A stretch of 64,000 nucleotides of DNA from positions 3,040,001 through 3,104,000 of the forward strand of contig OZ242010.1 in NCBI GenBank assembly GCA_965204745.1, written 5' to 3'. Under the pieces are notes generated by a model. That model ran no database searches. It was given only the letters and a program-made list of their open reading frames with translations, and was not told the origin of the DNA. Source of the stretch: Candidatus Latescibacterota bacterium (GTDB taxonomy: Bacteria > Latescibacterota > UBA2968). Numbering within the stretch: position 1 is the first letter of the stretch; every line of letters starts with the position of its first letter. The translations under genes and the position numbers were made by a program. This document shows positions 1-64,000 of this stretch, in pieces.

Positions 1-1400
1 ATCTCGCATGAGAGATCTCGGCGTTTGCGCCCGGCCGCGGCGATCACCACTTTGGAGCCTTCGTTGAACCCAGTGCCCGAATAGTCCAACGTGTCAATCG
101 TGGTGCGGGTCTGAAAATGCAGGTCGCGCCGCCAATCCACGCGCTCGAGGATGTGGACGAAATAATTTTTGATGTGATGGGTATCGAGATCGGGATTGTC
201 TTCATAAGCGCAAATAAAGAGGTATTTCGCCAAAGAACACGCGCCAAACCCGAGCAGGGCATTGCCCAGAGTGAGAATTTCCTGCGGTTGCCGCTCCCGA
301 TAGGGCACATAGCGTTCAGAACCAATGGCGATGAGCAAGGGATGCACGCCCGCGGCATCCACGGCATTGATCGACTTGAGTCCGGGAATCTCAACCGGCA
401 CCATCGGCCCGGTGATCTCGTGGATGAGCAGGCCAAACGCCGTGTCTTCCTGCGGTGGTCGTCCCACCACTGTGAAGGGATAAACCGCGTCTTTGCGATG
501 CCAAACACGGTCGACGTGCAGAACCGGAAACTCGTGCGTGAGGCTGTAATAACCCAAGTGGTCCCCAAACGGGCCTTCGGGCTTGGTCTCCCTGGGATGC
601 ACCGCGCCGGTGATGACAAAATCCGCGTCCGTGGAAATGACGTGGGCCTGCTTGCGCGCATACCGAAACCTGCGCCCGGCCAAGCCCCCGGCAAAAATGA
701 CCTCGGACAACCCCTCGGGCAAGGGCATCACCGCCGAGAACATGTGCGCGGGCGGGCCGCCGATAAAGACGCTCACGCGCAACGGCTCGCCGCGCTTGAG
801 GGCATTGGCGTGGTGAATGCCAATATCGCGGCGGATCTGGTAGTGGAGACCGACTTCCGCATTTTGTCTGTACTCATTGCCCGCGAGTTGGATGCGGTAC
901 ATGCCCAGGTTGCTGTTCATCATCCCCGGCTCGTCCGGGTCTTCGGTATAGACTTGGGGCAAGAGCACATAAGGGCCCCCATCGTCGGGCCAGCATTGAA
1001 TCTGCGGGAGTTGGTCAATGGTCGTCTCGTGGTTGAGCACCGCGCCCGACCGCACTTTTTTGGGCAAGGTGTGAAACGCGATCTTGGCAATGCCCATCCC
1101 TCGCCACGGCGCACGGAGAAACGCCACGGGATCGGCCTTGGCCTCGATGAGGCGTTGCACCCATTTCAGGGTTGCGCGAAAGAGAAAACGCGACCGCTCG
1201 AGCGTGCCAAAGAGATTGGACACCGCCGGGAACGGGCTGTTCTTCACATTGGCGTAGTAAATGGCCGGGCCATGGGCTTGAAAAACGCGCCGATGGATCT
1301 CGGCCATCTCCAAATGGGGATCCACTTCCCGTTCGATGCGGACGAGATACCCATTGCGCTCGAGGTCGTCAACGCACTGTTTAAGGGACTTGTATCTCAT
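1..1400 (-). CDS. UbiD-family decarboxylase (3' end runs off the window)
   Basis: Not in the ORF track because no stop is in the window. Reverse complement from CAT 1398-1400 reads MRYKSLKQCVDDLERNGYLVRIEREVDPHLEMAEIHRRVFQAHGPAIYYANVKNSPFPAVSNLFGT, a typical UbiD N-terminus. Confidence 0.85.
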   Translation of the reverse strand, partial: MRYKSLKQCVDDLERNGYLVRIEREVDPHLEMAEIHRRVFQAHGPAIYYANVKNSPFPAVSNLFGTLERSRFLFRATLKWVQRLIEAKADPVAFLRAPWRGMGIAKIAFHTLPKKVRSGAVLNHETTIDQLPQIQCWPDDGGPYVLLPQVYTEDPDEPGMMNSNLGMYRIQLAGNEYRQNAEVGLHYQIRRDIGIHHANALKRGEPLRVSVFIGGPPAHMFSAVMPLPEGLSEVIFAGGLAGRRFRYARKQAHVISTDADFVITGAVHPRETKPEGPFGDHLGYYSLTHEFPVLHVDRVWHRKDAVYPFTVVGRPPQEDTAFGLLIHEITGPMVPVEIPGLKSINAVDAAGVHPLLIAIGSERYVPYRERQPQEILTLGNALLGFGACSLAKYLFICAYEDNPDLDTHHIKNYFVHILERVDWRRDLHFQTRTTIDTLDYSGTGFNEGSKVVIAAAGRKRRDLSCE

Positions 1401-1438
1401 AGAAGCAACCCCAGGCATGTCCCGGCAGGTGTAAGCCG

Positions 1439-1474
1439 GGATGAACACGGATGAACACGGATGAACGCGGATGA
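1439..1474 (+). repeat. (GGATGAACAC)n 10-mer tandem repeat, about 3.5 copies
   Basis: ggatgaacac ggatgaacac ggatgaacgc ggatga in the divergent intergenic region. Confidence 0.9.
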
Positions 1475-1549
1475 GAAGTAGGTGAGGGCGTGGCCCGGTT
1501 AGCCACATGCAAGCACGACGTCAGCAATTCATTCACGGAGGAACACACC

Positions 1550-2539
1550 ATGACGTCATATCGCGCACTGGTCGTACGCGAGGCAAACGGGCAATACTCG
1601 CGGGCAGTGGAAGAACGACGGATCGAGGAATTGCCCGAAGGCGAGGTTTTGATTCGGGTGAGATATTCCTCGCTCAATTACAAAGACGCGCTCTCGGCAA
1701 CCGGGCATCGCGGCGTGACCCGCTCCTTTCCGCACATCCCGGGCATCGATGCGGTGGGCGAAGTGGTCGAAAGTGCGGTCGCTGATTTCGCGCCTGGGGA
1801 CAGGGTCTTGGTCACGGGCTACGATCTGGGCATGAACATCCCGGGCGGATTTGGACAATTCATCCGCGTACCCGCGCATTGGCTAGTCGCGCTTCCGGTA
1901 GGTATGACGATGAAAGAGAGCATGGGATATGGCACAGCCGGATTGACCGCGGCCCTGTGCGTCCATCACCTCATCGAAGCGGGCGCGACACCAGAGGGCG
2001 GCGACGTCGTGGTCACGGGCGCGACCGGCGGCGTGGGCAGTTTGTCCATAGCGATATTGGCAAGAGGTGGTTTTCGAGTCGTGGCGGCCACGGGCAAGGT
2101 CGCGGAGGCCGATTTTCTGAAACGCCTCGGCGCGTCTGCCATCATTGATCGGCGCGAATTGGACGCCCCGTCAGGACAGCCCATCTCGTCTGCACGCTGG
2201 GCCGCGGGCATAGATACCGTCGGCGGGAACATCTTGTCAACCCTCATCAAAACAACGCACTACCGCGGCGCGATAACATGTTGCGGTTTGGTCGCATCGC
2301 CGGAATTGAACACCACCGTCTTTCCATTTATTCTGCGCGGCATCAAACTGATCGGCATCGACTCGGTGTTGTGCCCCATGGACTTGCGGGTAAATCTGTG
2401 GCAGCGACTCGCAACGGATTGGAAAATCAACGCGCTGAACGATCTGACGACCGAGTGCGAATTACAAGACCTCGATGGGCAAATAGACCGCATCCTAGCC
2501 GGGCAAATGCGCGGGCGAGTTGTGGTCAATTTGGGGTGA
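1550..2539 (+). CDS. YhdH/AcuI-family NADPH quinone/acrylyl-CoA oxidoreductase (MDR family)
   Basis: YSSLNYKDAL, PHIPGIDAVG, GTAGLTAALC, VTGATGGVGS, PFILRGIKLIGIDSV; GGAGG before ATG 1550. Confidence 0.9.
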   Translation: MTSYRALVVREANGQYSRAVEERRIEELPEGEVLIRVRYSSLNYKDALSATGHRGVTRSFPHIPGIDAVGEVVESAVADFAPGDRVLVTGYDLGMNIPGGFGQFIRVPAHWLVALPVGMTMKESMGYGTAGLTAALCVHHLIEAGATPEGGDVVVTGATGGVGSLSIAILARGGFRVVAATGKVAEADFLKRLGASAIIDRRELDAPSGQPISSARWAAGIDTVGGNILSTLIKTTHYRGAITCCGLVASPELNTTVFPFILRGIKLIGIDSVLCPMDLRVNLWQRLATDWKINALNDLTTECELQDLDGQIDRILAGQMRGRVVVNLG

Positions 2540-2670
2540 GCGGTCAGTGGTCAGTTGCCACCCCGCCTAACCCCTTCGGTGAGATGGGAGAGGTGAGAGG
2601 TGAGGCAACCCCGACACCGCCCAAGCGGTCAGTGGTCAGTGGTCAGTGGTCAGTGGTCAGTGGTCAGTTG
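2540..2670 (+). repeat. Heptamer tracts (GGTCAGT)n and (GTGAGAG)n-like
   Basis: cggtcagtggtcagttg right after the stop codon; gtgagatgggagaggtgagaggtgagg; about 6 x ggtcagt at 2627-2670. Confidence 0.9.
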
Positions 2671-2821
2671 CCCCGCTCGTTCCGCTCTGCCGCCCGTGCG
2701 TCCCCGTCCCGACACCGCCCCGCCCTGTGCGTGCCCTACCCAGCCACCCAACCGCCCGTGCGTGCCTCACCTCGCCACCTCGCCACCCGTGCGTGCCCGT
2801 CCCGTCCCCTGCCCCGCTCGT
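2669..2821. repeat. 31 bp-period array of a CCYGTGCGTSCC core bounded by TGCCCCGCTCGT direct repeats
   Basis: GTGCGT cores start at 2696, 2727, 2758 and 2789; tgccccgctcgt at 2669 and 2810. Confidence 0.8.
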
Positions 2822-2836
2822 GGCTAAACTCTCATC

Positions 2837-3886
2837 TCACCTCAACCACTCGTCTAAATGCCGCGCCACAAACGCATCGTCATTCAAATGCGGATAAGCC
2901 GCATGCACGCGGTCGATCTCCTCGGCTTGCCCGCGCGACAGGCCCTCATTGGGATTCAGGCACCAGATCCCCTCGAGAAGCCCCTGCCTTCGCAACACCT
3001 CGTGAACGCCCGCAATACATCCCGCAAAGGCATTGGGCGCGTCAAAAAACGCCGCATTGCAATCCGTCACCTCAACCGCTCGCGTGAGCATTTCCCGGGG
3101 CACATTTCCGGATAGGGCAATTTTCTGGCAGGCGCGCAACATCTCCACCGCCTTCTTTGTCCACGCGGCCCAATGCCCCAAAAGCCCGCCCACGATCCGC
3201 ACCTCTACAACCGCGCCTTCATGCACAAGCCGATGAGTCGTCAACAGATCCATCACGATATTGTCGTCATTGCCCGTGTACAGCGCGATGTGTTCTGCGC
3301 GTCCCGACGCCACGACCCCGCGAATCACCTCCAGCGTTTGATACCGGTTAAACGGCGCGATCTTAATGCCCACCACCGCCTCAATCTCGGCAAAACGCCG
3401 CCAAAACGCAAACGGCAAAACGCACCCGCCCACGGCCGGTTGCAGATAAAAACCCATTATCGGCATCACCTCGGCAATCGCTTTACAGTGCGCGATCATC
3501 GCATCGACAGACGCGCCGGCAAAAGCGCGCAAACTCACCAATCCGATCTGATACCCGCAATCGCACGCGGTCTCCGCCTCTGACACGGCCTGCCGCGTAT
3601 GGCCCACGATGCCCGCCACCCGAATAAAATCAGCCGATGCTTCGGCATCCATCACATTCGCGGTCAGTTCCAAAACAGGGCGGTACAAATCCCACTGGGG
3701 ATCGCGGATCTCAAACTGCGTGGTATGCACGCCCACGGCCAACCCACCCGCGCCCGCAGCGATATAATAGCGCGACAGCGCTCGTTGCCGCCGCTCGTCC
3801 AATTTTCGCTCCGCGGTCAATGCCAGCGGATGCGCGGGGATCACCTGCCCTTTTTTAAGTGCCCTTGCCACATCTCTCGATGCCAT
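2837..3886 (-). CDS. Dihydrodipicolinate synthase/class I aldolase-family protein
   Basis: VIPAHPLAL, GLAVGVHTTQFEIR, FYLQPAVGG, GIKIAPFNRY (Schiff-base Lys), LYTGNDD. Confidence 0.85.
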   Translation of the reverse strand: MASRDVARALKKGQVIPAHPLALTAERKLDERRQRALSRYYIAAGAGGLAVGVHTTQFEIRDPQWDLYRPVLELTANVMDAEASADFIRVAGIVGHTRQAVSEAETACDCGYQIGLVSLRAFAGASVDAMIAHCKAIAEVMPIMGFYLQPAVGGCVLPFAFWRRFAEIEAVVGIKIAPFNRYQTLEVIRGVVASGRAEHIALYTGNDDNIVMDLLTTHRLVHEGAVVEVRIVGGLLGHWAAWTKKAVEMLRACQKIALSGNVPREMLTRAVEVTDCNAAFFDAPNAFAGCIAGVHEVLRRQGLLEGIWCLNPNEGLSRGQAEEIDRVHAAYPHLNDDAFVARHLDEWLR

Positions 3887-3908
3887 CTGCCTCTCCTCCA
3901 AACTCTCG

Positions 3909-4514
3909 CTACCGGTTCGACATCCTCGCCACCTCGGCGCGATAATCCGCCGGCGTATCCAAATCCCTCAAAATCCCCTCGTCATCGACCGGCACCTCCA
4001 GCGTATCCTCTGGGTACCCGCGCACGACCGGCTTGAGGCCCTGATCCCCTGAAAGGCTCAGAATCTCGCGCTGATAACGCGACAAATTTATCAGCACCGG
4101 GTGCCCGCGCTTTCCCCCGGACACGGGAATCACAATGCCCTTATCGCCTTCCCGGTACGCCCTCAGCACGGCCCGAACCGCGTTCAGTGCGATCTGCGGC
4201 TGGTCACCAAGTGCAATCAGCGCGGCATCTGCATTGGCAGGCAAACCGCGCAACCCGCAAAGCACGCTGGAAAACATCCCCTCGGGGTACGCCTCATTCA
4301 CGCAAAATCGCACGGGCCTCTCGCGCAGACTCTCGCGCACGGCCTCTGCATCGTGCCCCAAAACCACCGCAACGCCAGCGAGCCTTGCCCCCAACAGCGT
4401 ATCGACCACGGCTTGCAACACCGTCTTATCGCCAAAGGGCAACAACTGTTTGGTCGCCCCCATGCGGCGCGCCATACCCGCTGCCAGCACCAACCCGTAA
4501 ATTTGATCGCCCAT
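3909..4514 (-). CDS. Nucleotidyltransferase, MocA (Moco cytidylyltransferase)-like
   Basis: LVLAAGMARRMGATKQLL, GMFSSV, LGDQP, GHPV, DLDTPADY. Confidence 0.85.
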   Translation of the reverse strand: MGDQIYGLVLAAGMARRMGATKQLLPFGDKTVLQAVVDTLLGARLAGVAVVLGHDAEAVRESLRERPVRFCVNEAYPEGMFSSVLCGLRGLPANADAALIALGDQPQIALNAVRAVLRAYREGDKGIVIPVSGGKRGHPVLINLSRYQREILSLSGDQGLKPVVRGYPEDTLEVPVDDEGILRDLDTPADYRAEVARMSNR

Positions 4515-4564
4515 GGTTCGTATCTTTTCCAAAACGCGAGAAAACAACAATTTATTAAAATACC

Positions 4565-4592
4565 TTGACTTTTTTTGCACAGGCATTAAATT
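4565..4592 (+). promoter_or_regulatory. Candidate sigma70 promoter
   Basis: TTGACT-N16-TAAATT in an AT-rich divergent spacer. Confidence 0.4.
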
Positions 4593-4660
4593 TTCGGGGG
4601 TCACGAGCAAACGGGATGTGGGCATCTCGCCCACGCCGTACAGACGCGGAGGTGACGACA

Positions 4661-4897
4661 GTGATTTGCGAACAGTGTGGCAAAGTTCCCGCAACCAAGG
4701 CACAAACGCATATCGAAAACAGCATCAAGCGCGTGCGCTATCGCTGTGATACCTGTGCGGCCCTCTCCTCTGCCCCCAAATTAGACCGTCCGTGCGCGCA
4801 GTGCAAACAGCGCGAAGGCGAGATCAAACTCATCCGCCTGCGGCCGCATGGTCGCGTGGTGACGTATCTATGTCCAGCGTGTGCTGGCGTCTCGTGA
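4661..4897 (+). CDS. Small protein with four CxxC motifs (two McsA-N-terminus-like Zn fingers)
   Basis: GGAGGT RBS then GTG; ICEQCGKVPAT..YRCDTCA and PCAQCKQRE..YLCPACA. Confidence 0.7.
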   Translation: MICEQCGKVPATKAQTHIENSIKRVRYRCDTCAALSSAPKLDRPCAQCKQREGEIKLIRLRPHGRVVTYLCPACAGVS

Positions 4898-4941
4898 ACG
4901 CTCCTGCCACTCCTCACCGCAAGTCTCATTCCCCTAACTCT

Positions 4942-7900
4942 ATGAACTCCAACAATTTTATCGACCCGCCCGTTGCTGATCGGCCCGTGCCATTTTGGAT
5001 CTGGAACGGCACTATCGAAGAAAACGAAATCGTTCGCCAAATCCGCGAAATGGCCGACAAGGGGCTTGGCGGTTTTTGTCTGACAACCGGCCCCGGCCTG
5101 CGAACCCCCTACTTGTCCCAAATGTGGTTTGACCGCGTGCAACTGGCGATTGAAACCGCAAAAGAATGCGGCCTCCACGTCTGGATCCACGACGAATATC
5201 GCCATCCCGGCGGCATGGGGGCAACGCAAGTCACCTTGAACCATCCCCAATTCATCGCACGCCAACTCACCTTCCGCGAAACCACTGTGCAAGGCGGGCA
5301 ACTCGTCGATCTCGTCTTGCCTTGGGCGCCCGTGTTGCAAGCCCTTGCCGTTCCCGTGCGCCGAGACCGCTACCTGTGGCTGGAAAAACAAGACCTCAGC
5401 GCGTACTTGGGCGTCAATCACCAAGGCCACGCCTTGCGCGACAACGATTCCGTGCCCGCCTATCATCCCCATACCTACATATCTTTTCACCCCACCCGCC
5501 GCCTGTATTGGAAAGCCCCGACCGGGCGCTGGCGCGTGATCGTCTTTTTGCAAGAACCATCGGCAACCCCGGCGCATCCGGGCTTACACCTCGACCGGTT
5601 CAACCCAGAGTCCGTCCGAGCCATGCATCAGGCCATTCAACAACCCTATCTCGACCGATTTTCCGATCATCAAAGCAAAACCCTACAAGGCATCCTAACC
5701 TCGGAAACGCGCTTTTCCCACGACCGCCTACCGTGGTCGTCCATCTTGCCCTCCTACTTCAAATCGCGCAATGGGTACGATCTCCTCGCGTGCTTGCCCG
5801 CCCTCATCACCTATTTTGGCCTCAACACGAGCCGCATTCGCTACGATTATTTTCAAACCCTGAGCGAATTGCAACACCGGCACAACAACGCGCGCTGTGC
5901 GGACTGGTGCAAAGAACACGCCCTCCAGTACGCGAGCAATACGACCCCACTCCGCAATGCCCACCGCAGTTCAATCCCCATACCGGGCACGAGCAGCGGG
6001 CACGAGAAAATCGACAGTGACCGCGCCATCTCCTATCGCCACAGCGCGGGATTTGCCACCGCACTAAGCGCGCAAACCACTGTGGGACGCACCCTCGACA
6101 CCGGTTTTCAAAACGCGGGCTGGGGCCTCACCCTGCGAGATATGAAAGTACAACTCGATGCCCTCGGCGTGCAGGGAACCAATTTCTTCGTCCCCCACGC
6201 CTTTTGCTACACCCTCGACGGCTTGCGAAAACACGCCACCCCGCCATCCCTATTCCATCAAAATCCCTACTGGAAACACTTCCGCCTCTTGTCTGACTAC
6301 GCGGCCCGGCTCGCCCATCTCTTGAGCCAAGGCCAGCAAGTCGCCGACATCGCGCTCCTCGACCCGGTCACCAGCCTGTGGACGCATCTCGCGCATCCCT
6401 ATCACAACTGGTCCTATGTCGGCTACGACCCGGATGAAGAAACCCTGGCCCAAAACCTCGTTGCGGACTGGGCCTGCATCACCCGCGCCCTGCATCACAT
6501 GCAACGCCCATTTCACAGCCTCGACCCGGCCTTCCTCGCCCGAGCAAACATCGTCGACCGCCAACTGCAAGTCGGCAAAGCGCGCTACGCGGTTCTGGTC
6601 ATTCCCCCCATCACCAATTTGGAACGCGCAGCTTTTGAGAAACTACGCACATTTATCCAAACGGGCGGGCTCGTCATCGCGCTGGGGTTATTGCCCGTCG
6701 AGGATATTCAAGAGGGGGCATCGGTGGTGGAGGGATTTTCCCGGTTGACCGACATGGAACCGAACCGCATGATCCGCGATTATACCGGGCACGAATCCGG
6801 CGTCCACCTCTTGCGCCGCGACAACTTCCAATTTATCCGCACGGGGGGCACCATCGTAGAAAATGAGGCGACCACCATGCTCGAACGCCTGCTCGACGAA
6901 ATCCTACCGCGTCGCGTCCACCTCTTATCGGACGGAAAAAACGCAGACCCCATCCAATATCACCACCGCGCCGATGAAAAGCACCAGCTCTTCTTTTTCG
7001 TCAACACGGAAAACGCGCCCATCACAACGCAACTCAACATCCCCGCCTCGGGGCAAATCGAGCGATGGGACTTGGAAACCGGCGACCGCGCGCCCCTCGC
7101 AGCCGAATCCACCGGGGAAATGAGCCGTTTCAGCCTGCACTTTGATCGCCTGCAATCGCACATGATCGTCACCGATCAACCGCAACGAGAAGCACGGCCC
7201 CAAGCTCCTGCGCCAGAACTGTTCAAACTCGACTTACGCGGTCAGTGGAAAATCGATTTAGAAGAAGACAACGCCCTGCGCTTGGACAAATTCAAAATTC
7301 GTCCCGATCCCGAAAACAAGGGCATAGATCGCGGCTGGCATCAACCGACCTACTCCGACAGCTGGTGGGCTAAAACGCGCCCCCGACCTTTTGAGAATCC
7401 CGCGGAAAAAACCGCGTATTGGTACCGAACCAACTTTATCGCCGACATCATCCCCAGCAAATTGTCTTTGGTCATGGACCGCAGCGCGATTCAGGGCACC
7501 TATCAGATTTACCTCAACGGATTCCAACTGCCGGACAATGCGTTCCGCCCCACCTTCCGCTACGATCACGCCAACGCGACCTGCACTCTCGTTCAGCGCA
7601 TCGCCAAAGGCAAAAATGTGATCGCCATTCGCTTGGAGGCCGCCCGCCCGGGCGATGGCCTCGTCGATGCCCTGTACCTCTTCGGGCGTTTTCAAGTCAA
7701 ATCCTGGCGCGGGGTCTATCGCAGGCTCGCCCTCCCACGAGAAACCGGCCCCCTCTTCGACTTCAACGCCTCAGGGCTTCCCTTCTTCGCCGGCACTGTG
7801 GCATACAGCCAAGACATCGTGCTATCAACCCTGCCCCAAACCGAGCATTTTGAAATCGACCTCGACCACATGATGGAAAAACGGGCCGATGCTGTGGAAA

Positions 7901-8085
7901 TCAAAATCAACGGCCAATCTCTGGGCGTGCGCGCCTGGCCGCCCTATCGCTGGACTGCCGACACCGCATGCCTCAAACAAGGCAAAAATCGCGTCGTCAT
8001 CCGCGTCACCAACACACTCGAAAAATTGCTCACAGGCATGGCATTTCAGCCGCGAACACGCAAAATGGTTCCGGTCGAAATCTGA
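4942..8085 (+). CDS. Large glycoside hydrolase, GH106/alpha-L-rhamnosidase-like, with C-terminal beta-sandwich domains
   Basis: RPVPFWIWNG..QIREMADKGLGGF..PYLS..WIHDE; HAFCYTLDGLRKH..PPS..QNPYW; LGVRAWPPY..IRVTNT. An alternative GTG start at 4894 overlaps the upstream stop. Confidence 0.75.
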   Translation: MNSNNFIDPPVADRPVPFWIWNGTIEENEIVRQIREMADKGLGGFCLTTGPGLRTPYLSQMWFDRVQLAIETAKECGLHVWIHDEYRHPGGMGATQVTLNHPQFIARQLTFRETTVQGGQLVDLVLPWAPVLQALAVPVRRDRYLWLEKQDLSAYLGVNHQGHALRDNDSVPAYHPHTYISFHPTRRLYWKAPTGRWRVIVFLQEPSATPAHPGLHLDRFNPESVRAMHQAIQQPYLDRFSDHQSKTLQGILTSETRFSHDRLPWSSILPSYFKSRNGYDLLACLPALITYFGLNTSRIRYDYFQTLSELQHRHNNARCADWCKEHALQYASNTTPLRNAHRSSIPIPGTSSGHEKIDSDRAISYRHSAGFATALSAQTTVGRTLDTGFQNAGWGLTLRDMKVQLDALGVQGTNFFVPHAFCYTLDGLRKHATPPSLFHQNPYWKHFRLLSDYAARLAHLLSQGQQVADIALLDPVTSLWTHLAHPYHNWSYVGYDPDEETLAQNLVADWACITRALHHMQRPFHSLDPAFLARANIVDRQLQVGKARYAVLVIPPITNLERAAFEKLRTFIQTGGLVIALGLLPVEDIQEGASVVEGFSRLTDMEPNRMIRDYTGHESGVHLLRRDNFQFIRTGGTIVENEATTMLERLLDEILPRRVHLLSDGKNADPIQYHHRADEKHQLFFFVNTENAPITTQLNIPASGQIERWDLETGDRAPLAAESTGEMSRFSLHFDRLQSHMIVTDQPQREARPQAPAPELFKLDLRGQWKIDLEEDNALRLDKFKIRPDPENKGIDRGWHQPTYSDSWWAKTRPRPFENPAEKTAYWYRTNFIADIIPSKLSLVMDRSAIQGTYQIYLNGFQLPDNAFRPTFRYDHANATCTLVQRIAKGKNVIAIRLEAARPGDGLVDALYLFGRFQVKSWRGVYRRLALPRETGPLFDFNASGLPFFAGTVAYSQDIVLSTLPQTEHFEIDLDHMMEKRADAVEIKINGQSLGVRAWPPYRWTADTACLKQGKNRVVIRVTNTLEKLLTGMAFQPRTRKMVPVEI

Positions 8086-8091
8086 AAAACG

Positions 8092-8216
8092 GTGAGAGGT
8101 GAGAGGCAAGACGGGAGAAGACCTACACTCACTGATCGCCTCTTACGTCTTGCCTCTTACGTCTTACGCCTTTCATCTTACGCCTTTCATCTTACGCCTT
8201 TCATCTTGCTTCTCAC
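8092..8216. repeat. Two opposed heptamer tracts between convergent genes
   Basis: + strand gtgagaggtgagaggcaagacgggagaagacc; - strand (gatgaaaggcgtaa)x3 plus gacgtaa/gaggcaa units. Confidence 0.9.
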
Positions 8217-10319
8217 CGGCAACACAGGCACGTCAGGATGCTCTCCCAGCAGATATTTCCGTAGCAGGTACTCATAAATTTGCACAAAGTCGCCGCGGCC
8301 ATTGTGCGCGTTGTAGAAATGGCATATCGGATTGGGATTGACTTCCAAAACGAAAAACCCATCGCGGCTCGCGATCAGGTCCAGCGCGTAAAACCCCAAA
8401 TCCAACACCCGATTCAACGCGCGGATCAGCACGCGAAACTCATCCAGTAATCCCTGATCCGCGACCGGCACCGCGACGCCACCCGCCCGATGCAGGGGAT
8501 TGAGATCCGCGCCTTCAATGGCCGCGTCATTCTGCTTTTGATAGGCCAGCAACACCTCGTCTCCACTCCCCACGATGCGGTATTCAGGCCCCTCGATATA
8601 CGCTTGGATCAACAGCACATTGTCAAATCGGCTACTGTCGATACACAACTCGCGCAACCGCGCCTCCAAGCCCGCGGCATCCGCCTCCAAATACACGCCC
8701 TGCGCCATAGACCCGCGATTGCGTTTTACCACCACCGGAAAAGACATGCGTCGCATCGCATCCGCCGCGATAGCCGCGACAGAAGCGTGCGTCTTGTACC
8801 GATCAAAACGCCGATCCGCCAGCGGATTAAACACCGTCATCGTCTTTGGAATCGCGATAGCCGCCCGCTCAAACAACTCGTATTGATACCCCTTGTCCTC
8901 CGCCAATTTCGCGGAAACATAATCGTTGAACGGGTGTTTGTTCCGCAAAAAATACAGGGACTTCCCCGTTCGTGTCACGCGCACCACATTGCCATCTGCC
9001 GACACCGCGTCATAGCTTATCCCCAACTTTCCGCAGGCGATTTCGAGACAGCGCAGGCTTTCGAGGATCACATCCTCGCTGAAACTGTCCTGCTCTCTGG
9101 GCAAACCCAACACCTCGCGGGCCAGCGCGACCAGATGCAATGACCCCGTCACGCACACGGGCCGCCTGGGCGCGTCCGTCAAAAAATCCAATCCCCCTGA
9201 TTCGCACCGCACGCGCAACCCTTTGGGCACCTGCGATTTTAAGCGCGCCACGGGAATGGCTTTGGGATGCGCGGACCGCGTCAAAACCACCTCTGCACAC
9301 ACCGGCGAAAGCGCGTGTAAAATGCCCCGCGCATCGTGCCCTTCATTCACACCCACCACAAAGAGCCACTCGTCTGCCAGCGGTTGCAAATCTTTGACCA
9401 ATGCGCGAACCGCAGCGGGATTGTGCGCCCCATCCAAAATCAAGGGCGGGGTTTTCCGAACCACTTCAAACCGCCCGGGCAACTGAAACCGCGACACCAC
9501 CTCCTGCACCCGTTCATCCGGCAACGCCACCCCTGCTCCGTCCGCGATATGCCGCGCCACCACCACAGAGAGCGAGGCATTCTCCCGAAATGTCGCCGGC
9601 CGATCCGCAACATCGACCACCTCCCCACCGACCACCTGCAACGCGGCCCCTCGCTGCGCGCAGGCTCTTTTTAGCAACGCCAACACCTCGGGCACCTGTT
9701 GCGACCCCGTGAACAGGGGCCTGCCGCATCGCGCAATCTGCACCTTATCCGCCGCAATCTGCGTCAGGGTATCGCCCAACACCGCCGTGTGATCCAAGTG
9801 AATGGCAGTCAAAACCGCGACGTGTGAATCCCACGCATTGGTCGCGTCAAATCGCCCGCCTAGGCCCACCTCAAAAACCGCCCAATCCACATTCGCCCGC
9901 GCAAAGTGATCGGCGGCCAGTACCGTAATCGCCTCAAACTTGCTAAACGCCCCCAAGCCCTCGCGCTCAAAATCTCGGGTCTTCTCGTAAAACCGCGCCA
10001 CCCCCTCGGCCCACGCCGCTCGCGCAATCACCTCGCCATCCACGCGGACGCGCTCGCGCACCGTGTGCAAATGCGGCGACGCATAAAGCCCCACGCGAAA
10101 ACCCGCGCTTTGCAACAAATCGGCCAACAGAGAACTCACCGTGCCCTTGCCATTTGTGCCGCCCACAACAACGGACCGAAACCGCGCTTGGGGATCGTCC
10201 AACCGCGTCAACAAGGTATGCACCCGCGGCAAATAATTCTCCAACGGTCCCTCGACCGGTTCACCCGTTTCCCAATCGGGCAGTGTATTGAGAAACCGAT
10301 TGCTCCGAAAATAATTCAT
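8187..10319 (-). CDS. folC: FolC (folylpolyglutamate/dihydrofolate synthase) fused to a C-terminal RimK-like ATP-grasp domain
   Basis: GGTNGKGTV, SPHL..RER, FEVGLGGRFDATN, LDH, PGRFE, LDGAHNP, VTGSLHLV; then EDKGYQY, FPVVVKRNRGSMAQGV, IQAYIEGPEYR, DLI..FFVLEVNPNP. Confidence 0.85.
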   Translation of the reverse strand: MNYFRSNRFLNTLPDWETGEPVEGPLENYLPRVHTLLTRLDDPQARFRSVVVGGTNGKGTVSSLLADLLQSAGFRVGLYASPHLHTVRERVRVDGEVIARAAWAEGVARFYEKTRDFEREGLGAFSKFEAITVLAADHFARANVDWAVFEVGLGGRFDATNAWDSHVAVLTAIHLDHTAVLGDTLTQIAADKVQIARCGRPLFTGSQQVPEVLALLKRACAQRGAALQVVGGEVVDVADRPATFRENASLSVVVARHIADGAGVALPDERVQEVVSRFQLPGRFEVVRKTPPLILDGAHNPAAVRALVKDLQPLADEWLFVVGVNEGHDARGILHALSPVCAEVVLTRSAHPKAIPVARLKSQVPKGLRVRCESGGLDFLTDAPRRPVCVTGSLHLVALAREVLGLPREQDSFSEDVILESLRCLEIACGKLGISYDAVSADGNVVRVTRTGKSLYFLRNKHPFNDYVSAKLAEDKGYQYELFERAAIAIPKTMTVFNPLADRRFDRYKTHASVAAIAADAMRRMSFPVVVKRNRGSMAQGVYLEADAAGLEARLRELCIDSSRFDNVLLIQAYIEGPEYRIVGSGDEVLLAYQKQNDAAIEGADLNPLHRAGGVAVPVADQGLLDEFRVLIRALNRVLDLGFYALDLIASRDGFFVLEVNPNPICHFYNAHNGRGDFVQIYEYLLRKYLLGEHPDVPVLPVRSKMKGVR

Positions 10320-10414
10320 CTGACTCCTTCAAACCGAAATGCGAGTTGATTCCTAAATTTTTTGTCCTATCATGGTCTGACCTGTCGCGATGATCGCCAC
10401 GAGCGGAGGCCGTT

Positions 10415-11569
10415 ATGGAACGCATCGTCGATCCCAAGTATCTCTTCGCTTTCTCCTCCCAAACCGGTCGGCCCTACCACTGCAAGTGCTATTGGGAAAA
10501 CCTCTACGTCTTTGTCTATGGCGCGAATCGCGTGCTCGTGGCAACGCGCGCGGTCCCCTTCAGTTCCCTGCACGAAGCCCTCTACGCCGCCTTCAAAGGG
10601 CAGCGCGGCAACGCCCTCACGCAACATCTCTTGCCCGAAGCCCTGCAACGGCCCCATCTCAGCGTGTTCAACAATGCCTCTCCTGTGCAAACCTTTGCAG
10701 ACGACATCTCTGCACTCGTCCCGGAACAAAGCTCGCAACTGCCCGAAGAACGCATTGCAAAAACAGAAGCGCGCATCGAAGAAGCCGCGTCTCGCATCAT
10801 GATCGCGCAGGGCATAGAAGGCGGCCTAGGCAGTTTTGCCGCTGACGAAACCACGCCCTTTCTCGCCCGAGACGAACCCGGCGACCTCACGCAATCCTTC
10901 GGCGGCGACGAAGACGCCGCGCTGATCCAAATGAGCGTCCAGATCGACGCCGTCATCAAAACCCAAGTGCGCGAAACCCTGCAAGCCATGTACAAAAACG
11001 CATCCACCAGTCGCCCCGGCGACCTCGAAGCCATGGACAACAGCTACTCATTTGACATCGCCGCACGCCTATACACCAACCCCCGCTACCTCGGCTTTGT
11101 GCGCCGCCTCATCAGTGCCAAAGGCAGCTATGCCTCCCCGGTTGTGCGCGACTTCCTCAAGTTTTACGTGCGTTGCTTCAACATCAAATTTGCCGACCAC
11201 CTGCGCCAAAGCAACGACCCCGACCTAGCGCGCCAACGCCTCGAAAGCGCGTTGGGCCACGAAAAGATCGGCTCCCATCACTACCTCGACTACCACGACC
11301 TCACCATCTTGGGCCGCGTCTTTCAAGGCGACCTCAAACGCGATCCCGACGACCCGGACCAGACCCCCCACAGGTTCAAACTCCACGCCTCCGTCACCCC
11401 CCAAAATCTCCGCCTGTGCGAAATCCGCGATCCCATCCAGCGGTTCACGATCCGCAAATTTGTCGAACACACCTTCAATACCAATCACAACATCAAAAAC
11501 ATCCACTACATCCGAAACAGCCGCGTGTACACCCTCGGCTCTTCAAAAATCCCACCGCTTTGGCGATAG
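10415..11569 (+). CDS. Hypothetical protein (384 aa)
   Basis: GGAGG RBS before ATG 10415, host-like codon usage, no recognisable motif. Confidence 0.7.
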   Translation: MERIVDPKYLFAFSSQTGRPYHCKCYWENLYVFVYGANRVLVATRAVPFSSLHEALYAAFKGQRGNALTQHLLPEALQRPHLSVFNNASPVQTFADDISALVPEQSSQLPEERIAKTEARIEEAASRIMIAQGIEGGLGSFAADETTPFLARDEPGDLTQSFGGDEDAALIQMSVQIDAVIKTQVRETLQAMYKNASTSRPGDLEAMDNSYSFDIAARLYTNPRYLGFVRRLISAKGSYASPVVRDFLKFYVRCFNIKFADHLRQSNDPDLARQRLESALGHEKIGSHHYLDYHDLTILGRVFQGDLKRDPDDPDQTPHRFKLHASVTPQNLRLCEIRDPIQRFTIRKFVEHTFNTNHNIKNIHYIRNSRVYTLGSSKIPPLWR

Positions 11570-12783
11570 TAGTCCTCATCCAGCACAAACGCGCCGCCTC
11601 GGGGGCGTAGCCACGACGCCTGGGGCATCGGGTATTCGGAAAGCATGCGCGCCCAGGTGCCGTAATTTTCCGGGCCATTGGACTCCATCAATCCCCCCTG
11701 CACGCCTGGGAACGCGGGCAATCGCGCAGCCACATTCTTGTTCCACTCCACCAGCACGGGCACGCACGCATTATCGGCCACAAAACACGGCACCCCTGCC
11801 AATGTCGCGGCCTCGATCATGCGAAACGCCAGCGACAGCGTCTTGCCCGCGGGCTTGATCGCCATCGCGCCATATCCCTGTTCCAAACGGGTATGCACAT
11901 CTGCAACCGTCTCGATGCTCTCATCCCCTGCAAACCGCGCGGGCAAGCCGTGGACATCCACCTCTGCCGGACGAGAAAACGGCTCCTCGATCAACGCGAT
12001 GCAATCCAAAAACCCCTCGCGCTGTGCATAATCCAACAACCGCGCCATGCTATCCTTTTCGGCATACCGCCCATTGGCATCCAAATAATAGAGCACCTGG
12101 CCCGAATCCGTCATCTCGGTCTCGTACTGACGGGCCAACCGATGCACCCGCGACAAACAGGCCATATCTTTCTCCACCATTTCGGCTTCATCCCCCGGAT
12201 GCCCAATTTTGATTTTCAGAATGTACGCGCCATCATCTAAAATCGCCCGCAATTCATCTATCGGCAGGGTATAACTCACCGCGGGCACGAGCGCGACATG
12301 CGATTGGCGATGCGACAAAAATGCGTGAAACTCCTCTGGAATCACAGCATCAAAAGTCGTCAGGCCCCTCCGCTTTGCGTGCAAAAGCCAAGCCGCATTG
12401 TCTAGCGCGACCAGCGCGATCAACGCAAATGTGCGCCGCAAATCCGCAAGCCCCGTCACCGTCTTTCCGTACAAAAAAACATCGTTTTCAACCGCGTCGA
12501 ACATGTCTATCGGATCGGCAAACGCCCGCCCTTTGACCTGCTGAAGCGCGAATTCCAAAAGAGACGCTTGAAGCAAATTGCCGCCCATTTCCGTATGCGC
12601 CGCAAACACCGCAGCATCTGACCACAACACGGCCAACCCGCCCAACCCGAACGCCTCATACCCATCGGCATCTTTCAACCGCACCACGAGATTCCACTTC
12701 TCGTGAAACGCCGATCCCTTAAACGCAAAGGGTCGCGCAAACGGCTCGCGCTGAATTTCCAAATCCGTTTCGACAATGTGCAT
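11506..12783 (-). CDS. Enolase-superfamily (mandelate racemase/Ala-Glu epimerase-like) protein
   Basis: LKIKIG (KxK), YLDANGRY, IEEPF, AGDES, IKPAGKTLS. Confidence 0.8.
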   Translation of the reverse strand: MHIVETDLEIQREPFARPFAFKGSAFHEKWNLVVRLKDADGYEAFGLGGLAVLWSDAAVFAAHTEMGGNLLQASLLEFALQQVKGRAFADPIDMFDAVENDVFLYGKTVTGLADLRRTFALIALVALDNAAWLLHAKRRGLTTFDAVIPEEFHAFLSHRQSHVALVPAVSYTLPIDELRAILDDGAYILKIKIGHPGDEAEMVEKDMACLSRVHRLARQYETEMTDSGQVLYYLDANGRYAEKDSMARLLDYAQREGFLDCIALIEEPFSRPAEVDVHGLPARFAGDESIETVADVHTRLEQGYGAMAIKPAGKTLSLAFRMIEAATLAGVPCFVADNACVPVLVEWNKNVAARLPAFPGVQGGLMESNGPENYGTWARMLSEYPMPQASWLRPRGGAFVLDEDYYRQSGGIFEEPRVYTRLFRM

Positions 12784-12823
12784 GATGTCGTATCCTCATC
12801 CATTGGGATTCGTTCCTTGTAGG

Positions 12824-12975
12824 AAGTAAGAGGTAAGAAGTGAGAGGTGAGAAGGCCACCCAACAGCCCATCCACAAGTAAGAAGCAAGACGGGAGAGGT
12901 GAGAAGGCCACCCAACAACCCATCCGCAAGTAAGAGGTAAGAAGTGAGAGGTGAGAAGGCCGCCCAACAACCCCA
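12824..12975 (+). repeat. 52 bp tandem repeat, about 3 copies, made of purine heptamers plus a C-rich linker
   Basis: gagaggtgagaaggcc at 12842, 12894 and 12946, each followed by RcccaacaRccc. Confidence 0.9.
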
Positions 12976-13042
12976 AAACCCGATGCCCTTCGTTGATGAA
13001 TCGGCCTGAAAGCGGCCAGTCTCCCCGGCCCCCGTGCCTGTC

Positions 13043-13420
13043 CTATTTCATCCCCGCGATGATGTCCAAGAGCACGAGATACGCGCCCGTATCGCCAAAA
13101 ATGGGCGTGCGGGTCGGTGGGTTTTCCGGGAAAAATTCCGCGTACGCGTCGTTGAAATCCGAAAATAGGGCGCGATCCTTGAGGATGGCCGTCACCTTCA
13201 AGGTGTTGTCGAGCGACGTTCCCGCGTCTTCGAGAATGCCCGAGATATTGGCGAGAATGCACCGGGTCTGAGTTTTGATGTCGTCCCCGACAATTTCATC
13301 CGTCTCTGGATCCACCGGCGGTTGGGCCGAGATGAAAATGAGGTCGCCGTAGATCACGGCTTGCGAATAGGGAAATTTGGGAATGTTACCGCGGTTGCTG
13401 GTGAAGGGTTGTTTTTTCAT
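13043..13420 (-). CDS. RidA/YjgF-family protein
   Basis: PYSQAV, IFISAQ, QTRCILANI, KVTAILKD..FNDAYAEFF..PPTRT; AGGAG RBS. Confidence 0.85.
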   Translation of the reverse strand: MKKQPFTSNRGNIPKFPYSQAVIYGDLIFISAQPPVDPETDEIVGDDIKTQTRCILANISGILEDAGTSLDNTLKVTAILKDRALFSDFNDAYAEFFPENPPTRTPIFGDTGAYLVLLDIIAGMK

Positions 13421-13685
13421 GGTCATCTCCTTGGCGGTGGTCGGCGGTTACAGACAGAATATAATGCTCATTAAAAAAAAAGGGAATTATATACTTGAAT
13501 AAACCCAATGCCCTTTGCATCCCTTTTAAGCTTCTCCTAACGTCAAATCCTTGTCTGTGGGCACGGTATCCATTGCAAATTCCTCGAAAAAACAATACTC
13601 TCATTCATTGTCTTAAGGAAAAAATATAATAACATAGACTCGTCTAGTTAAGTATATAATTCCCAAAAAAAATAAAGAGGTACAG

Positions 13686-14141
13686 ATGAAGTTGTTTCGC
13701 CTAAAACGATCTCTCGTATTGCCGCTTTCAATGGATGAGGCGTGGTCATTTTTCTCCAATCCGCAAAACTTGGGCAAAATTACGCCCCCGAAAATGAACC
13801 TCATACCGACCCATCCGCTACCCGATGCGATGCACCCCGGGCAAGTGATCGCGTATCGCGTGCGAATCGGACTTGGGATTTCAGTGAACTGGGTGACGGA
13901 GATTACGCATGTCGATGCGCCGCATTTTTTTGTGGATGAACAGCGTTTTGGGCCGTATAAATTTTGGAATCACTTGCATCGTTTCGCGCAGCATGCTCGG
14001 GGGGTGCGAGTTGAAGACATCGTGCATTATGGACTTTATGGCGGCATCTTGGCGCGGGGGATCCACGCCGCACTTGTGCGCCCGCAACTCGAGGCGATTT
14101 TTGATTATCGCAAACGGGTTTTGGACGATCTCTTCGTTTAA
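13686..14141 (+). CDS. SRPBCC-family ligand-binding protein
   Basis: AWSFFSNPQNLGKITPP, WVTEITHV..FFVDEQRFGPYKFWNHLHRF, IFDYR. Confidence 0.85.
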   Translation: MKLFRLKRSLVLPLSMDEAWSFFSNPQNLGKITPPKMNLIPTHPLPDAMHPGQVIAYRVRIGLGISVNWVTEITHVDAPHFFVDEQRFGPYKFWNHLHRFAQHARGVRVEDIVHYGLYGGILARGIHAALVRPQLEAIFDYRKRVLDDLFV

Positions 14142-14205
14142 TGGAACGCCCCGCCGTGTCGCGTAGTCTAAAGACGAAAATAATGATTTGCAAAGGAGGC
14201 CGTGC

Positions 14206-14883
14206 ATGTCTGTCAATCGCCGACATTTTCTCGTTCAAGCCGCTACATGGGGTGCTGTGGCATTTGCAGCGCCGGGGGTTTTCGCCGAACAACTCACGCG
14301 CACGCCCCGACAGACCGAAGGGCCGTTTTATCCAGACGAGTTGCCTCTGGATGTCGATAATGATCTCGTGGTGATCAACGACGCGATTACGCCAGCCGTC
14401 GGGGAAATCACGCACTTGACCGGGCGCGTTTTGGATGTGAATGGCAATCCCGTCAAAAACGCGCTGGTGGAAATCTGGCAGGTGGATAGCCGTGGCATTT
14501 ACATTCACACCGATGCCCCGCGGCGAACGCGGCGAGACGTGAACTTTCAGGGCTTTGGGCGTTTTGAAACCGGATCGACAGGTCAATATCGCTTTCGCAC
14601 CATCAAGCCCGTGCCTTATGGCGGCGCGCGTACCGCGCATATCCATTTTGCGATTGACAAAAATGGGCATCGGCTTTTGACCACGCAACTCTACGTGAAG
14701 GACAATCCGGACAATGCGTGGGATTTCATCTTTCGGCATTCCGACCACGCGACCATGCTGTCCGCCGCGTTTGAGCCTTTGCCCGGCTCTGAAATCGGCG
14801 AATTAACGGCCAATTTCGATATCGTGATCGGCGAGACGCCCGAAGACCGAGAACGAGACTGGGGCCGGCGGAGGAGGCGATAA
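14206..14883 (+). CDS. Intradiol ring-cleavage dioxygenase-like protein with Tat signal peptide
   Basis: NRRHFL Tat motif; TEGPFYP, VEIWQVDSRGIY, FRTIKPVPY, RTAHIHF. Confidence 0.85.
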   Translation: MSVNRRHFLVQAATWGAVAFAAPGVFAEQLTRTPRQTEGPFYPDELPLDVDNDLVVINDAITPAVGEITHLTGRVLDVNGNPVKNALVEIWQVDSRGIYIHTDAPRRTRRDVNFQGFGRFETGSTGQYRFRTIKPVPYGGARTAHIHFAIDKNGHRLLTTQLYVKDNPDNAWDFIFRHSDHATMLSAAFEPLPGSEIGELTANFDIVIGETPEDRERDWGRRRRR

Positions 14884-15017
14884 AAATATCAACGCGCCCC
14901 TTGCGGATAAACTCACTTTTGGGTATTCTTTTGTCATAGATGGCGTTTCCATTTGTTGCTTCAATGGAGTAAATCGCGATCTCAATTATCTGCCACAACA
15001 ACGGAGCGATTTGATAC

Positions 15018-15530
15018 ATGCTGGATTTAGACGATCTCGGTCATGGGCTTCCGGCTATCACGCCGAACTTCGGCAAGGCACTGGCAGAAGCCGGGGGCGT
15101 ATGCTTGGAATCACAAGGGCATGTACAAGGCGTTCAACTTCTCGTCAGAGGGTACAAAAATAAACGCTATCCCTTAGCGTGGCCGCCGGTTACTGATCAA
15201 ACTCGCAGATGCTGGAATGACCCAGAGGTTGCCACTGAACACGGTGCGGTGGGTATTGCGGTTTTGCTGGCACAGAAGGAAATCGGCTATACAGTGATCG
15301 AGCGTTCTCAAAAAGGTACCGGCTTTGATTACTGGATGGGAGACGAGTCAAGTTTTCCCCTCCAGAAGAAGGCGCGGCTGGAAATATCGGGTATTCGCAG
15401 GGGAAGTGACCGCGTGAAGACGCGAGTCAGGCAAAAATTGAGACAAACCGACCCATCTGATGGGTCGAAACCGGCTTATGTCATTGTCGTTGAATTTGGA
15501 TATCCCCTTGCGGAGGTTCAAAAAAAATGA
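15018..15530 (+). CDS. Hypothetical protein, possible restriction-endonuclease-like fold
   Basis: EHGAVGIA..KGTGFDYW..RLEISGI..YVIVVEF pattern; GGAG RBS; lower GC than flanks. Confidence 0.65.
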   Translation: MLDLDDLGHGLPAITPNFGKALAEAGGVCLESQGHVQGVQLLVRGYKNKRYPLAWPPVTDQTRRCWNDPEVATEHGAVGIAVLLAQKEIGYTVIERSQKGTGFDYWMGDESSFPLQKKARLEISGIRRGSDRVKTRVRQKLRQTDPSDGSKPAYVIVVEFGYPLAEVQKK

Positions 15531-15871
15531 GTGTTAGCGATTCCCACCATAAGGCCATGGATTTTGCGGAACACGCCCTTTTGGCACGCATACGAGGCCG
15601 TCGAGAAGACGCAATTGAGTTTTCTAAGAAGGCATTGGAGCATGAACTCGTTGCCATTCGGAAACTGGATGAGCGCGGCGAGCGTGTCGAGCCAACGTGG
15701 TCTGTGTTGCACCGCAGTGCCGGGTGGCTGGCGTTTAACTGCAATCAGTTTCGTCGCGCCGAGCAGTTGGCGCGCAAAGCCCTTGCTGGCAACCCACACC
15801 CAGAGATCGCAGATGAATTACGCGAACTTTTAGTGGAAATATATCGCACTTTGGAAAAAGACCTCTATTAA
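15527..15871 (+). CDS. Small helical (TPR-like) hypothetical protein, coupled to the upstream gene
   Basis: ATGA overlap; HHKAMDFAE..ALEHELVA..VLHRSAGWLA..AEQLARKALAGNP..IADEL. Confidence 0.65.
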   Translation: MSVSDSHHKAMDFAEHALLARIRGRREDAIEFSKKALEHELVAIRKLDERGERVEPTWSVLHRSAGWLAFNCNQFRRAEQLARKALAGNPHPEIADELRELLVEIYRTLEKDLY

Positions 15872-15927
15872 CGGATTTAACCCTTGAACAGATCGTTGCA
15901 CAAGGGGTGAAAGTCTTGTAGTTAATC

Positions 15928-16235
15928 TGTTGGTCATTGTTGATTGTTTGGTGTATGTTTTGTGTCGTATTTGTTCTTTGAAAAGTGAAGCGGGATAGGC
16001 CGTTGCTGATAAAGACATGTCTGCGACAGCGACAACCAAGCGGCAGACCTAAAATCTCCTATCAGCGTAAAATCCACAGGAAGAATAGGAAATACTAACT
16101 ATTCACTTGCGCGGCTAGCTTGACCGAGCAAGTAAAAAACGGACGTGGAGGTGCTGTAAGACGGACAAGAGGTTGTATGTGCTTGGACGCTGGCCTGATG
16201 AAGCGTCAATTTCAGTTGGTCAACAATGATCAACA
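15928..16235 (+). ncRNA. Candidate structured non-coding RNA (unclassified)
   Basis: Closing stem tgttggtcattgttga/tcaacaatgatcaaca (16 bp, one G-U) plus internal stems gctgata/tatcagc, gtctgc/gcagac, tccac/gtgga, gaatag/ctattc, acttgc/gcaagt, gacgct/agcgtc; no credible ORF. Confidence 0.4.
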
Positions 16236-16335
16236 AGAAAGGAGCGGGGTTGGTACTTCATGACCGGTTGCGCGATAAAAAAATTAAATGGCCTGAAATA
16301 AAGGAAATATAGCCCCATAGAATTGGAGATTCGCT

Positions 16336-16698
16336 TTGCGACGGTTTAGCCACATATTTACGGGCATCGCGTTGCGCGTGGTTGTCGCGCTGACGCTCGT
16401 CGGCATGGTCGCGCCGTGTCTGTGTTGGGCGCACGAGCGGCCGAGTTGTCACGCCACCGCAGAGATGGACGATTGTTGTTGTTCCAAAGACGCGACTGTC
16501 GATAGCGACATGCCCGTGCGCGGCCTGGCTGTTTTGCCGATTGAATGGCAAAATCCACCGTTGGATTTGATGCCCGCGATGTCGCCCATTGCCGTGCTTT
16601 CCCATCCCATATCCCTTCCTCTTTTGGGGCCTGATCGCGGCGGGTCATTGCGATCACCGCCCTGCCTGTACCTCCTCCACGCCACATTCCGCTTGTGA
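16336..16698 (+). CDS. Exported Cys/His-rich leader protein upstream of metal-efflux genes (DUF2946-like)
   Basis: GGAG then TTG; hydrophobic signal-like segment, CLC..SCH..DDCCC, C-terminal RSPPCLYLLHATFRL. Confidence 0.6.
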   Translation: MRRFSHIFTGIALRVVVALTLVGMVAPCLCWAHERPSCHATAEMDDCCCSKDATVDSDMPVRGLAVLPIEWQNPPLDLMPAMSPIAVLSHPISLPLLGPDRGGSLRSPPCLYLLHATFRL

Positions 16699-16771
16699 TA
16701 TTCCCCGTCTGACTGGCGTCGCGAATGTTTTACCCGTCCCTTTATACGCCCCTATTTTCTGGAGGTGACCG

Positions 16772-18040
16772 GTGCATGCACTTCGGGCCATGATCGGGCT
16801 GTGCGTCATGGGCATATCCGTCTTGCCATTGCGGGCAAATGAACTGGATTTGGACGCGCTGATTCAAGAGGCTTTGAAAAACAATCCCAACTTATCGGTT
16901 TTGCGGGCGCGGCTGTCGGCCCTAGAAGCAAAAATCCCGCAGGCAGGCGCGTTGGACGACCCATCCTTCCGCTTTGAGGCGAGCAACATCCCCCTGAGCA
17001 ATTTCGATTTGAACCGCACGCCCATGAGCGGCAATCAACTGATGGTCAGCCAAAAATTGCCCCTGCCGGGAAAACAGCGGGCACGCGAGCGCGCCGCCCA
17101 ATTTGCAACAGACGCCGTGGCGTGGCAGTTGCGCGACAGAGAACGCGCCATCGCCAATGCGGTCAAACAGCCGTTTTTCTTCCTGGCGTATTTGACCCGC
17201 GCCATCGCCATCACGCAAAAGAATCGGGTGTTGTTACAAGACCTCGTGCGAATCGCCCGCACGAAATACGCGGTCGGCAAGGGGTTGCAACAAGACGTAT
17301 TAAAAGCCCAAGTCTCCCTCTCGGAATTGGACGCGCAACTCATCGGCCTTCGCGCAAAAAAACAACTGGTCGAGGCGCGGTTGAACGCGGTGTTAAACCG
17401 ACCCTTGCAAAGTCCGATAGGCGCGCCGCCAGACACCATCGGCCTTTCGCCCGCGCCCTTGGCCGCCGATGCCCTGCACAAAATCGCGGATGAGGCGCGG
17501 CCATCCCTGCACGCCATGGCGCGATGGGTTGCGATGTGGCGGGCAAATGTCGAGGTGGCACAGCGCGATTACTGGCCGGATGTCACGCTGAATTTGAGCT
17601 ACCGGCAGCGCGGGTTCGCGCCCAAGGATCCGGGGCGCGATTTTATCTCTTTCGGCGTGGGCATTCAAGTGCCCATCTTTGCCCGCCGCAAGCAGCGACA
17701 GCAGATCGCCGAGGCGCGGGCGAACCTGCGCGAGGCCGAGGCGCGCGAGGCCGCTGAACGCCAGCGGATTCACTACGACATTCAACGCTTGGTGATCGAG
17801 GCCACCCAACACCGGGAAAACGCCGAGTTGTTTCGCACCGCGATGTTGCCGCAAGCCGAGCAATCGCTGGCGTCCGCCCTGTCTGGATACCGGGTGGATA
17901 AGGTGGATTTTTTGACCTTGTTGGACAATCACATGACCTTGTTGAATTTTGAGATCGCGTATTATCGGCATGTCATTGCCCACGAAAAACGGGTGGCCGA
18001 TTTAGAGGCTGTGGTCGGCAGGCCACTCCACGCGGATTAG
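16772..18040 (+). CDS. TolC-family outer-membrane efflux protein (CusC/CzcC-like)
   Basis: GGAGGT RBS; LDALIQEALKNNP, QAGALDDP, SQKLPLPGK, YAVGKGLQQDVLKAQ, VDFLTLLD. Confidence 0.88.
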   Translation: MHALRAMIGLCVMGISVLPLRANELDLDALIQEALKNNPNLSVLRARLSALEAKIPQAGALDDPSFRFEASNIPLSNFDLNRTPMSGNQLMVSQKLPLPGKQRARERAAQFATDAVAWQLRDRERAIANAVKQPFFFLAYLTRAIAITQKNRVLLQDLVRIARTKYAVGKGLQQDVLKAQVSLSELDAQLIGLRAKKQLVEARLNAVLNRPLQSPIGAPPDTIGLSPAPLAADALHKIADEARPSLHAMARWVAMWRANVEVAQRDYWPDVTLNLSYRQRGFAPKDPGRDFISFGVGIQVPIFARRKQRQQIAEARANLREAEAREAAERQRIHYDIQRLVIEATQHRENAELFRTAMLPQAEQSLASALSGYRVDKVDFLTLLDNHMTLLNFEIAYYRHVIAHEKRVADLEAVVGRPLHAD

Positions 18041-18050
18041 GAGGTCGAAA

Positions 18051-19388
18051 ATGAAATACGTCATCCCAATGTTGGCATTGATAGCGGGCTTTGCCGGCGG
18101 CGTCTATATCGCGGGCGATCCGCACACAGAACACACGCAGGCCGGGGCGAAATACATCTGTCCCATGCACCCGACAGTGGTGTCCGACAAGCCGGGCACT
18201 TGCCCCATCTGCAACATGGACTTGGTGGCAAAAGAAATGGATGGGGAACACAGCGCGCAACCCGACCGCTACATCTGTCCCATGCACCCGACAGTGGTGT
18301 CCGACAAGCCGGGCACTTGCCCCATCTGCAACATGGACTTGGTCAAAAAGGAGACCGATCCCGCGCCCTCGCAAAGCGGACAAGTGCAGATCGACCCCGC
18401 GACCATTCAGAACCTCGGCGTGAAAACGATGGTCGTAAAACAACAACCCTTGACGCGCACCATACGCGCACTGGGCCGGGTGGATTACGACGAGACCCGG
18501 ATCATGGACGTGAACAGCAAATTGGCCGGGTGGGTCGAACAACTGTACGTGGATTACACGGGCCGCTGGGTCGAACGAGGCCAACCCTTGCTCGCGCTTT
18601 ACAGCCCGGAACTCGTCGCGGCGCAAGAGGAGTATTTGACCGCGCTGGATTACGCGGACAGAATGCGAGACGGGGCGAACAAAGACATGGCACAAAATGC
18701 CGCGGATCTGCTGTTCGCCGTGCGGCAGCGGCTGTTGTTCTGGGATATTTCAGCGGCTCAGATCGCCGAGTTAAAAAAGAAGCGCGAGGTCGGGCGCACC
18801 ATGCCCATTCTCGCGCCGAGGTCCGGCATCGTGACGCACAAAGACGTGCTAGAAGGCGCGCATATTGCATCCGGGCAACACCTGTATCGCATCGCGGATT
18901 TGTCCGTGGTGTGGATTTACGCCGATGTGTACGAATCCGAAATGTCGTGGATCTCCAAAGGGCAACGCGCCGAGGTCGCGCTCGCGTACTTGCCGGGCGA
19001 GCGATTCGATGGCAAAGTGGATTACATTTTCCCCTTCATGAATCAAAAAACGCGCACCGTGCAGGTGCGGATGGCCTTTGACAATGCAGACGGCGCGCTC
19101 AAACCCGATATGTACGCGCATGTGGTGATCCGCCCCGAAGTGGCCCGCAACGCCCTCGTGGTCCCCGCGCAGGCCATCATCCATTCGGGAACGCGCCGCA
19201 TCGTCATCATCGCGCACGGCAATGGCAAATTTGCCCCCCGCGAAATCCGCACAGGCGTCGAGGCCGAAGACGGGTACGAAGTGCTCACCGGCCTAAACCC
19301 GGGCGACCAAATCGTCACCGCCGCACAATTCTTGATCGATTCCGAAAGCAATTTGAGAGCGGCATTGGCGGGGTTTGAAGGCGGGTAG
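18051..19388 (+). CDS. RND periplasmic adaptor, CusB-like, with two heavy-metal-binding repeats
   Basis: 2 x YICPMHP..DKPGTCPICNMDLV; GWVEQL, YSPELVAAQEEYL, IADLSVVW, LKPDMY, AQFLIDSESNL. Confidence 0.9.
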   Translation: MKYVIPMLALIAGFAGGVYIAGDPHTEHTQAGAKYICPMHPTVVSDKPGTCPICNMDLVAKEMDGEHSAQPDRYICPMHPTVVSDKPGTCPICNMDLVKKETDPAPSQSGQVQIDPATIQNLGVKTMVVKQQPLTRTIRALGRVDYDETRIMDVNSKLAGWVEQLYVDYTGRWVERGQPLLALYSPELVAAQEEYLTALDYADRMRDGANKDMAQNAADLLFAVRQRLLFWDISAAQIAELKKKREVGRTMPILAPRSGIVTHKDVLEGAHIASGQHLYRIADLSVVWIYADVYESEMSWISKGQRAEVALAYLPGERFDGKVDYIFPFMNQKTRTVQVRMAFDNADGALKPDMYAHVVIRPEVARNALVVPAQAIIHSGTRRIVIIAHGNGKFAPREIRTGVEAEDGYEVLTGLNPGDQIVTAAQFLIDSESNLRAALAGFEGG

Positions 19389-19430
19389 GAGGGGAGAGGT
19401 AAGCTGACCACTGACTACTGACTACTGACC
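19389..19430. repeat. Short opposed heptamer scar
   Basis: gaggggagaggtaag then ctgaccactgactactgactactgacc (reverse complement of GGTCAGT units). Confidence 0.75.
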
Positions 19431-19436
19431 AATCCA

Positions 19437-20123
19437 ATGGACACAAACAAATCGAACATCGCACTCGCGGTGCAACGCCTGACCCGCATTTATACGAGTG
19501 GGGGGCAACCGCTTACGGTTTTGGACGACGTCACGTTTTCCATTCTCGAAGGGCAGACTTGCGCGATTGTGGGGCCTTCGGGCAGTGGCAAGACCACGTT
19601 GCTCGGCCTGTGTGCCGGGCTTGACCGGCCGAGTTCTGGCACGGTCGCGCTTTATGGCGTGGCCCTCGATAGCCTCGATGAGGACCAACGCGCAGCCATT
19701 CGCAATGAGTACGTGGGCTTTGTGTTTCAGAGTTTTCAACTCATTCCCACCCTCACGGCCCTTGAAAATGTGATGGTGCCCCTTGAACTGCGCGGCGAAA
19801 CCGGGGCCTTTGACCACGCCAAAGAATTGCTCGACCGCGTGGGCTTGAGGGACCGGCTGACGCATTATCCCGCGCAACTCTCGGGCGGCGAGCAACAGCG
19901 CGTAGGGATCGCACGGGCGTTTATCAACCGGCCGCGCATCCTCTTTGCCGACGAACCCACGGGCAATCTCGACGCGGATACCAGCCAGACCATCGTCGAT
20001 TTGCTCTTTGACCTCAACCGGGAATCGGGCACGACCCTGGTCTTGGTTACGCATGATCGCGACTTGGCCGCACGCACGCAGCGCGTCATCACCCTGAGAT
20101 CGGGAAGGGGATTTGCCGAATGA
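19437..20123 (+). CDS. ABC transporter ATP-binding protein (YbbA/LolD-like)
   Basis: GPSGSGKTT, GFVFQSFQL, LSGGEQQRV, LFADEPTGNLD, VTHD. Confidence 0.92.
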   Translation: MDTNKSNIALAVQRLTRIYTSGGQPLTVLDDVTFSILEGQTCAIVGPSGSGKTTLLGLCAGLDRPSSGTVALYGVALDSLDEDQRAAIRNEYVGFVFQSFQLIPTLTALENVMVPLELRGETGAFDHAKELLDRVGLRDRLTHYPAQLSGGEQQRVGIARAFINRPRILFADEPTGNLDADTSQTIVDLLFDLNRESGTTLVLVTHDRDLAARTQRVITLRSGRGFAE

Positions 20124-22678
20124 ACAACCCGCGACCATCTCAAAAAAAGGGCATCGCGCTTTTTGACGCATGGACGTGGCGCATGGCATGGCGCGACAGC
20201 CGCACGTATCGCAGGCGGTTGTCGCTCTTTATCTCCTGCATTGTTATCGGCGTGGGCGGGTTGGTTGCGGTGCGGTCTTTGGGCGACAATTTGCAACACG
20301 CGGTCGATAGCGAGGCGCGGTCGCTCTTGGGGGCGGATTGGCGCGTGAGCAGCCAACGCGCATTCGCGCCGGCAATCGATTCTTTGTTCGCCTCGTGGGG
20401 CGGGGCGCAATCCCGGGAAGTGCGTTTTGCGTCGATGGTGTTTTTTCCCGAAACCGGGGGCACGCGCTTGGTGCAGGTGCGCGCGCTCGAAGGCGGCTTT
20501 CCCTATTACGGCGCGTTTGAGACCGCGCCCCTAGCTGCGGCGCGAACATTCCAGCGGGATGCGACGGCGTTGCTCGACGATGGCTTGCTCGTTCAATTTG
20601 GCGTGCAAGTCGGGGATTCGGTACGCATTGGCAACCACGCCTTTGTCATTGGCGGGCGCATCAAAAAAATCTCGGGGGAGACCATGGCCTTTGCCACAGT
20701 CGCGCCGCGCGTGTACATTCCCCTGTCCCATCTCGACAAAACGGGCCTCATCAAGTTTGGCAGTTTGGCGTCTTACGCGGCCTATTTCAAATTCGATGAC
20801 GAGACGCAACTCCCCAGGCTTCGCAAGCAGTTGCGCCCCTATCGCCAAGAACACAATTTGCGGACCGAGACCGTTGTCAGTCGGCGAGAACGCTTGGACA
20901 GCACGTTGGGCAATCTGTACATTTTTTTGAGTCTGGTCGCGTTTGCCGCGCTGTTGCTCGGCTGTATCGGCGTTGCCAGCGCGGTTCACGTGTACGCGCG
21001 TCAAAAAATCGGCACGGTCGCGATTCTGCGTTGCATGGGCGCGCAGGCCGGGCAGGTCATGGGCATTTACGGCATTCAGGCCGGGGTTATGGGCCTGATC
21101 GGCGCGGGTTGTGGCGCGTTGCTCGGCGTGGGCATTCAGTATCTTTTGCCCGGGGTGCTCGCGCAAATCCTGCCAGTCGAACTCGAGATTCAACCCTCTT
21201 ACAGCGCGATTGTGCAGGGGTTTGGCATTGGGCTTTTGCTCTCCGTGCTCTTTGCCCTGCTTCCCTTGTTGCCGGTTCGGCACACGTCTCCCCTGCATAC
21301 CTTGCGCGCATCTTTTGAAGATGTGCGTTCTAAAATTGACCCCATGCAAGTGGGAGTGGTCGGGGGCATCGGCCTCATTGTCGCGGGCTTGGGCATCGTG
21401 CAGACCGACAGCGTGCGCTTGGGCTTGGGCATTGCCGCGGGATTTGCCCTCGCTTTTGGGGTGCTCATCGGCGCGGCGTGGCTCATCGTCAAGACCGTGC
21501 GCCGCTTCTTTCCCGCAACGTGGCAATACGTGTGGCGGCAGGGCCTGGCGAACCTGTATCGGCCGCACAATCAGACGACCATTTTGATGCTCGCGCTGGG
21601 CCTCGGCACGTTTCTCGTTGCCACGCTCTACATCGCGCAGGCTGCGATCCTCGCGCAAATCGCCATTGCGGGGCGGGACAACCGCCCGAATTTCGTGCTC
21701 GTGGATGTGCAAACCGATCAGATCGAAGACGTGAGCGCGTTGCTCGACGTGCAGGGCCTGCCGGTCCTCCACCGCGCGCCTATCGTTACCATGCGCCTCA
21801 AATCCATTAAGGGGCAGGACGCGCGGGCCTACGGCCGAGAGAACGATGTGCCGCGCTGGGCCATTCAGCGCGAATATCGCTCGACCTATCGCAACCACCT
21901 CTTTGACTCGGAACGCCTCATCGCCGGCGCGTGGGTCGATGCGGAACGCACGGACGAACCCATCCCCATTTCCGTTGAACGCGATATCGCGCGATCCCTG
22001 CGCGTTTCACTGGGGGATACCCTGATTTTTGACGTCCAAGGCGTGCCTATGCAAACCGCGGTTCACAGCTTGCGCGAAGTGGATTGGCAACGCATTCAGC
22101 CCAATTTTTTCGTGGTCTTTCCCAAAGGCGTGCTCGAATCCGCGCCGCAGTTCCACGTCTTGACCACGCGCGTGCAGACGACCGAACAATCGGCTGCGTT
22201 GCAACGCACGCTGGTGCAACGCCATCCCAATGTCTCGGTGGTCGACCTCGGCCTCTTGCTCAAGACCATCGACGACGTGCTCTCGCAAGTCGCGTTTGTC
22301 GTGCGCTTTATGGCCCTGTTCAGCGTGGTCACCGGGCTTATCGTGCTGGCCGCCGCGGTGACGACGAGCCGGTATCAACGCATCCGGGAAGCGGTTTTGC
22401 TCCGCACCTTGGGCGCGTCTCAAAAGCAGATTCGGCGCATTCTCTTGCTCGAATACACGTTCTTGGGCGCGCTCGCGGCACTGACCGGCTTGCTGTTGTC
22501 TATCGCCGGCGCGTGGGCCGTTACATATTTTGTGTTTGACATCGACTTTGCCCTGCCCACGTGGGCCATTGCCGGGGTCTTCGCGATAGTGACAGTGCTC
22601 ACCATCGCGGTCGGCATGCTCAACAGCCGCGGCATTGCCAACCGCCCCCCGCTCGAGATTTTACGCGCCGAGGAGTGA
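20120..22678 (+). CDS. ABC transporter permease, YbbP/FtsX-like
   Basis: MAWRDSR, LLGAD, FPYYG, two 4-TM FtsX-like halves, LREVDWQRIQPNFFVVF, LRTLGAS, PPLEILR. Confidence 0.9.
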   Translation: MNNPRPSQKKGIALFDAWTWRMAWRDSRTYRRRLSLFISCIVIGVGGLVAVRSLGDNLQHAVDSEARSLLGADWRVSSQRAFAPAIDSLFASWGGAQSREVRFASMVFFPETGGTRLVQVRALEGGFPYYGAFETAPLAAARTFQRDATALLDDGLLVQFGVQVGDSVRIGNHAFVIGGRIKKISGETMAFATVAPRVYIPLSHLDKTGLIKFGSLASYAAYFKFDDETQLPRLRKQLRPYRQEHNLRTETVVSRRERLDSTLGNLYIFLSLVAFAALLLGCIGVASAVHVYARQKIGTVAILRCMGAQAGQVMGIYGIQAGVMGLIGAGCGALLGVGIQYLLPGVLAQILPVELEIQPSYSAIVQGFGIGLLLSVLFALLPLLPVRHTSPLHTLRASFEDVRSKIDPMQVGVVGGIGLIVAGLGIVQTDSVRLGLGIAAGFALAFGVLIGAAWLIVKTVRRFFPATWQYVWRQGLANLYRPHNQTTILMLALGLGTFLVATLYIAQAAILAQIAIAGRDNRPNFVLVDVQTDQIEDVSALLDVQGLPVLHRAPIVTMRLKSIKGQDARAYGRENDVPRWAIQREYRSTYRNHLFDSERLIAGAWVDAERTDEPIPISVERDIARSLRVSLGDTLIFDVQGVPMQTAVHSLREVDWQRIQPNFFVVFPKGVLESAPQFHVLTTRVQTTEQSAALQRTLVQRHPNVSVVDLGLLLKTIDDVLSQVAFVVRFMALFSVVTGLIVLAAAVTTSRYQRIREAVLLRTLGASQKQIRRILLLEYTFLGALAALTGLLLSIAGAWAVTYFVFDIDFALPTWAIAGVFAIVTVLTIAVGMLNSRGIANRPPLEILRAEE

Positions 22679-22700
22679 GTATCCACAGATGAAAGGCGAG

Positions 22701-24890
22701 ATGAAAATGGCACGGCTTCGCGGGATTGTCGAGCGCATCACATTTCAAAATGAAGACAGCGGCTATACGGTCGCCCGATTGCAGGTGGAAGACCCCGTCC
22801 ACGCGGCGTCGCCAGATGGGTTGGCGACCATCGTGGGCGAAATGTTGTCGATCAACCCGGGCGAGACCGTGGTTTTGGAAGGGGAATGGACGAATCACAA
22901 GCAGTACGGCGCGCAATTCAAGATCGCGTCCTATCGGACCGTGCAGCCATCGACGGTGGAGGGCATGCGCCGGTATTTGGGGTCCGGGTTGATCAAGGGC
23001 ATCGGGCCGGTGACGGCCAAGCGGATCGTGGATCACTTCGGGCGCGAATCCCTACAAGTCATCGAGCGCGACCCAGAGCGGTTGGTCGAAGTTGAGGGCT
23101 TGGGGGCGAAGCGCGCCAAGTGGATCGTCAGGGCTTGGGAGGACCAGCGCGAGATTCACAATGTGATGCTGTTCTTGCAATCGCACGAGGTGGGCACGGG
23201 ATACGCGGTCAAAATTTGGAAGCGATACGGGCAACAAGCCATCGAGGTCATTCGGGAAAATCCCTATCGCCTGTCTGCGGATGTGTGGGGCATCGGGTTT
23301 TTGACTGCGGATCGCATCGCGCAAAAAATGGGCATTCCCGCGCATTCGGACCGGCGCGTTCAGGCCGGCATTTTGCATGTGTTGCACGAGGCCGCAGACA
23401 AGGACGGGCACGTGTTTTTGCCCGAAGACGCGCTTATCGAATCATGCGCGCAGGCCCTCTCGGTGCCGGTGGACGCCATCCCCCCGTGCGTGGCGCAACT
23501 GGTGCGCGACGAGGCCATTGTCGCCCATGAGGAGCGGGTGTATTTGCCGCATTTGTACTATGCGGAACAAGGCGCGGCAACGCGGTGCTATCAGTTGTCG
23601 CAGGTGGCGCGCATTGAATTGGGCGATATCCCGGCCGAGATCGCGGCGATAGAACAGCGCGATGGCGTAGTGTTCGCGCCCGGTCAGAAGTTGGCGTTGC
23701 AAAAGGCATTGTCGCACAATTTGCTGGTGCTGACGGGTGGACCGGGTACGGGCAAGACCACGGCGATTAAGGGCCTGATCGCGCTTTTGGAGGCGCGAAA
23801 AAAGAAGATCGCGCTGGCAGCCCCCACGGGCCGCGCGGCCAAGCGGATGTCCGAAGCCACCGGGCACGAGGCCAAGACCATCCACCGCTTGCTGAAGTTC
23901 AGCCCGTCCGAGATGGCTTTTGAGAAGAATTTTGAAAATCCGCTGACAATTGACGCCCTGATTGTGGATGAAATCTCGATGGTGGATACGGTGTTGATGA
24001 ACAGCTTGTTGCGCGCTGTGCCCATCCGCGCGTCGGTGGTTTTGGTGGGCGATGTGGATCAGTTGCCGTCGGTCGGCGCGGGCAATGTGTTGAAAGACGT
24101 GATCGCATCCGGCATCGTGGAGGTGGTGGAACTCAACGAGATTTTTCGGCAGGCGCGAACGAGCCGCATCATTACCAATGCCCACGCGATCAACCGCGGG
24201 GAAATGCCCAATTTGCGAAATGACCGAGCCGCGGATTTCTTTTTTTTGGAGATCGCCGAACCAGACCGAGTCGTGGAGGCGATTTGCGGCTTGTGTGCAT
24301 CGCGCTTGCCGCGCACGTATCGCTTGGACGGCATCGAGGATATTCAAGTGCTGGTGCCGATGTATCGGGGCGAGACCGGCGCGAACAATCTCAATCGCGT
24401 GTTGCAAGACCGGTTGAACGCCCGCGGGCCTGAACTCAACCGGGGCGGCGTGCAATTTCGGGTGGGCGACAAGGTGATGCAGGTGCGGAATAACTACGAC
24501 CGCGATGTTTTTAACGGGGATATCGGGCGCGTTCACGCGATAGACGACGAGGAACTCCATGTGCGGTTTCAGCAGCGCGTTGTGGTCTATGAGTTTTCGG
24601 AATTGGACGAGTTGGTGCTGGCTTACGCGATGAGCGTCCACAAGGGCCAAGGCGCGGAGTTTCGCGCTGTGGTGATGCCCCTGACCACGCAACACTATAT
24701 GATGTTGCAGCGCAATTTGCTGTACACGGCCATTACCCGGGCGCGGGAACTGGTGGTCATCGTGGGTACGAAACAAGCCCTCGGCATGGCCGTGCGGAAC
24801 AATCAGGTCGCCATGCGACACACGACCTTGGCACAGCGCATTCGCGCCGGACTCGCCGATGAAACCGCCGGAATAGACGCACAGGCGTAG
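22701..24890 (+). CDS. recD2: ATP-dependent RecD2-like DNA helicase
   Basis: VERITFQN, YLGSGLIKGIGP, ENPYRL, TGGPGTGKTT, APTGRAAKR, DEISMVD, GDVDQLPSVG, YAMSVHKGQG, RNLLYTAITRA; exact start (22689/22701/22707) uncertain. Confidence 0.92.
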   Translation: MKMARLRGIVERITFQNEDSGYTVARLQVEDPVHAASPDGLATIVGEMLSINPGETVVLEGEWTNHKQYGAQFKIASYRTVQPSTVEGMRRYLGSGLIKGIGPVTAKRIVDHFGRESLQVIERDPERLVEVEGLGAKRAKWIVRAWEDQREIHNVMLFLQSHEVGTGYAVKIWKRYGQQAIEVIRENPYRLSADVWGIGFLTADRIAQKMGIPAHSDRRVQAGILHVLHEAADKDGHVFLPEDALIESCAQALSVPVDAIPPCVAQLVRDEAIVAHEERVYLPHLYYAEQGAATRCYQLSQVARIELGDIPAEIAAIEQRDGVVFAPGQKLALQKALSHNLLVLTGGPGTGKTTAIKGLIALLEARKKKIALAAPTGRAAKRMSEATGHEAKTIHRLLKFSPSEMAFEKNFENPLTIDALIVDEISMVDTVLMNSLLRAVPIRASVVLVGDVDQLPSVGAGNVLKDVIASGIVEVVELNEIFRQARTSRIITNAHAINRGEMPNLRNDRAADFFFLEIAEPDRVVEAICGLCASRLPRTYRLDGIEDIQVLVPMYRGETGANNLNRVLQDRLNARGPELNRGGVQFRVGDKVMQVRNNYDRDVFNGDIGRVHAIDDEELHVRFQQRVVVYEFSELDELVLAYAMSVHKGQGAEFRAVVMPLTTQHYMMLQRNLLYTAITRARELVVIVGTKQALGMAVRNNQVAMRHTTLAQRIRAGLADETAGIDAQA

Positions 24891-25018
24891 CGAGTCGCGT
24901 CTTTAGAGACATCGATCATACGGGAAATGAGGAACAGACATTCCGTACGGATCATGCGGTGCTTGTCTCAAGCGTTTAGCCCTAAAGCATTGTTGGTTGC
25001 CTCCGATGCCTTCGGCGA

Positions 25019-25050
25019 CCTACTTTTTTTCAACAGCAAAAAAAAGTAGG
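25019..25050. repeat. A/T-rich inverted repeat in the convergent intergenic region
   Basis: cctacttttttt caacagc aaaaaaaagtagg. Confidence 0.55.
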
Positions 25051-25379
25051 CAAAAAATGCCGCTCTCAAACGCCGAGGGGCTTGCACAGCGCAAAGCGCT
25101 TTTGTAACAGCACGACATGCGTTGGCCTGCAAAGTGGGTTGCAACATGGATGTTGGTTGCGAGACGGACTTGCGCGCTGTGCGTGATGGCTTTAGCGGAT
25201 GGGCTTTTGCGATGGCATGGTTGCCATGGCTTCTCTGAATGACTGCGGAACGTCAAGGGGTTCGCTTGCTGTCAGTATATCGCATCGGGCCAACAGCAAT
25301 TTAATTTGGTATTGCAAAAGCGTCATGACGAATTTGCGTTCTGGTGAGCGTCGCGTAGTCAAAGCATCTCTTGCCTCGC

Positions 25380-26009
25380 TCAACACAGCTCGATTTTTTG
25401 ACGAATGCACGCGCTGAGGTCTCGAACAGAAACAGCCCCCTCGCGCAACAGGAGGGCGCGGTGCGTGGAGACATCGACCAATGTGGAGGGCGTTGTGCTG
25501 GCAGACGGGCCACCGTCGAGAATGAGATCGAGGTGATCGCCGAGCGCGTTTTGCACTTCATGAGCGGAGCGCGCAGACGGGGTGCCCGAGCGATTCGCGC
25601 TGGTGCTGGTGAGAGGGCCGCCCAATGCGGTCAGCAGTTGCGCGGCGATGGGAGAACTGGAATGGCGCAAGGCAATGGTGTCGCGCTCGCCCTGCAGGAA
25701 AGGTGGGAGGTTTGGATTGGCTTTGAAAATTAGGGTGAGCGGCCCGGGCCAAAACGCGCGGATGAGCGTTTGCGCGGTCGGCGAGATGGCGCGGACGAGT
25801 GTTGCGAGGTCGTCTGCGCCGCGAATTAAGAGGATGATGCCCTTGGTTTCCTCGCGGTCTTTGGCGATGAAAATTTTTTGCATCGCTTCCCTGCGATACG
25901 GATCCGCACCGAGTCCATAGACCGTCTCGGTCGGATAGGCAATCAAGCCGCCGTTTTTGATCTGCTCGGCAGCGCGCTGGATGTTTTGAGGGGTCGGTGG
26001 GGTGATCAT
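25380..26009 (-). CDS. tsaC: L-threonylcarbamoyladenylate synthase (TsaC/YrdC)
   Basis: IAYPTETVYGLG, KDR, FWPGPLTL, STSANRSG, PSTLVD. Confidence 0.9.
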   Translation of the reverse strand: MITPPTPQNIQRAAEQIKNGGLIAYPTETVYGLGADPYRREAMQKIFIAKDREETKGIILLIRGADDLATLVRAISPTAQTLIRAFWPGPLTLIFKANPNLPPFLQGERDTIALRHSSSPIAAQLLTALGGPLTSTSANRSGTPSARSAHEVQNALGDHLDLILDGGPSASTTPSTLVDVSTHRALLLREGAVSVRDLSACIRQKIELC

Positions 26010-26016
26010 AAAAAAG

Positions 26017-26204
26017 GGGAGAGGTGAGAGGCAAGAGGCAAGAGGCAAGACATGAAAGGCGTGAGAGGTGAGAGGCAAGACGGGAGAAGGCAACTGCGCT
26101 ATTCCGATCAAGAGATCAGTGGTCAGTAGTCAGTGGTCAGTGGTCAGTGGTCAGTGGTCAGTGGTCAGTGGTCAGTGGTCAGTGGTCAGTGGTCAGTGGT
26201 CAGT
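26017..26204 (+). repeat. Composite repeat: purine heptamer arm, 24 nt linker, (TCAGTGG)x~12
   Basis: gagaggtgagaggcaagaggcaa...gagaaggc aactgcgctattccgatcaagaga tcagtgg tcagtag tcagtgg... Confidence 0.9.
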
Positions 26205-26274
26205 CCCCGCCCATCGCCGCCCAAAGGCGGTTCGCAGATCATGCAGAGGGCGCAAAAAAATATCATAGCCCGCG

Positions 26275-26499
26275 CTATGCGGCAAAGTCGAGCATTTCGA
26301 GGATGATGCCGCGCTTCCATTGCTCTTGTGCTTGGCGGAGCAGTGCCTTGTTCACCGATTCGGAAATGTATTCTTCCCCACAATTGTCACAGATTTGTGC
26401 AGGTACTTTTTTGAAGACGACGGTTGTCTGGCCGCGTTCCAAGACAACAGTGGTGTCTCCCGCTGTGGTAATCCCATGGCGACAAATCGCGCATTTCAT
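26275..26499 (-). CDS. YgiT-type zinc-finger (MqsA-like) protein, toxin partner absent
   Basis: MKCAICRHG..VVFKKVPAQICDNCGEEY. Confidence 0.85.
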   Translation of the reverse strand: MKCAICRHGITTAGDTTVVLERGQTTVVFKKVPAQICDNCGEEYISESVNKALLRQAQEQWKRGIILEMLDFAA

Positions 26500-26529
26500 C
26501 TTCTCCTCCTCCGCCAGGCTTCCTTACCA

Positions 26530-26558
26530 AATGTAAGCAGGCGAATGGGCATTGTCAA
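26530..26558 (-). promoter_or_regulatory. Candidate sigma70 promoter for the YgiT-type gene
   Basis: TTGACA-N17-TACATT on the minus strand. Confidence 0.55.
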
Positions 26559-26601
26559 TTATGGGTTGATATGGCCTGTTTTTTGTATTTTATTCAGACA
26601 G

Positions 26602-26630
26602 TTGACACATCTCGGTCGTTTGCGTACGCT
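26602..26630 (+). promoter_or_regulatory. Candidate sigma70 promoter for the porV-like and glnE genes
   Basis: TTGACA-N17-TACGCT. Confidence 0.55.
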
Positions 26631-26666
26631 ATGGAAAGTTGCGTCATTTCCCCGACGGGAGTTCCT

Positions 26667-27551
26667 GTGAAATACATTATCTCGTTCATTCTCATTTTAA
26701 CCTGCGGCCTATTCTCTGCCGAGGCCAACACAGCGGCGCGCAAGGTCGGGTTTGTGCTGTTGCGCGAGGGCGTGGGCGCGCGGTCGGCTGCGATGGGCGA
26801 TGCACAGACCGCTGTGGTGGGCGATCAGACGGCTGCGGTTTGGAATCCGGCAGGCGTCGCGGCAATGCGGGGCAAACACTTTGTTTTGGCGCACCACCGC
26901 TCGTTTCAGGGTATCAAACAGGGCTATGGCGGGTGGGCCTACGGCAATGGCAAGCGCGGGATCGCGCTGAGTTTGGGCGTGTATGGGACAGGGGGATTGG
27001 AAGCGCGCCGAGAACCGACCGCGAGGCCAGCGGGGCTGTTTAGCGTGTATGACCTCCATGCGGGCCTGTCTTTTGCACAAAAAATAGGGCGGCGAATCCA
27101 CCTGGGATTTTCGGTTCGGGCGTTGCACGAGAACATCGGCCCGGAAAGCGCGTGGGGGATGAGCGTGGATCTAGGCGCGTTGTATCGCCTGTCCGAACAC
27201 TGGATGCTCGGCGCGGCGTATCGGAATTTTGGCCGCACCGCACGCTTGGACCGCGAGCGCGTTCCCTTGCCCCGGGTGTTTCGCATGGGCGTTGCGTGGT
27301 CTTGGCGGGCATGGGTGACATCCGCAGATTTTCGCCTGCCAGCGATGGGCAAGCGCGGGGCGCATGTCGGCATCGAGTACGGGATTATGGACAAATTGTT
27401 TTTGCGCGGTGGCCTGCAAACCGGGCACGATACGCGCACCCTGTCGTTTGGGCTGGGCATTGCGCGGCGCGCCTGGCGCGTGGATTACGCCTTTGTGCCC
27501 GCATCCCACGGCTTGGGCAACGCGCATCGCATCGCGGTGGGGATGAGGTGA
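26667..27551 (+). CDS. PorV/PorQ-family (UPF0164) outer-membrane beta-barrel protein
   Basis: Signal peptide; GVGARSAAMGDA, WNPAG, DLGALY, LFLRGG, VDYAF..LGNAHRI. Confidence 0.8.
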   Translation: MKYIISFILILTCGLFSAEANTAARKVGFVLLREGVGARSAAMGDAQTAVVGDQTAAVWNPAGVAAMRGKHFVLAHHRSFQGIKQGYGGWAYGNGKRGIALSLGVYGTGGLEARREPTARPAGLFSVYDLHAGLSFAQKIGRRIHLGFSVRALHENIGPESAWGMSVDLGALYRLSEHWMLGAAYRNFGRTARLDRERVPLPRVFRMGVAWSWRAWVTSADFRLPAMGKRGAHVGIEYGIMDKLFLRGGLQTGHDTRTLSFGLGIARRAWRVDYAFVPASHGLGNAHRIAVGMR

Positions 27552-27613
27552 GGAGCTATCGGCTTTGGGCGGGCTGACAACTGGCGACTGACAACTGACA
27601 ACGCGAGGATCAA

Positions 27614-30600
27614 ATGAATACGAACACTTTTGACTTCAACGCGACATCCCTCGCACGAGCGGGGTTTCGAGATGCAGAACGCGCGGTACAAAATCTCGAG
27701 GGGTTGACCGACCCGAGCGTTTATGGGCAACTGCCCGACGGGTTTTTGCAGGCGTTGACCGCCGCGCCCGATCCGGATCTGGCGCTGAACAATTTTGATC
27801 GCGTGGCGCGGGCCATGGTTCGGCGCGAAGACTTTGCGCGCCACCTCGATGCGAATGCCGAGTTGTGCCGCATGCTGGTGTACGCGCTCGGGGGCAGTTC
27901 GTTTATGGCCGATGTTTTTGTGCGCGATTCCGAGACGTTTTTCTGGCTGACGGAAAATCCCAATCGGATCGCAGAGGCGTCTGACAAAGCGCGGTTGCTC
28001 GCGGATTTTGATCGGGAGGTTGAGGCGAAAGATACGCGAGACGACAAGCTCAACGCCGTTCGGCGCGCGGCGCGGCGCGAGTTGTTGCGAATCGGCGTGG
28101 GCGATTTGGCGGGTCATCGCGCCATCCAATACGTGGCGGCCGATTTGTCGATCTTGGCGGATGTGTGTTTGCAAAAGCTGGTCGATATTTTGCTACCGGA
28201 TTTGCAAGCGCGTTACGGCAGGCCCCGAGACGTGAAGGGGCAACCCGTGGATTTTGCGATCATCGGTTTGGGCAAATTGGGGGGGATGGAGCTCAATTTC
28301 AGTTCGGACATCGACTTGATGTTCGCGTACAGCGCGGGGGGGAATACCGATGGCGCGAGGGCCACGACCAATCAGGAATTTTTCACCCGATTGGGCGAGC
28401 AAATTGTGCGCGCCGCAACAGAAGTGACCTACGAGGGGTTTTTGTATCGCACGGACATGCGCTTGCGGCCCGATGGCGCGGCCGGCGCGCTGGTGATGCC
28501 CCTGAGCGGATACGAGAGCTACTACATGCTGCGGGGCGAGTTGTGGGAGCGGCAGATGCTGATCAAAGCGCGGTGTTGCGCCGGGTCGAGCCGCCTGGGC
28601 AATCGGTTTTTGGACATGGTAAAACCCTTTGTTTATCCGCGCCATTTCGATATGAGCCCGGCGACCGAGATCAACCGCATCAAAGGGCGCATCGAAGAGG
28701 GCATCGGGCGCAAAGGGCAACGCGAAACGCATCTGAAATTGCGCTCGGGCGGCATTCGGGATATCGAATTTATCGTGCAGTGCCTGCAATTGCTCGTGGG
28801 GCGCGTACACGAAAATGCGCGTTCAGACAATACGCTCGAGGCCATTCGGCAGTTGCAAGGGGTGTCGGCGCTGTCGGACGAAGAAGCCGATAAGTTGAGA
28901 AATGCCTATGTCTTTTTCAGGCGTTTGGAACACCGCTTGCAGATGATGCACAACCGCAGCGATTATTCCCTGCCGGAAACAGAGGAGGAACAGCGCGTTA
29001 TGGCGCGCACGATGGATGTGGCGTCGGCACGGGCGTATCGCAAAACACTGGACGATCATTCGAAGGATGTTCAAGAGGTGTATGCCGGTGTCTTTACCGA
29101 GGCGCAAGAAAGCGAGGGCCGGTCTATCGGCGCGCTGGTCAATATGGAGGTCGGCGATGCAGAGGCCATCGGGCTCTTAAAAGAGATCGGCTTTGACCGC
29201 CCGACAGAGGCGCATCGCAACCTCATCTATTTGGCTTATGGGCATGTGCCGCGGCTTATGGGCACCCAAGCGCGGCAGAGTTTTACGGAATTGGCCCCCG
29301 CATTGATGCGCGCGCTTCAGGATTCGCCCGATCCGGATCAGGGGTTGAAAAACTTGGAAAGTCTGGTGTCTGCTTATGGCGCGGGCGATATGTTTTTCCG
29401 AATTTTGACCGTCCATGACGGGTTTCGCAAGTTGGTGCTGTCTCTGTGCGTCGGTAGCCAATTTTTGGTGCAGGTGATCACGCGCAACCCCGGCTTGCTC
29501 GATTGGCTGGTTCGGCCAGAGGTTTTGTATTTCGATCCCGAGGCAGAAATTTTGCACCTGAGCCCCGGCGCCGCTGCTTTGCGCGAACAACTCCGCGTGC
29601 AAATCGAGCGGTATGGCGACACACCCGAATTGGTCGGCGCGTTGAACGCGGTCAAAAACCGCGAGTTGTTGCGCTTTGGCACGCGCAATTTGGTGGATTT
29701 GACGGATACGTTTGAGACGTTTGAAGCCCTGACGATGTTGGCCGATGCCGTGGTGCAAGTGGTCTATGAGGTGGTGTACGCGCGCTTGGTGGCAAAGCGA
29801 GGCGTGCCGCGCAATCCGCAGGGCGAAGAGGTCGGTTTTGTGGTATTGGGCCTCGGCAAGATGGGCGGGGGCGAATTGAGCTTTGGCTCGGATTTGGATA
29901 TCGTGTTTGTCTATGGCGAAGATGGCGAGACAGATGGCGCACGTCCGCAGGGGAATTTGCAATTCTTTATCGACTTGTCGCAGCAGATGATCGCGATGCT
30001 CGGGCAAAACACCCCGCAGGGCAAGCTCTATCCGGTGGATGCGCGGTTGCGCCCCGAGGGATCGGGCGCGCTTTTGGCCCTGTCTTTGGAGGCGTATGGC
30101 AAGTATTTGGACACGCGCGCATCCACCTGGGAGCGGCTCGCGCTTTCCCGCAGTCGGGTCGTTGCCGGCGATCCGGCTTGGGGCGAAAAGCTGATGAATT
30201 TGTTCGAGCCGTTTGTCGTGGGCACCGGATTTTCAGATGCCGAGGTCGCCACCATGCTGGATATTCGCAAGAAAATGGAACGCAAAGATGGCCCGAAAAC
30301 CGGGAAGTCCTTGAGCATTAAAACAGACCCGGGCGGGATCGTGGATATCGAGTTCATCGCCCAAATTTTGCAGTTGCAACACGCCAAAGATCACCCCGAG
30401 CTCCGCAGTGCTAATACGCTCGACGCGCTTTGGCGATTGGTCGGCGCCGGGTTTTTGGAGGCCGAAGACGCACGCGATCTCCAGCAGGCGTTTGTGTTTT
30501 TGCGTACAGTCGAAAAAGTGATCAGACGCCAAGACGAACAAGCGCGCACCCGCCTGCCCGCCGAAGACCGCGCCCTGACCGCATTGGCACGCGCCATGGG

Positions 30601-30694
30601 GTATGAGACAGCCGAGGCGTTTGGCGATGCCCTAAAAAAAGAAATGACCCAAACGCGGGCGATTTTTGACCGGGTGGTTAAAAGTGAGAGGTGA
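27614..30694 (+). CDS. glnE: Bifunctional glutamine synthetase adenylyltransferase/adenylyl-removing enzyme
   Basis: Two NTase repeats GLGKLGGMELNFSSDIDL and GLGKMGGGELSFGSDLDI; DMRLRPDG, DARLRPEG; GGIRDIEF, GGIVDIEF. Confidence 0.93.
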   Translation: MNTNTFDFNATSLARAGFRDAERAVQNLEGLTDPSVYGQLPDGFLQALTAAPDPDLALNNFDRVARAMVRREDFARHLDANAELCRMLVYALGGSSFMADVFVRDSETFFWLTENPNRIAEASDKARLLADFDREVEAKDTRDDKLNAVRRAARRELLRIGVGDLAGHRAIQYVAADLSILADVCLQKLVDILLPDLQARYGRPRDVKGQPVDFAIIGLGKLGGMELNFSSDIDLMFAYSAGGNTDGARATTNQEFFTRLGEQIVRAATEVTYEGFLYRTDMRLRPDGAAGALVMPLSGYESYYMLRGELWERQMLIKARCCAGSSRLGNRFLDMVKPFVYPRHFDMSPATEINRIKGRIEEGIGRKGQRETHLKLRSGGIRDIEFIVQCLQLLVGRVHENARSDNTLEAIRQLQGVSALSDEEADKLRNAYVFFRRLEHRLQMMHNRSDYSLPETEEEQRVMARTMDVASARAYRKTLDDHSKDVQEVYAGVFTEAQESEGRSIGALVNMEVGDAEAIGLLKEIGFDRPTEAHRNLIYLAYGHVPRLMGTQARQSFTELAPALMRALQDSPDPDQGLKNLESLVSAYGAGDMFFRILTVHDGFRKLVLSLCVGSQFLVQVITRNPGLLDWLVRPEVLYFDPEAEILHLSPGAAALREQLRVQIERYGDTPELVGALNAVKNRELLRFGTRNLVDLTDTFETFEALTMLADAVVQVVYEVVYARLVAKRGVPRNPQGEEVGFVVLGLGKMGGGELSFGSDLDIVFVYGEDGETDGARPQGNLQFFIDLSQQMIAMLGQNTPQGKLYPVDARLRPEGSGALLALSLEAYGKYLDTRASTWERLALSRSRVVAGDPAWGEKLMNLFEPFVVGTGFSDAEVATMLDIRKKMERKDGPKTGKSLSIKTDPGGIVDIEFIAQILQLQHAKDHPELRSANTLDALWRLVGAGFLEAEDARDLQQAFVFLRTVEKVIRRQDEQARTRLPAEDRALTALARAMGYETAEAFGDALKKEMTQTRAIFDRVVKSER

Positions 30695-30868
30695 GACGGG
30701 AGAGGTGAGACGTAAGACGTAAGACGGGAGACCGTAGGGGCGGTGCCCCTGTGGCCGCCCGAAGATACAAGAAGTAGTCAGCGGTCAGCGGTCAGCGGTC
30801 AGTTGTTAGTTCCCTGACTTTTGGTTTTAATCCGCGTAATCCCTTAATCCGCATAATCCGCGATTCAG
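30684..30868 (+). repeat. Mixed repeat cluster: heptamers, GTAG-type REP, (GGTCAGC)n and AATCC repeats
   Basis: gtgagaggtgagacgggagag..gtaagacgtaagac; gtaggggcggtgcccctgtggccgccc (30734-30760); gtcagcggtcagcgg; aatccgcgtaatcccttaatccgcataatccgc. Confidence 0.85.
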
Positions 30869-30934
30869 ATACGGCGGGGCGGAGAGGAAGGGCACGCACG
30901 GGTTTTAGAGGCGATCCATTGAGATTTGGGTCGC

Positions 30935-31933
30935 CTATTTGTTTTTGAAATACGCCCGCAATTTGCACGTCAACGGATGCGCGGATAGGGGGTGGGCGAT
31001 TTGATGCAGGTGTTGCGCGATTCGGGCGTTGATATTTTGCCAAGGCGATGATCGTGCCGAAAGGCAAAGGCGTGCGGCGGAGAGGTGATAGATGAGGTGA
31101 TGGGCGTCCAAGCGTGCGTGGATGATTTCGGCGGGGGTATCGTACAATTTGGATGCCGAGTTCGCGTAGTGTCGCGCAAGTGCGGGTGTGAGCAGGCTGA
31201 CGACGCGGCCCTTGGGATGGTGCGCGCCGAGGGCGGTCGTGTATTGTACCAGCCGGCGTTCGGGCCAGTCGTAGCCGATTTTGGCGAGTTCGAGAACGGT
31301 CGCCGTCCCCATATTTGAACACGCGATGTTGCGGGCGTTGTAATCGGTGGGGCCGAGCGCGGGCGCGGCGCGGGCGAGTTCTTCGACGAGTGCTGTCCAT
31401 GTCGGCAAGAGGTCGGGCGCGGTGGGCGTTGCGAGTGTGGGCAGTGTTTCGCCGAGGGATTGGGTGAGGTGCTGCCAGTGTTCGCGCAACGCATCGGCAT
31501 CACAGCCGGGCGCGATGCGTGAGGCGAAGTTGGGCGGGTGATGGTGAAAGGCGTTTTCAAGGGCGCGAAGGGTGTGGATGACGCTGCGGGCGAATGGGTT
31601 GGGATCCGCGGTTTGACATATATCGTCGAGGGTTTGATCCCCGCACCATTCGCAGACGACCAAGCCCTCAGCGGGTTCGGTTGCGATGATGCGCGGCACC
31701 GAGACGCCATGGGCGAGCAGGTGGTCTGTGACCCGTTGTTCCACCGCGAGCAGGTCATAGGGCTTTCCGCACGTGAGTGGGGCAAACAGATGGTGTTTAA
31801 CCGCGAATACGGATCTGACAGTGGTGACTTTCCAAACCGCATGGGCGCACGATTCGGAGACGGGTTCGATTTTCTCAATCCCCTGCTGGTCGGGCAAGTT
31901 GGCGCGGAACAGGCGGTGGATGGTTTCGGTCAT
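30935..31933 (-). CDS. Aminoglycoside-phosphotransferase/kinase-like protein
   Basis: VFAVK, GVSVPRII, VVCEW, catalytic-loop-like PTDYNARNI. Confidence 0.65.
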   Translation of the reverse strand: MTETIHRLFRANLPDQQGIEKIEPVSESCAHAVWKVTTVRSVFAVKHHLFAPLTCGKPYDLLAVEQRVTDHLLAHGVSVPRIIATEPAEGLVVCEWCGDQTLDDICQTADPNPFARSVIHTLRALENAFHHHPPNFASRIAPGCDADALREHWQHLTQSLGETLPTLATPTAPDLLPTWTALVEELARAAPALGPTDYNARNIACSNMGTATVLELAKIGYDWPERRLVQYTTALGAHHPKGRVVSLLTPALARHYANSASKLYDTPAEIIHARLDAHHLIYHLSAARLCLSARSSPWQNINARIAQHLHQIAHPLSAHPLTCKLRAYFKNK

Positions 31934-32042
31934 GGGCAAGTGGGGAAAGATCGCGGAGAGCGCAGATTGACATTTGAGGGGACGTTGTATATTTTGCTGT
32001 GTGCTTATTTTGCGGAGATTCGTTGGCGCACGCAAGGATGAC

Positions 32043-32186
32043 GTGGTCAGTTGTCAGTGGTCAGTGGTCAGTAGCCAGTTGTCAGTCCGCACAACCCAAC
32101 CCCAAAAGGCGCGAGCCATGCAAAGTGAAAATGTAGGGGCGGTGCCCCTCGACTTGGGCATTCAAGAGCAGGTGCCGTGCCCGCCC
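32043..32186 (+). repeat. GGTCAGT tract and an interrupted GTAG REP upstream of coaX
   Basis: gtggtcagttgtcagtggtcagtggtcagtagccagttgtcag; gtaggggcggtgcccct...cgtgcccgccc at 32133-32186. Confidence 0.75.
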
Positions 32187-32204
32187 TTAAATTCGGGACG
32201 AAAG

Positions 32205-32939
32205 GTGTTGGTTTTTGACGTGGGCAATTCGCGGTTGAAGGCCGCGTTATACGATAATGGTCGCCCAGTTGTGCGGGCGTCTTTGGCTGCGAAGCGGATG
32301 GAGATAGGCGCCCTGCTCATGTCGCGTTTTGCCCCGGTGGGAACGCCTGACCGGTGTTTGATCGCGTCTGTGGTGCGCGGCGCAGCAGGGGTGATTCAGC
32401 GTGCGGTGCAAGAGGTGTGGGCACTCGCGCCCATCGCGGTGGATGCGGAGATGGATTTGGGGATTGAGATCGCTGTGCCGCGTCCGGATTATGTGGGCAT
32501 AGATCGGTTGCTGGAGGCGAGTGAGGCGTTTCGGATCGCGCGAGGGGCCGTGGTCGTCGCGGCGTTTGGCTCTGCGATGACCGTGGATTTGGTGAGCGCG
32601 GCGGGCGTTTTTTGCGGGGGAACCATCGCGCCCGGGTTGGGCATGGGATTGCGCGCTTTGCGCGGTGAAACGAGTTTGCTTCCCCGCGTGGCACTCGAAC
32701 CGCCGGATTCCGCTGTTGGGACGGATACGGCGTCTTGCATCCGTGCGGGCGTGGTTTATGGCGCCGCTGGCGCGGTTGAGCGGTTGTTCCGGGAATTAGC
32801 CCCCGATGGCCGTGCAAGGCTCGTTTTGACCGGCGGCGATGCCGAGTTGATATCGCCATTCATCGCATTGCCCCACCGCGTAGAGGCCGATTTGGTGTTG
32901 CGCGCATTGGTTTCTTTAGACCGCAGACTTGTTGGCTAA
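32205..32939 (+). CDS. coaX: Type III pantothenate kinase
   Basis: VFDVGNSRLK, ASVV, VGIDR, FGSAMTVD, GGTIAPG, TSLLP, LTGGDA; start could instead be ATG 32118. Confidence 0.88.
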   Translation: MLVFDVGNSRLKAALYDNGRPVVRASLAAKRMEIGALLMSRFAPVGTPDRCLIASVVRGAAGVIQRAVQEVWALAPIAVDAEMDLGIEIAVPRPDYVGIDRLLEASEAFRIARGAVVVAAFGSAMTVDLVSAAGVFCGGTIAPGLGMGLRALRGETSLLPRVALEPPDSAVGTDTASCIRAGVVYGAAGAVERLFRELAPDGRARLVLTGGDAELISPFIALPHRVEADLVLRALVSLDRRLVG

Positions 32940-32953
32940 AATGGAGGATTCGC

Positions 32954-33991
32954 ATGGAAAAACGACAAACCGCCGCGACGACGCGCAAGAAGGACGATCT
33001 GATCGTGATTTGCGGCGCAGGGGGGTTTATCGCCGGCGCCTTGACGCGATACTTTTTCGAGCGGGGATTTACGCGCCTGCGTGCCGTGGATAAGAAACCC
33101 CTGCCCGAATGGTACCAGCGCGTGCCTGGCGTGGAAAATCTGTCTTTGGATTTGAGCGACGAAGCGAATTGCAAACGCGCGGTTGAAGGCGCGGTCGAAG
33201 TCTATAATCTCGCAGCCGATATGGGCGGCATGGGCTTTATCGAGCGGTTTCGGGTCGAATGTTTACGCAGTGTCCTCATCAATACCCACCTGATCGAAGC
33301 GGCTTATTGGGCGGGCGTTGATCGGTATTTTTTTGCGTCATCTGCATGCGCGTACAATACCGAGTTGCAGAAGGACCCGCATGTGCGCGCGCTCAAGGAA
33401 TCGGACGCCTATCCCGCGATGGCCGAGCGCGGGTACGGGTGGGAAAAATTGATCTCGGAGATGTTTTGCCAAGAGTACTGTGAAGAACGCGGCATGAAAA
33501 CCGCAATAGCGCGATTCCACAATGTGTATGGGCCTTATGGCACATGGGATGGCGGACGGGAAAAAGCACCGGCCGCGCTTTGCCGCAAAGCGATTGAAGC
33601 CAAAGACAGCGGCAAACTCGAGATCGACATTTGGGGCGACGGCAACCAAACCCGCAGCTTTATGTACATTGACGATTGCATCAAGGGCGTGGATATGATC
33701 ATGCACAGCGACGATCTGATCGCAACGCCCATCAACCTCGGCTCCAGCGAACTCGTTTCCATCAATGACCTGGTCAGCGTGATCGAAGACATCGCCGATG
33801 TGAAACTCAACCGCACGTATGACCTGACCGCGCCGCAGGGCGTTGCCGGGCGCAACAGCGACAACGCGATGATCGAGAAAGCCCTCAACTGGGAGCCAGA
33901 CACGCCCCTGCGCGACGGCATGGGCAAAACATATACCTGGATCGCCCAACAGTACGCGGACCGCAAAGCGGGCAAGCGCACGGTGAGTTAG
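32954..33991 (+). CDS. NAD-dependent epimerase, GDP-mannose 3,5-epimerase-like
   Basis: GAGGFIA, NLAADMGGMGFI, ASSACAY, YGWEKL, RFHNVYGP..WDGGREKAPAALCRK, GVAGRNSDN. Confidence 0.88.
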   Translation: MEKRQTAATTRKKDDLIVICGAGGFIAGALTRYFFERGFTRLRAVDKKPLPEWYQRVPGVENLSLDLSDEANCKRAVEGAVEVYNLAADMGGMGFIERFRVECLRSVLINTHLIEAAYWAGVDRYFFASSACAYNTELQKDPHVRALKESDAYPAMAERGYGWEKLISEMFCQEYCEERGMKTAIARFHNVYGPYGTWDGGREKAPAALCRKAIEAKDSGKLEIDIWGDGNQTRSFMYIDDCIKGVDMIMHSDDLIATPINLGSSELVSINDLVSVIEDIADVKLNRTYDLTAPQGVAGRNSDNAMIEKALNWEPDTPLRDGMGKTYTWIAQQYADRKAGKRTVS

Positions 33992-33994
33992 GCG

Positions 33995-34260
33995 CGAGAG
34001 GGGAGAGGCAAGAGGCGAGAGGTGAAAGGCGGGAGAGGCAAGAGGCGAGAGGCAAGAGGCGAGAGGCAAGAGGCGAGAGGCAAGAGGCGAGAGGCAAGAG
34101 GCGAGAGGCAAGAGGCGAGAGGCAAGAGGCGAGAGGCAAGAGGCGAGAGGCAAGAGGCGAGAGGCAAGAGGCGAGAGGCAAGAGGTAAGAGGCGAGAAGG
34201 CCACTGCGCTATCCCTCTCAAGTCGTCAGTGGTCAGTAGTCAGTGGTCAGTGGTCAGTTG
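33995..34260 (+). repeat. Composite repeat: (GAGGCAAGAGGCGA)x~11, 24 nt linker, (TCAGTGG)n
   Basis: Near-perfect 14-mer array 34034-34190, then gagaaggc cactgcgctatccctctcaagtcg tcagtgg tcagtag. Confidence 0.92.
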
Positions 34261-34263
34261 TTA

Positions 34264-34684
34264 GGTTCTGTTGACATTTACGAGCAAAGCAACTGGCTTG
34301 AGCGGTTTATCAAGAAAATCAAGCCCTATCGCAGAATATGCTCTTGGTTTGAGAAACTGAAACAGTCGCTCCTTATTGGGACCTACCCCCCTAACCCCCC
34401 TTCCTGTGAGGAAGGGGGGAACTGTGAGCGGTTTTGCGAGGGGATTGATGAGGGATATTTAATCGCTTTATGCCCTCGCACAACGCCATCTGAGCAACCA
34501 GAGCGAGAAGCCATCAAAGGGACTTTACTCCCCTTTCCTCGTAGGAAAGGGGCCGGGGGATAGGTCCCCTCGGTCAACGCCATCAGAGCAACCTAAGCCA
34601 TCAAAGGACCAAACGCATTAAATGAGTAAGCAACACAGTTGCTACTCTGTGCGTAACGTCAAAAAATAAAATGTCAACACAACC
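34264..34684 (+). mobile_element. MITE derived from an IS5-family element (copy 1)
   Basis: TIRs ggttctgttgacattt / aaatgtcaacacaacc; TTA on both flanks; internal transposase C-terminal relic YEQSNWLERFIKKIKPYRRICSWFEKL; nested REP-like hairpins. Confidence 0.8.
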
Positions 34685-34726
34685 TTAGGTGTCAGTCGTC
34701 AGTGGTCAGTCCTCCCAACCCCATTC

Positions 34727-34753
34727 GTAGGGGCGGTGCCCCCGTGCCCGCTC
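34727..34753 (+). repeat. GTAG-type REP element
   Basis: gtaggggcggtgcccccgtgcccgctc, same family as 30734 and 32133. Confidence 0.7.
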
Positions 34754-34830
34754 ATCGTCAACCCGGTAGCACAGGCGTAGCCAACGCCGGAGTCCAGTGG
34801 CTTTTTGGTTTTTATTTTTTGGAGTCATTT

Positions 34831-35619
34831 ATGCACACGAACCTAACGAGCGTGATCGGCGAGATGCCCTTTCGCATGGCCTTTGCCGGCGGGTGGATCG
34901 ATCAGCCCTTTGTCTCGCGGCACAACCCATCGCCGCCCGGATCTATGGTGGTGGTCTCGCTCGAACCCACTTGTCGGTTTATGAATCGCTGTGGCATGGC
35001 GACCAGCACCCGAGAGATCGCCATGCGGCTTTGGGGAGACGACGTTCCTCAAGGCAAACCATCTGATCTCGTCAAAGAACTGTACACAGCCGAAAATCAG
35101 GGCAAGGTCGAACCGTCCGGGTCGCAGGACATGATCGGGTTGCTCTATCCGGGGGTGAGCAGGCTCGACTACGATTGTGACTATGAGGGCGGCTATTTCC
35201 CGGTGCATATCGAATCCAACAATGACCCCGAGATCGCGCACTGGCTCGAAGAGGTGATCCACCTGGTGCCCATCGCGCCGCGGCCAGATGGGTACGCGCC
35301 ATTGGGCAAAAAAAATCTCAATCCAAAGTGGATTGAAAACTTGGGGCAGTCCGGCAAAAATTGTTACCGCGCGATCCTCGCCCAAGACGCCCAGGGCTTG
35401 GGCGCGTCTTTGAACGAGTGCATGCGGTGTTGGGAAATCCTGTTGCCACACACGATGCGACACCCCACTATCGAAATCGATCTCATGGGCATTTTGGAAT
35501 ACTACCAATCCCGATACATCGGCGCGATGTATTCGGGTTGCGGCGGCGGCTATATCTACGTCGTTTCCGATGAACCCGTGCCCGGCGCACTCCGCGTCAC
35601 TGTCCGCTATGGGACATAA
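34831..35619 (+). CDS. GHMP-kinase-like protein
   Basis: PFRMAFAGGWID, CGMATST, SGSQD, SGCGGGY; GGAG before ATG. Confidence 0.7.
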   Translation: MHTNLTSVIGEMPFRMAFAGGWIDQPFVSRHNPSPPGSMVVVSLEPTCRFMNRCGMATSTREIAMRLWGDDVPQGKPSDLVKELYTAENQGKVEPSGSQDMIGLLYPGVSRLDYDCDYEGGYFPVHIESNNDPEIAHWLEEVIHLVPIAPRPDGYAPLGKKNLNPKWIENLGQSGKNCYRAILAQDAQGLGASLNECMRCWEILLPHTMRHPTIEIDLMGILEYYQSRYIGAMYSGCGGGYIYVVSDEPVPGALRVTVRYGT

Positions 35620-35658
35620 CCCTCAATAGGACAAGTCCAAGAAATGTAGGGAAAAGCA

Positions 35659-36783
35659 ATGCCTTATGATATATCACAGGACAGACGAGATTGGTACCGA
35701 AAAATCTCTGCGCGATCCAGACAAAGAAAAAAAGCCGCAATCAACGGTGAATTGCAATACGATCTAAACGGGATCAATGAGCCTAGCCTCAAGCCAAAGA
35801 AACTGATGCCACGACAAAAGCCTCACGGCTTGAGAGCACTTTCTCTTTTTTCTGGTGGTGGCGGTCTTGACCTCGGTTTTGAACGCGCTGGGTTTGAACA
35901 TATTGCCAGTTTTGACATCATGGAAATTTGCGGCACGACACTGCGTCAAAACCGTCCGCAATGGCAGGTTCTCTGCGGCTCAAACGGCGATGTAACAAAA
36001 GCTGATTGGTCAGCATATCGAGGGCGCGTTGATCTCGTTCACGGTGGCCCTCCGTGCCAGCCTTTTTCCATTGCTGGAAAACAGAATGGGAATAAGGATG
36101 ATCGGGATATGTGGCCAGCGTTTATTCACGCTTTGCTGACGCTTCTGCCCGAGGTATTTGTCGCTGAAAATGTTCCCGGCCTGCTCGGGCCAAAATTCAG
36201 GCAATACGTCAATGAGGTCATTCTTGCACCGCTGACACCGCATTACCACATCATAACGTTCAAAGTCGTCGCATCTGACTTCGGCGTGCCGCAAATTAGG
36301 AAACGAGTTATTTTTGTAGGTTTTAGATCACCCAAAGTAGCCAATTTCTACAATATTCCGGAACCGACCCATCTGTCTATGGACAACTTGTTCCATTCTG
36401 GCAACCATACGATGGGGGCGAGGGCTGCATTGGGATTAGAAAACATCGGGTTTGATTGCTTCGCGCCTACCCTGCGATCTGGCTTCACCGGCCCTAGAAA
36501 ATCGACGAGTATCCTCAATAGCAAAGCAAGTCAAAAGGTGTGGGAAGAACTCCAGATTTGGCCTAACGGCGTGCAGAAGTCCAGAGAAGAGGCAATTAGA
36601 TTTCCGCCAGAGAACGGCCATTTCAGGCTTTCTGTCCAAGATTGCGCCCTTCTCCAGGGGTTTCCAAACGATTGGGTCTTTCATGGCGCGACTTACCAAA
36701 TACTCGGGCAAATTGGCAATTCCGTCTGTCCACCCGTAGGTTATGCCATTGCAAAATCCGTATCAGAAGCATTGGAGGTCTAA
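35659..36783 (+). CDS. DNA (cytosine-5)-methyltransferase
   Basis: LSLFSGGGGLDLG, GGPPCQPFS, ENV, GVPQIRKR, LQGFP, QIGNSV; lower GC. Confidence 0.95.
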   Translation: MPYDISQDRRDWYRKISARSRQRKKAAINGELQYDLNGINEPSLKPKKLMPRQKPHGLRALSLFSGGGGLDLGFERAGFEHIASFDIMEICGTTLRQNRPQWQVLCGSNGDVTKADWSAYRGRVDLVHGGPPCQPFSIAGKQNGNKDDRDMWPAFIHALLTLLPEVFVAENVPGLLGPKFRQYVNEVILAPLTPHYHIITFKVVASDFGVPQIRKRVIFVGFRSPKVANFYNIPEPTHLSMDNLFHSGNHTMGARAALGLENIGFDCFAPTLRSGFTGPRKSTSILNSKASQKVWEELQIWPNGVQKSREEAIRFPPENGHFRLSVQDCALLQGFPNDWVFHGATYQILGQIGNSVCPPVGYAIAKSVSEALEV

Positions 36784-37506
36784 ATGGCTGTCCAAGATGA
36801 TCGGCGGGAAAGAGAAATGTGTCAGATCATAGGGCTTAGAAAAGGAAAAGGCCGTTCTGATGTCGATGCTTTTTTTGATTTTGAGTTGCGTGGAAAAGTC
36901 TATTCCGCACCGATAGAACTCAAATCGACGACGAGTCATTCGGTTTCAACAGCGAGAGATGTGGGTCCCTCTCATATATCGAAATGGCGCGCTCGAATAT
37001 GGGTGTTCGGATTTTACAACCCATCTGGCAGAAAGCTACAAAAATTGCTCACACTTGGGCCTGATGATATGGAAGCGTGGATCGGAAAAATCGAGCGTTA
37101 TATGGCACCTGATCTTGCGATAGGAGAACGTATTGCAACCAAACTCACCATTGAAGATCTGCATATTATTTGCGGAGAGAAGCGCGAATACAGCCTGAGT
37201 GATGCACGGGCATTGCACAAGCGACAATGGCGGCAGGCCAAGTATGTTGAGGAGATGGATAATGCAACTGGCTACACGCCATTGAAAATGCTCGAGATAC
37301 TCAAATTGCGAGCCATTTATCTCAACCAACGCGGTTCGACTTTGAACAATCCGCATATACCTAGTTCGTTTTTTCAGCGGTTTAGTGACCGAATGATTGA
37401 CGTAATCCAGAGCGATGTTGCCGAAGTTGCAGACGCGGCACAAAAAAATATCCGCGGCATAGCTAATATTTTTGCACGGTCTCTTATTTTTAAGGATAGC
37501 ACATGA
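36784..37506 (+). CDS. Putative type II restriction endonuclease
   Basis: Abuts the C5-MTase; SDVDA..IELKST fits a PD-(D/E)xK motif; lower GC. Confidence 0.65.
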   Translation: MAVQDDRREREMCQIIGLRKGKGRSDVDAFFDFELRGKVYSAPIELKSTTSHSVSTARDVGPSHISKWRARIWVFGFYNPSGRKLQKLLTLGPDDMEAWIGKIERYMAPDLAIGERIATKLTIEDLHIICGEKREYSLSDARALHKRQWRQAKYVEEMDNATGYTPLKMLEILKLRAIYLNQRGSTLNNPHIPSSFFQRFSDRMIDVIQSDVAEVADAAQKNIRGIANIFARSLIFKDST

Positions 37507-38312
37507 AAACCGTCATTATCTCGGGGCGTTTCGACGACATGCGTGCGTGCGATGTGCGTTTTTTGGAAGAAGCCTCCAAATGCGGATGCGTTCACGCGCT
37601 CGTATGGGGCGATGACCTCATCAAAGCGCGCACCGGAAAAGGTCCCAAGTTTCCCGAAGCAGAACGCCTGTATATGGTCGAGGCGAGTCGCTATGTGCAT
37701 CGCGGAATGCGCGTTGCGGAATGGGCAGACGAGGACGGGTTGCCCCGCGAGGTCCATGCCGATATGTGGGTGGTGCATGAACGCGATCACACCCCGCAAA
37801 AACGCCGCTTTTGCGATTCGCACGACATCGCGTACCGCGTTTTGACCGCGAGCGAGACAATGGGATTTCCCGTTGCTGAAACAGGGATGCCCAAGTCCAA
37901 AAACAAAAAGGTCATCGTCACGGGTTGTTTTGATTGGTTTCACTCTGGGCACATCCGATTTTTTGAGGAAGTGTCCGAGTTGGGCGATCTGTACGTGGTT
38001 GTGGGGCACGATGCCAATGTCCGCTTGCTCAAAGGCGAGGGCCATCCCATGTTCAGCGCGCGAGAACGTTGTTATGTGGTGCAGTCCATCCGCTTTGTGC
38101 GACAGGGCCTCATTTCCTCTGGGCACGGTTGGATGGATGCGGCGCCGGAAATTGCGATAGTCAAACCCGATATTTACGCGGTGAATGAAGATGGCGACAA
38201 GCCGGAAAAACGCGCCTTTTGCCGCGACCACGGCTTGGAATACGTCGTCCTAAAACGCGCGCCCAAAGAGGGCCTGCCCCGCAGGGAAAGCACGATACTG
38301 CGGGGATTTTGA
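37503..38312 (+). CDS. Cytidylyltransferase-family protein with two tandem domains (first degenerate)
   Basis: ISGRFDDMRACD (HxGH lost) and VTGCFDWFHSGH; C-terminal RESTILR. Confidence 0.85.
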   Translation: MKTVIISGRFDDMRACDVRFLEEASKCGCVHALVWGDDLIKARTGKGPKFPEAERLYMVEASRYVHRGMRVAEWADEDGLPREVHADMWVVHERDHTPQKRRFCDSHDIAYRVLTASETMGFPVAETGMPKSKNKKVIVTGCFDWFHSGHIRFFEEVSELGDLYVVVGHDANVRLLKGEGHPMFSARERCYVVQSIRFVRQGLISSGHGWMDAAPEIAIVKPDIYAVNEDGDKPEKRAFCRDHGLEYVVLKRAPKEGLPRRESTILRGF

Positions 38313-38426
38313 CAGCCTGATGGCAACAGTTCATGCACGTCGCAACCGCGCTATTAACCCTAAAAATGCCCGAGTTCACTGCGAACCCGGGCTTGTGTTT
38401 TGGGCAGTCTATGGAGGCGCACCGCG

Positions 38427-38606
38427 TCAGATATCTCGCCGTACTGGAGGAGCCAAAATTGTTCTGGCACTTTTATTTTGTTTTTGTTTGGCATCTTTCA
38501 GGATGCGATCAATGTCAAAATCCATGGCCTTCGCCAGAGCAACCTTGATCCGTCGCGTTTCTCGGATAACCTCGTCTGTGGTTTGTTCTTTTGTCATCTG
38601 TCTCAT
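38427..38606 (-). CDS. Small putative antitoxin of the kind found after PIN genes
   Basis: DEVIRETRRIKVALAKAMDFDIDRIL pattern, directly after a PIN fragment. Confidence 0.55.
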   Translation of the reverse strand: MRQMTKEQTTDEVIRETRRIKVALAKAMDFDIDRILKDAKQKQNKSARTILAPPVRRDI

Positions 38607-38611
38607 AGCAG

Positions 38612-38848
38612 TCAATCTCCAAATAATTCTTCAGGCGTACAGAGAACTGGCAATTCGCAACCGCAATTGACCACGATTGCCCTGAGTTCTTTCATGAGGG
38701 TTGCATTGGCAATATGTCGGCAATTCCAAGTCAATAGAATGTCGATATTGTGAACAGCAGATACGGCAATATGAACTGCATCACGGATTGCCCTCTGCGG
38801 AAGTAAGCCGGAATCCATGATGGCCTTCGCAATATCAAGGATCGCGCA
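38612..38848 (-). pseudogene. 5'-truncated PIN-domain (VapC-like) gene
   Basis: Only the C-terminal half remains: AILDIAKAI..DAVHIAVSAVHNIDILLTWNCRHIAN..CTPEEL; further upstream the frame is antisense of the PcfJ gene. Confidence 0.75.
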
Positions 38849-40390
38849 ATGGCAACCGTTCTTTCCAATGAGATCGAATCGCATTTCAAAGCACTCGGCG
38901 TGGATTCGGTGGTGGCGTACAAATTGTGGTGCTATCGCCATGGGCTGGACACCGGGCTGGACAAGACCCCGGATCAGCGCGGGACGGAACTCGCCCTCGT
39001 GAAAGCCGAGCGACCCGATCCCGACATCGGCCCGCGACACAATGCCCACCGCGCCGAATTTATCGCGCGCATCTTCAAGGGCGAGCTCAAAAACGAAACG
39101 GTTTCGGATTTGCTCTTTCGCATTCGCGCGATGTACAACAACCTCGACGGGGATCCAGATGCACAGCAGGCACTCGGTCGCCTCGTGCTTCACGTTGAGA
39201 AATACGGCGACTTGATGCGGCCCGCACGCGCTTGCAAACGCTTTGGGCACACGGTTGTCAACACGTACATCGCGGCCCTCGAGCAACTCGCGCGCAACCA
39301 CGCCGATTGGATTCGGCCCGTGGAGGACTGGCGGCCTTATCGTTGGACATATCGGCGGCGCAGCAACAAACCCGCGCGCCAATTCAGACACCTCGCGCGG
39401 CACCTCTTGGCAAAATACGACGTGCCCGAGTTTTTTGACACCGCGTTCCTTCAGGGCAATACCCCACAGGCGCGGCAACAACAAGCGTGGTTCAAACACA
39501 TTGGCCTGGGTCAAAACATCCGCACAGCCGACGTGCCCATGCGGATTACAAAACGCATGGCCCATCTGCTCTTGCAACAGCGCGGCGCGCATCACACTAT
39601 CGTTCAAGCTCTTCGCAAGGTTCAGTACGAAACTTATGGCGGCAACCCGTCATCGGCGCGGGAACTCGCGCACGGGCCTTTGGGCGAGACACTCGATAAC
39701 GAAGATTTTTGGGCAACGGTCGTGCAATTCCTCGCCAATCAGCCCTTTCTCGACCACAGCTACCTCAACCCCATCATCGACTATATTCGCAATCAAAAAT
39801 TCACCCCTCAGCGCGTGCCGCAACCGGATGGCACAGAGGTCGAGGCGCCGCCGCTGCATCCCAATTTTTGCATGAAAGGCCGCAGCATCAACAAGCTCAT
39901 CCGGCAAGTTGACCTGTGGCATCAGGAACTCACGGGCATGGAGGATGTCGAGTTTGAGACGTGGCAATCCTCCGGCTTTCGAGAATTTGAACACGTCTCA
40001 TTGGATCCCGAAATAAGACGCAATATCCAGTGGACGGTTCACGAACTCATCACATCGCAACAACTCTACGCCGAAGGGCGCATCATGCACCATTGCGCGG
40101 GGTCTTATACCAAACGCTGCGCCGCGGGCGAAAAATCCCTCTGGTCACTCCGCGCGCTCGACCTCGACGCGGCAGAAGAACATCAGGTGCGGGAACACGT
40201 TCTCACCATCGAGGTCGATAACAAAAAAAAGGCCGTCGTTCAAAACGCCGGCAAATTCAATCTCAAACCCTTTGGCAAAAAACACATGGCCCAACAACGC
40301 AGGACGGGCAACATCTACCTGCACCTCCTCCGCCAAGCCCCCACCGTCATGCGCCTGTGGATGGACAGAGAAGGCTTGTCGCATGGGTGA
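38849..40390 (+). CDS. PcfJ-domain protein
   Basis: LARHLLAKYDVP, WFKHIGLGQNIR, C-terminal TVHELITSQQLYAEGRIMHHCAGSY..SLWSL..LTIEV. Confidence 0.75.
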   Translation: MATVLSNEIESHFKALGVDSVVAYKLWCYRHGLDTGLDKTPDQRGTELALVKAERPDPDIGPRHNAHRAEFIARIFKGELKNETVSDLLFRIRAMYNNLDGDPDAQQALGRLVLHVEKYGDLMRPARACKRFGHTVVNTYIAALEQLARNHADWIRPVEDWRPYRWTYRRRSNKPARQFRHLARHLLAKYDVPEFFDTAFLQGNTPQARQQQAWFKHIGLGQNIRTADVPMRITKRMAHLLLQQRGAHHTIVQALRKVQYETYGGNPSSARELAHGPLGETLDNEDFWATVVQFLANQPFLDHSYLNPIIDYIRNQKFTPQRVPQPDGTEVEAPPLHPNFCMKGRSINKLIRQVDLWHQELTGMEDVEFETWQSSGFREFEHVSLDPEIRRNIQWTVHELITSQQLYAEGRIMHHCAGSYTKRCAAGEKSLWSLRALDLDAAEEHQVREHVLTIEVDNKKKAVVQNAGKFNLKPFGKKHMAQQRRTGNIYLHLLRQAPTVMRLWMDREGLSHG

Positions 40391-40400
40391 TACGCTTCCC

Positions 40401-40492
40401 CCGCTCCACCACTAACCCTGCCGGGTGCGTTCCCAACCCATCGCCGCTCCGCCATGGGCGTGCCCAACCCACCGCTAACCCCGCCGGGTGCG
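40401..40492. repeat. Mosaic C-rich direct repeats
   Basis: ccaccactaaccctgccgggtgcg (40406) and ccaccgctaaccccgccgggtgcg (40469). Confidence 0.6.
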
Positions 40493-40534
40493 ACCTATTA
40501 GAGCGGTTTCATATCTTCTCGCAGAGATGACCGT

Positions 40535-41041
40535 TTAGCCCAAATAAGCATGCGGTTCCTTGTCTGGTTCTCTGGCTTTTAGCTTTTCGTCCTTGGTCCA
40601 AATATGCACTCGCCATGCCGATTCCCGATAGGTGGTGGTGCGTTTTTTGAGTCTGTCGGCTTCGTCAATCAAGGTGCTGTCGCTTAAACCAATGCCTTCG
40701 ATAACATGGTTATCGACAAAACGCACTATCAGTTTTTTGAGGGCACTGAGTTCTTGGGAGGGGATAATCGTCCACGGTACTGCTTTGTCGAGGCTAGACA
40801 GGATGTCATTTCGCAATTTCTTGGCCAATGACCGCCGTGCATTGCCATTAGAGACACCAGCGATGTGGTTGGCTAGTTCGTAGATGGACGGCACAGTAAC
40901 GTACAGCCGTGCGCCCTGTTTGACTGCGTCTTTGAAGCGGCTTCTTATCTCATCAACTGCTTCTTGGGTGGAGTGACCCGGAACAGCGTACAGTTCCAGC
41001 AAGTAGCTCGTATCGATCACGTAAACCGGCTGTGCTTTCAT
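40535..41041 (-). CDS. PIN-domain protein coupled to an ABC-type ATPase
   Basis: VIDTSYLLEL, SIYELANH, GLSDSTL, IWTKDEKL (PIN acidic residues); ATGA overlap. Confidence 0.75.
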   Translation of the reverse strand: MKAQPVYVIDTSYLLELYAVPGHSTQEAVDEIRSRFKDAVKQGARLYVTVPSIYELANHIAGVSNGNARRSLAKKLRNDILSSLDKAVPWTIIPSQELSALKKLIVRFVDNHVIEGIGLSDSTLIDEADRLKKRTTTYRESAWRVHIWTKDEKLKAREPDKEPHAYLG

Positions 41042-42318
41042 GGCATGGCCTCAATCCACGCCAGCATCTTTTTTTGTCTCTGTTCCTCGAACTCTGGCGC
41101 GACATATTGTTCAAGGACGCGGCGCGACACGAGATCTCCCAACTGCCCGCGCTCGAGAAGTTCATCGGACCTCGGCACCTGCATCAACTCCACCAAATCA
41201 GCGGCTTCCTTTTCCTTGCTCCAAGTGCAGAGAACGACCCCCTCTATCTGTTCGGCAGTCAAATTGTTCATGGTCGCAGGATTATGCGTTGTGACGAGCA
41301 CGCGCAGGTTGCGGCGTTTGATGGCTTTCTCGATTGCGGAGGTCAAAACGCCGACTCGACTTGGATGCAGGCCATTGTCAAACTCTTCCACAATCACACG
41401 CGAACCTTCTTGGGCCGTCTCCAAAGCCGTCAAAATAGCGAGGGTTCGCAAAGTGCCATCCGACAATGATCGGGCATCCACAGTATAACCCGTTCTTTCG
41501 CGCAACCCGAAAATCACATCGTCGAGATCGGTGACTGTAAAGATGAATTTTTCGTACGGTTCGTCCGGAAGTTGACGGATTTGAGACAGTAGCCTAGCCA
41601 ACGATTTTCGCTCGGCTTCATCGCCAACGGAAAGCGCGTAAAGCACTGCCGACAGATTCGCCCCATCCCGCGAGAGAACGCTGTTGCCGATGCGCTCGTA
41701 GCTGTGCATCAATTTCGGATTGGGATCAAAGACAAACGAAGCCTGCAAGTGGTTCATGACGATCTGCACCAACCGCATGCACTCTTTGAAGTTCTGATTC
41801 TTCTGCGCGATTTCTCGATACTGCGACAGAACGGAACGCTCTGACGAAGCCGCTATTTGGGGTTTCCTGCCGCCGCGGGCAAAGTTGTCGTATTTCACCA
41901 CCAAGTCACGCGATGCTTCCCAAGGGTTCTTGGGCAATGTTTCGTAGATTATGCGGTCACCGAATTCCAACCGCTCACGAAGTATTTGAGGATGCGGTTC
42001 GGTGCAAATGTGTAGGACGTAGTTAACGGGCTTGAACGCTCTGTGGAGCCTTATGCGAGCCGTAAAATTTAACGCGAAGGGTTCCTCGCCCATTCGCCCA
42101 CAACCTTGAAGTCCACCGCGAATTTGGATGCCCGTCGCGGCGCGCCCCACGTCGGCAATCTCGTAGAGGGGTTGTCCGCGTGCGACAAAGGAGAGCAACT
42201 CGATTGCTTCAATGACGTTGGTCTTTCCCGATCCATTTGGCCCGATTAGAAGCGTGAACGGTCGCAACAGATCAATGCTGGCCGCGTTGAATCCTTTGAA
42301 GTCAATGAGGTTGTGCAT
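41038..42318 (-). CDS. AAA_21-type ABC ATPase (no membrane domain)
   Basis: FKGF, LIGPNGSGKTN, IRGG, DGANLS, LSDGTLR, IVEEFDNGLHP, VTTHNP. Confidence 0.9.
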   Translation of the reverse strand: MHNLIDFKGFNAASIDLLRPFTLLIGPNGSGKTNVIEAIELLSFVARGQPLYEIADVGRAATGIQIRGGLQGCGRMGEEPFALNFTARIRLHRAFKPVNYVLHICTEPHPQILRERLEFGDRIIYETLPKNPWEASRDLVVKYDNFARGGRKPQIAASSERSVLSQYREIAQKNQNFKECMRLVQIVMNHLQASFVFDPNPKLMHSYERIGNSVLSRDGANLSAVLYALSVGDEAERKSLARLLSQIRQLPDEPYEKFIFTVTDLDDVIFGLRERTGYTVDARSLSDGTLRTLAILTALETAQEGSRVIVEEFDNGLHPSRVGVLTSAIEKAIKRRNLRVLVTTHNPATMNNLTAEQIEGVVLCTWSKEKEAADLVELMQVPRSDELLERGQLGDLVSRRVLEQYVAPEFEEQRQKKMLAWIEAMP

Positions 42319-42409
42319 GGGATAGCCTTATTTTTTTAATGGCTGATGGCTGAAAATTGGCTTTCAATATATACAAATGCACAGCGCGGAACAACTGCCT
42401 TGACGCAAC

Positions 42410-42450
42410 AAAAAAGGCCGTAAGCGGGCAAACCCTCACGACCTTTCTTT
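42410..42450 (-). terminator. Rho-independent terminator after the hsd-NDT operon
   Basis: Minus strand aaggtcgtgag..cttacggcctt hairpin followed by a T run. Confidence 0.6.
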
Positions 42451-42542
42451 TTCGGACTTCCAATTTTACCTGAAGAACACGGACATGCCCACGGTTACAA
42501 AATGGCGCGTGCTTTTTGACCTTTGATCGAAAATGCGAGCAT

Positions 42543-43475
42543 TTACTCCTGACTAAATAAATTCCGAGGCCCCATGCCCATAAGGGCCTCGATTCTGTTT
42601 TTCAATCGTTTAGCGAGTTCAGTTGGTTCGGTCCAGTCAATGCAGTTGTATTGGCGAATGTCGAAATGAAGGTTCTCGATGTCGTCCTTACGACAGGTCC
42701 AAATAACCTGTATGTTGAGCCCGAACGCAAATCCCGCCTCAAAATACACGCCTCCACGATGTCCGGTAAAATCGGCGACCAAGAATTTTGAACGCCGAAT
42801 CTCGGCAATGATCCGATCGTCGATCTTTCCAGCATGCTCTACCTCATCAATCCGCACAGGATCGTATCCCGCCTTTAGAATCCCCGCTTCAAATCCCTTT
42901 TCGTAGGCGTCTTGCATTGAATCGTCAAACCACATGGCGACAAACGCCTGAGTAGAAGCCGCTTCGCGTGCGTGCAATTCTTCGTACCTCTTATGGCCCT
43001 GAGACGTGATTCTATAGCTATGGCCTATAAGGTTTGCATCTAAGCAACCCTGATCGACAAGTAACCTGGCCAAGTAGTCTAAATCACCCAGATTTTTTGA
43101 ATAGGAAATCGCTTGAAGATCTAGACTGAGGGGGTTGATGATAACTTCATTGAGCGATTTATGATGGCGCACAGAGTAGATCAAAATGCGGTCTGCCCGT
43201 TCCAAAGGGCTTGGAATCGGCATTGTAGCAATGCGTTTGATCTGATCGCCATCTATTTCTGGAATCTCATTGAGCATGTTCCGCTCGCGAATCCAGGCGG
43301 CCAGCTTGACTTCGATTTCTGGCAAAGGTTCAGAATCGACCGGTTCAAGCCAAAATCGCCCGCAATGTGGACAGTCCTGGCGAATGCGGACGAGGCGCCC
43401 GTAGTCTTCAACTGGTTTACCTATTGTCTTCGCTTGCTCATTGCCACAGATTACACAAGGATGGTTTTCAGCCAT
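42543..43475 (-). CDS. Zn-ribbon + wHTH-like + nucleoside 2-deoxyribosyltransferase-like protein
   Basis: CVIC..CPHCG; YRITSQGH wing; QAFVAMWF..IRRSKFLVADFTGHRGGVYFEAGFAFGL..HFDIRQY; AAGGAG RBS. Confidence 0.75.
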   Translation of the reverse strand: MAENHPCVICGNEQAKTIGKPVEDYGRLVRIRQDCPHCGRFWLEPVDSEPLPEIEVKLAAWIRERNMLNEIPEIDGDQIKRIATMPIPSPLERADRILIYSVRHHKSLNEVIINPLSLDLQAISYSKNLGDLDYLARLLVDQGCLDANLIGHSYRITSQGHKRYEELHAREAASTQAFVAMWFDDSMQDAYEKGFEAGILKAGYDPVRIDEVEHAGKIDDRIIAEIRRSKFLVADFTGHRGGVYFEAGFAFGLNIQVIWTCRKDDIENLHFDIRQYNCIDWTEPTELAKRLKNRIEALMGMGPRNLFSQE

Positions 43476-43485
43476 CGTATTCTCC

Positions 43486-45798
43486 TTATTTGATTGGTTC
43501 AAGGCGGTTCACATCCGGCTCCAGTGCCGCATGCAACAGGGCGTCGAGCAGGCGTTGCTTGGTATCGTTTCCGGCAACGAGACTCGCCTCCAGCCGATCA
43601 CACAATGCCATCAGTTCATCCACTTTGGCGACGATGCGGTGTTGTTCGGCGAGGGGCGGGCAGGGGATCGAGATATTTGAAATTGATTCTCGATTTAGGG
43701 TTGCGCCCTTTATTGCTCCCTTCGTGTCACCTTGTCGCGCAAAAAAGGGCAATATCTTAAAGAGATAAGGATCGAGCTCCGAAACATACGGACGTATAGA
43801 GATGATTGCTTCGTTGTGGTAAGCGGGAATGCCAAGCCGCGCTATTTTTCCGATAGTCAACTTGAAACTCATAATCATCGTGCCGACTTGTTTGGGGGCG
43901 GAACGAAAAATTTGTTTGGCTGCTTTCTCGCTGACCGTCTCTTTTGTCGTCATGAGTGTCTCGCCATCGCCCATGTCTGAGATACTGATCCATGGGTAAT
44001 CGCCTGTGTTCCAAAAAGACAACTCATTTCGAGTTGGAGTACGACCCGCCGAGAAGTCCGCGATGTTTCCAAACTTTACCCAACGCCACTTCGCAGGAAT
44101 GCCAAAAGGACGCTCATCAATCTCGATAGCGGGAAGTACTTTGCCCTTCCGAATCTCTCCTCTCTTCACCAACCGCGCTTTTTCTTTTTTAATCCGCTTC
44201 AACAGTTCCGCCGCCGGTTCGTCATTTGGGTCTTGTAGCACGAGTTTGCCGCGCACTGCGAGGTCGAGGATGAAGTGGCGCAGGCGTGGGATGGCGTCAG
44301 GCGCGTCTGCGACTTGTGTAAAGTGGGCGAGCAGTTGATCGGTGTTCATCGCAGCAGTGCCCAAAACTGTCTTTAACTGATCGCGCAAGGTCGCGGTTTC
44401 CGATTCGGTCGCGGTCAGATAGGTCAGAAGTTCCTCGGGATCGCCGGGGGCGTCTTCGGCTGTGTGTGGGTTCTTGATGTCGAGGTTGTAGCCACGCGCC
44501 TTGACTTCTTCCGCGGTGACTTGCCAAGCGCGTTCTGTTTTCCTGCGGCCCGTGCGTTCTGGCCCGCCCCACCAATCCATGCAGTCTCGTAGGTGTTCTA
44601 TTCGGATCGGCTTGGTCTTGGAATAGGATTTCTGGCCTTTGGGCACCAGATGTTCGTAAAACCATATCCGCTCGGTTGGCGCGCCCTTTTCAAAGAACAG
44701 CAAGTTGGTGCCGATAGAGGCATAGGGCTGGAACACGGAATTGGGCAAGCGGACAATGGTGTGGAGATTGCATTCCGCCATCAGGTGTTCCTTGAGCCGG
44801 GTTTTGACGCCTTCGCCAAACAGCGAGCCATCGGGCAGAACCACTGCGGCGCGACCGCCCGGCTTCAAGACGCGGATGATGAGGGCGAGGAACAAGTCCG
44901 CGGTTTCCTTTGTGCGGAAATGCTGTGGAAAATTGCTCTCGATCCCATCTTCTTCCTTGCCCCCAAAGGGCGGATTGGTGAGCACGATATCTACCCGATC
45001 CCGCTTTTCCCAACTGATATAGGGCCGCGCCAAGGTGTTGTCGTGGGTGACAAAGCTCGGGTTTTTAATTTTGTGCAACAGCATGTTGGTAACGCAAAGC
45101 ATGTGCGGCAGTTGTTTCTTGTCCACGGCGCGGAGCGAGGTCTGTATCCTTTCCACGTCTTCGGGCCGTTTGACGTACCGGGCGCGCATGTGGCGCAATG
45201 AACACGTCAGAAAGCCGCCCGTGCCGCAGGCCGGGTCAAACAGGATTTCCCCCGGCTTGGGATCGATGCGGTCGACCATGAAGGCGGTGACGGCGCGTGG
45301 GGTGTAGTATTCACCGGCATTGCCCGCGGATTGCAGGTCGTTCAAGATCTGTTCGTAGATGTCGCCAAAATGCTGGATTTCGGCCAGGTCGTTGAAGTCG
45401 ATCTCGTTGATCTTGTTCACCACTTGGCGCATCAACTGCCCGGACTTCATGTAGTTGTAGGCGTCCTCAAACACACTTCGCACCACGCGGCGGCGGTCGT
45501 CGGATGGGCCGGTCGCGTGGAGATTTTTCAGTGCCGGGAACAAATCGTCGTCGATAAAGGCGATCAGTTTTTCGCCGGTGATGCCCTCGGCATCGCCCGC
45601 CCATGTGCGCCACTGAAACCGCTTTGGGATTGGGGATGTGTAGTTTTCCTCGGTCAGTTCTAATTCTTTGTCCTGATCGTCGATGATTTTGAGAAAGAAC
45701 ATCCAGCACAGTTGACCGATGCGCTGCGCGTCGCCATCGACGCCGGTATCTCGGCGCATGATGTCTTGGATGGATTTGACCAACGTGTTGACGGACAT
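43486..45798 (-). CDS. hsdM: Type I RM methylase HsdM fused in frame to a half (single-TRD) HsdS
   Basis: GEYYTPR, DPACGTGGF, NPPF; then MNTDQLL..ILDLAVRGKLV.QDPNDEPA..PFGIPAKWRW..PPLAEQHRIVAKVDELMALCD with no intervening stop. Confidence 0.9.
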   Translation of the reverse strand: MSVNTLVKSIQDIMRRDTGVDGDAQRIGQLCWMFFLKIIDDQDKELELTEENYTSPIPKRFQWRTWAGDAEGITGEKLIAFIDDDLFPALKNLHATGPSDDRRRVVRSVFEDAYNYMKSGQLMRQVVNKINEIDFNDLAEIQHFGDIYEQILNDLQSAGNAGEYYTPRAVTAFMVDRIDPKPGEILFDPACGTGGFLTCSLRHMRARYVKRPEDVERIQTSLRAVDKKQLPHMLCVTNMLLHKIKNPSFVTHDNTLARPYISWEKRDRVDIVLTNPPFGGKEEDGIESNFPQHFRTKETADLFLALIIRVLKPGGRAAVVLPDGSLFGEGVKTRLKEHLMAECNLHTIVRLPNSVFQPYASIGTNLLFFEKGAPTERIWFYEHLVPKGQKSYSKTKPIRIEHLRDCMDWWGGPERTGRRKTERAWQVTAEEVKARGYNLDIKNPHTAEDAPGDPEELLTYLTATESETATLRDQLKTVLGTAAMNTDQLLAHFTQVADAPDAIPRLRHFILDLAVRGKLVLQDPNDEPAAELLKRIKKEKARLVKRGEIRKGKVLPAIEIDERPFGIPAKWRWVKFGNIADFSAGRTPTRNELSFWNTGDYPWISISDMGDGETLMTTKETVSEKAAKQIFRSAPKQVGTMIMSFKLTIGKIARLGIPAYHNEAIISIRPYVSELDPYLFKILPFFARQGDTKGAIKGATLNRESISNISIPCPPLAEQHRIVAKVDELMALCDRLEASLVAGNDTKQRLLDALLHAALEPDVNRLEPIK

Positions 45799-45799
45799 G

Positions 45800-48178
45800 T
45801 TAAGCGACCTCCAGGTAAAGTGCGGATTGCAAATCGCGGGCGGCTTCAAGAAATTCGTCCCTGCCGCCAAAGGCATTGATCAACTGCACGGGGGTGCCGA
45901 GTTCGGTGAACGGCGGAATTTGTAGCACCTTGGTATCGAAATCGATCACGCCCTCGTCGGCGTACTTGTCCAAGAGGGCGTTGAGCACGGCACGGGCCTG
46001 CTTCCCGTACTTGGTGAACGCATCTCGCTTTCGGACATTCGCGGCGCGCTCGCGGCGGGTCAGGGGCGTGGCGTCAAAGGCGAGATGGCAAATGAGGTCA
46101 AAGGGATCGAGATCCTCGCCCTCGGCGAGCATGTCGAGTGCCAGTCCTCTATCTCTCAATTCTTCAACAATCGCTCGCTTGCGCTCTGCCGCGTTCCATC
46201 GCCCGAGAAAGTCGTCGAGGCTGGCGAAGTGCTTTTTGAGTTCCTTTTTGGTAAAGTCGCGCAAGGACTCGGCGGTCAATCTGCCATACTTGTCGAGGTA
46301 TTCCACGCGCTCGGCAATGATTTCTACCCCGACCCCATCCACGTACACTTTTTGCGCGCCGCTGAGATGTGGTCGTTGATCGGGGAATATGGGATCCGTG
46401 CCGTCCTCTGGATACGGCTCATCGTCGGGCGGAATCATGGGATCGCCATCGCCCGGCTCGTAAATCTGCACGGGTTCGCCATCGAAATCCGGTTCCGCGA
46501 AATGGCTCGTCGCGCCCCGGAAATCCATCAAAGTAAAGTAAAATTTGTGCGTGTCCTCGTGTACGCGCGTGCCCCGCCCGACGATCTGTTTGAACTCGGT
46601 CATGGAACCGACGATGCGGTCGAGCACAATCAAGCGGCAGGTTTGGACATCGACGCCGGTGGAAAGCAGGCGCGAGGTCGTGACCAATACGGGATATGTG
46701 GATTCCGGGTCCATAAAGTTGTCGAGTTGGGCCTGACCTTCGGGGTCGTTGCCGGTGATACGCATGACATAGTGGTGGTTCTGATCTACCAAATCGGCGT
46801 TCTCATTGACGAGGGCTTGTCTCATGCGGCCGGCGTGTTCTTGGTCGACGCAAAAGATGATCGTTTTCTGGAACCGGTCGCCGCTTTCCTTCAGAAATTG
46901 CGTCACCTTGCGGGCGACCAACTCGGTGCGTTCGTCCAACACCAGGGTGTGGTCAAAGTCCCTGGCGTTGTAGATGCGGTCTTCGATCTCATTGCCGTAT
47001 CGGTCGCGTTGGTCTCTTTCCGGGCGATAGCCTTCCACATCCCGGTCAATATGAACTTTGATGACTTTGTAGGGCGCGAGAAAGCCATCTTGGATGCCTT
47101 GTTTCAAGGAGTAGGAATAGATCGGATCCCCAAAGTAATGGATGTTGGAGTCGTACTTGGTTTCCTTGGGTGTGGCGGTTAGGCCGATCTGCGTGGCGGC
47201 AGAGAAATACTCCAGAATTTCCCGCCAAGCCGAATCCTCGGCAACACTGCCCCGATGGCACTCGTCAACCACGATCAAATCAAAAAAGGTGGGCGATAAC
47301 TCGCGGAAAACTTTCTGGCGCTCCTCCGGGCCGGTGATCGCTTGATAGAGGCCGAGATAGATCTCATAAGCCGTATCGACGCGGCTATTTTTTGTGCTGC
47401 CCTCCCCGCGTTCAATGGTGCCTGAACGGGTCGAGAGTTTGGTCATTGCCGGGCCGAAGGGTCGGAAATCGTTGCTTTGGGTCTGATCGATCAGCACATT
47501 GCGGTCAGCCAAAAACAAGACGCGCTTTTTGATGCCCGCCTTCCACAGCCGATAGATGATTTGAAAGGCGGTGTAGGTTTTGCCGGTGCCCGTTGCCATC
47601 ACGAGCAGAATGCGGTCATGTCCGCGGGCAATGGCTTCGGTGACAGCGTTGATGGCCTTGACTTGGTAATAGCGCGGCTCTTTGCCCCTGGGATCGTGGA
47701 AGTAGTCTTGGAGGACGATTTTCTCGGCTTCGGGCGTCCAGCCCTTCCAAGTTCGATAGCGCGTCCAGAGCGCATCGGGCGATGGGAACGCGTCGAGACT
47801 GAGGATCGTTTCTCGTTTTGAGCCGAGGCCGGTTCGGTCATGAAACACAAAGCCATCGCCATTGGAGGAAAACACAAAGGGAATGTCCAGGGCAGCGGCG
47901 TAGTTGAGGGCTTGTTGCATGCCGTCACCGATGGCGAGGGTGTTCTTCTTGGCTTCGATGAGCGCGATGTGGAGGTTGGGTTTGTTTTTGTAATGCAGGA
48001 TGTAGTCGGCCCGTTTGCTCTCGCCTCGACAGACCAACTTGCCGCGCACGTTGATCTGCCCCTTGGCGAATGGGTACTCCTCGCGGATTTGCGACATGAG
48101 GTCCCACCCGGCACGGCACAAGGCCGGCGTGATGACCTTGGTGCAAATGTCGCGCTCGCTCAACCGCTTTTTGTCCAT
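45800..48178 (-). CDS. hsdR: Type I restriction subunit HsdR (EcoAI/EcoEI-like)
   Basis: ADYIL..IEAK, PRYYQ, MATGTGKT, DECHRG, GLTATP, LSTGVD, QIVGRGTR, EcoEI-R-like C-terminus. Confidence 0.93.
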   Translation of the reverse strand: MDKKRLSERDICTKVITPALCRAGWDLMSQIREEYPFAKGQINVRGKLVCRGESKRADYILHYKNKPNLHIALIEAKKNTLAIGDGMQQALNYAAALDIPFVFSSNGDGFVFHDRTGLGSKRETILSLDAFPSPDALWTRYRTWKGWTPEAEKIVLQDYFHDPRGKEPRYYQVKAINAVTEAIARGHDRILLVMATGTGKTYTAFQIIYRLWKAGIKKRVLFLADRNVLIDQTQSNDFRPFGPAMTKLSTRSGTIERGEGSTKNSRVDTAYEIYLGLYQAITGPEERQKVFRELSPTFFDLIVVDECHRGSVAEDSAWREILEYFSAATQIGLTATPKETKYDSNIHYFGDPIYSYSLKQGIQDGFLAPYKVIKVHIDRDVEGYRPERDQRDRYGNEIEDRIYNARDFDHTLVLDERTELVARKVTQFLKESGDRFQKTIIFCVDQEHAGRMRQALVNENADLVDQNHHYVMRITGNDPEGQAQLDNFMDPESTYPVLVTTSRLLSTGVDVQTCRLIVLDRIVGSMTEFKQIVGRGTRVHEDTHKFYFTLMDFRGATSHFAEPDFDGEPVQIYEPGDGDPMIPPDDEPYPEDGTDPIFPDQRPHLSGAQKVYVDGVGVEIIAERVEYLDKYGRLTAESLRDFTKKELKKHFASLDDFLGRWNAAERKRAIVEELRDRGLALDMLAEGEDLDPFDLICHLAFDATPLTRRERAANVRKRDAFTKYGKQARAVLNALLDKYADEGVIDFDTKVLQIPPFTELGTPVQLINAFGGRDEFLEAARDLQSALYLEVA

Positions 48179-48189
48179 AGCGCGTCCTT

Positions 48190-49158
48190 TCATACATACC
48201 GAATATTCTTCCCCAGCGTTGCCACCATTTCGCCGGTCGCCACCATGGGGCGGGCGTTTTCCGACCAGAAGATCGATTCCTCTGGGGCGCGCAGGGTTTC
48301 GAGCACATTGCCGAATGGATCCGTGATGTCTGCGATGGGGTCGCCTTTTTGCAAGTGGTCGTAGCGTTGTGCGTGAAATTCTATGAAGCCGCCCCGATTG
48401 GACAGCAGGGTTAAAAATCCATCCACCACCACTTGTCTTTTGGGAATGTGCGGTTCGCCCGGGATGACGCCGTAGTACTTCAGCGCGTTCTCCACGCCCC
48501 GAATGCCCTTTTGAATGCTCGCCCTGTCCCAGCCTGGGCAACCGCCGAGTTCCGGATCGATGGTCGGGATGCCTTCATCCGGGGCCGCGCGCGCCAGTTG
48601 CCCTTCGGGGCCGCGCTGGTCGAGGATGTACCCGATGCCAAATACCTGTGCCATTTCCATGCAGGCGCGATGAATGCGTTTGCGCCGGTCCACGCGCACG
48701 CGCACTTCGTCGATCATGGGGCGTTGCCCGCCTTGGTGCAAGTCGATGCAGTAATCGGCCTGCCGCACGGCATTGTGGAACAACCGATGGGCGATGCGCT
48801 CGCTCGAGGTGCCGTCTGTGCGCCCGGGGAAACACCGATTCATCTTTTTTTTGTCGATGGGGCTGAATGCCCGATGCGCGTGAAAGGCGTGGAAATTGGC
48901 GATCAGCACCGCGATGATCTGCCCGCTCATCGCGGTTGGATCCAGCCGCTTCAACACCTGCCGAATCACGGCCACGCCATTTAACTCGTCCCCGTCGCTG
49001 ATGGCCTGCAAGTAAAAGGTCGGGCCTTCCCGAACCCCATTGATCAGGGAGACCGGCACGCGCGCAGGCGATCCGTCCTGCATCTCGGCCACTTTCAAAT
49101 AGCCATCCACGCGCTGCCCCGGCTCGGCCCTGAGATGTTCAACGCGAAGCATGTTCAT
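48190..49158 (-). CDS. Succinylglutamate desuccinylase/aspartoacylase (M14)-family protein
   Basis: SDGDELNG, MNRCFPG, IDLHQG, PELGG, C-terminal biotinyl-like domain; AGGAG RBS. Confidence 0.85.
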   Translation of the reverse strand: MNMLRVEHLRAEPGQRVDGYLKVAEMQDGSPARVPVSLINGVREGPTFYLQAISDGDELNGVAVIRQVLKRLDPTAMSGQIIAVLIANFHAFHAHRAFSPIDKKKMNRCFPGRTDGTSSERIAHRLFHNAVRQADYCIDLHQGGQRPMIDEVRVRVDRRKRIHRACMEMAQVFGIGYILDQRGPEGQLARAAPDEGIPTIDPELGGCPGWDRASIQKGIRGVENALKYYGVIPGEPHIPKRQVVVDGFLTLLSNRGGFIEFHAQRYDHLQKGDPIADITDPFGNVLETLRAPEESIFWSENARPMVATGEMVATLGKNIRYV

Positions 49159-49270
49159 CGCTCCTGAAAAAAGCCACTTGCCATTTGATTTCCCCAAAAA
49201 AATAGGGGAATGCCTGTGGTGTCAACGCAAACTCGGTGGCAGTCATGTCAGGCGGTACATTATCCGCTTG

Positions 49271-49307
49271 AAAAAAAAAGAGCCGACCCATTTCTGGATC
49301 GGCTTTT
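49271..49307 (-). terminator. Rho-independent terminator with no upstream minus-strand gene
   Basis: Minus strand agccgatcca-gaaa-tgggtcggct then T9. Confidence 0.65.
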
Positions 49308-49386
49308 GTCATGGTGCCAACGAGAGGCTTTGTGTGCGGTTTGGTATTATACCAATTTGATTTTATACTAAATTGATTTTCTATTA

Positions 49387-49821
49387 GGTTGTGTTGACAT
49401 TTCATTTTTTTTTGCGTTACGCACAGATTAGCAAATGTGTTGCTTGCTCATTTAATGCGCTTCCTTTGATGGCGTTGCGAGAGGGGACCTATCCCCCGGC
49501 CCCGTTATTCGCTTCGCTCATTGTAGGCTACGCCTGTGCCTACGAGGAAAGGGGAGTAAAGCTCCTTTGATGGCTTAGAGCTCTAGTTGCTCTGATGGCG
49601 TTGACCGAAGGCATAAAGCGATTAAAAATCCCTCATCAATCCCCTCGCAAAACCGCTCACAGTTCCCCCCCTTCCTCAAAGGAAGGGGGGCCAGGGGGGT
49701 AGGTCCCGATAAGGAGCGACTATTTCAGTTTCTCAAACCGAGAGCATATTCTGCGATAGGGCTTGATTTTCTCGATAAACCGCTCAAGCCAGTTGCTTTG
49801 CTCCTAAATGTCAACAGAACC
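49387..49821 (-). mobile_element. IS5-derived MITE (copy 2, inverted)
   Basis: Reverse-complement homolog of 34264-34684 with the same TIRs (ggttgtgttgacattt...aaatgtcaacagaacc); TA on both flanks. Confidence 0.8.
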
Positions 49822-49837
49822 TAACCACTTGTTTTTT

Positions 49838-50518
49838 ATGACCCTATTTTTCTTCCAATCCCTCGCCATCCTGCAAAAGGACCTGAAAATCGAATGGCGC
49901 ACGCGAGAGCGGCTCAGCGCGATGGTTTTCTTTGCCTTTTTGGTCGTGCTCATTTTCAACTTTGCATTTGAACCCGCATCGCCTATACTGAACAGGGCCG
50001 CGCCCGGCATCTTTTGGATCGCCACGGTCTTTGCCGGCCTGTTGGGCCTGAGCCGATCCTTTGCCATAGAAAAACAGAACGACTGCCTGATGGGGTTGCG
50101 CCTCACCCCTGCGGATCCGGGCGCGATATTTTTGGGCAAAATGTTGGGGAACGCGATCACCATGCTCATCTTGGACGCGCTCATCCTGCCCGTTCTCGTG
50201 GTTTTTCTCAACGTGGAGATCGCGCCTGCACTGCCGGGGTTGGCGTTGCCCATTTTGTTTGGCACCCTGGGCTTTGCCGCTGTGGGCACCCTGTTCGCGG
50301 CGATGTCGCTCAACACCCGATTGCAAGAAGCCCTGTTGCCCCTGCTCACCTTGCCCCTGCTCGTACCGGCATTGCTCGCCGCGATGGAATCATTTCGCGC
50401 TGTTCTCGCGGGCCATCCCCTATCGGAAATTTCGGACTGGCTCGCGCTCGGCGGCGCGTTTGTCGCGCTCTTTGTCGCGGCGTGTCTGCTCTTGTTCGAA
50501 TACGTGTTGGAGGACTGA
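49838..50518 (+). CDS. ccmB: Heme exporter protein B
   Basis: AILQKDLKIEWRTRE, APGIFW..FAGLLGLSRSF..E, IFLGK, LLPLLTLPLLVP. Confidence 0.9.
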   Translation: MTLFFFQSLAILQKDLKIEWRTRERLSAMVFFAFLVVLIFNFAFEPASPILNRAAPGIFWIATVFAGLLGLSRSFAIEKQNDCLMGLRLTPADPGAIFLGKMLGNAITMLILDALILPVLVVFLNVEIAPALPGLALPILFGTLGFAAVGTLFAAMSLNTRLQEALLPLLTLPLLVPALLAAMESFRAVLAGHPLSEISDWLALGGAFVALFVAACLLLFEYVLED

Positions 50519-50520
50519 CC

Positions 50521-51231
50521 ATGCATCGGCGGCCCTACATCTTGCCTTTTGTCTTTGGCCTGCTCGCGCTCATCGGCTTGGCTATCGCGCCCTATTTGGT
50601 CTTTCTCCATGCCGGAATCGAAAAAGAAATGGGCTTGGCACAGAAAATTTTTTACTACCACGTCTCCTCGGCCTACGCCATGTACATCGGCTTCTTTCTC
50701 TGCTTTGTGTTTGGCATCCGCTATTTGTGGACGCGGGACAAACGCTGCGATATCTGGGCATCGTGTTCTGCGGAAGTCGGGTTGCTCTTTGCCACGCTGG
50801 TCTTGATCACCGGGCCGATTTGGGCCAAGCCCGTGTGGGGCGCGTGGTGGGTGTGGGATGCACAACTCACCTTGACCCTCGTGCTCTGGCTCATCTTTGC
50901 GGCGTACTTCATGCTGCGTTCCCAGATTGAAGACCCGGCGCAAAACGCGCGTTTTCGCGCTGTGGTCGGCATCGTGGGTTTTCTCAACGTGCCCTTTATT
51001 CACTATGCCACAAAGTTGTGGCGCACGCACCATCCCGAAGTGGTGCGCGGGGAAAAAATCGGCCTGCCCCCGGACATGAAAACGGCGTTCTTTTTTTCGC
51101 TTTTCACCTTTACCCTGCTCTTTCTCGCCCTGCTCTTCAAGCGCGTCTCGCTCGAAAAAGCACGCGCCGAACTCGAATCCCTCAAAGCCGAACTACCACC
51201 CCTCCCGGATTCGGAGAAGGGGCCCCGATAA
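50521..51231 (+). CDS. ccmC: Heme exporter protein C
   Basis: QKIFYYHV, TGPIWAKPVWGAWWVWDAQLT (WWD motif), WRTHHP. Confidence 0.92.
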   Translation: MHRRPYILPFVFGLLALIGLAIAPYLVFLHAGIEKEMGLAQKIFYYHVSSAYAMYIGFFLCFVFGIRYLWTRDKRCDIWASCSAEVGLLFATLVLITGPIWAKPVWGAWWVWDAQLTLTLVLWLIFAAYFMLRSQIEDPAQNARFRAVVGIVGFLNVPFIHYATKLWRTHHPEVVRGEKIGLPPDMKTAFFFSLFTFTLLFLALLFKRVSLEKARAELESLKAELPPLPDSEKGPR

Positions 51232-51252
51232 AATCACTTTCAGGAGACACGG

Positions 51253-51402
51253 ATGCAACACCTCGAATACATGACCGCGGCTTACATCGCAATCTGGGTC
51301 GTCATCTCGATCTACTTTTTGAGCTTGTCCAAACGCGAAAAAGCGATCTGGAAAGCCTTGCAAGACTTGCGCGCCACCCTCGGCAAAGACGACACCCCCT
51401 AG
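51253..51402 (+). CDS. ccmD: Heme exporter protein D (49 aa, below the ORF-track cutoff)
   Basis: AGGAG RBS; MQHLEYMTAAYIAIWVVISIYFLSLSKREK, single TM plus basic tail, directly after ccmC. Confidence 0.75.
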   Translation: MQHLEYMTAAYIAIWVVISIYFLSLSKREKAIWKALQDLRATLGKDDTP

Positions 51403-51406
51403 CCCC

Positions 51407-52225
51407 ATGGCCGTCAAAAACGCGAAACGAATCCTGAGCCTCAAACGCCGAAAAGGGCGGCAGGCCGCACGAAAATACCTCATCGAAGGCTTTCGCCTGT
51501 GCGAAGAAGCCCTCGCGCATTGCGCCACGCTCGAGCAACTCGTCTTTTGCCGCGAGAGCATCGCCCGCAACCAACGCCTCGCAAACCTCTACCAATCGGC
51601 GGTTGCCCAAGGCATCCCCATTCAGCAAACCAACTGGCGCGCCTTCAAAGGCATGTCGGACACGCACACTCCTCAAGGCGTGCTCGGTAGCGTTGCCATG
51701 CAGACATGGGACCGCGAATCCGTTCTCAACACCGACGGCCCGTTCCTCATCCTCGACCGCATCTCGGACCCCGGCAACTTGGGCATGATCGTGCGGACAG
51801 CCGAAGCCGCTGCTTGCGCGGGCATCTTTCTCACTCGCGGCTCGGTCGAACTCCACAACCCCAAAGTCGTGCGCGCGACAATGGGCGCCATCTTTCGCAT
51901 GCCCATCTTTCCCCTGCAAAACGGTTGCGACTTGTTGCGCGACCTGCGCCGCCGCAACATCGCCATCATCGCCGCGCACGTCGACGGTATGGCCTTCCAC
52001 GATCTAAGCGAAAAACCCCCGGTCGCCCTCGTGCTCGGCAACGAGGCGTTTGGCATCGATCCCGCGTACCTCGGGCTTGCCGATCACACCGTCACCATTC
52101 CCATGGCGGCCCCGGTCGAATCGCTCAACATCGCGGTCGCGAGCGGCATTCTCCTGTACAAACTTTGCGAACGGACTGAAATCGCCCCCGGCGTTCTGCG
52201 CGGTCACAATGCAGCCTCCACATGA
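51407..52225 (+). CDS. TrmH-family (SPOUT) RNA methyltransferase
   Basis: YLIEG, TPQGV, LDRISDPGNLGMIVRTA, VLGNEAFG, IPM..VESLNIAVA. Confidence 0.92.
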   Translation: MAVKNAKRILSLKRRKGRQAARKYLIEGFRLCEEALAHCATLEQLVFCRESIARNQRLANLYQSAVAQGIPIQQTNWRAFKGMSDTHTPQGVLGSVAMQTWDRESVLNTDGPFLILDRISDPGNLGMIVRTAEAAACAGIFLTRGSVELHNPKVVRATMGAIFRMPIFPLQNGCDLLRDLRRRNIAIIAAHVDGMAFHDLSEKPPVALVLGNEAFGIDPAYLGLADHTVTIPMAAPVESLNIAVASGILLYKLCERTEIAPGVLRGHNAAST

Positions 52226-52269
52226 GATTTATGTCTCGGAGCGACCACTGACCACCTGTGAGGAATGCC

Positions 52270-53460
52270 ATGCAAAACGACTTCCACCCATCCACATTCG
52301 CGCCGCCGCTCGTGTGGGCGCGTCTCATTTTGGCGAATCGCGGTGTGCCCAAGCCGTATTGGGGCAAACTCGCGCGGATTTTGATCGCCACCGCCATGGC
52401 CACGCCCTTGCGCCTTGCGGAATGGTTGCTGTATTCCCGGCAAATCGCCAACACAAAGATCGAGCAAGACCCTTTGTTCATCTTGGGGTTCGGGCGTTCC
52501 GGCACGACGCACTTGCAGAATCTGCTCGCGCAAGACCCGACGTACGGATACCTGACGACCTTCCAGATGGTCATGCCGACCTTTTCGCTGGTCGGGCGGG
52601 GGTGGTTGAAACGCCGGATGGAAAAAGACATGGGCGAGCAGACCCGTCGGATGGATAACGTGAAAGTCACTCTAGACACGCCGCAAGAGGAAGATGTAGC
52701 ACTCGCCAATTTGAGCGACATGTCCTTTGTCCACCAACTTTCCTTTCCGCAGCAGGGCCGACGGTTGTTAGAAAAGTACGTGCTGATGGGCGCGGACCCC
52801 GATGGCGAGCGTCTGACGGCAAGCGAACTGCGCCGGTGGGAGCGGACGTACCTGCGCGTCTTGCGGAAAATGACGCTCCATGCCGATGGGCGACAACTCT
52901 TGTTGCGAAATACCATCAATATTGGCCGGGTCGATCACCTGTCGCGCCTCTTCCCCGACGCGAAGTTCATTCACATCATTCGCAATCCATACGACGTGTA
53001 TCCGTCGCTCATGAAGTTGTACCGCACCATGCTTCCCCTGTATCAGCTAGACGACTACAAGTGGCCGGAAGTGGAGGAGTTCCTCGTCGAGATTTATCCG
53101 CGCTTGATGCAGAAGTACTTGGCGGACCGCGCTCTGATTCCGGCCGGCCACCTGGCGGAAGTGCGCTTTGAGGATCTCGAGCGCGACCCCCTCGGCGAAC
53201 TGGCGCGGCTCTACGCCGAGCTCGACCTGCCCGACTGGGAAAACGCCCAGACGCATATCGCCGCGTACCTCGAGACCATCGCCGGTTATCGCAAGAACGC
53301 GTTCCGAATCGATCCAGCGATTATTGAGCGGGTAGATGAGAAATGGCGGTTCGCCGTAGAAGAGTGGAACTATCGGCCGCCGAGCGGCGATTCCCAAAGA
53401 GCTGCTCACCGGCGTTCTGCCCGGTCACAACGCAATTTTCACCTGAGAGCTAGGGCTTGA
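52270..53460 (+). CDS. Sulfotransferase (Stf3-like), paralog 1
   Basis: GFGRSGTTHL 5'-PSB loop, R.MDN, PQEE, HIIRNPY..YPS, VRFEDL; 22 aa C-terminal extension. Confidence 0.88.
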   Translation: MQNDFHPSTFAPPLVWARLILANRGVPKPYWGKLARILIATAMATPLRLAEWLLYSRQIANTKIEQDPLFILGFGRSGTTHLQNLLAQDPTYGYLTTFQMVMPTFSLVGRGWLKRRMEKDMGEQTRRMDNVKVTLDTPQEEDVALANLSDMSFVHQLSFPQQGRRLLEKYVLMGADPDGERLTASELRRWERTYLRVLRKMTLHADGRQLLLRNTINIGRVDHLSRLFPDAKFIHIIRNPYDVYPSLMKLYRTMLPLYQLDDYKWPEVEEFLVEIYPRLMQKYLADRALIPAGHLAEVRFEDLERDPLGELARLYAELDLPDWENAQTHIAAYLETIAGYRKNAFRIDPAIIERVDEKWRFAVEEWNYRPPSGDSQRAAHRRSARSQRNFHLRARA

Positions 53461-53536
53461 TTTATCTCTGCAAACCCTCTATATACGCAAGGTGCTGTTC
53501 CGCTGTTCTTCTGTCGCTTCCAAGCGAAGAATGCCC

Positions 53537-54673
53537 ATGAAAGACGACTTCCACCCATCCACGTTCGCGCCGCCGCTCGTGTGGGCGCGTCTCATTCTGG
53601 CGAACGGAGGTGTGCCCAAGCCGTATTGGGGCAGACTCGCGCGGATTCTGATCGCCACCACCCTGGCCACGCCGTTGCGCCTTGCGGAATGGCTATTGTA
53701 TGCCCGGCAAATCGCCAACACAAAAATCGAGCACGCGCCCTTGTTCGTCGTTGGGTTCGGGCGCTCCGGCACGACGCACTTGCAAAATCTGCTCGCGCAA
53801 GACCCCACGTACGGATACGTATCTACCTATCAGATTATGACATCGACCTTTTCGCTGGTCGGGCAGGGATGGTTGAAACGCCTGATGGAAAAGGGTCTGA
53901 CGGAGATGGGCGCGCAAACTCGGCCAATGGACAACGTGAAAGTCGATCTGGATTCGCCGCAAGAAGAAGATGCGGCACTCGCTAGCTCCAGCATTCAGTC
54001 CGCTATCCACCACCTCACTTTTCCGCAACAGCGTTGGCGGTTGTATGAAAAGTACGTGCTGATGGGCGCGGCCCCCGAGGGCGAGCGTCTGACGGCAAGG
54101 GAACTGCGCCGGTGGGAGCGGGCGTACCTGCGCGTCTTGCAGAAGACGACGATCCACAACGGCGGCAAGCGACTCCTATTAAAAAGTGTGGTCAACATCG
54201 GCCGGGTCGATCACCTGCTGCGCCTCTTTCCCGACGCCAAGTTCATTCACATCATTCGCAATCCATACAACTTGTACCCGTCGCTCCTGCATCTGTACCG
54301 CGAGTTGCTGCACTTGTATCAACTCGATGACTACGACTGGTCGGAAATAGAGTCGTTTGTCACCGAGACCTATCCGCGCTTGATGCAGAAGTACTTGGCG
54401 GACCGCACTCTGATTCCGGCCGGCCACCTTGCGGAAGTGCGCTTCGAGGATCTCGAGCGCGACCCCCTCGGCGAACTAGCGCGGCTCTACGCCGAGCTCG
54501 ACCTGCCCGACTGGGAAAACGCCGAGCCGCATATCGCCGCGTACCTCGAGACCATCGCCGATTATCGCAAGAACGAATTTCGGATCGAGCAATCGATCAT
54601 CGAGCGGGTAGGGGAGAAATGGCGGTTCGCCGTAGAAGAGTGGAACTATCGACCACCGAGCGGCGATTCCTAA
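53537..54673 (+). CDS. Sulfotransferase (Stf3-like), paralog 2
   Basis: Same motifs as paralog 1. Confidence 0.88.
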   Translation: MKDDFHPSTFAPPLVWARLILANGGVPKPYWGRLARILIATTLATPLRLAEWLLYARQIANTKIEHAPLFVVGFGRSGTTHLQNLLAQDPTYGYVSTYQIMTSTFSLVGQGWLKRLMEKGLTEMGAQTRPMDNVKVDLDSPQEEDAALASSSIQSAIHHLTFPQQRWRLYEKYVLMGAAPEGERLTARELRRWERAYLRVLQKTTIHNGGKRLLLKSVVNIGRVDHLLRLFPDAKFIHIIRNPYNLYPSLLHLYRELLHLYQLDDYDWSEIESFVTETYPRLMQKYLADRTLIPAGHLAEVRFEDLERDPLGELARLYAELDLPDWENAEPHIAAYLETIADYRKNEFRIEQSIIERVGEKWRFAVEEWNYRPPSGDS

Positions 54674-54691
54674 ACCGACCAGAGGAGTGCA

Positions 54692-54730
54692 ATGGCCCTG
54701 CGGTTTGCCTAAGCGTTGCTCTGCGGATCA
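54692..54730 (+). pseudogene. Relic of the GPP34-P450 gene start
   Basis: gcaatggccctgcggtttgcctaa matches gcaatggccctgcgatttgccgaa at 56027, with GAA changed to TAA. Confidence 0.7.
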
Positions 54731-54874
54731 GCCCTCGCGTTTGTTCCCGAGTCGCATCTGAGCGTGCTCATCGAAAAGGACTGAAATCGCCCCCGGCGTT
54801 CTGCGCGGTCACCATGCGACCTCCACATGAGATTTATGTATCAGCGCGACCACTGATCACCTGTGAGGAATGCC

Positions 54875-56011
54875 ATGCAAAACGACTTCCACCCATTCAC
54901 GTTCGCGCCGCCGCTCGTGTGGGCGCGTCTCGTTCTGGCGAATCGCGGTGTGCCCAAGCCGTATTGGGGCAAACTCGCGCGGATTTTGATCGCCACCGCC
55001 ATGGCCACGCCCTTGCGCCTTGCGGAATGGCTATTGTATGCCCGACAAATCGCCAACACAAAAATCGAGCACGCCCCCTTGTTCATCTTGGGTTATGCGC
55101 GTTCCGGCACGACGCACTTGCAGAATCTGCTCGCGCAGGATCACGCGTACGGATGCGTATCTACTTATCAGGCTGTGACGGCGACCTTTTCGCTGGTCGG
55201 GCAGGGACGGTTGAAACGCCTGATGGAAAAGGGCATGGAAGACATGGGCGAGCAAACCCGTCCGATGGACAACATGAAAGTCGGTCTGGACGCGCCGCAG
55301 GAAGAAGACGTGGCACTCGCCAACTCGAGTATTATGTCCGTTATCCACCAACTTTCCTTTCCGAAACAGTGTTGGCGGTTGTTTGAAAAGTACTCGCTGA
55401 TGGGCGCGGACCCCGATGGCGAGCGTTTGACGGCAAGCGAATTGCGCCGGTGGGAGCGGGCGTACTTGCGCGTCTTGCAGAAGACGACGATCCACACCGG
55501 CGGCCGGCAACTCCTCCTAAAAAATGTGGCCAACCTCGGCCGGGTTGACCACCTGTTGCGCCTCTTCCCCGACGCCAAGTTCATCTACATCGTTCGCAAT
55601 CCATACGACGTGTACCCATCGCTCATGAAGTTGCACCACTCCCTGCTTCCCCTGTATCAGCTAGACGACTACAACTGGTCGGAAGTGGAGGAGTTCCTCG
55701 TCGAGAGTTATGCGTGCGTGATGCAGAAGTACTTGGCGGACCGCGCTCTGATTCCGGCCGGCCACCTGGCGGAAGTGCGCTTTGAGGATCTCGAGCGCGA
55801 CCCCCTCGGCGAACTGGCGCGGCTCTACGCCGAGCTCGACCTGCCCGACTGGGAAAACGCCCAGACGCAGATCGCCGCGTACCTCGAGACCATCGCCGAT
55901 TATCGCAAGAACGAGTTCCAACTCGATCAATCGATTATTGACCGAGTAGAGGAGAAATGGCGGTTCGTCGTAGAAGAGTGGAACTATCAACGGCCGAGCG
56001 GCGACGCCTAA
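54875..56011 (+). CDS. Sulfotransferase (Stf3-like), paralog 3
   Basis: GYARSGTTHL and the same motifs; ~100 bp leader nearly identical to that of paralog 1. Confidence 0.88.
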   Translation: MQNDFHPFTFAPPLVWARLVLANRGVPKPYWGKLARILIATAMATPLRLAEWLLYARQIANTKIEHAPLFILGYARSGTTHLQNLLAQDHAYGCVSTYQAVTATFSLVGQGRLKRLMEKGMEDMGEQTRPMDNMKVGLDAPQEEDVALANSSIMSVIHQLSFPKQCWRLFEKYSLMGADPDGERLTASELRRWERAYLRVLQKTTIHTGGRQLLLKNVANLGRVDHLLRLFPDAKFIYIVRNPYDVYPSLMKLHHSLLPLYQLDDYNWSEVEEFLVESYACVMQKYLADRALIPAGHLAEVRFEDLERDPLGELARLYAELDLPDWENAQTQIAAYLETIADYRKNEFQLDQSIIDRVEEKWRFVVEEWNYQRPSGDA

Positions 56012-56029
56012 ACCAACGGGAGGTTTGCA

Positions 56030-58012
56030 ATGGCCCTGCGATTTGCCGAAGAGTTACTGTTGCTGATTCTAAACGAGGATTACGGTGACCTTGCACCTGT
56101 TCCCGAGCCGCATCTGAACCACGCGCTCGCCGGGGCGGTGCTCATGGACTTGGCCCTCGAAAATCGGATCGACACGGACCCCGAAAAGTTGATTCTGGTC
56201 GATTCCACGCCGGTCAAAGACGATCTCCTGGACCCAGTGCTGGCCGACATCGCGCAGACCGCGGAAACGCACAACGCACAATACTGGGTGCGCCGCATCG
56301 CACAAACCGGCGAGCAAATTCGCAACCACACGCTCGCCCGCCTGCTGAAAGCCGGCATTCTGGACTCCGCGGAGGAAGGGGCCATCTCTTTGGCGCGTAG
56401 CGTGGCGCGCTCCCGTCGGTATCCGAACTATAGTATAGATGCCGAACAGGAAGTGCGGTTGCGGATCATGCGCGTTTTGTTCAGCGACGACATCCCCGAA
56501 CCGCGCGACATCGCGATCATCTGCTTGGCCGACGCCTGTGGCATGTTCGAGAAAATCCTGTCGAAAGAAGAGTTGCAGGAGGCGAGCGAGCGCATCGATA
56601 TCGTTTCGCGGCTGGATCTAATCGGGCGAGCCATCCCCGAGGCGGTGCGCGAATCCGCACAGGAGGCGACCGCTCCGGGCGCGGCGGTCGCGCCCAAGCA
56701 GATCCCCATGGTCAAGGGATTGCCCATAGTCGGCAGCGCGCTAAAAGCCGCCAAGGACATCCGCGCTTTTATGACACAGCAGTACCTAGAACTGGGGCCG
56801 GTGTTTGAAATCCGGCTCCTCAATCAGAAGATACTGGTTCTCGCCGGCCCGGAAGCCAATCAGTTCGTCAATCGGAAGGGGCGGTTCTTTTTCCGATCGT
56901 ACGAGCCTTATCGAGGGGTTAGCGATGGTCTCAACGCATCTCGGATGATCCTCAACATGGATGGGCCGGAACACGTGCGATACCGTCAGGCTTTCGCCTC
57001 TGCCTTCTCGCGGGCGCGGCTCCAGAAGCATCTCGACATCGCCAGCGACATCGCTCGGAGCCAAGTCAAGACCTGGCCGCTCAATCGACCTATCCAGCCG
57101 CTCCATGCATTACAACACATCATCGCGGATCAGATGGGCACGATTTTGTCCGGCACACCTGCGGGCGACTATTTGGAAGATTTGGTCTTCCTGCTCGAAA
57201 CGTTGCTGAAGACCACGCTGACGCAGCTTCCCGCGTTTTTGTTCAGGCGCAGATTTGAGAAAGCGCGCCAGCGGCTCAAAGGCCTGGCTCAAAAGACGCT
57301 GAAGGCCCATGAGCCCGGAGGGCCGTATTGCGACGCCGCCGACTTGATAAACGACATAATCGACCTCCACCGCTCGGACCCACAGTTCCTGCCCGAGACC
57401 GACATGATGGCTGTGGTGCTAGCCCCCTATCTGGTGGGGATTGAGACCGTCGGCACCACCTGCGCGTTCACGCTCTATGCCATCCTCAAGCACCCGGATT
57501 TGATGGCGCGGATGACGGCCGAGGCCGACGCCCTGTTCGCCCATGGGGAGTATCCGACCGCAGAAAGTCTGCGCCAGCTCGATGTCACCCACCGGGTAGT
57601 GTTGGAATCGCTGCGGATGTATCCGGCCGCGCCCACTGTTTTCCGTACCGTATCAAACTCATTCGATTTTGCTGGCTACCACATTCCCGCTGGCCGGATG
57701 CTGTTTGTAGCCACGACGGTGACGCATCGCTTGCCGGAGTATTTTCCCGATCCAGACCGCTTTGACATCGACCGCTACTCGCCCGAGCGCGCCGAGCACA
57801 GACAGCCCAACGCCTATGTGCCTTTCGGCGTGGGCACCCACCGGTGTTTGGGGGCCGGGTTTGCCGAGATGCAGACCTTGCTAACGCTGGCGGCGATCAT
57901 GCGCGAGGCCGAACTCGTCCTAGATCCGCCCGGCTATGAATTGAAAATGACGAATGTGCCGACGCCGCGCCCGGCGAAGAATTTCAAATTCAAGGTGGCG
58001 AGATGGCGGTGA
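56030..58012 (+). CDS. GPP34 (GOLPH3/Vps74-family) domain fused to cytochrome P450
   Basis: N-terminal LRFAEELLLL..LAGAVLMDLALENRID; P450 motifs VGIETV, ESLR, PDRF, PFGVGTHRCLG. Confidence 0.85.
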   Translation: MALRFAEELLLLILNEDYGDLAPVPEPHLNHALAGAVLMDLALENRIDTDPEKLILVDSTPVKDDLLDPVLADIAQTAETHNAQYWVRRIAQTGEQIRNHTLARLLKAGILDSAEEGAISLARSVARSRRYPNYSIDAEQEVRLRIMRVLFSDDIPEPRDIAIICLADACGMFEKILSKEELQEASERIDIVSRLDLIGRAIPEAVRESAQEATAPGAAVAPKQIPMVKGLPIVGSALKAAKDIRAFMTQQYLELGPVFEIRLLNQKILVLAGPEANQFVNRKGRFFFRSYEPYRGVSDGLNASRMILNMDGPEHVRYRQAFASAFSRARLQKHLDIASDIARSQVKTWPLNRPIQPLHALQHIIADQMGTILSGTPAGDYLEDLVFLLETLLKTTLTQLPAFLFRRRFEKARQRLKGLAQKTLKAHEPGGPYCDAADLINDIIDLHRSDPQFLPETDMMAVVLAPYLVGIETVGTTCAFTLYAILKHPDLMARMTAEADALFAHGEYPTAESLRQLDVTHRVVLESLRMYPAAPTVFRTVSNSFDFAGYHIPAGRMLFVATTVTHRLPEYFPDPDRFDIDRYSPERAEHRQPNAYVPFGVGTHRCLGAGFAEMQTLLTLAAIMREAELVLDPPGYELKMTNVPTPRPAKNFKFKVARWR

Positions 58013-58055
58013 AGAATCCCGTGCGAAAGCCAATGACCCAAGAGGAGGAAAAGCA

Positions 58056-58634
58056 ATGGCACAGTTGAATACCGCGCGCCTGTCCCCTGAAGAAGAAGCG
58101 GATGGGTTCGCGCTTTTGTTTAATGGCAAAGACCTGAACGGCTGGAAAATCATCGGGCCAGCAGAGGGGTGGGAAGTCCAAGCGGGGTTGCTGGTGTGCA
58201 ATGGCGAGGGCAGGGGATGGATTCGCCCGGAAGATACGTACTCGGATTTTGTGTTGCGCTTGGCGTATCGGATCAGCGCGGGGGGCAACAGCGGGATTTT
58301 TGTGCGGACGAGCGAGGAGGGGCGACCCGCGTACCAAGGGATGGAGATCCAACTTTACGACGTGCCACACGATCCGCTGACCGACAAATCAAATGGCGCG
58401 ATCTACGACGCGGTCGCGCCCACGAGCGATCCGGCGCGACCGGCCGGGCACTGGAACGCGGTCGAAGTGTCCTGCCAAGGCCCGATGGTGCGCGTGATCA
58501 TCAATGGTTGCGAGGTCGTCGCCTGCAATGTGGACGACCATCCCGACTTAAAAGACCGCTTGACGTCCGGGTACATCGGCCTTCAAAACCACCGCAGCCC
58601 CATCTCATTTCGCAATGTGCGACTAAAAAAATAG
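58056..58634 (+). CDS. DUF1080 (3-keto-disaccharide hydrolase-like) protein
   Basis: LFNGKDLNGW, GGNSGIFVR, EIQL, GAIYD, GHWN, GYIGLQNH..FRNV. Confidence 0.88.
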   Translation: MAQLNTARLSPEEEADGFALLFNGKDLNGWKIIGPAEGWEVQAGLLVCNGEGRGWIRPEDTYSDFVLRLAYRISAGGNSGIFVRTSEEGRPAYQGMEIQLYDVPHDPLTDKSNGAIYDAVAPTSDPARPAGHWNAVEVSCQGPMVRVIINGCEVVACNVDDHPDLKDRLTSGYIGLQNHRSPISFRNVRLKK

Positions 58635-58636
58635 AT

Positions 58637-59989
58637 TCACGCTTTCCATGCGGCGAGGACGCGGTCAAAGGCGCGGGCGGTTTGTTCGAGATCGGCGGGC
58701 GTGTGAACCGCGGAGATCACGCCGCCGGGCCAGGGCATGATATCCACGCCCTCGGCGAGCAGACCACAGCGCAGTTCGTGGATTTGCGCGCTCGACGTCC
58801 CGCCCTTGAGCACCGCAGACGGCACTTTTCCAGCGTAAATATCCGAGCGTGTATAAGTCTGATCCTCGGCCAAGGGCAAGAGGTGAAAGCCGGAAAATTC
58901 GCCATACACGAGCCAGTTCAGGCCGCGTTTTTGAATGGCGTCATCGAGCGCGTTTCGCAGGAGTTCGCCGTTTTGATTGGCGCGCTCCGCGATCCCATTT
59001 TCCGCGACGATCTCGAGCGTGGTCAACCCGGCGCATGCCGAAATGGGGTTGGCATTAAACGTGCCCTGGTGGGGCACGCGGCGTTTCTCATTCCACAAAG
59101 CGTCGTCGCGAAAAGTCAGGATGTCGAGCAGATCGGCGCGCCCGGCAATCGCGCCGCCGGGAAAACCGCCCGCTACGATTTTGGCAAACAGAGCTAGGTC
59201 GGGCGTCACGTTGTAGTATTCCTGAGCGCCCCCGGGCGCGACTCGGAACCCGGTTATGACTTCGTCGAAAATGAGCAACACATCGCGGTCGCGGGTCAGT
59301 GCGCGCAACTGACGCAAAAACGCGCCCTGCGTGGGCACGCGCCCAAAACTCGCGCCCGTCGGTTCTAAAATCACCGCTGCAATGTCGTCTCGGCTGTCGA
59401 GTGCTCGCGCGACTTGCTCGATGTCGTTGGGTTCGCACAGCACGGTATTTTCGATATTGTCGTCCGTAATCCCCCTCGGCGGCGTGCCGTCAAAGCCGGA
59501 CGAGGCCGCAAAAGCGACCTGATCGTGCCAACCGTGGAAATTGGTCGCAAAGCGCAGGATTTTGGGTTTGTCTTTGTACGCACGGGCCACGCGCAAAGCC
59601 AACAGGCTGGCCTCTGTGCCCGATGCGGTAAAGCGCGCTTTGTCCGCGCAAGGCACCATCCGAATGATTTGCTCTGCCCATTCGAGTTCGAGTTCGTGAG
59701 ACGCGCCGTAATGCGTGCCCTTGCCGAGTTGCTCGCGCACGGCTTCGGTCACTCGGGGGTGGTTGTGACCCAAAATCAACGCGCCGTGCCCGCCGAAATA
59801 GTCGATGTATTCGCGCCCATCCACATCCCATTTGCGCGCGCCCTGTGCGCGGTCGACAAAGAGCGGATAGGGAATCAGATGGCGCGTATCGTGCGTGACC
59901 CCACTGGGAAATGTCTCGCGTGCCCGCTGGTACAAAGCGCGTGACTTGGGCGTTCGCGCCACGTATTTTTGAATCGACAGATCGCTCAT
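58637..59989 (-). CDS. Class III aminotransferase (GSA-aminomutase-like)
   Basis: WDVDGREYIDY, LGH, SGTEA, FHGWHD, ILEP, LIFDEVITGFR, FAKIVAGG, HQGTFNANP. Confidence 0.9.
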   Translation of the reverse strand: MSDLSIQKYVARTPKSRALYQRARETFPSGVTHDTRHLIPYPLFVDRAQGARKWDVDGREYIDYFGGHGALILGHNHPRVTEAVREQLGKGTHYGASHELELEWAEQIIRMVPCADKARFTASGTEASLLALRVARAYKDKPKILRFATNFHGWHDQVAFAASSGFDGTPPRGITDDNIENTVLCEPNDIEQVARALDSRDDIAAVILEPTGASFGRVPTQGAFLRQLRALTRDRDVLLIFDEVITGFRVAPGGAQEYYNVTPDLALFAKIVAGGFPGGAIAGRADLLDILTFRDDALWNEKRRVPHQGTFNANPISACAGLTTLEIVAENGIAERANQNGELLRNALDDAIQKRGLNWLVYGEFSGFHLLPLAEDQTYTRSDIYAGKVPSAVLKGGTSSAQIHELRCGLLAEGVDIMPWPGGVISAVHTPADLEQTARAFDRVLAAWKA

Positions 59990-60039
59990 GTCTTCTCCTT
60001 TCTCCTGTCGCGTGTTTCCATCGCCTGATCTATGGATTG

Positions 60040-60068
60040 TTGACTTGCATGGATTCACACAGTATCGT
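60040..60068 (+). promoter_or_regulatory. Candidate sigma70 promoter
   Basis: TTGACT-N17-TATCGT upstream of the PhyH-family gene. Confidence 0.4.
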
Positions 60069-60158
60069 ATCTTGATCAGCGATGCCCGTCGAGTTGCTGT
60101 TTCAACCGGGCAACCACATCCGGGCTGAGGCTATTCACCTCTCAATCGGGATAACGCT

Positions 60159-60992
60159 ATGTCGCAAGCCATTCTCAAGCCAGAAGAAACAAAACATCTC
60201 ACGCGGGCGCAAGTGGCGCAGTTTGTGGAGAACGGGTTTGTCGTGGTTCCGGGATTGATCGATCCGGACCGCGTCAATGCGGGGCTGAAGGAGTTGAAAG
60301 ACAAAACCGGGATCGTGCCCGATGATGCGAAGACGTGGCCCTCGGATAAGGCGGGTATGCACGTCGGACAAGAGGGCATTGCGTTTGATCGCACCGCGTG
60401 CATCTCGCCGCGCATGGAAGCCGTGGTGCGCGAACTGGCCGGGGCCGCTGTGACCTGCGAGCGCGGGTTGGGGTACATGTTGCGATTTCCGCAACCGGGG
60501 CCCAAGCAATTTGAACCGGGCGGGGCGCATATTGACGGCACGCGCCAAGGGAATGGCCTCACGATGTACCCGACCCATTTTCACCTCTTGGCCATGGCCT
60601 ATCTGACGGATACAGAGGCGTGCGACGGGGCGTTCACCGTTTGGCCGGGCAGCCCGCGGCAGGTGTTTTCATGGGCGTATTGCAATGGCGTCGATTTGGG
60701 CGAGAAGTGGCGGACAACGGGCAGCACGGGCGCGCCGGATATTCCGCTCAACGATCCCATGCCGGTCGTCGCACGCGCCGGCGACGTGGCGATTTGCCAC
60801 TACTTGATGGTGCATGCCAGTTCCGCCAACCGCGGCGACCATGTGCGCGTCGGGCTTCACGGGTGGCTAAAGGCCGTACCCGATCACCGCTATGTGCCCA
60901 AAGCCGGCCCCCCGCAACGCGATTGGACCCCGTTGGACTGGGTTTTGAGAACGGACGACTTAACTGGAGAAAGGAGATCTTTGGGATACTGA
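60159..60992 (+). CDS. Phytanoyl-CoA dioxygenase (PhyH)-family Fe/2OG oxygenase
   Basis: LTRAQVAQFVENGFVVV, HID, YLTD..GAFTVWPGS, AGDV..H..VH..N..R. Confidence 0.82.
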   Translation: MSQAILKPEETKHLTRAQVAQFVENGFVVVPGLIDPDRVNAGLKELKDKTGIVPDDAKTWPSDKAGMHVGQEGIAFDRTACISPRMEAVVRELAGAAVTCERGLGYMLRFPQPGPKQFEPGGAHIDGTRQGNGLTMYPTHFHLLAMAYLTDTEACDGAFTVWPGSPRQVFSWAYCNGVDLGEKWRTTGSTGAPDIPLNDPMPVVARAGDVAICHYLMVHASSANRGDHVRVGLHGWLKAVPDHRYVPKAGPPQRDWTPLDWVLRTDDLTGERRSLGY

Positions 60993-61068
60993 GATTTTGG
61001 TTAGATGCAGTTCGCCGCGGGGGATTCGTCCCCACGCAAAGTCGCAATCACACACAAGGAGTTGACGC

Positions 61069-64000
61069 ATGAAGCGAATGTATTTGCTCTGTATGCTTTC
61101 CCTTTTCGCGGTATCGCAAGCGTTTGCAGGTACCACCGGAAAGGTCGCAGGCGTGATTAAAGACGCCCAAACCGGCGAGGTGTTGCCCGGTGCAAATGTC
61201 GTCGTGATCGGCACCCGCTTGGGCGCGACAACCGACGTCGATGGCGCGTACTTTATCCTCAATGTGCCGCCCGGCATCATGGAAGTGCAGGCGTCGATGG
61301 TGGGATATGCAACGGTCACGCAGACCGATGTGCGCGTGAAAATCGATCAAACCGCAAAGCTCAATTTTGAGTTGCGCGAAGAGGCACTTCAAGGAGATGA
61401 GATTTTGGTAGTGGCCGTGCGTCCGCCCGTGGAGATCGACCTGACCGCGAGCAAGCAGACCATGACCACCTCGGAATTGCAGTTGAGTTGGGCCAACACG
61501 GTGGAGGAGGCCGTGGAAACCCAATCTGGAGTGGGGGTTCGGGGAAGTATCCGCGGAGGATACGGCATCAACGCCGCCTATATTATAGATGGGGTGGATA
61601 TCCGCGACAGCAATACCCAGTCCAGCTTTGTCGTGACCAATACGGCGGCGATTCAGGAGATGGAGGTTTTGTCCGGCGGGTACAACGCGGAATACGGCCA
61701 GGCCAACGATGCGATCATCAACATCGTGACCCGGTCCGCGCGCGACAAATGGCACTGGAATGCCAAGACGCGCATGCGCCCGCGCGGCAAGTACCACTGG
61801 GGCCGGAATATTTACAGCGCGGAAAATGTCGAAAACCAAGTGATCACCAAAGCGTTCTTCGACAACAACGACATGGGGGCTTCGTGGAACGAATACTGGC
61901 GGGAGCAAGGCATTGAACCCACCGCCCAGTTCAACTGGGAAAAGTACCAAGAGTTCACAACGCCACCGGCAAATATGGGCAATTACGCAGATCTGGATCA
62001 GTGGGAGTGGGAAGGCGCTGCGTTCGGGCCTCTCTCCTCCAACATGGATCTGCTGTTGAGCGGCAAGTATTTGCGAGGCGTTACCAAGTGGCCGAGCGTT
62101 TTCAAATATAGCCCGGAATGGAGTGTGCTCACCAAATTGAATTACAACCTGGCCCAGAACACCAAACTCACGGCGTCGTTCAACCACCAAGGCACGGATA
62201 ACAGCGGTCAGCCCAGGTTGACTTATATGTCGACCGACGACATGGGCGGTTCGATGGGGAATCTTCCGTCCGGAGGGATCCGATCTCCCTACCAGACAGA
62301 GAAATGGAATTCGAATGGCAACACCGTAATTACCGGCAACAACTCGCGCGTGCCGCCGCCGCAGTATATCCGGACGAATGCGGCCATGTTGAAGCTGACG
62401 CACCTGTTTAGTTCGCGCACGTTTATGGATTTCCGCATTCAGCACTACCGAATGGATTACGACGCGCATTACGAGAACTTGACTGATACGAATCCCGTCT
62501 TATTCCAGGATCAAGTTGATCGAACCCCGGCATTTTTGGAACCCACTTGGTTTCCCAGCAGCCCGGTCAGCACGGGCGGGCGGCGGTGGCAATGGCCGCG
62601 AGATAACGCCAAGATGTTCGCCAATACATGGCGCACGACATTCCGGTTCGATCTGACCAGTCAAGTCAATGAACACCATCTGGTCAAGACGGGCCTGTCT
62701 TATGAGCCGCAGTATATCGACACCTGGTACGGCGGGCAGTTTGGATCGGCTTCACAACCGTTTAACAAGGTGCCAAACCGGCATTATCGGCCCTGGGATT
62801 TCACCGCTTATGTCCAGGATCAAATCGAGGCGGAAGGCATGATCGTCAACCTGGGCTTGCGCCTGGACATGTTCAACGCCAACCGGAATATCAATTACAC
62901 GCTTTGGGATCCCTACGCGCTGTCGCGCATCACCGATGGCAATACAGCCGGGGGCATTCTATCCTTTGACCCGGATGGTCCGCATGCCGTCAAGACGCCG
63001 CTTCAGGTCGCGCTGTCGCCCCGCGTGGGCATCGCGCATCCCATTACGGCGAGCACGGTGTTGCACTTTATGTACGGGCATTTCAACCAACGTCCGCCGT
63101 GGGTGAAAATCGCCGGTAATAAGGCCATCTGGAACCGCGGGGCGCCCTCTGATCCGAGCGTTCCCCTGCCGCCCAACTACGATCCAAATCCCAACGAGGA
63201 TTACAACTATATCCACTGGTGGGGCGTCGGCGGCAATCCGGCCATTGGGTTTGAGAAGATGATCCAGTACGAGGTGGGGTTCGACCAAGATATCGCCGGT
63301 GTGCTCGGCATGGATGTGACGATGTATTACAAAGATGCCAAGGATCTGACAAAGCTCGGTTTCCGCCAGGGGCGAGAGGAAGAAACCGGCAACAATGAAC
63401 GCCTTCAAGTCAATTTGTTCATGGATCCGGCCAACCCGCAAAAACAGACACCCCAAGACCAGTTCACGAACCGGGGAGCCTGGAACGTTCAAGGCGCGCG
63501 CCTCGACGCTCGCGGCCTGGAATTGGAATTGAGCACCAAACGCTGGCAAAACGTACAGCTCCAAGTCAAGTACGACCTGTCGTATTCCAGCACCGGCGCT
63601 TATGGGCCGACCAACCTCTACATTCCCATCGAGCAACCCGACGGTTCGATCAAGAAACTCGGCCTGGATAGATATCACGGCGCGGGCGAGAACAATTTGG
63701 AGATATGGAACCCGCACAATACGTTGAAGATCAACGGGCTGTTCAGCACGCCGGCGGGGTTCGGCCCTGCAATGGGCGCGTTCAAACCCCTGAGCAACTG
63801 GTTCTTGAATGTACACTACACCTACGCTTCAGCACAGCGATACACCTATCATCCGCCCGGCGATACGAGCACCGAGCCGCTGAATCGGTCGTGGAAGCCT
63901 TATCACCGCACCAATCTGCGCCTCTCGAAGCGTTTCGGACTGGCGAGGGGGATGAGAGGCGAATTTGCCCTTGACGTCCACAATGTCCTCAACAACAAAA
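61069..64000 (+). CDS. TonB-dependent receptor with N-terminal carboxypeptidase-regulatory-like domain (3' end runs off the window)
   Basis: Not in the ORF track (no stop). AAGGAG RBS; MKRMYLLC..AGTTGKVAGVIKDAQTGEVLPGANV..YFILNVPPG..SMVGY; plug motif LSGGYNAEYGQA. Confidence 0.9.
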   Translation, partial: MKRMYLLCMLSLFAVSQAFAGTTGKVAGVIKDAQTGEVLPGANVVVIGTRLGATTDVDGAYFILNVPPGIMEVQASMVGYATVTQTDVRVKIDQTAKLNFELREEALQGDEILVVAVRPPVEIDLTASKQTMTTSELQLSWANTVEEAVETQSGVGVRGSIRGGYGINAAYIIDGVDIRDSNTQSSFVVTNTAAIQEMEVLSGGYNAEYGQANDAIINIVTRSARDKWHWNAKTRMRPRGKYHWGRNIYSAENVENQVITKAFFDNNDMGASWNEYWREQGIEPTAQFNWEKYQEFTTPPANMGNYADLDQWEWEGAAFGPLSSNMDLLLSGKYLRGVTKWPSVFKYSPEWSVLTKLNYNLAQNTKLTASFNHQGTDNSGQPRLTYMSTDDMGGSMGNLPSGGIRSPYQTEKWNSNGNTVITGNNSRVPPPQYIRTNAAMLKLTHLFSSRTFMDFRIQHYRMDYDAHYENLTDTNPVLFQDQVDRTPAFLEPTWFPSSPVSTGGRRWQWPRDNAKMFANTWRTTFRFDLTSQVNEHHLVKTGLSYEPQYIDTWYGGQFGSASQPFNKVPNRHYRPWDFTAYVQDQIEAEGMIVNLGLRLDMFNANRNINYTLWDPYALSRITDGNTAGGILSFDPDGPHAVKTPLQVALSPRVGIAHPITASTVLHFMYGHFNQRPPWVKIAGNKAIWNRGAPSDPSVPLPPNYDPNPNEDYNYIHWWGVGGNPAIGFEKMIQYEVGFDQDIAGVLGMDVTMYYKDAKDLTKLGFRQGREEETGNNERLQVNLFMDPANPQKQTPQDQFTNRGAWNVQGARLDARGLELELSTKRWQNVQLQVKYDLSYSSTGAYGPTNLYIPIEQPDGSIKKLGLDRYHGAGENNLEIWNPHNTLKINGLFSTPAGFGPAMGAFKPLSNWFLNVHYTYASAQRYTYHPPGDTSTEPLNRSWKPYHRTNLRLSKRFGLARGMRGEFALDVHNVLNNK

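Follow-up and report, generated by a model that had tools for sequence, protein, structure and literature searches.

A sulfotransferase and GPP34-P450 gene cassette in a Latescibacterota genome: a candidate module for hydroxylation and sulfation of a lipophilic substrate

The window (the whole 64,000-nt stretch of Latescibacterota DNA that was analysed) carries a 5.75 kb cassette of three sulfotransferase genes (ST1, ST2 and ST3) and a gene fusing a GPP34 domain to a cytochrome P450 (Table 1). With slightly better than even confidence, ST1-ST2-ST3-fusion is regarded as a single metabolic unit for the oxidation and sulfation of a lipophilic small molecule. The best reading, equally guarded, is that this module hydroxylates and sulfates a lipophilic substrate, probably steroid-like and derived from the host, the nature of which is deduced indirectly. 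An earlier note, made from the letters of this DNA, had described three co-oriented sulfotransferases followed after 18 bp by a 660-aa fusion. This was confirmed, with all four genes on the + strand at 52270-58012.

Table 1. Coordinates of the cassette features in the window.
Feature	Position	Strand	Remarks
ST1 (Sulfotransfer_3 sulfotransferase)	52270..53460	+	396 aa from ATG; 22-aa C-terminal extension absent from ST2/ST3
ST2 (Sulfotransfer_3 paralog)	53537..54673	+	378 aa
Degraded remnant of fusion-gene 5' end	54692..54761	+	18 nt past ST2 stop; aligned with 55978-56220
ST3 (Sulfotransfer_3 paralog)	54875..56011	+	378 aa
GPP34-P450 fusion protein (GPP34_L architecture)	56030..58012	+	660 aa; starts 18 nt past ST3 stop
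GPP34 domain of fusion	56045..56653	+	residues 6-208; Pfam PF05719
Cytochrome P450 domain of fusion	56714..57949	+	residues 229-640; Pfam PF00067

ST1, ST2 and ST3 each matched Sulfotransfer_3 (Pfam; E 4e-36 to 6e-35, profile positions 1-215 of 216) with their sulfotransferase motifs intact. ST3 is 100% identical to database protein P0124 (378 aa), and GTG at 52258 is a possible alternative start of ST1. For ST2, a database protein of 378 aa from the window's own contig (5,482,115 bases) agrees in length. The designation "Stf3-like" in the earlier note holds at the Pfam-family level and not beyond, the closest solved relatives being matched at E of about 1e-8. The same note called the paralogs diverged. 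At 79-82% mutual identity they are instead a young tandem array. The remnant behind ST2 reads ATG GCC CTG CGG TTT GCC TAA, with an early stop, and this scar of a fusion start shows growth of the array by tandem duplication, the event that created ST3. dN/dS was 0.35-0.40 between paralogs and 0.20-0.28 between orthologs, and all three genes are under purifying selection. Several sulfated products from the paralogs are plausible. Only 7 Sulfotransfer_3 ORFs were found in the genome (5.48 Mb), within which the subfamily of ST1-ST3 is confined to this cassette. Despite this scarcity, sulfotransferases recur beside fusions of the same clade elsewhere (25 of 40, see below), more often than chance would give. 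The genome also holds a second P450-sulfotransferase pair, unrelated to that of the cassette, so this pairing recurs. Since an APS kinase is encoded in the genome, PAPS supply is likely available. Neither a ferredoxin nor a reductase partner was found within the cassette.

GPP34 (Pfam; E 8.7e-36, profile 2-200 of 201) and p450 (Pfam; E 8.3e-60) were located by HMM scan on one chain, as anticipated. A profile of the GPP34 domain matched GOLPH3 (E 1.8e-10). The fusion was modelled with AlphaFold2 (pLDDT 88.7, pTM 0.84), and all 8 Foldseek matches of the GPP34 domain at E <= 0.001 were GOLPH3 or Vps74. The N-terminal domain is thus GPP34 by both HMM and predicted fold. It shares the fold of GOLPH3/Vps74 (PDB 3kn1, 9qpq, 2zih; TMq 0.60-0.74, probability 1.0), beta hairpin included, at 18-21% identity. 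Unlike these proteins, it is fused to an enzyme, in a bacterium without a Golgi. A short GPP34_S copy is also present in the genome. The PI4P-pocket residues of GOLPH3 (W81, R90, R171 and R174; PMC2806290) align with V24, A34, E95 and R98 of the fusion, so that one of four, at the R174 position, is kept. With three of four pocket residues replaced, membrane targeting of the PI4P type is doubtful. A hydrophobic N-terminal segment was not found in the fusion, in which the peak of 19-residue hydropathy is the I-helix.

The P450 is intact, as had been claimed: ESLR (526-529), PDRF (575-578) and FGVGTHRCLG (599-608, haem-loop Cys606) were all found, and the key residues of the ExxR, PDRF and haem-loop motifs are invariant among 48 fusion homologs. 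The I-helix reads G470-I-E472-T473, and its oxygen-activating [DE]-T pair is kept in 41/41 clade-A-like sequences. The closest structural matches of the P450 model were lanosterol-bound Methylococcus CYP51, CYP184A1, CYP3A4/3A7 and CYP120, with 21-26% identity to the window protein; oleic-acid-binding CYP184A1 ranks level with CYP51. The best superposition was obtained with the Methylococcus capsulatus CYP51-ferredoxin protein (PDB 7jj1, 7snm, 6mcw; TMt 0.84). Assignment as a CYP51 was ruled out, because identity to it is 24-26% and E472-T473 stands where CYP51 has H-T (aligned as …GHHTSS…).

The fusion family falls into two clades, with the window's fusion in clade A (node support 0.70, weak). 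Of the 40 fusions in the window's clade, 25 have a sulfotransferase no more than 6 kb away, against 0/62 in the other; these counts are not independent, as the genomes are kin, and other sulfotransferase families could have been missed, since the search was by tblastn with 7 queries. Linkage is missing from the other 15 of the 40 clade-A fusions and was seen in 2/12 of a metagenome sample. The sulfotransferase is upstream of the fusion in the window, L001-L004 and L083, and downstream in L043-L049, L052-L058 and L060-L063. Two distinct sulfotransferase subfamilies accompany fusions (L059 and L111 differ). As an indirect sign, at least 19 of 119 other listed fusion clusters have exactly the longest-contig size of a sulfotransferase cluster (14 contigs of 20 kb or less). 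The linkage put forward for a neighbourhood survey thus holds in relatives through changes of gene order, and is best read as one pathway in which a lipophilic substrate is both hydroxylated and sulfated.

Paralogous fusions of the other clade are adjoined by genes for a sterol methyltransferase (Sterol_MT_C), a Rieske/KshA_C oxygenase, an FAD amine oxidase and RND pumps (46/62); these paralogs are only 33-36% identical to the window's fusion. An ecdysteroid-kinase-like gene, an MFS pump and sulfatases occur near other members of the window's clade. No conserved importer is linked.

By blastn, the window and L001 (genome G138, placed in another family than the window's genome by the search tool) are similar from 52260 to 58008 at 93-94% identity, with no similarity in the flanks of the cassette. 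A match of the window to L001 and L002 stops at 54761, the end of the remnant. The L001 orthologs are 92% (ST1), 92% (ST2) and 97% (ST3) identical. The cassette is patchily distributed, with the ortholog above 80% identity present in only 3 further genomes out of 168 and, within the own genus, in 1/20. These alignments indicate that the cassette is shared between genomes as a unit, horizontally.

No squalene or oxidosqualene cyclase was found in the window's genome (G000), in the 20 genomes of its genus or in the 125 fusion loci examined. Cyclase matches over the family cut-off were obtained in 3/168 genomes of the phylum (8 at E <= 1e-5). Without a cyclase in the genome, a sterol or hopanoid substrate must come from outside the cell. 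Sterol methyltransferase and Rieske genes are absent from the genome and the genus. Sterol gene clusters of sponge symbionts (Brown et al. 2023, PMC10070321) contain sterol methyltransferases, as do the surroundings of the paralogous fusions; unlike those clusters, the window's genome has neither these genes nor a cyclase. Trisulfated sterols, halistanol sulfate among them, are classically obtained from sponges (PMC8145587). Of the earlier idea of a sterol or hopanoid target, sterol-type chemistry is supported indirectly, by the gene surroundings of the paralogs and by the closest P450 structures. A steroid-like or isoprenoid lipid acquired from the host is the most likely substrate class.

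An unlikely alternative is generic phase I / phase II detoxification, or modification of non-steroid lipids, with no particular steroid as target: the P450 would hydroxylate assorted lipophilic compounds (host toxins, fatty acids, alkyl lipids) and the sulfotransferases would render them soluble or ready for export. The fold matches include oleic-acid-bound CYP184A1, drug-metabolising CYP3A4 and BM3-type fatty-acid hydroxylases, efflux pumps (MFS, RND) stand beside some relatives, a multi-copy sulfotransferase array fits a wider substrate range, and the second, unrelated P450-sulfotransferase pair points the same way. However, the enzymes associated with the family as a whole are sterol-specific ones (Sterol_MT_C, KshA-type Rieske, ecdysteroid-kinase-like) rather than the usual xenobiotic ones, and the 18-nt coupling with inheritance as a cassette suggests a dedicated pathway.

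The Cyp128-Stf3 operon of Mycobacterium tuberculosis, in which menaquinone is hydroxylated by Cyp128 before Stf3 adds sulfate (PMC7404182, citing Sogi 2016 and Holsclaw 2008), likewise places a P450 beside a PAPS-type sulfotransferase, this adjacency being its defining layout. The logic of a membrane isoprenoid lipid hydroxylated and then sulfated would be the same here. The window cassette differs in having three sulfotransferases and GPP34 on its P450; the closest solved relatives of the P450 are CYP51, CYP184 and CYP120 at 24-26% identity. That the P450 hydroxylates the cell's own menaquinone tail, for sulfation to sulfomenaquinone-type lipids, is improbable. Two MqnA/MqnD-family genes (futalosine route) make endogenous menaquinone likely, no cyclised triterpenoid can be made by the genome, and a domain that docks to membranes would be apt for a quinone residing there; yet MenA was not found in the genome, so patchy a cassette is unfit for a universal respiratory lipid, and the paralog contexts point to sterols.

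The earlier note knew of no characterised GPP34-P450 fusion. The architecture was published in 2025 as GPP34_L of sponge-symbiont bacteria (Microbiome 2025;13:4, PMC11706023), with the same two domains and in the same length class, in 92.6% of 27 sponge-symbiont Latescibacterota genomes. The window's genome is itself from a bacterium of a sponge-associated phylum. For GPP34_L, PI4P binding and phagocytosis evasion are proposed in that paper; sulfotransferases have 0 occurrences in its main text. Unlike in the published account, the window gene is part of a sulfotransferase cassette and the PI4P pocket is not conserved. That GPP34_L is a host effector which binds PI4P and blocks phagosome maturation, beside functionally unrelated sulfotransferases, draws on the restriction of the architecture to sponge symbionts and PI4P binding by eukaryotic GPP34 (both as given in PMC11706023), and on the GPP34 fold kept in the fusion. 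It is very improbable here, given the replaced pocket residues, the lack of a hydrophobic N-terminal segment, an intact and conserved monooxygenase site, and a gene position only 18 nt from metabolic genes that accompany it from genome to genome. A squalene-hopene cyclase product as substrate, its cyclase once or elsewhere coupled to P450 and sulfotransferase, recalls G123, where a cyclase is convergent to a P450 that shares 43% identity with the P450 domain of the window's fusion, and is scarcely credible with cyclases so rare in the phylum and absent from genome, genus and fusion loci.

In the preferred hydroxylate-and-sulfate module, the P450 domain would act as a canonical O2-activating monooxygenase of a CYP51/CYP3A/CYP120-like structural neighbourhood and add at least one hydroxyl. 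The three PAPS-dependent paralogs would put sulfate on hydroxyls, perhaps differing in the position or the congener that they modify. For the GPP34 domain we infer a non-catalytic role: it would serve as a dock for the soluble P450 on a membrane or lipid surface, or would present an anionic lipid to it, and would do so without the PI4P pocket known from eukaryotic GOLPH3. P450 and sulfotransferases would presumably act on one substrate, in an order suggested by a single precedent, Cyp128/Stf3. Of the earlier hydroxylate-then-sulfate membrane reading, both domains on one chain, the GPP34 fold and the sulfotransferase linkage are supported, PI4P-type targeting is doubtful, and a sterol or hopanoid would have to be imported.

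A symbiont enzyme that sulfates host cholesterol with PAPS is BT_0416 of Bacteroides thetaiotaomicron (PMC9417993). It adjoins PAPS-synthesis genes and has no P450 partner, whereas the window sulfotransferases are paired with one. PF13469 matched the B. thetaiotaomicron control genome, in a match that may not be BT_0416. With the cassette, a protein family hitherto explained as a host-manipulation factor acquires a metabolic interpretation.

Three sulfotransferase genes (ST1, ST2 and ST3) and the gene for a GPP34-P450 fusion form a cassette in the window, all in the same orientation, with the fusion ORF beginning 18 bases after ST3 (see table). Pfam Sulfotransfer_3 (PF13469) matches all three sulfotransferases over the whole profile (E 4e-36 to 6e-35; 121.8-125.7 bits, cut-off 27). 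The GxxRSGTT loop (G77, R80, S81, G82, T83, T84) and the stretch R242, N243, P244, Y245 … P249, S250 are invariant across the three paralogs; we take these regions to be the 5'-phosphosulfate loop and the 3'-phosphate motif. No variation was seen among 37 homologs at G77, R80, G82, T84, R245, P247, Y251 and S253 (ST3 numbering). The nearest solved chains, 2z6v (E 2e-8) and 2zq5 (E 5e-8), were both deposited as putative uncharacterized protein and are presumably mycobacterial Stf-type enzymes. NCBIfam returned a match to NoeE only, far below cut-off. In the sulfotransferase and the fusion alike, no stretch is hydrophobic in the manner of a membrane span or a signal peptide.

Features of the cassette and of its surroundings in the window
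Feature	Window position	Strand	Basis or remark
ST1	52270-53460	+	ORF listing, translation; Pfam Sulfotransfer_3
ST2	53537-54673	+	ORF listing, translation; Pfam Sulfotransfer_3
Degraded copy of fusion start	54692-54761		70 nt, early TAA; starts 18 bases after ST2 stop
ST3	54875-56011	+	ORF listing, translation; Pfam Sulfotransfer_3
GPP34-P450 fusion	56030-58012	+	660 aa; ORF listing, translation; Pfam GPP34 + p450
PhyH copy	60159-60992		phytanoyl-CoA dioxygenase
Dispersed repeat	24940-25280		about 300 bp
Defence or mobile island	35659-48541		just upstream of cassette region
C5 DNA methylase	35659-36783		island
PcfJ-like protein	38849-40390		island
AAA_21/AbiEii-type ATPase	41038-42318	-	island
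Fused HsdM-HsdS	43486-45876	-	island
HsdR	45800-48541	-	island

The earlier note had described the sulfotransferases as diverged; at 79-82% pairwise identity they instead form a young tandem array. Synonymous divergence (dS) is 0.25-0.35 between the paralogs and 0.05-0.17 against the orthologs in L001, a locus of another genome, so the triplication is older than the split of the window and L001 copies. The dN/dS values (0.35-0.40 between paralogs, 0.20-0.28 against L001 orthologs) indicate purifying selection on all three genes. The paralogs differ more densely in the central part of the protein (78 of 240 codons) than in its two end parts (24 of 130). The degraded fusion start behind ST2 points to growth of the array by tandem duplication of a unit made of a sulfotransferase gene and the beginning of the fusion. 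Since this sulfotransferase subfamily occurs nowhere else in the window's genome, which holds only 7 Sulfotransfer_3 ORFs in 5.48 Mb, its adjacency to the fusion is far beyond chance. A scan yielded 0 promoter-like sites and 10 terminator-like sites, a number not above that in shuffled sequence (mean 8.8).

On comparison with L001 by blastn, 93-94% DNA identity was found over 52260-58008 and nothing beyond, and the genome carrying L001 is placed in another family than the window's. Orthologs above 80% identity were found in only 3 other genomes of 168. Identity confined to the cassette across families, together with this rarity, argues for horizontal sharing of the cassette. A dispersed repeat of the window gave 92 blastn matches across the genome (85-94% identity among the 25 matches listed, the query's own copy aside), and in L002, a locus with a close relative of the cassette, four copies (at 1894, 5897, 8464 and 12067) flank and interrupt the cassette. 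The repeat may be a MITE-like element that aids rearrangement. A defence or mobile island is also present in the window.

Both domains named in the earlier note, GPP34 and p450, were matched by Pfam on the one chain. PF05719 covers residues 6-208 (profile 2-200 of 201; E 8.7e-36; 124.3 bits, cut-off 29.1) and PF00067 residues 229-640 (E 8.3e-60; 203.3 bits). The N-terminal domain was modelled with AlphaFold2 at pLDDT 90.1, and all 8 Foldseek matches with E <= 0.001 were GOLPH3 or Vps74 (TMq 0.60-0.74), the next match having E 0.17. A profile of 36 bacterial GPP34 domains matched GOLPH3 (E 1.8e-10) and Vps74 (E 4.6e-10), in both cases nearly end to end. A PDB search with the single N-domain sequence was insignificant (E 0.21), so that profile and fold searches were needed to show the kinship; with the HMM match, they bear out the assignment to GPP34.

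Oxygen-activating P450s are marked by the haem-thiolate loop FxxGxxxCxG, ExxR, a PERF-type motif and an acid-alcohol pair in the I-helix. The P450 motifs listed in the earlier note are all present, and C606, G602, H604, G608, E526, R529, P575 and F578 show no change across 48 sequences. The I-helix pair is present as E472-T473; a [DE]-T pair occurs in all 41 sequences that group with the window's and in 0 of 7 from the other clade of fusions (see below). With this pair kept, the window's P450 is predicted from its residues to be an ordinary monooxygenase. In the AlphaFold2 model of the full-length fusion (pLDDT 88.7, pTM 0.84), the P450 part superposes best on the haem domain of the Methylococcus CYP51-ferredoxin protein (TMt 0.84), followed by CYP184A1, CYP3A4/3A7 and CYP120A1. 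Membership of a P450 family requires more than 40% identity; with 21-26% to each of these, the window's P450 belongs to none of their families. Identity as a CYP51 was also rejected because the phmmer match to Methylococcus CYP51 is strong over residues 396-636 only, and because the I-helix has E-T where Methylococcus CYP51 has H-T. NCBIfam matches of the P450 (pentalenene oxygenase and others) were all far below cut-off.

The best 120 database relatives of the fusion are 49-100% identical to it and all contain both GPP34 and P450. Relatives of the window are titled as Candidatus Latescibacterota MAGs. Directly upstream of the fusion stand three sulfotransferase genes in L001, two in L002, two in L003 and one in L004 (titled Binatia), the loci with the closest relatives of the cassette. 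Of the 168 genomes searched in the phylum, 80 match the fusion protein at E <= 1e-20, some of them as many as six times, and several paralogous fusion types occur among these 80. Neighbourhoods were sampled as 20-kb stretches around 40 paralogs and 80 metagenome loci and searched by tblastn with 7 sulfotransferase queries and with queries for other recurrent neighbours. A FastTree phylogeny was calculated from 116 non-identical P450 domains, leaving out 18 duplicate or truncated sequences, and was rooted on the other P450 of the window's genome. It consists of two superclades (node support 0.70 for the window's, 0.98 for the other), of which the window's comprises 40 fusions and 14 stand-alone P450s.

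The earlier note had asked for a survey of co-occurrence with sulfotransferases. In the window's clade, 25 of the 40 fusions have a sulfotransferase gene no more than 6 kb away (the window's own, 22 of the 27 fusions taken from genomes and 2 of the 12 from metagenomes). None of the 14 stand-alone P450s has one, nor does any of the 62 fusions of the other clade. These counts draw on kindred genomes and on crude ORF calling, and further sulfotransferase families may have escaped the search. The co-occurrence thus holds for the window's clade. The position of the gene varies by branch, upstream in some and downstream in others, and two sulfotransferase subfamilies are involved. P450 and sulfotransferase are adjacent and inherited together, as in an operon of the Cyp128/Stf3 type. 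Indirect support for linkage comes from at least 19 of 119 other fusion clusters, whose longest contig is identical in size to that of a sulfotransferase cluster. The stand-alone P450s (L097, L103, L120 and 11 other metagenome loci) nest inside the window's fusion clade at no more than 54% identity to the window's P450 domain; apparently GPP34 was lost several times, or there was more than one origin of the fusion.

A second, unfused pair of sulfotransferase and P450 genes was found elsewhere in the window's genome (G000:C1:5074187-5076788; locus L168:2188-4789, minus strand). The P450 of this pair shares 23% identity with the P450 domain of the fusion and comes nearest to CYP184A1 and CYP97; the sulfotransferase shares 23% identity with ST1 and has no counterpart of the 70-aa N-terminal region. 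This second, unrelated pair suggests that P450-sulfotransferase pairing is a recurrent design in the organism.

In the other clade, a sterol methyltransferase, Rieske or amine-oxidase gene accompanies 46 of 62 fusions, and RND pump parts 38 of 62; the genes encode an OEP-HlyD-AcrB pump, a Sterol_MT_C methyltransferase, a KshA_C Rieske protein and an FAD amine oxidase. The operon form OEP-HlyD-AcrB-fusion-sterol methyltransferase, with KshA-type Rieske and FAD amine oxidase genes, was seen in loci L064-L081 and many of L098-L161, and the checked genomes carrying these operons contained no cyclase. These neighbours agree with the bacterial sterol clusters that PMC10070321 describes for sponge symbionts; it treats sdmA/sdmB and sterol methyltransferases and contains neither the word P450 nor the word Rieske. 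Sulfotransferase-free branches of the window's own clade (L082, L084, L086) have genes for an ecdysteroid-kinase-like protein, an MFS pump and sulfatases. In L082 (5114-13190), L084 and L086, the EcKL/APH gene and the MFS transporter gene take the place of the sulfotransferase, and the sulfatases lie downstream, which hints at phosphate instead of sulfate as the conjugate. FGE-sulfatase genes stand beside a sulfotransferase gene in L111. The recurrent theme of the neighbours is a steroid-like lipid that is tailored, given an anionic conjugate and transported. SpoU methylase, DUF1080, aminotransferase, PhyH and TonB receptor genes near the cassette were rejected as pathway members, being not conserved with it in L001, L003 and L004; DUF1080, in L002, is the only flanking gene that recurs. 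PhyH is greatly expanded in the window's genome, and with 20 tblastn matches to one query its nearness to the cassette is not telling.

On balance, we favour reading the cassette as a hydroxylation and sulfation unit for a lipophilic substrate that is probably steroid-like and host-derived, with less confidence in the substrate class. The P450 would hydroxylate the substrate, the sulfotransferases would sulfate it, and the GPP34 domain would act as a docking or presenting module. Complex prediction for the GPP34 domain with ST3 scored 0.00, which is evidence neither way. The window's genome encodes APS kinase and therefore probably has a supply of PAPS. A generic detoxification or fatty-lipid unit, set against the steroid-like theme of the neighbours, is unlikely. 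A menaquinone system, which the Cyp128/Stf3 model of the earlier note would suggest, is more doubtful still. This genome has two MqnA/MqnD-family genes, which make menaquinone a possible endogenous lipid, and lacks MenA.

GPP34-P450 fusions have been published as GPP34_L, with 656 proteins counted, all in sponge symbionts and in 92.6% of 27 Latescibacterota genomes (PMC11706023, Microbiome 2025). The statement that no such fusion was characterised thus fails for the architecture and stands for the function, where the paper goes no further than proposing that PI4P is bound and phagocytosis disturbed. The PI4P pocket of GOLPH3 consists of W81, R90, R171 and R174, the last of which holds a sulfate ion in the crystal (PMC2806290). 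In a profile alignment, these positions are V24, A34, E95 and R98 in the fusion, and V/L, A, E/D and R across 48 fusions (R in 36 of 48). Judged by these replacements, the canonical PI4P site is not kept, and only the anion-contacting R174-like arginine partly survives. As an account of the cassette, the published effector idea seems very improbable.

Least credible is a hopanoid cassette, the window's genome (97.65% complete, one contig) having no squalene or oxidosqualene cyclase (no TIGR01787 match). Endogenous sterol or hopanoid synthesis was rejected for this genome on the same result together with the lack of Sterol_MT_C matches, a family that matched no control genome either, and of tblastn matches to the relatives' sterol methyltransferase, Rieske and amine-oxidase genes. 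Across the phylum, bona fide cyclases turned up in 3 of 168 genomes; the 20 genomes of the genus had none, nor did the 125 fusion loci examined. One of these three squalene cyclases, in L164 (G123:C39), faces a P450 gene in convergent orientation; this P450 shares 43% identity with the P450 domain of the window and is cut off by the contig end.

Among the precedents for the favoured reading are the sulfation of host cholesterol by Bacteroides BT_0416 (PMC9417993) and the trisulfated sterols for which sponges are the classic source (PMC8145587). The prefix JGIcombinedJ30088, given in PMC10070321 to an Aplysina aerophoba metagenome, is carried by two related metagenome contigs. A bolder version of the favoured reading, for which we hold only slight expectation, makes the cassette a symbiont route to halistanol-type polysulfated sponge sterols, by sterol capture, hydroxylation and position-by-position sulfation. 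GPP34 would capture the host sterol or its 3-sulfate at the membrane, the R174-like anion contact binding the sulfate ester and not PI4P; the P450 would add extra ring hydroxyls, and each sulfotransferase paralog would sulfate one position. If so, the GPP34_L proteins that characterise sponge symbionts of a dozen phyla would be enzymes of lipid tailoring, and a classic class of sponge natural products would come from bacteria and not from the sponge itself.

The GPP34-P450 fusion itself is already published, and the P450-sulfotransferase logic has a mycobacterial precedent in Cyp128/Stf3 (PMC7404182). No publication on the sulfotransferase-coupled clade of GPP34_L was found: the word sulfotransferase is absent from the main text of PMC11706023, and the literature search brought up no paper linking GPP34 to sulfotransferases. 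The window is a new instance and variant, and with three sulfotransferases, a duplication scar and sharing between genomes an especially clear one. As a compact four-gene unit, the cassette is suited to heterologous expression. Fusions of this kind, reported in most sponge-symbiont genomes of many phyla, have so far been explained only by speculative host manipulation. Sulfotransferases that travel with the fusion, a conserved monooxygenase site and a missing PI4P pocket give a concrete metabolic hypothesis: a steroid-like lipid, probably of host origin, would be oxidised and sulfated. This hypothesis bears on who makes or remodels sponge sulfated sterols and on how symbionts handle host lipids.
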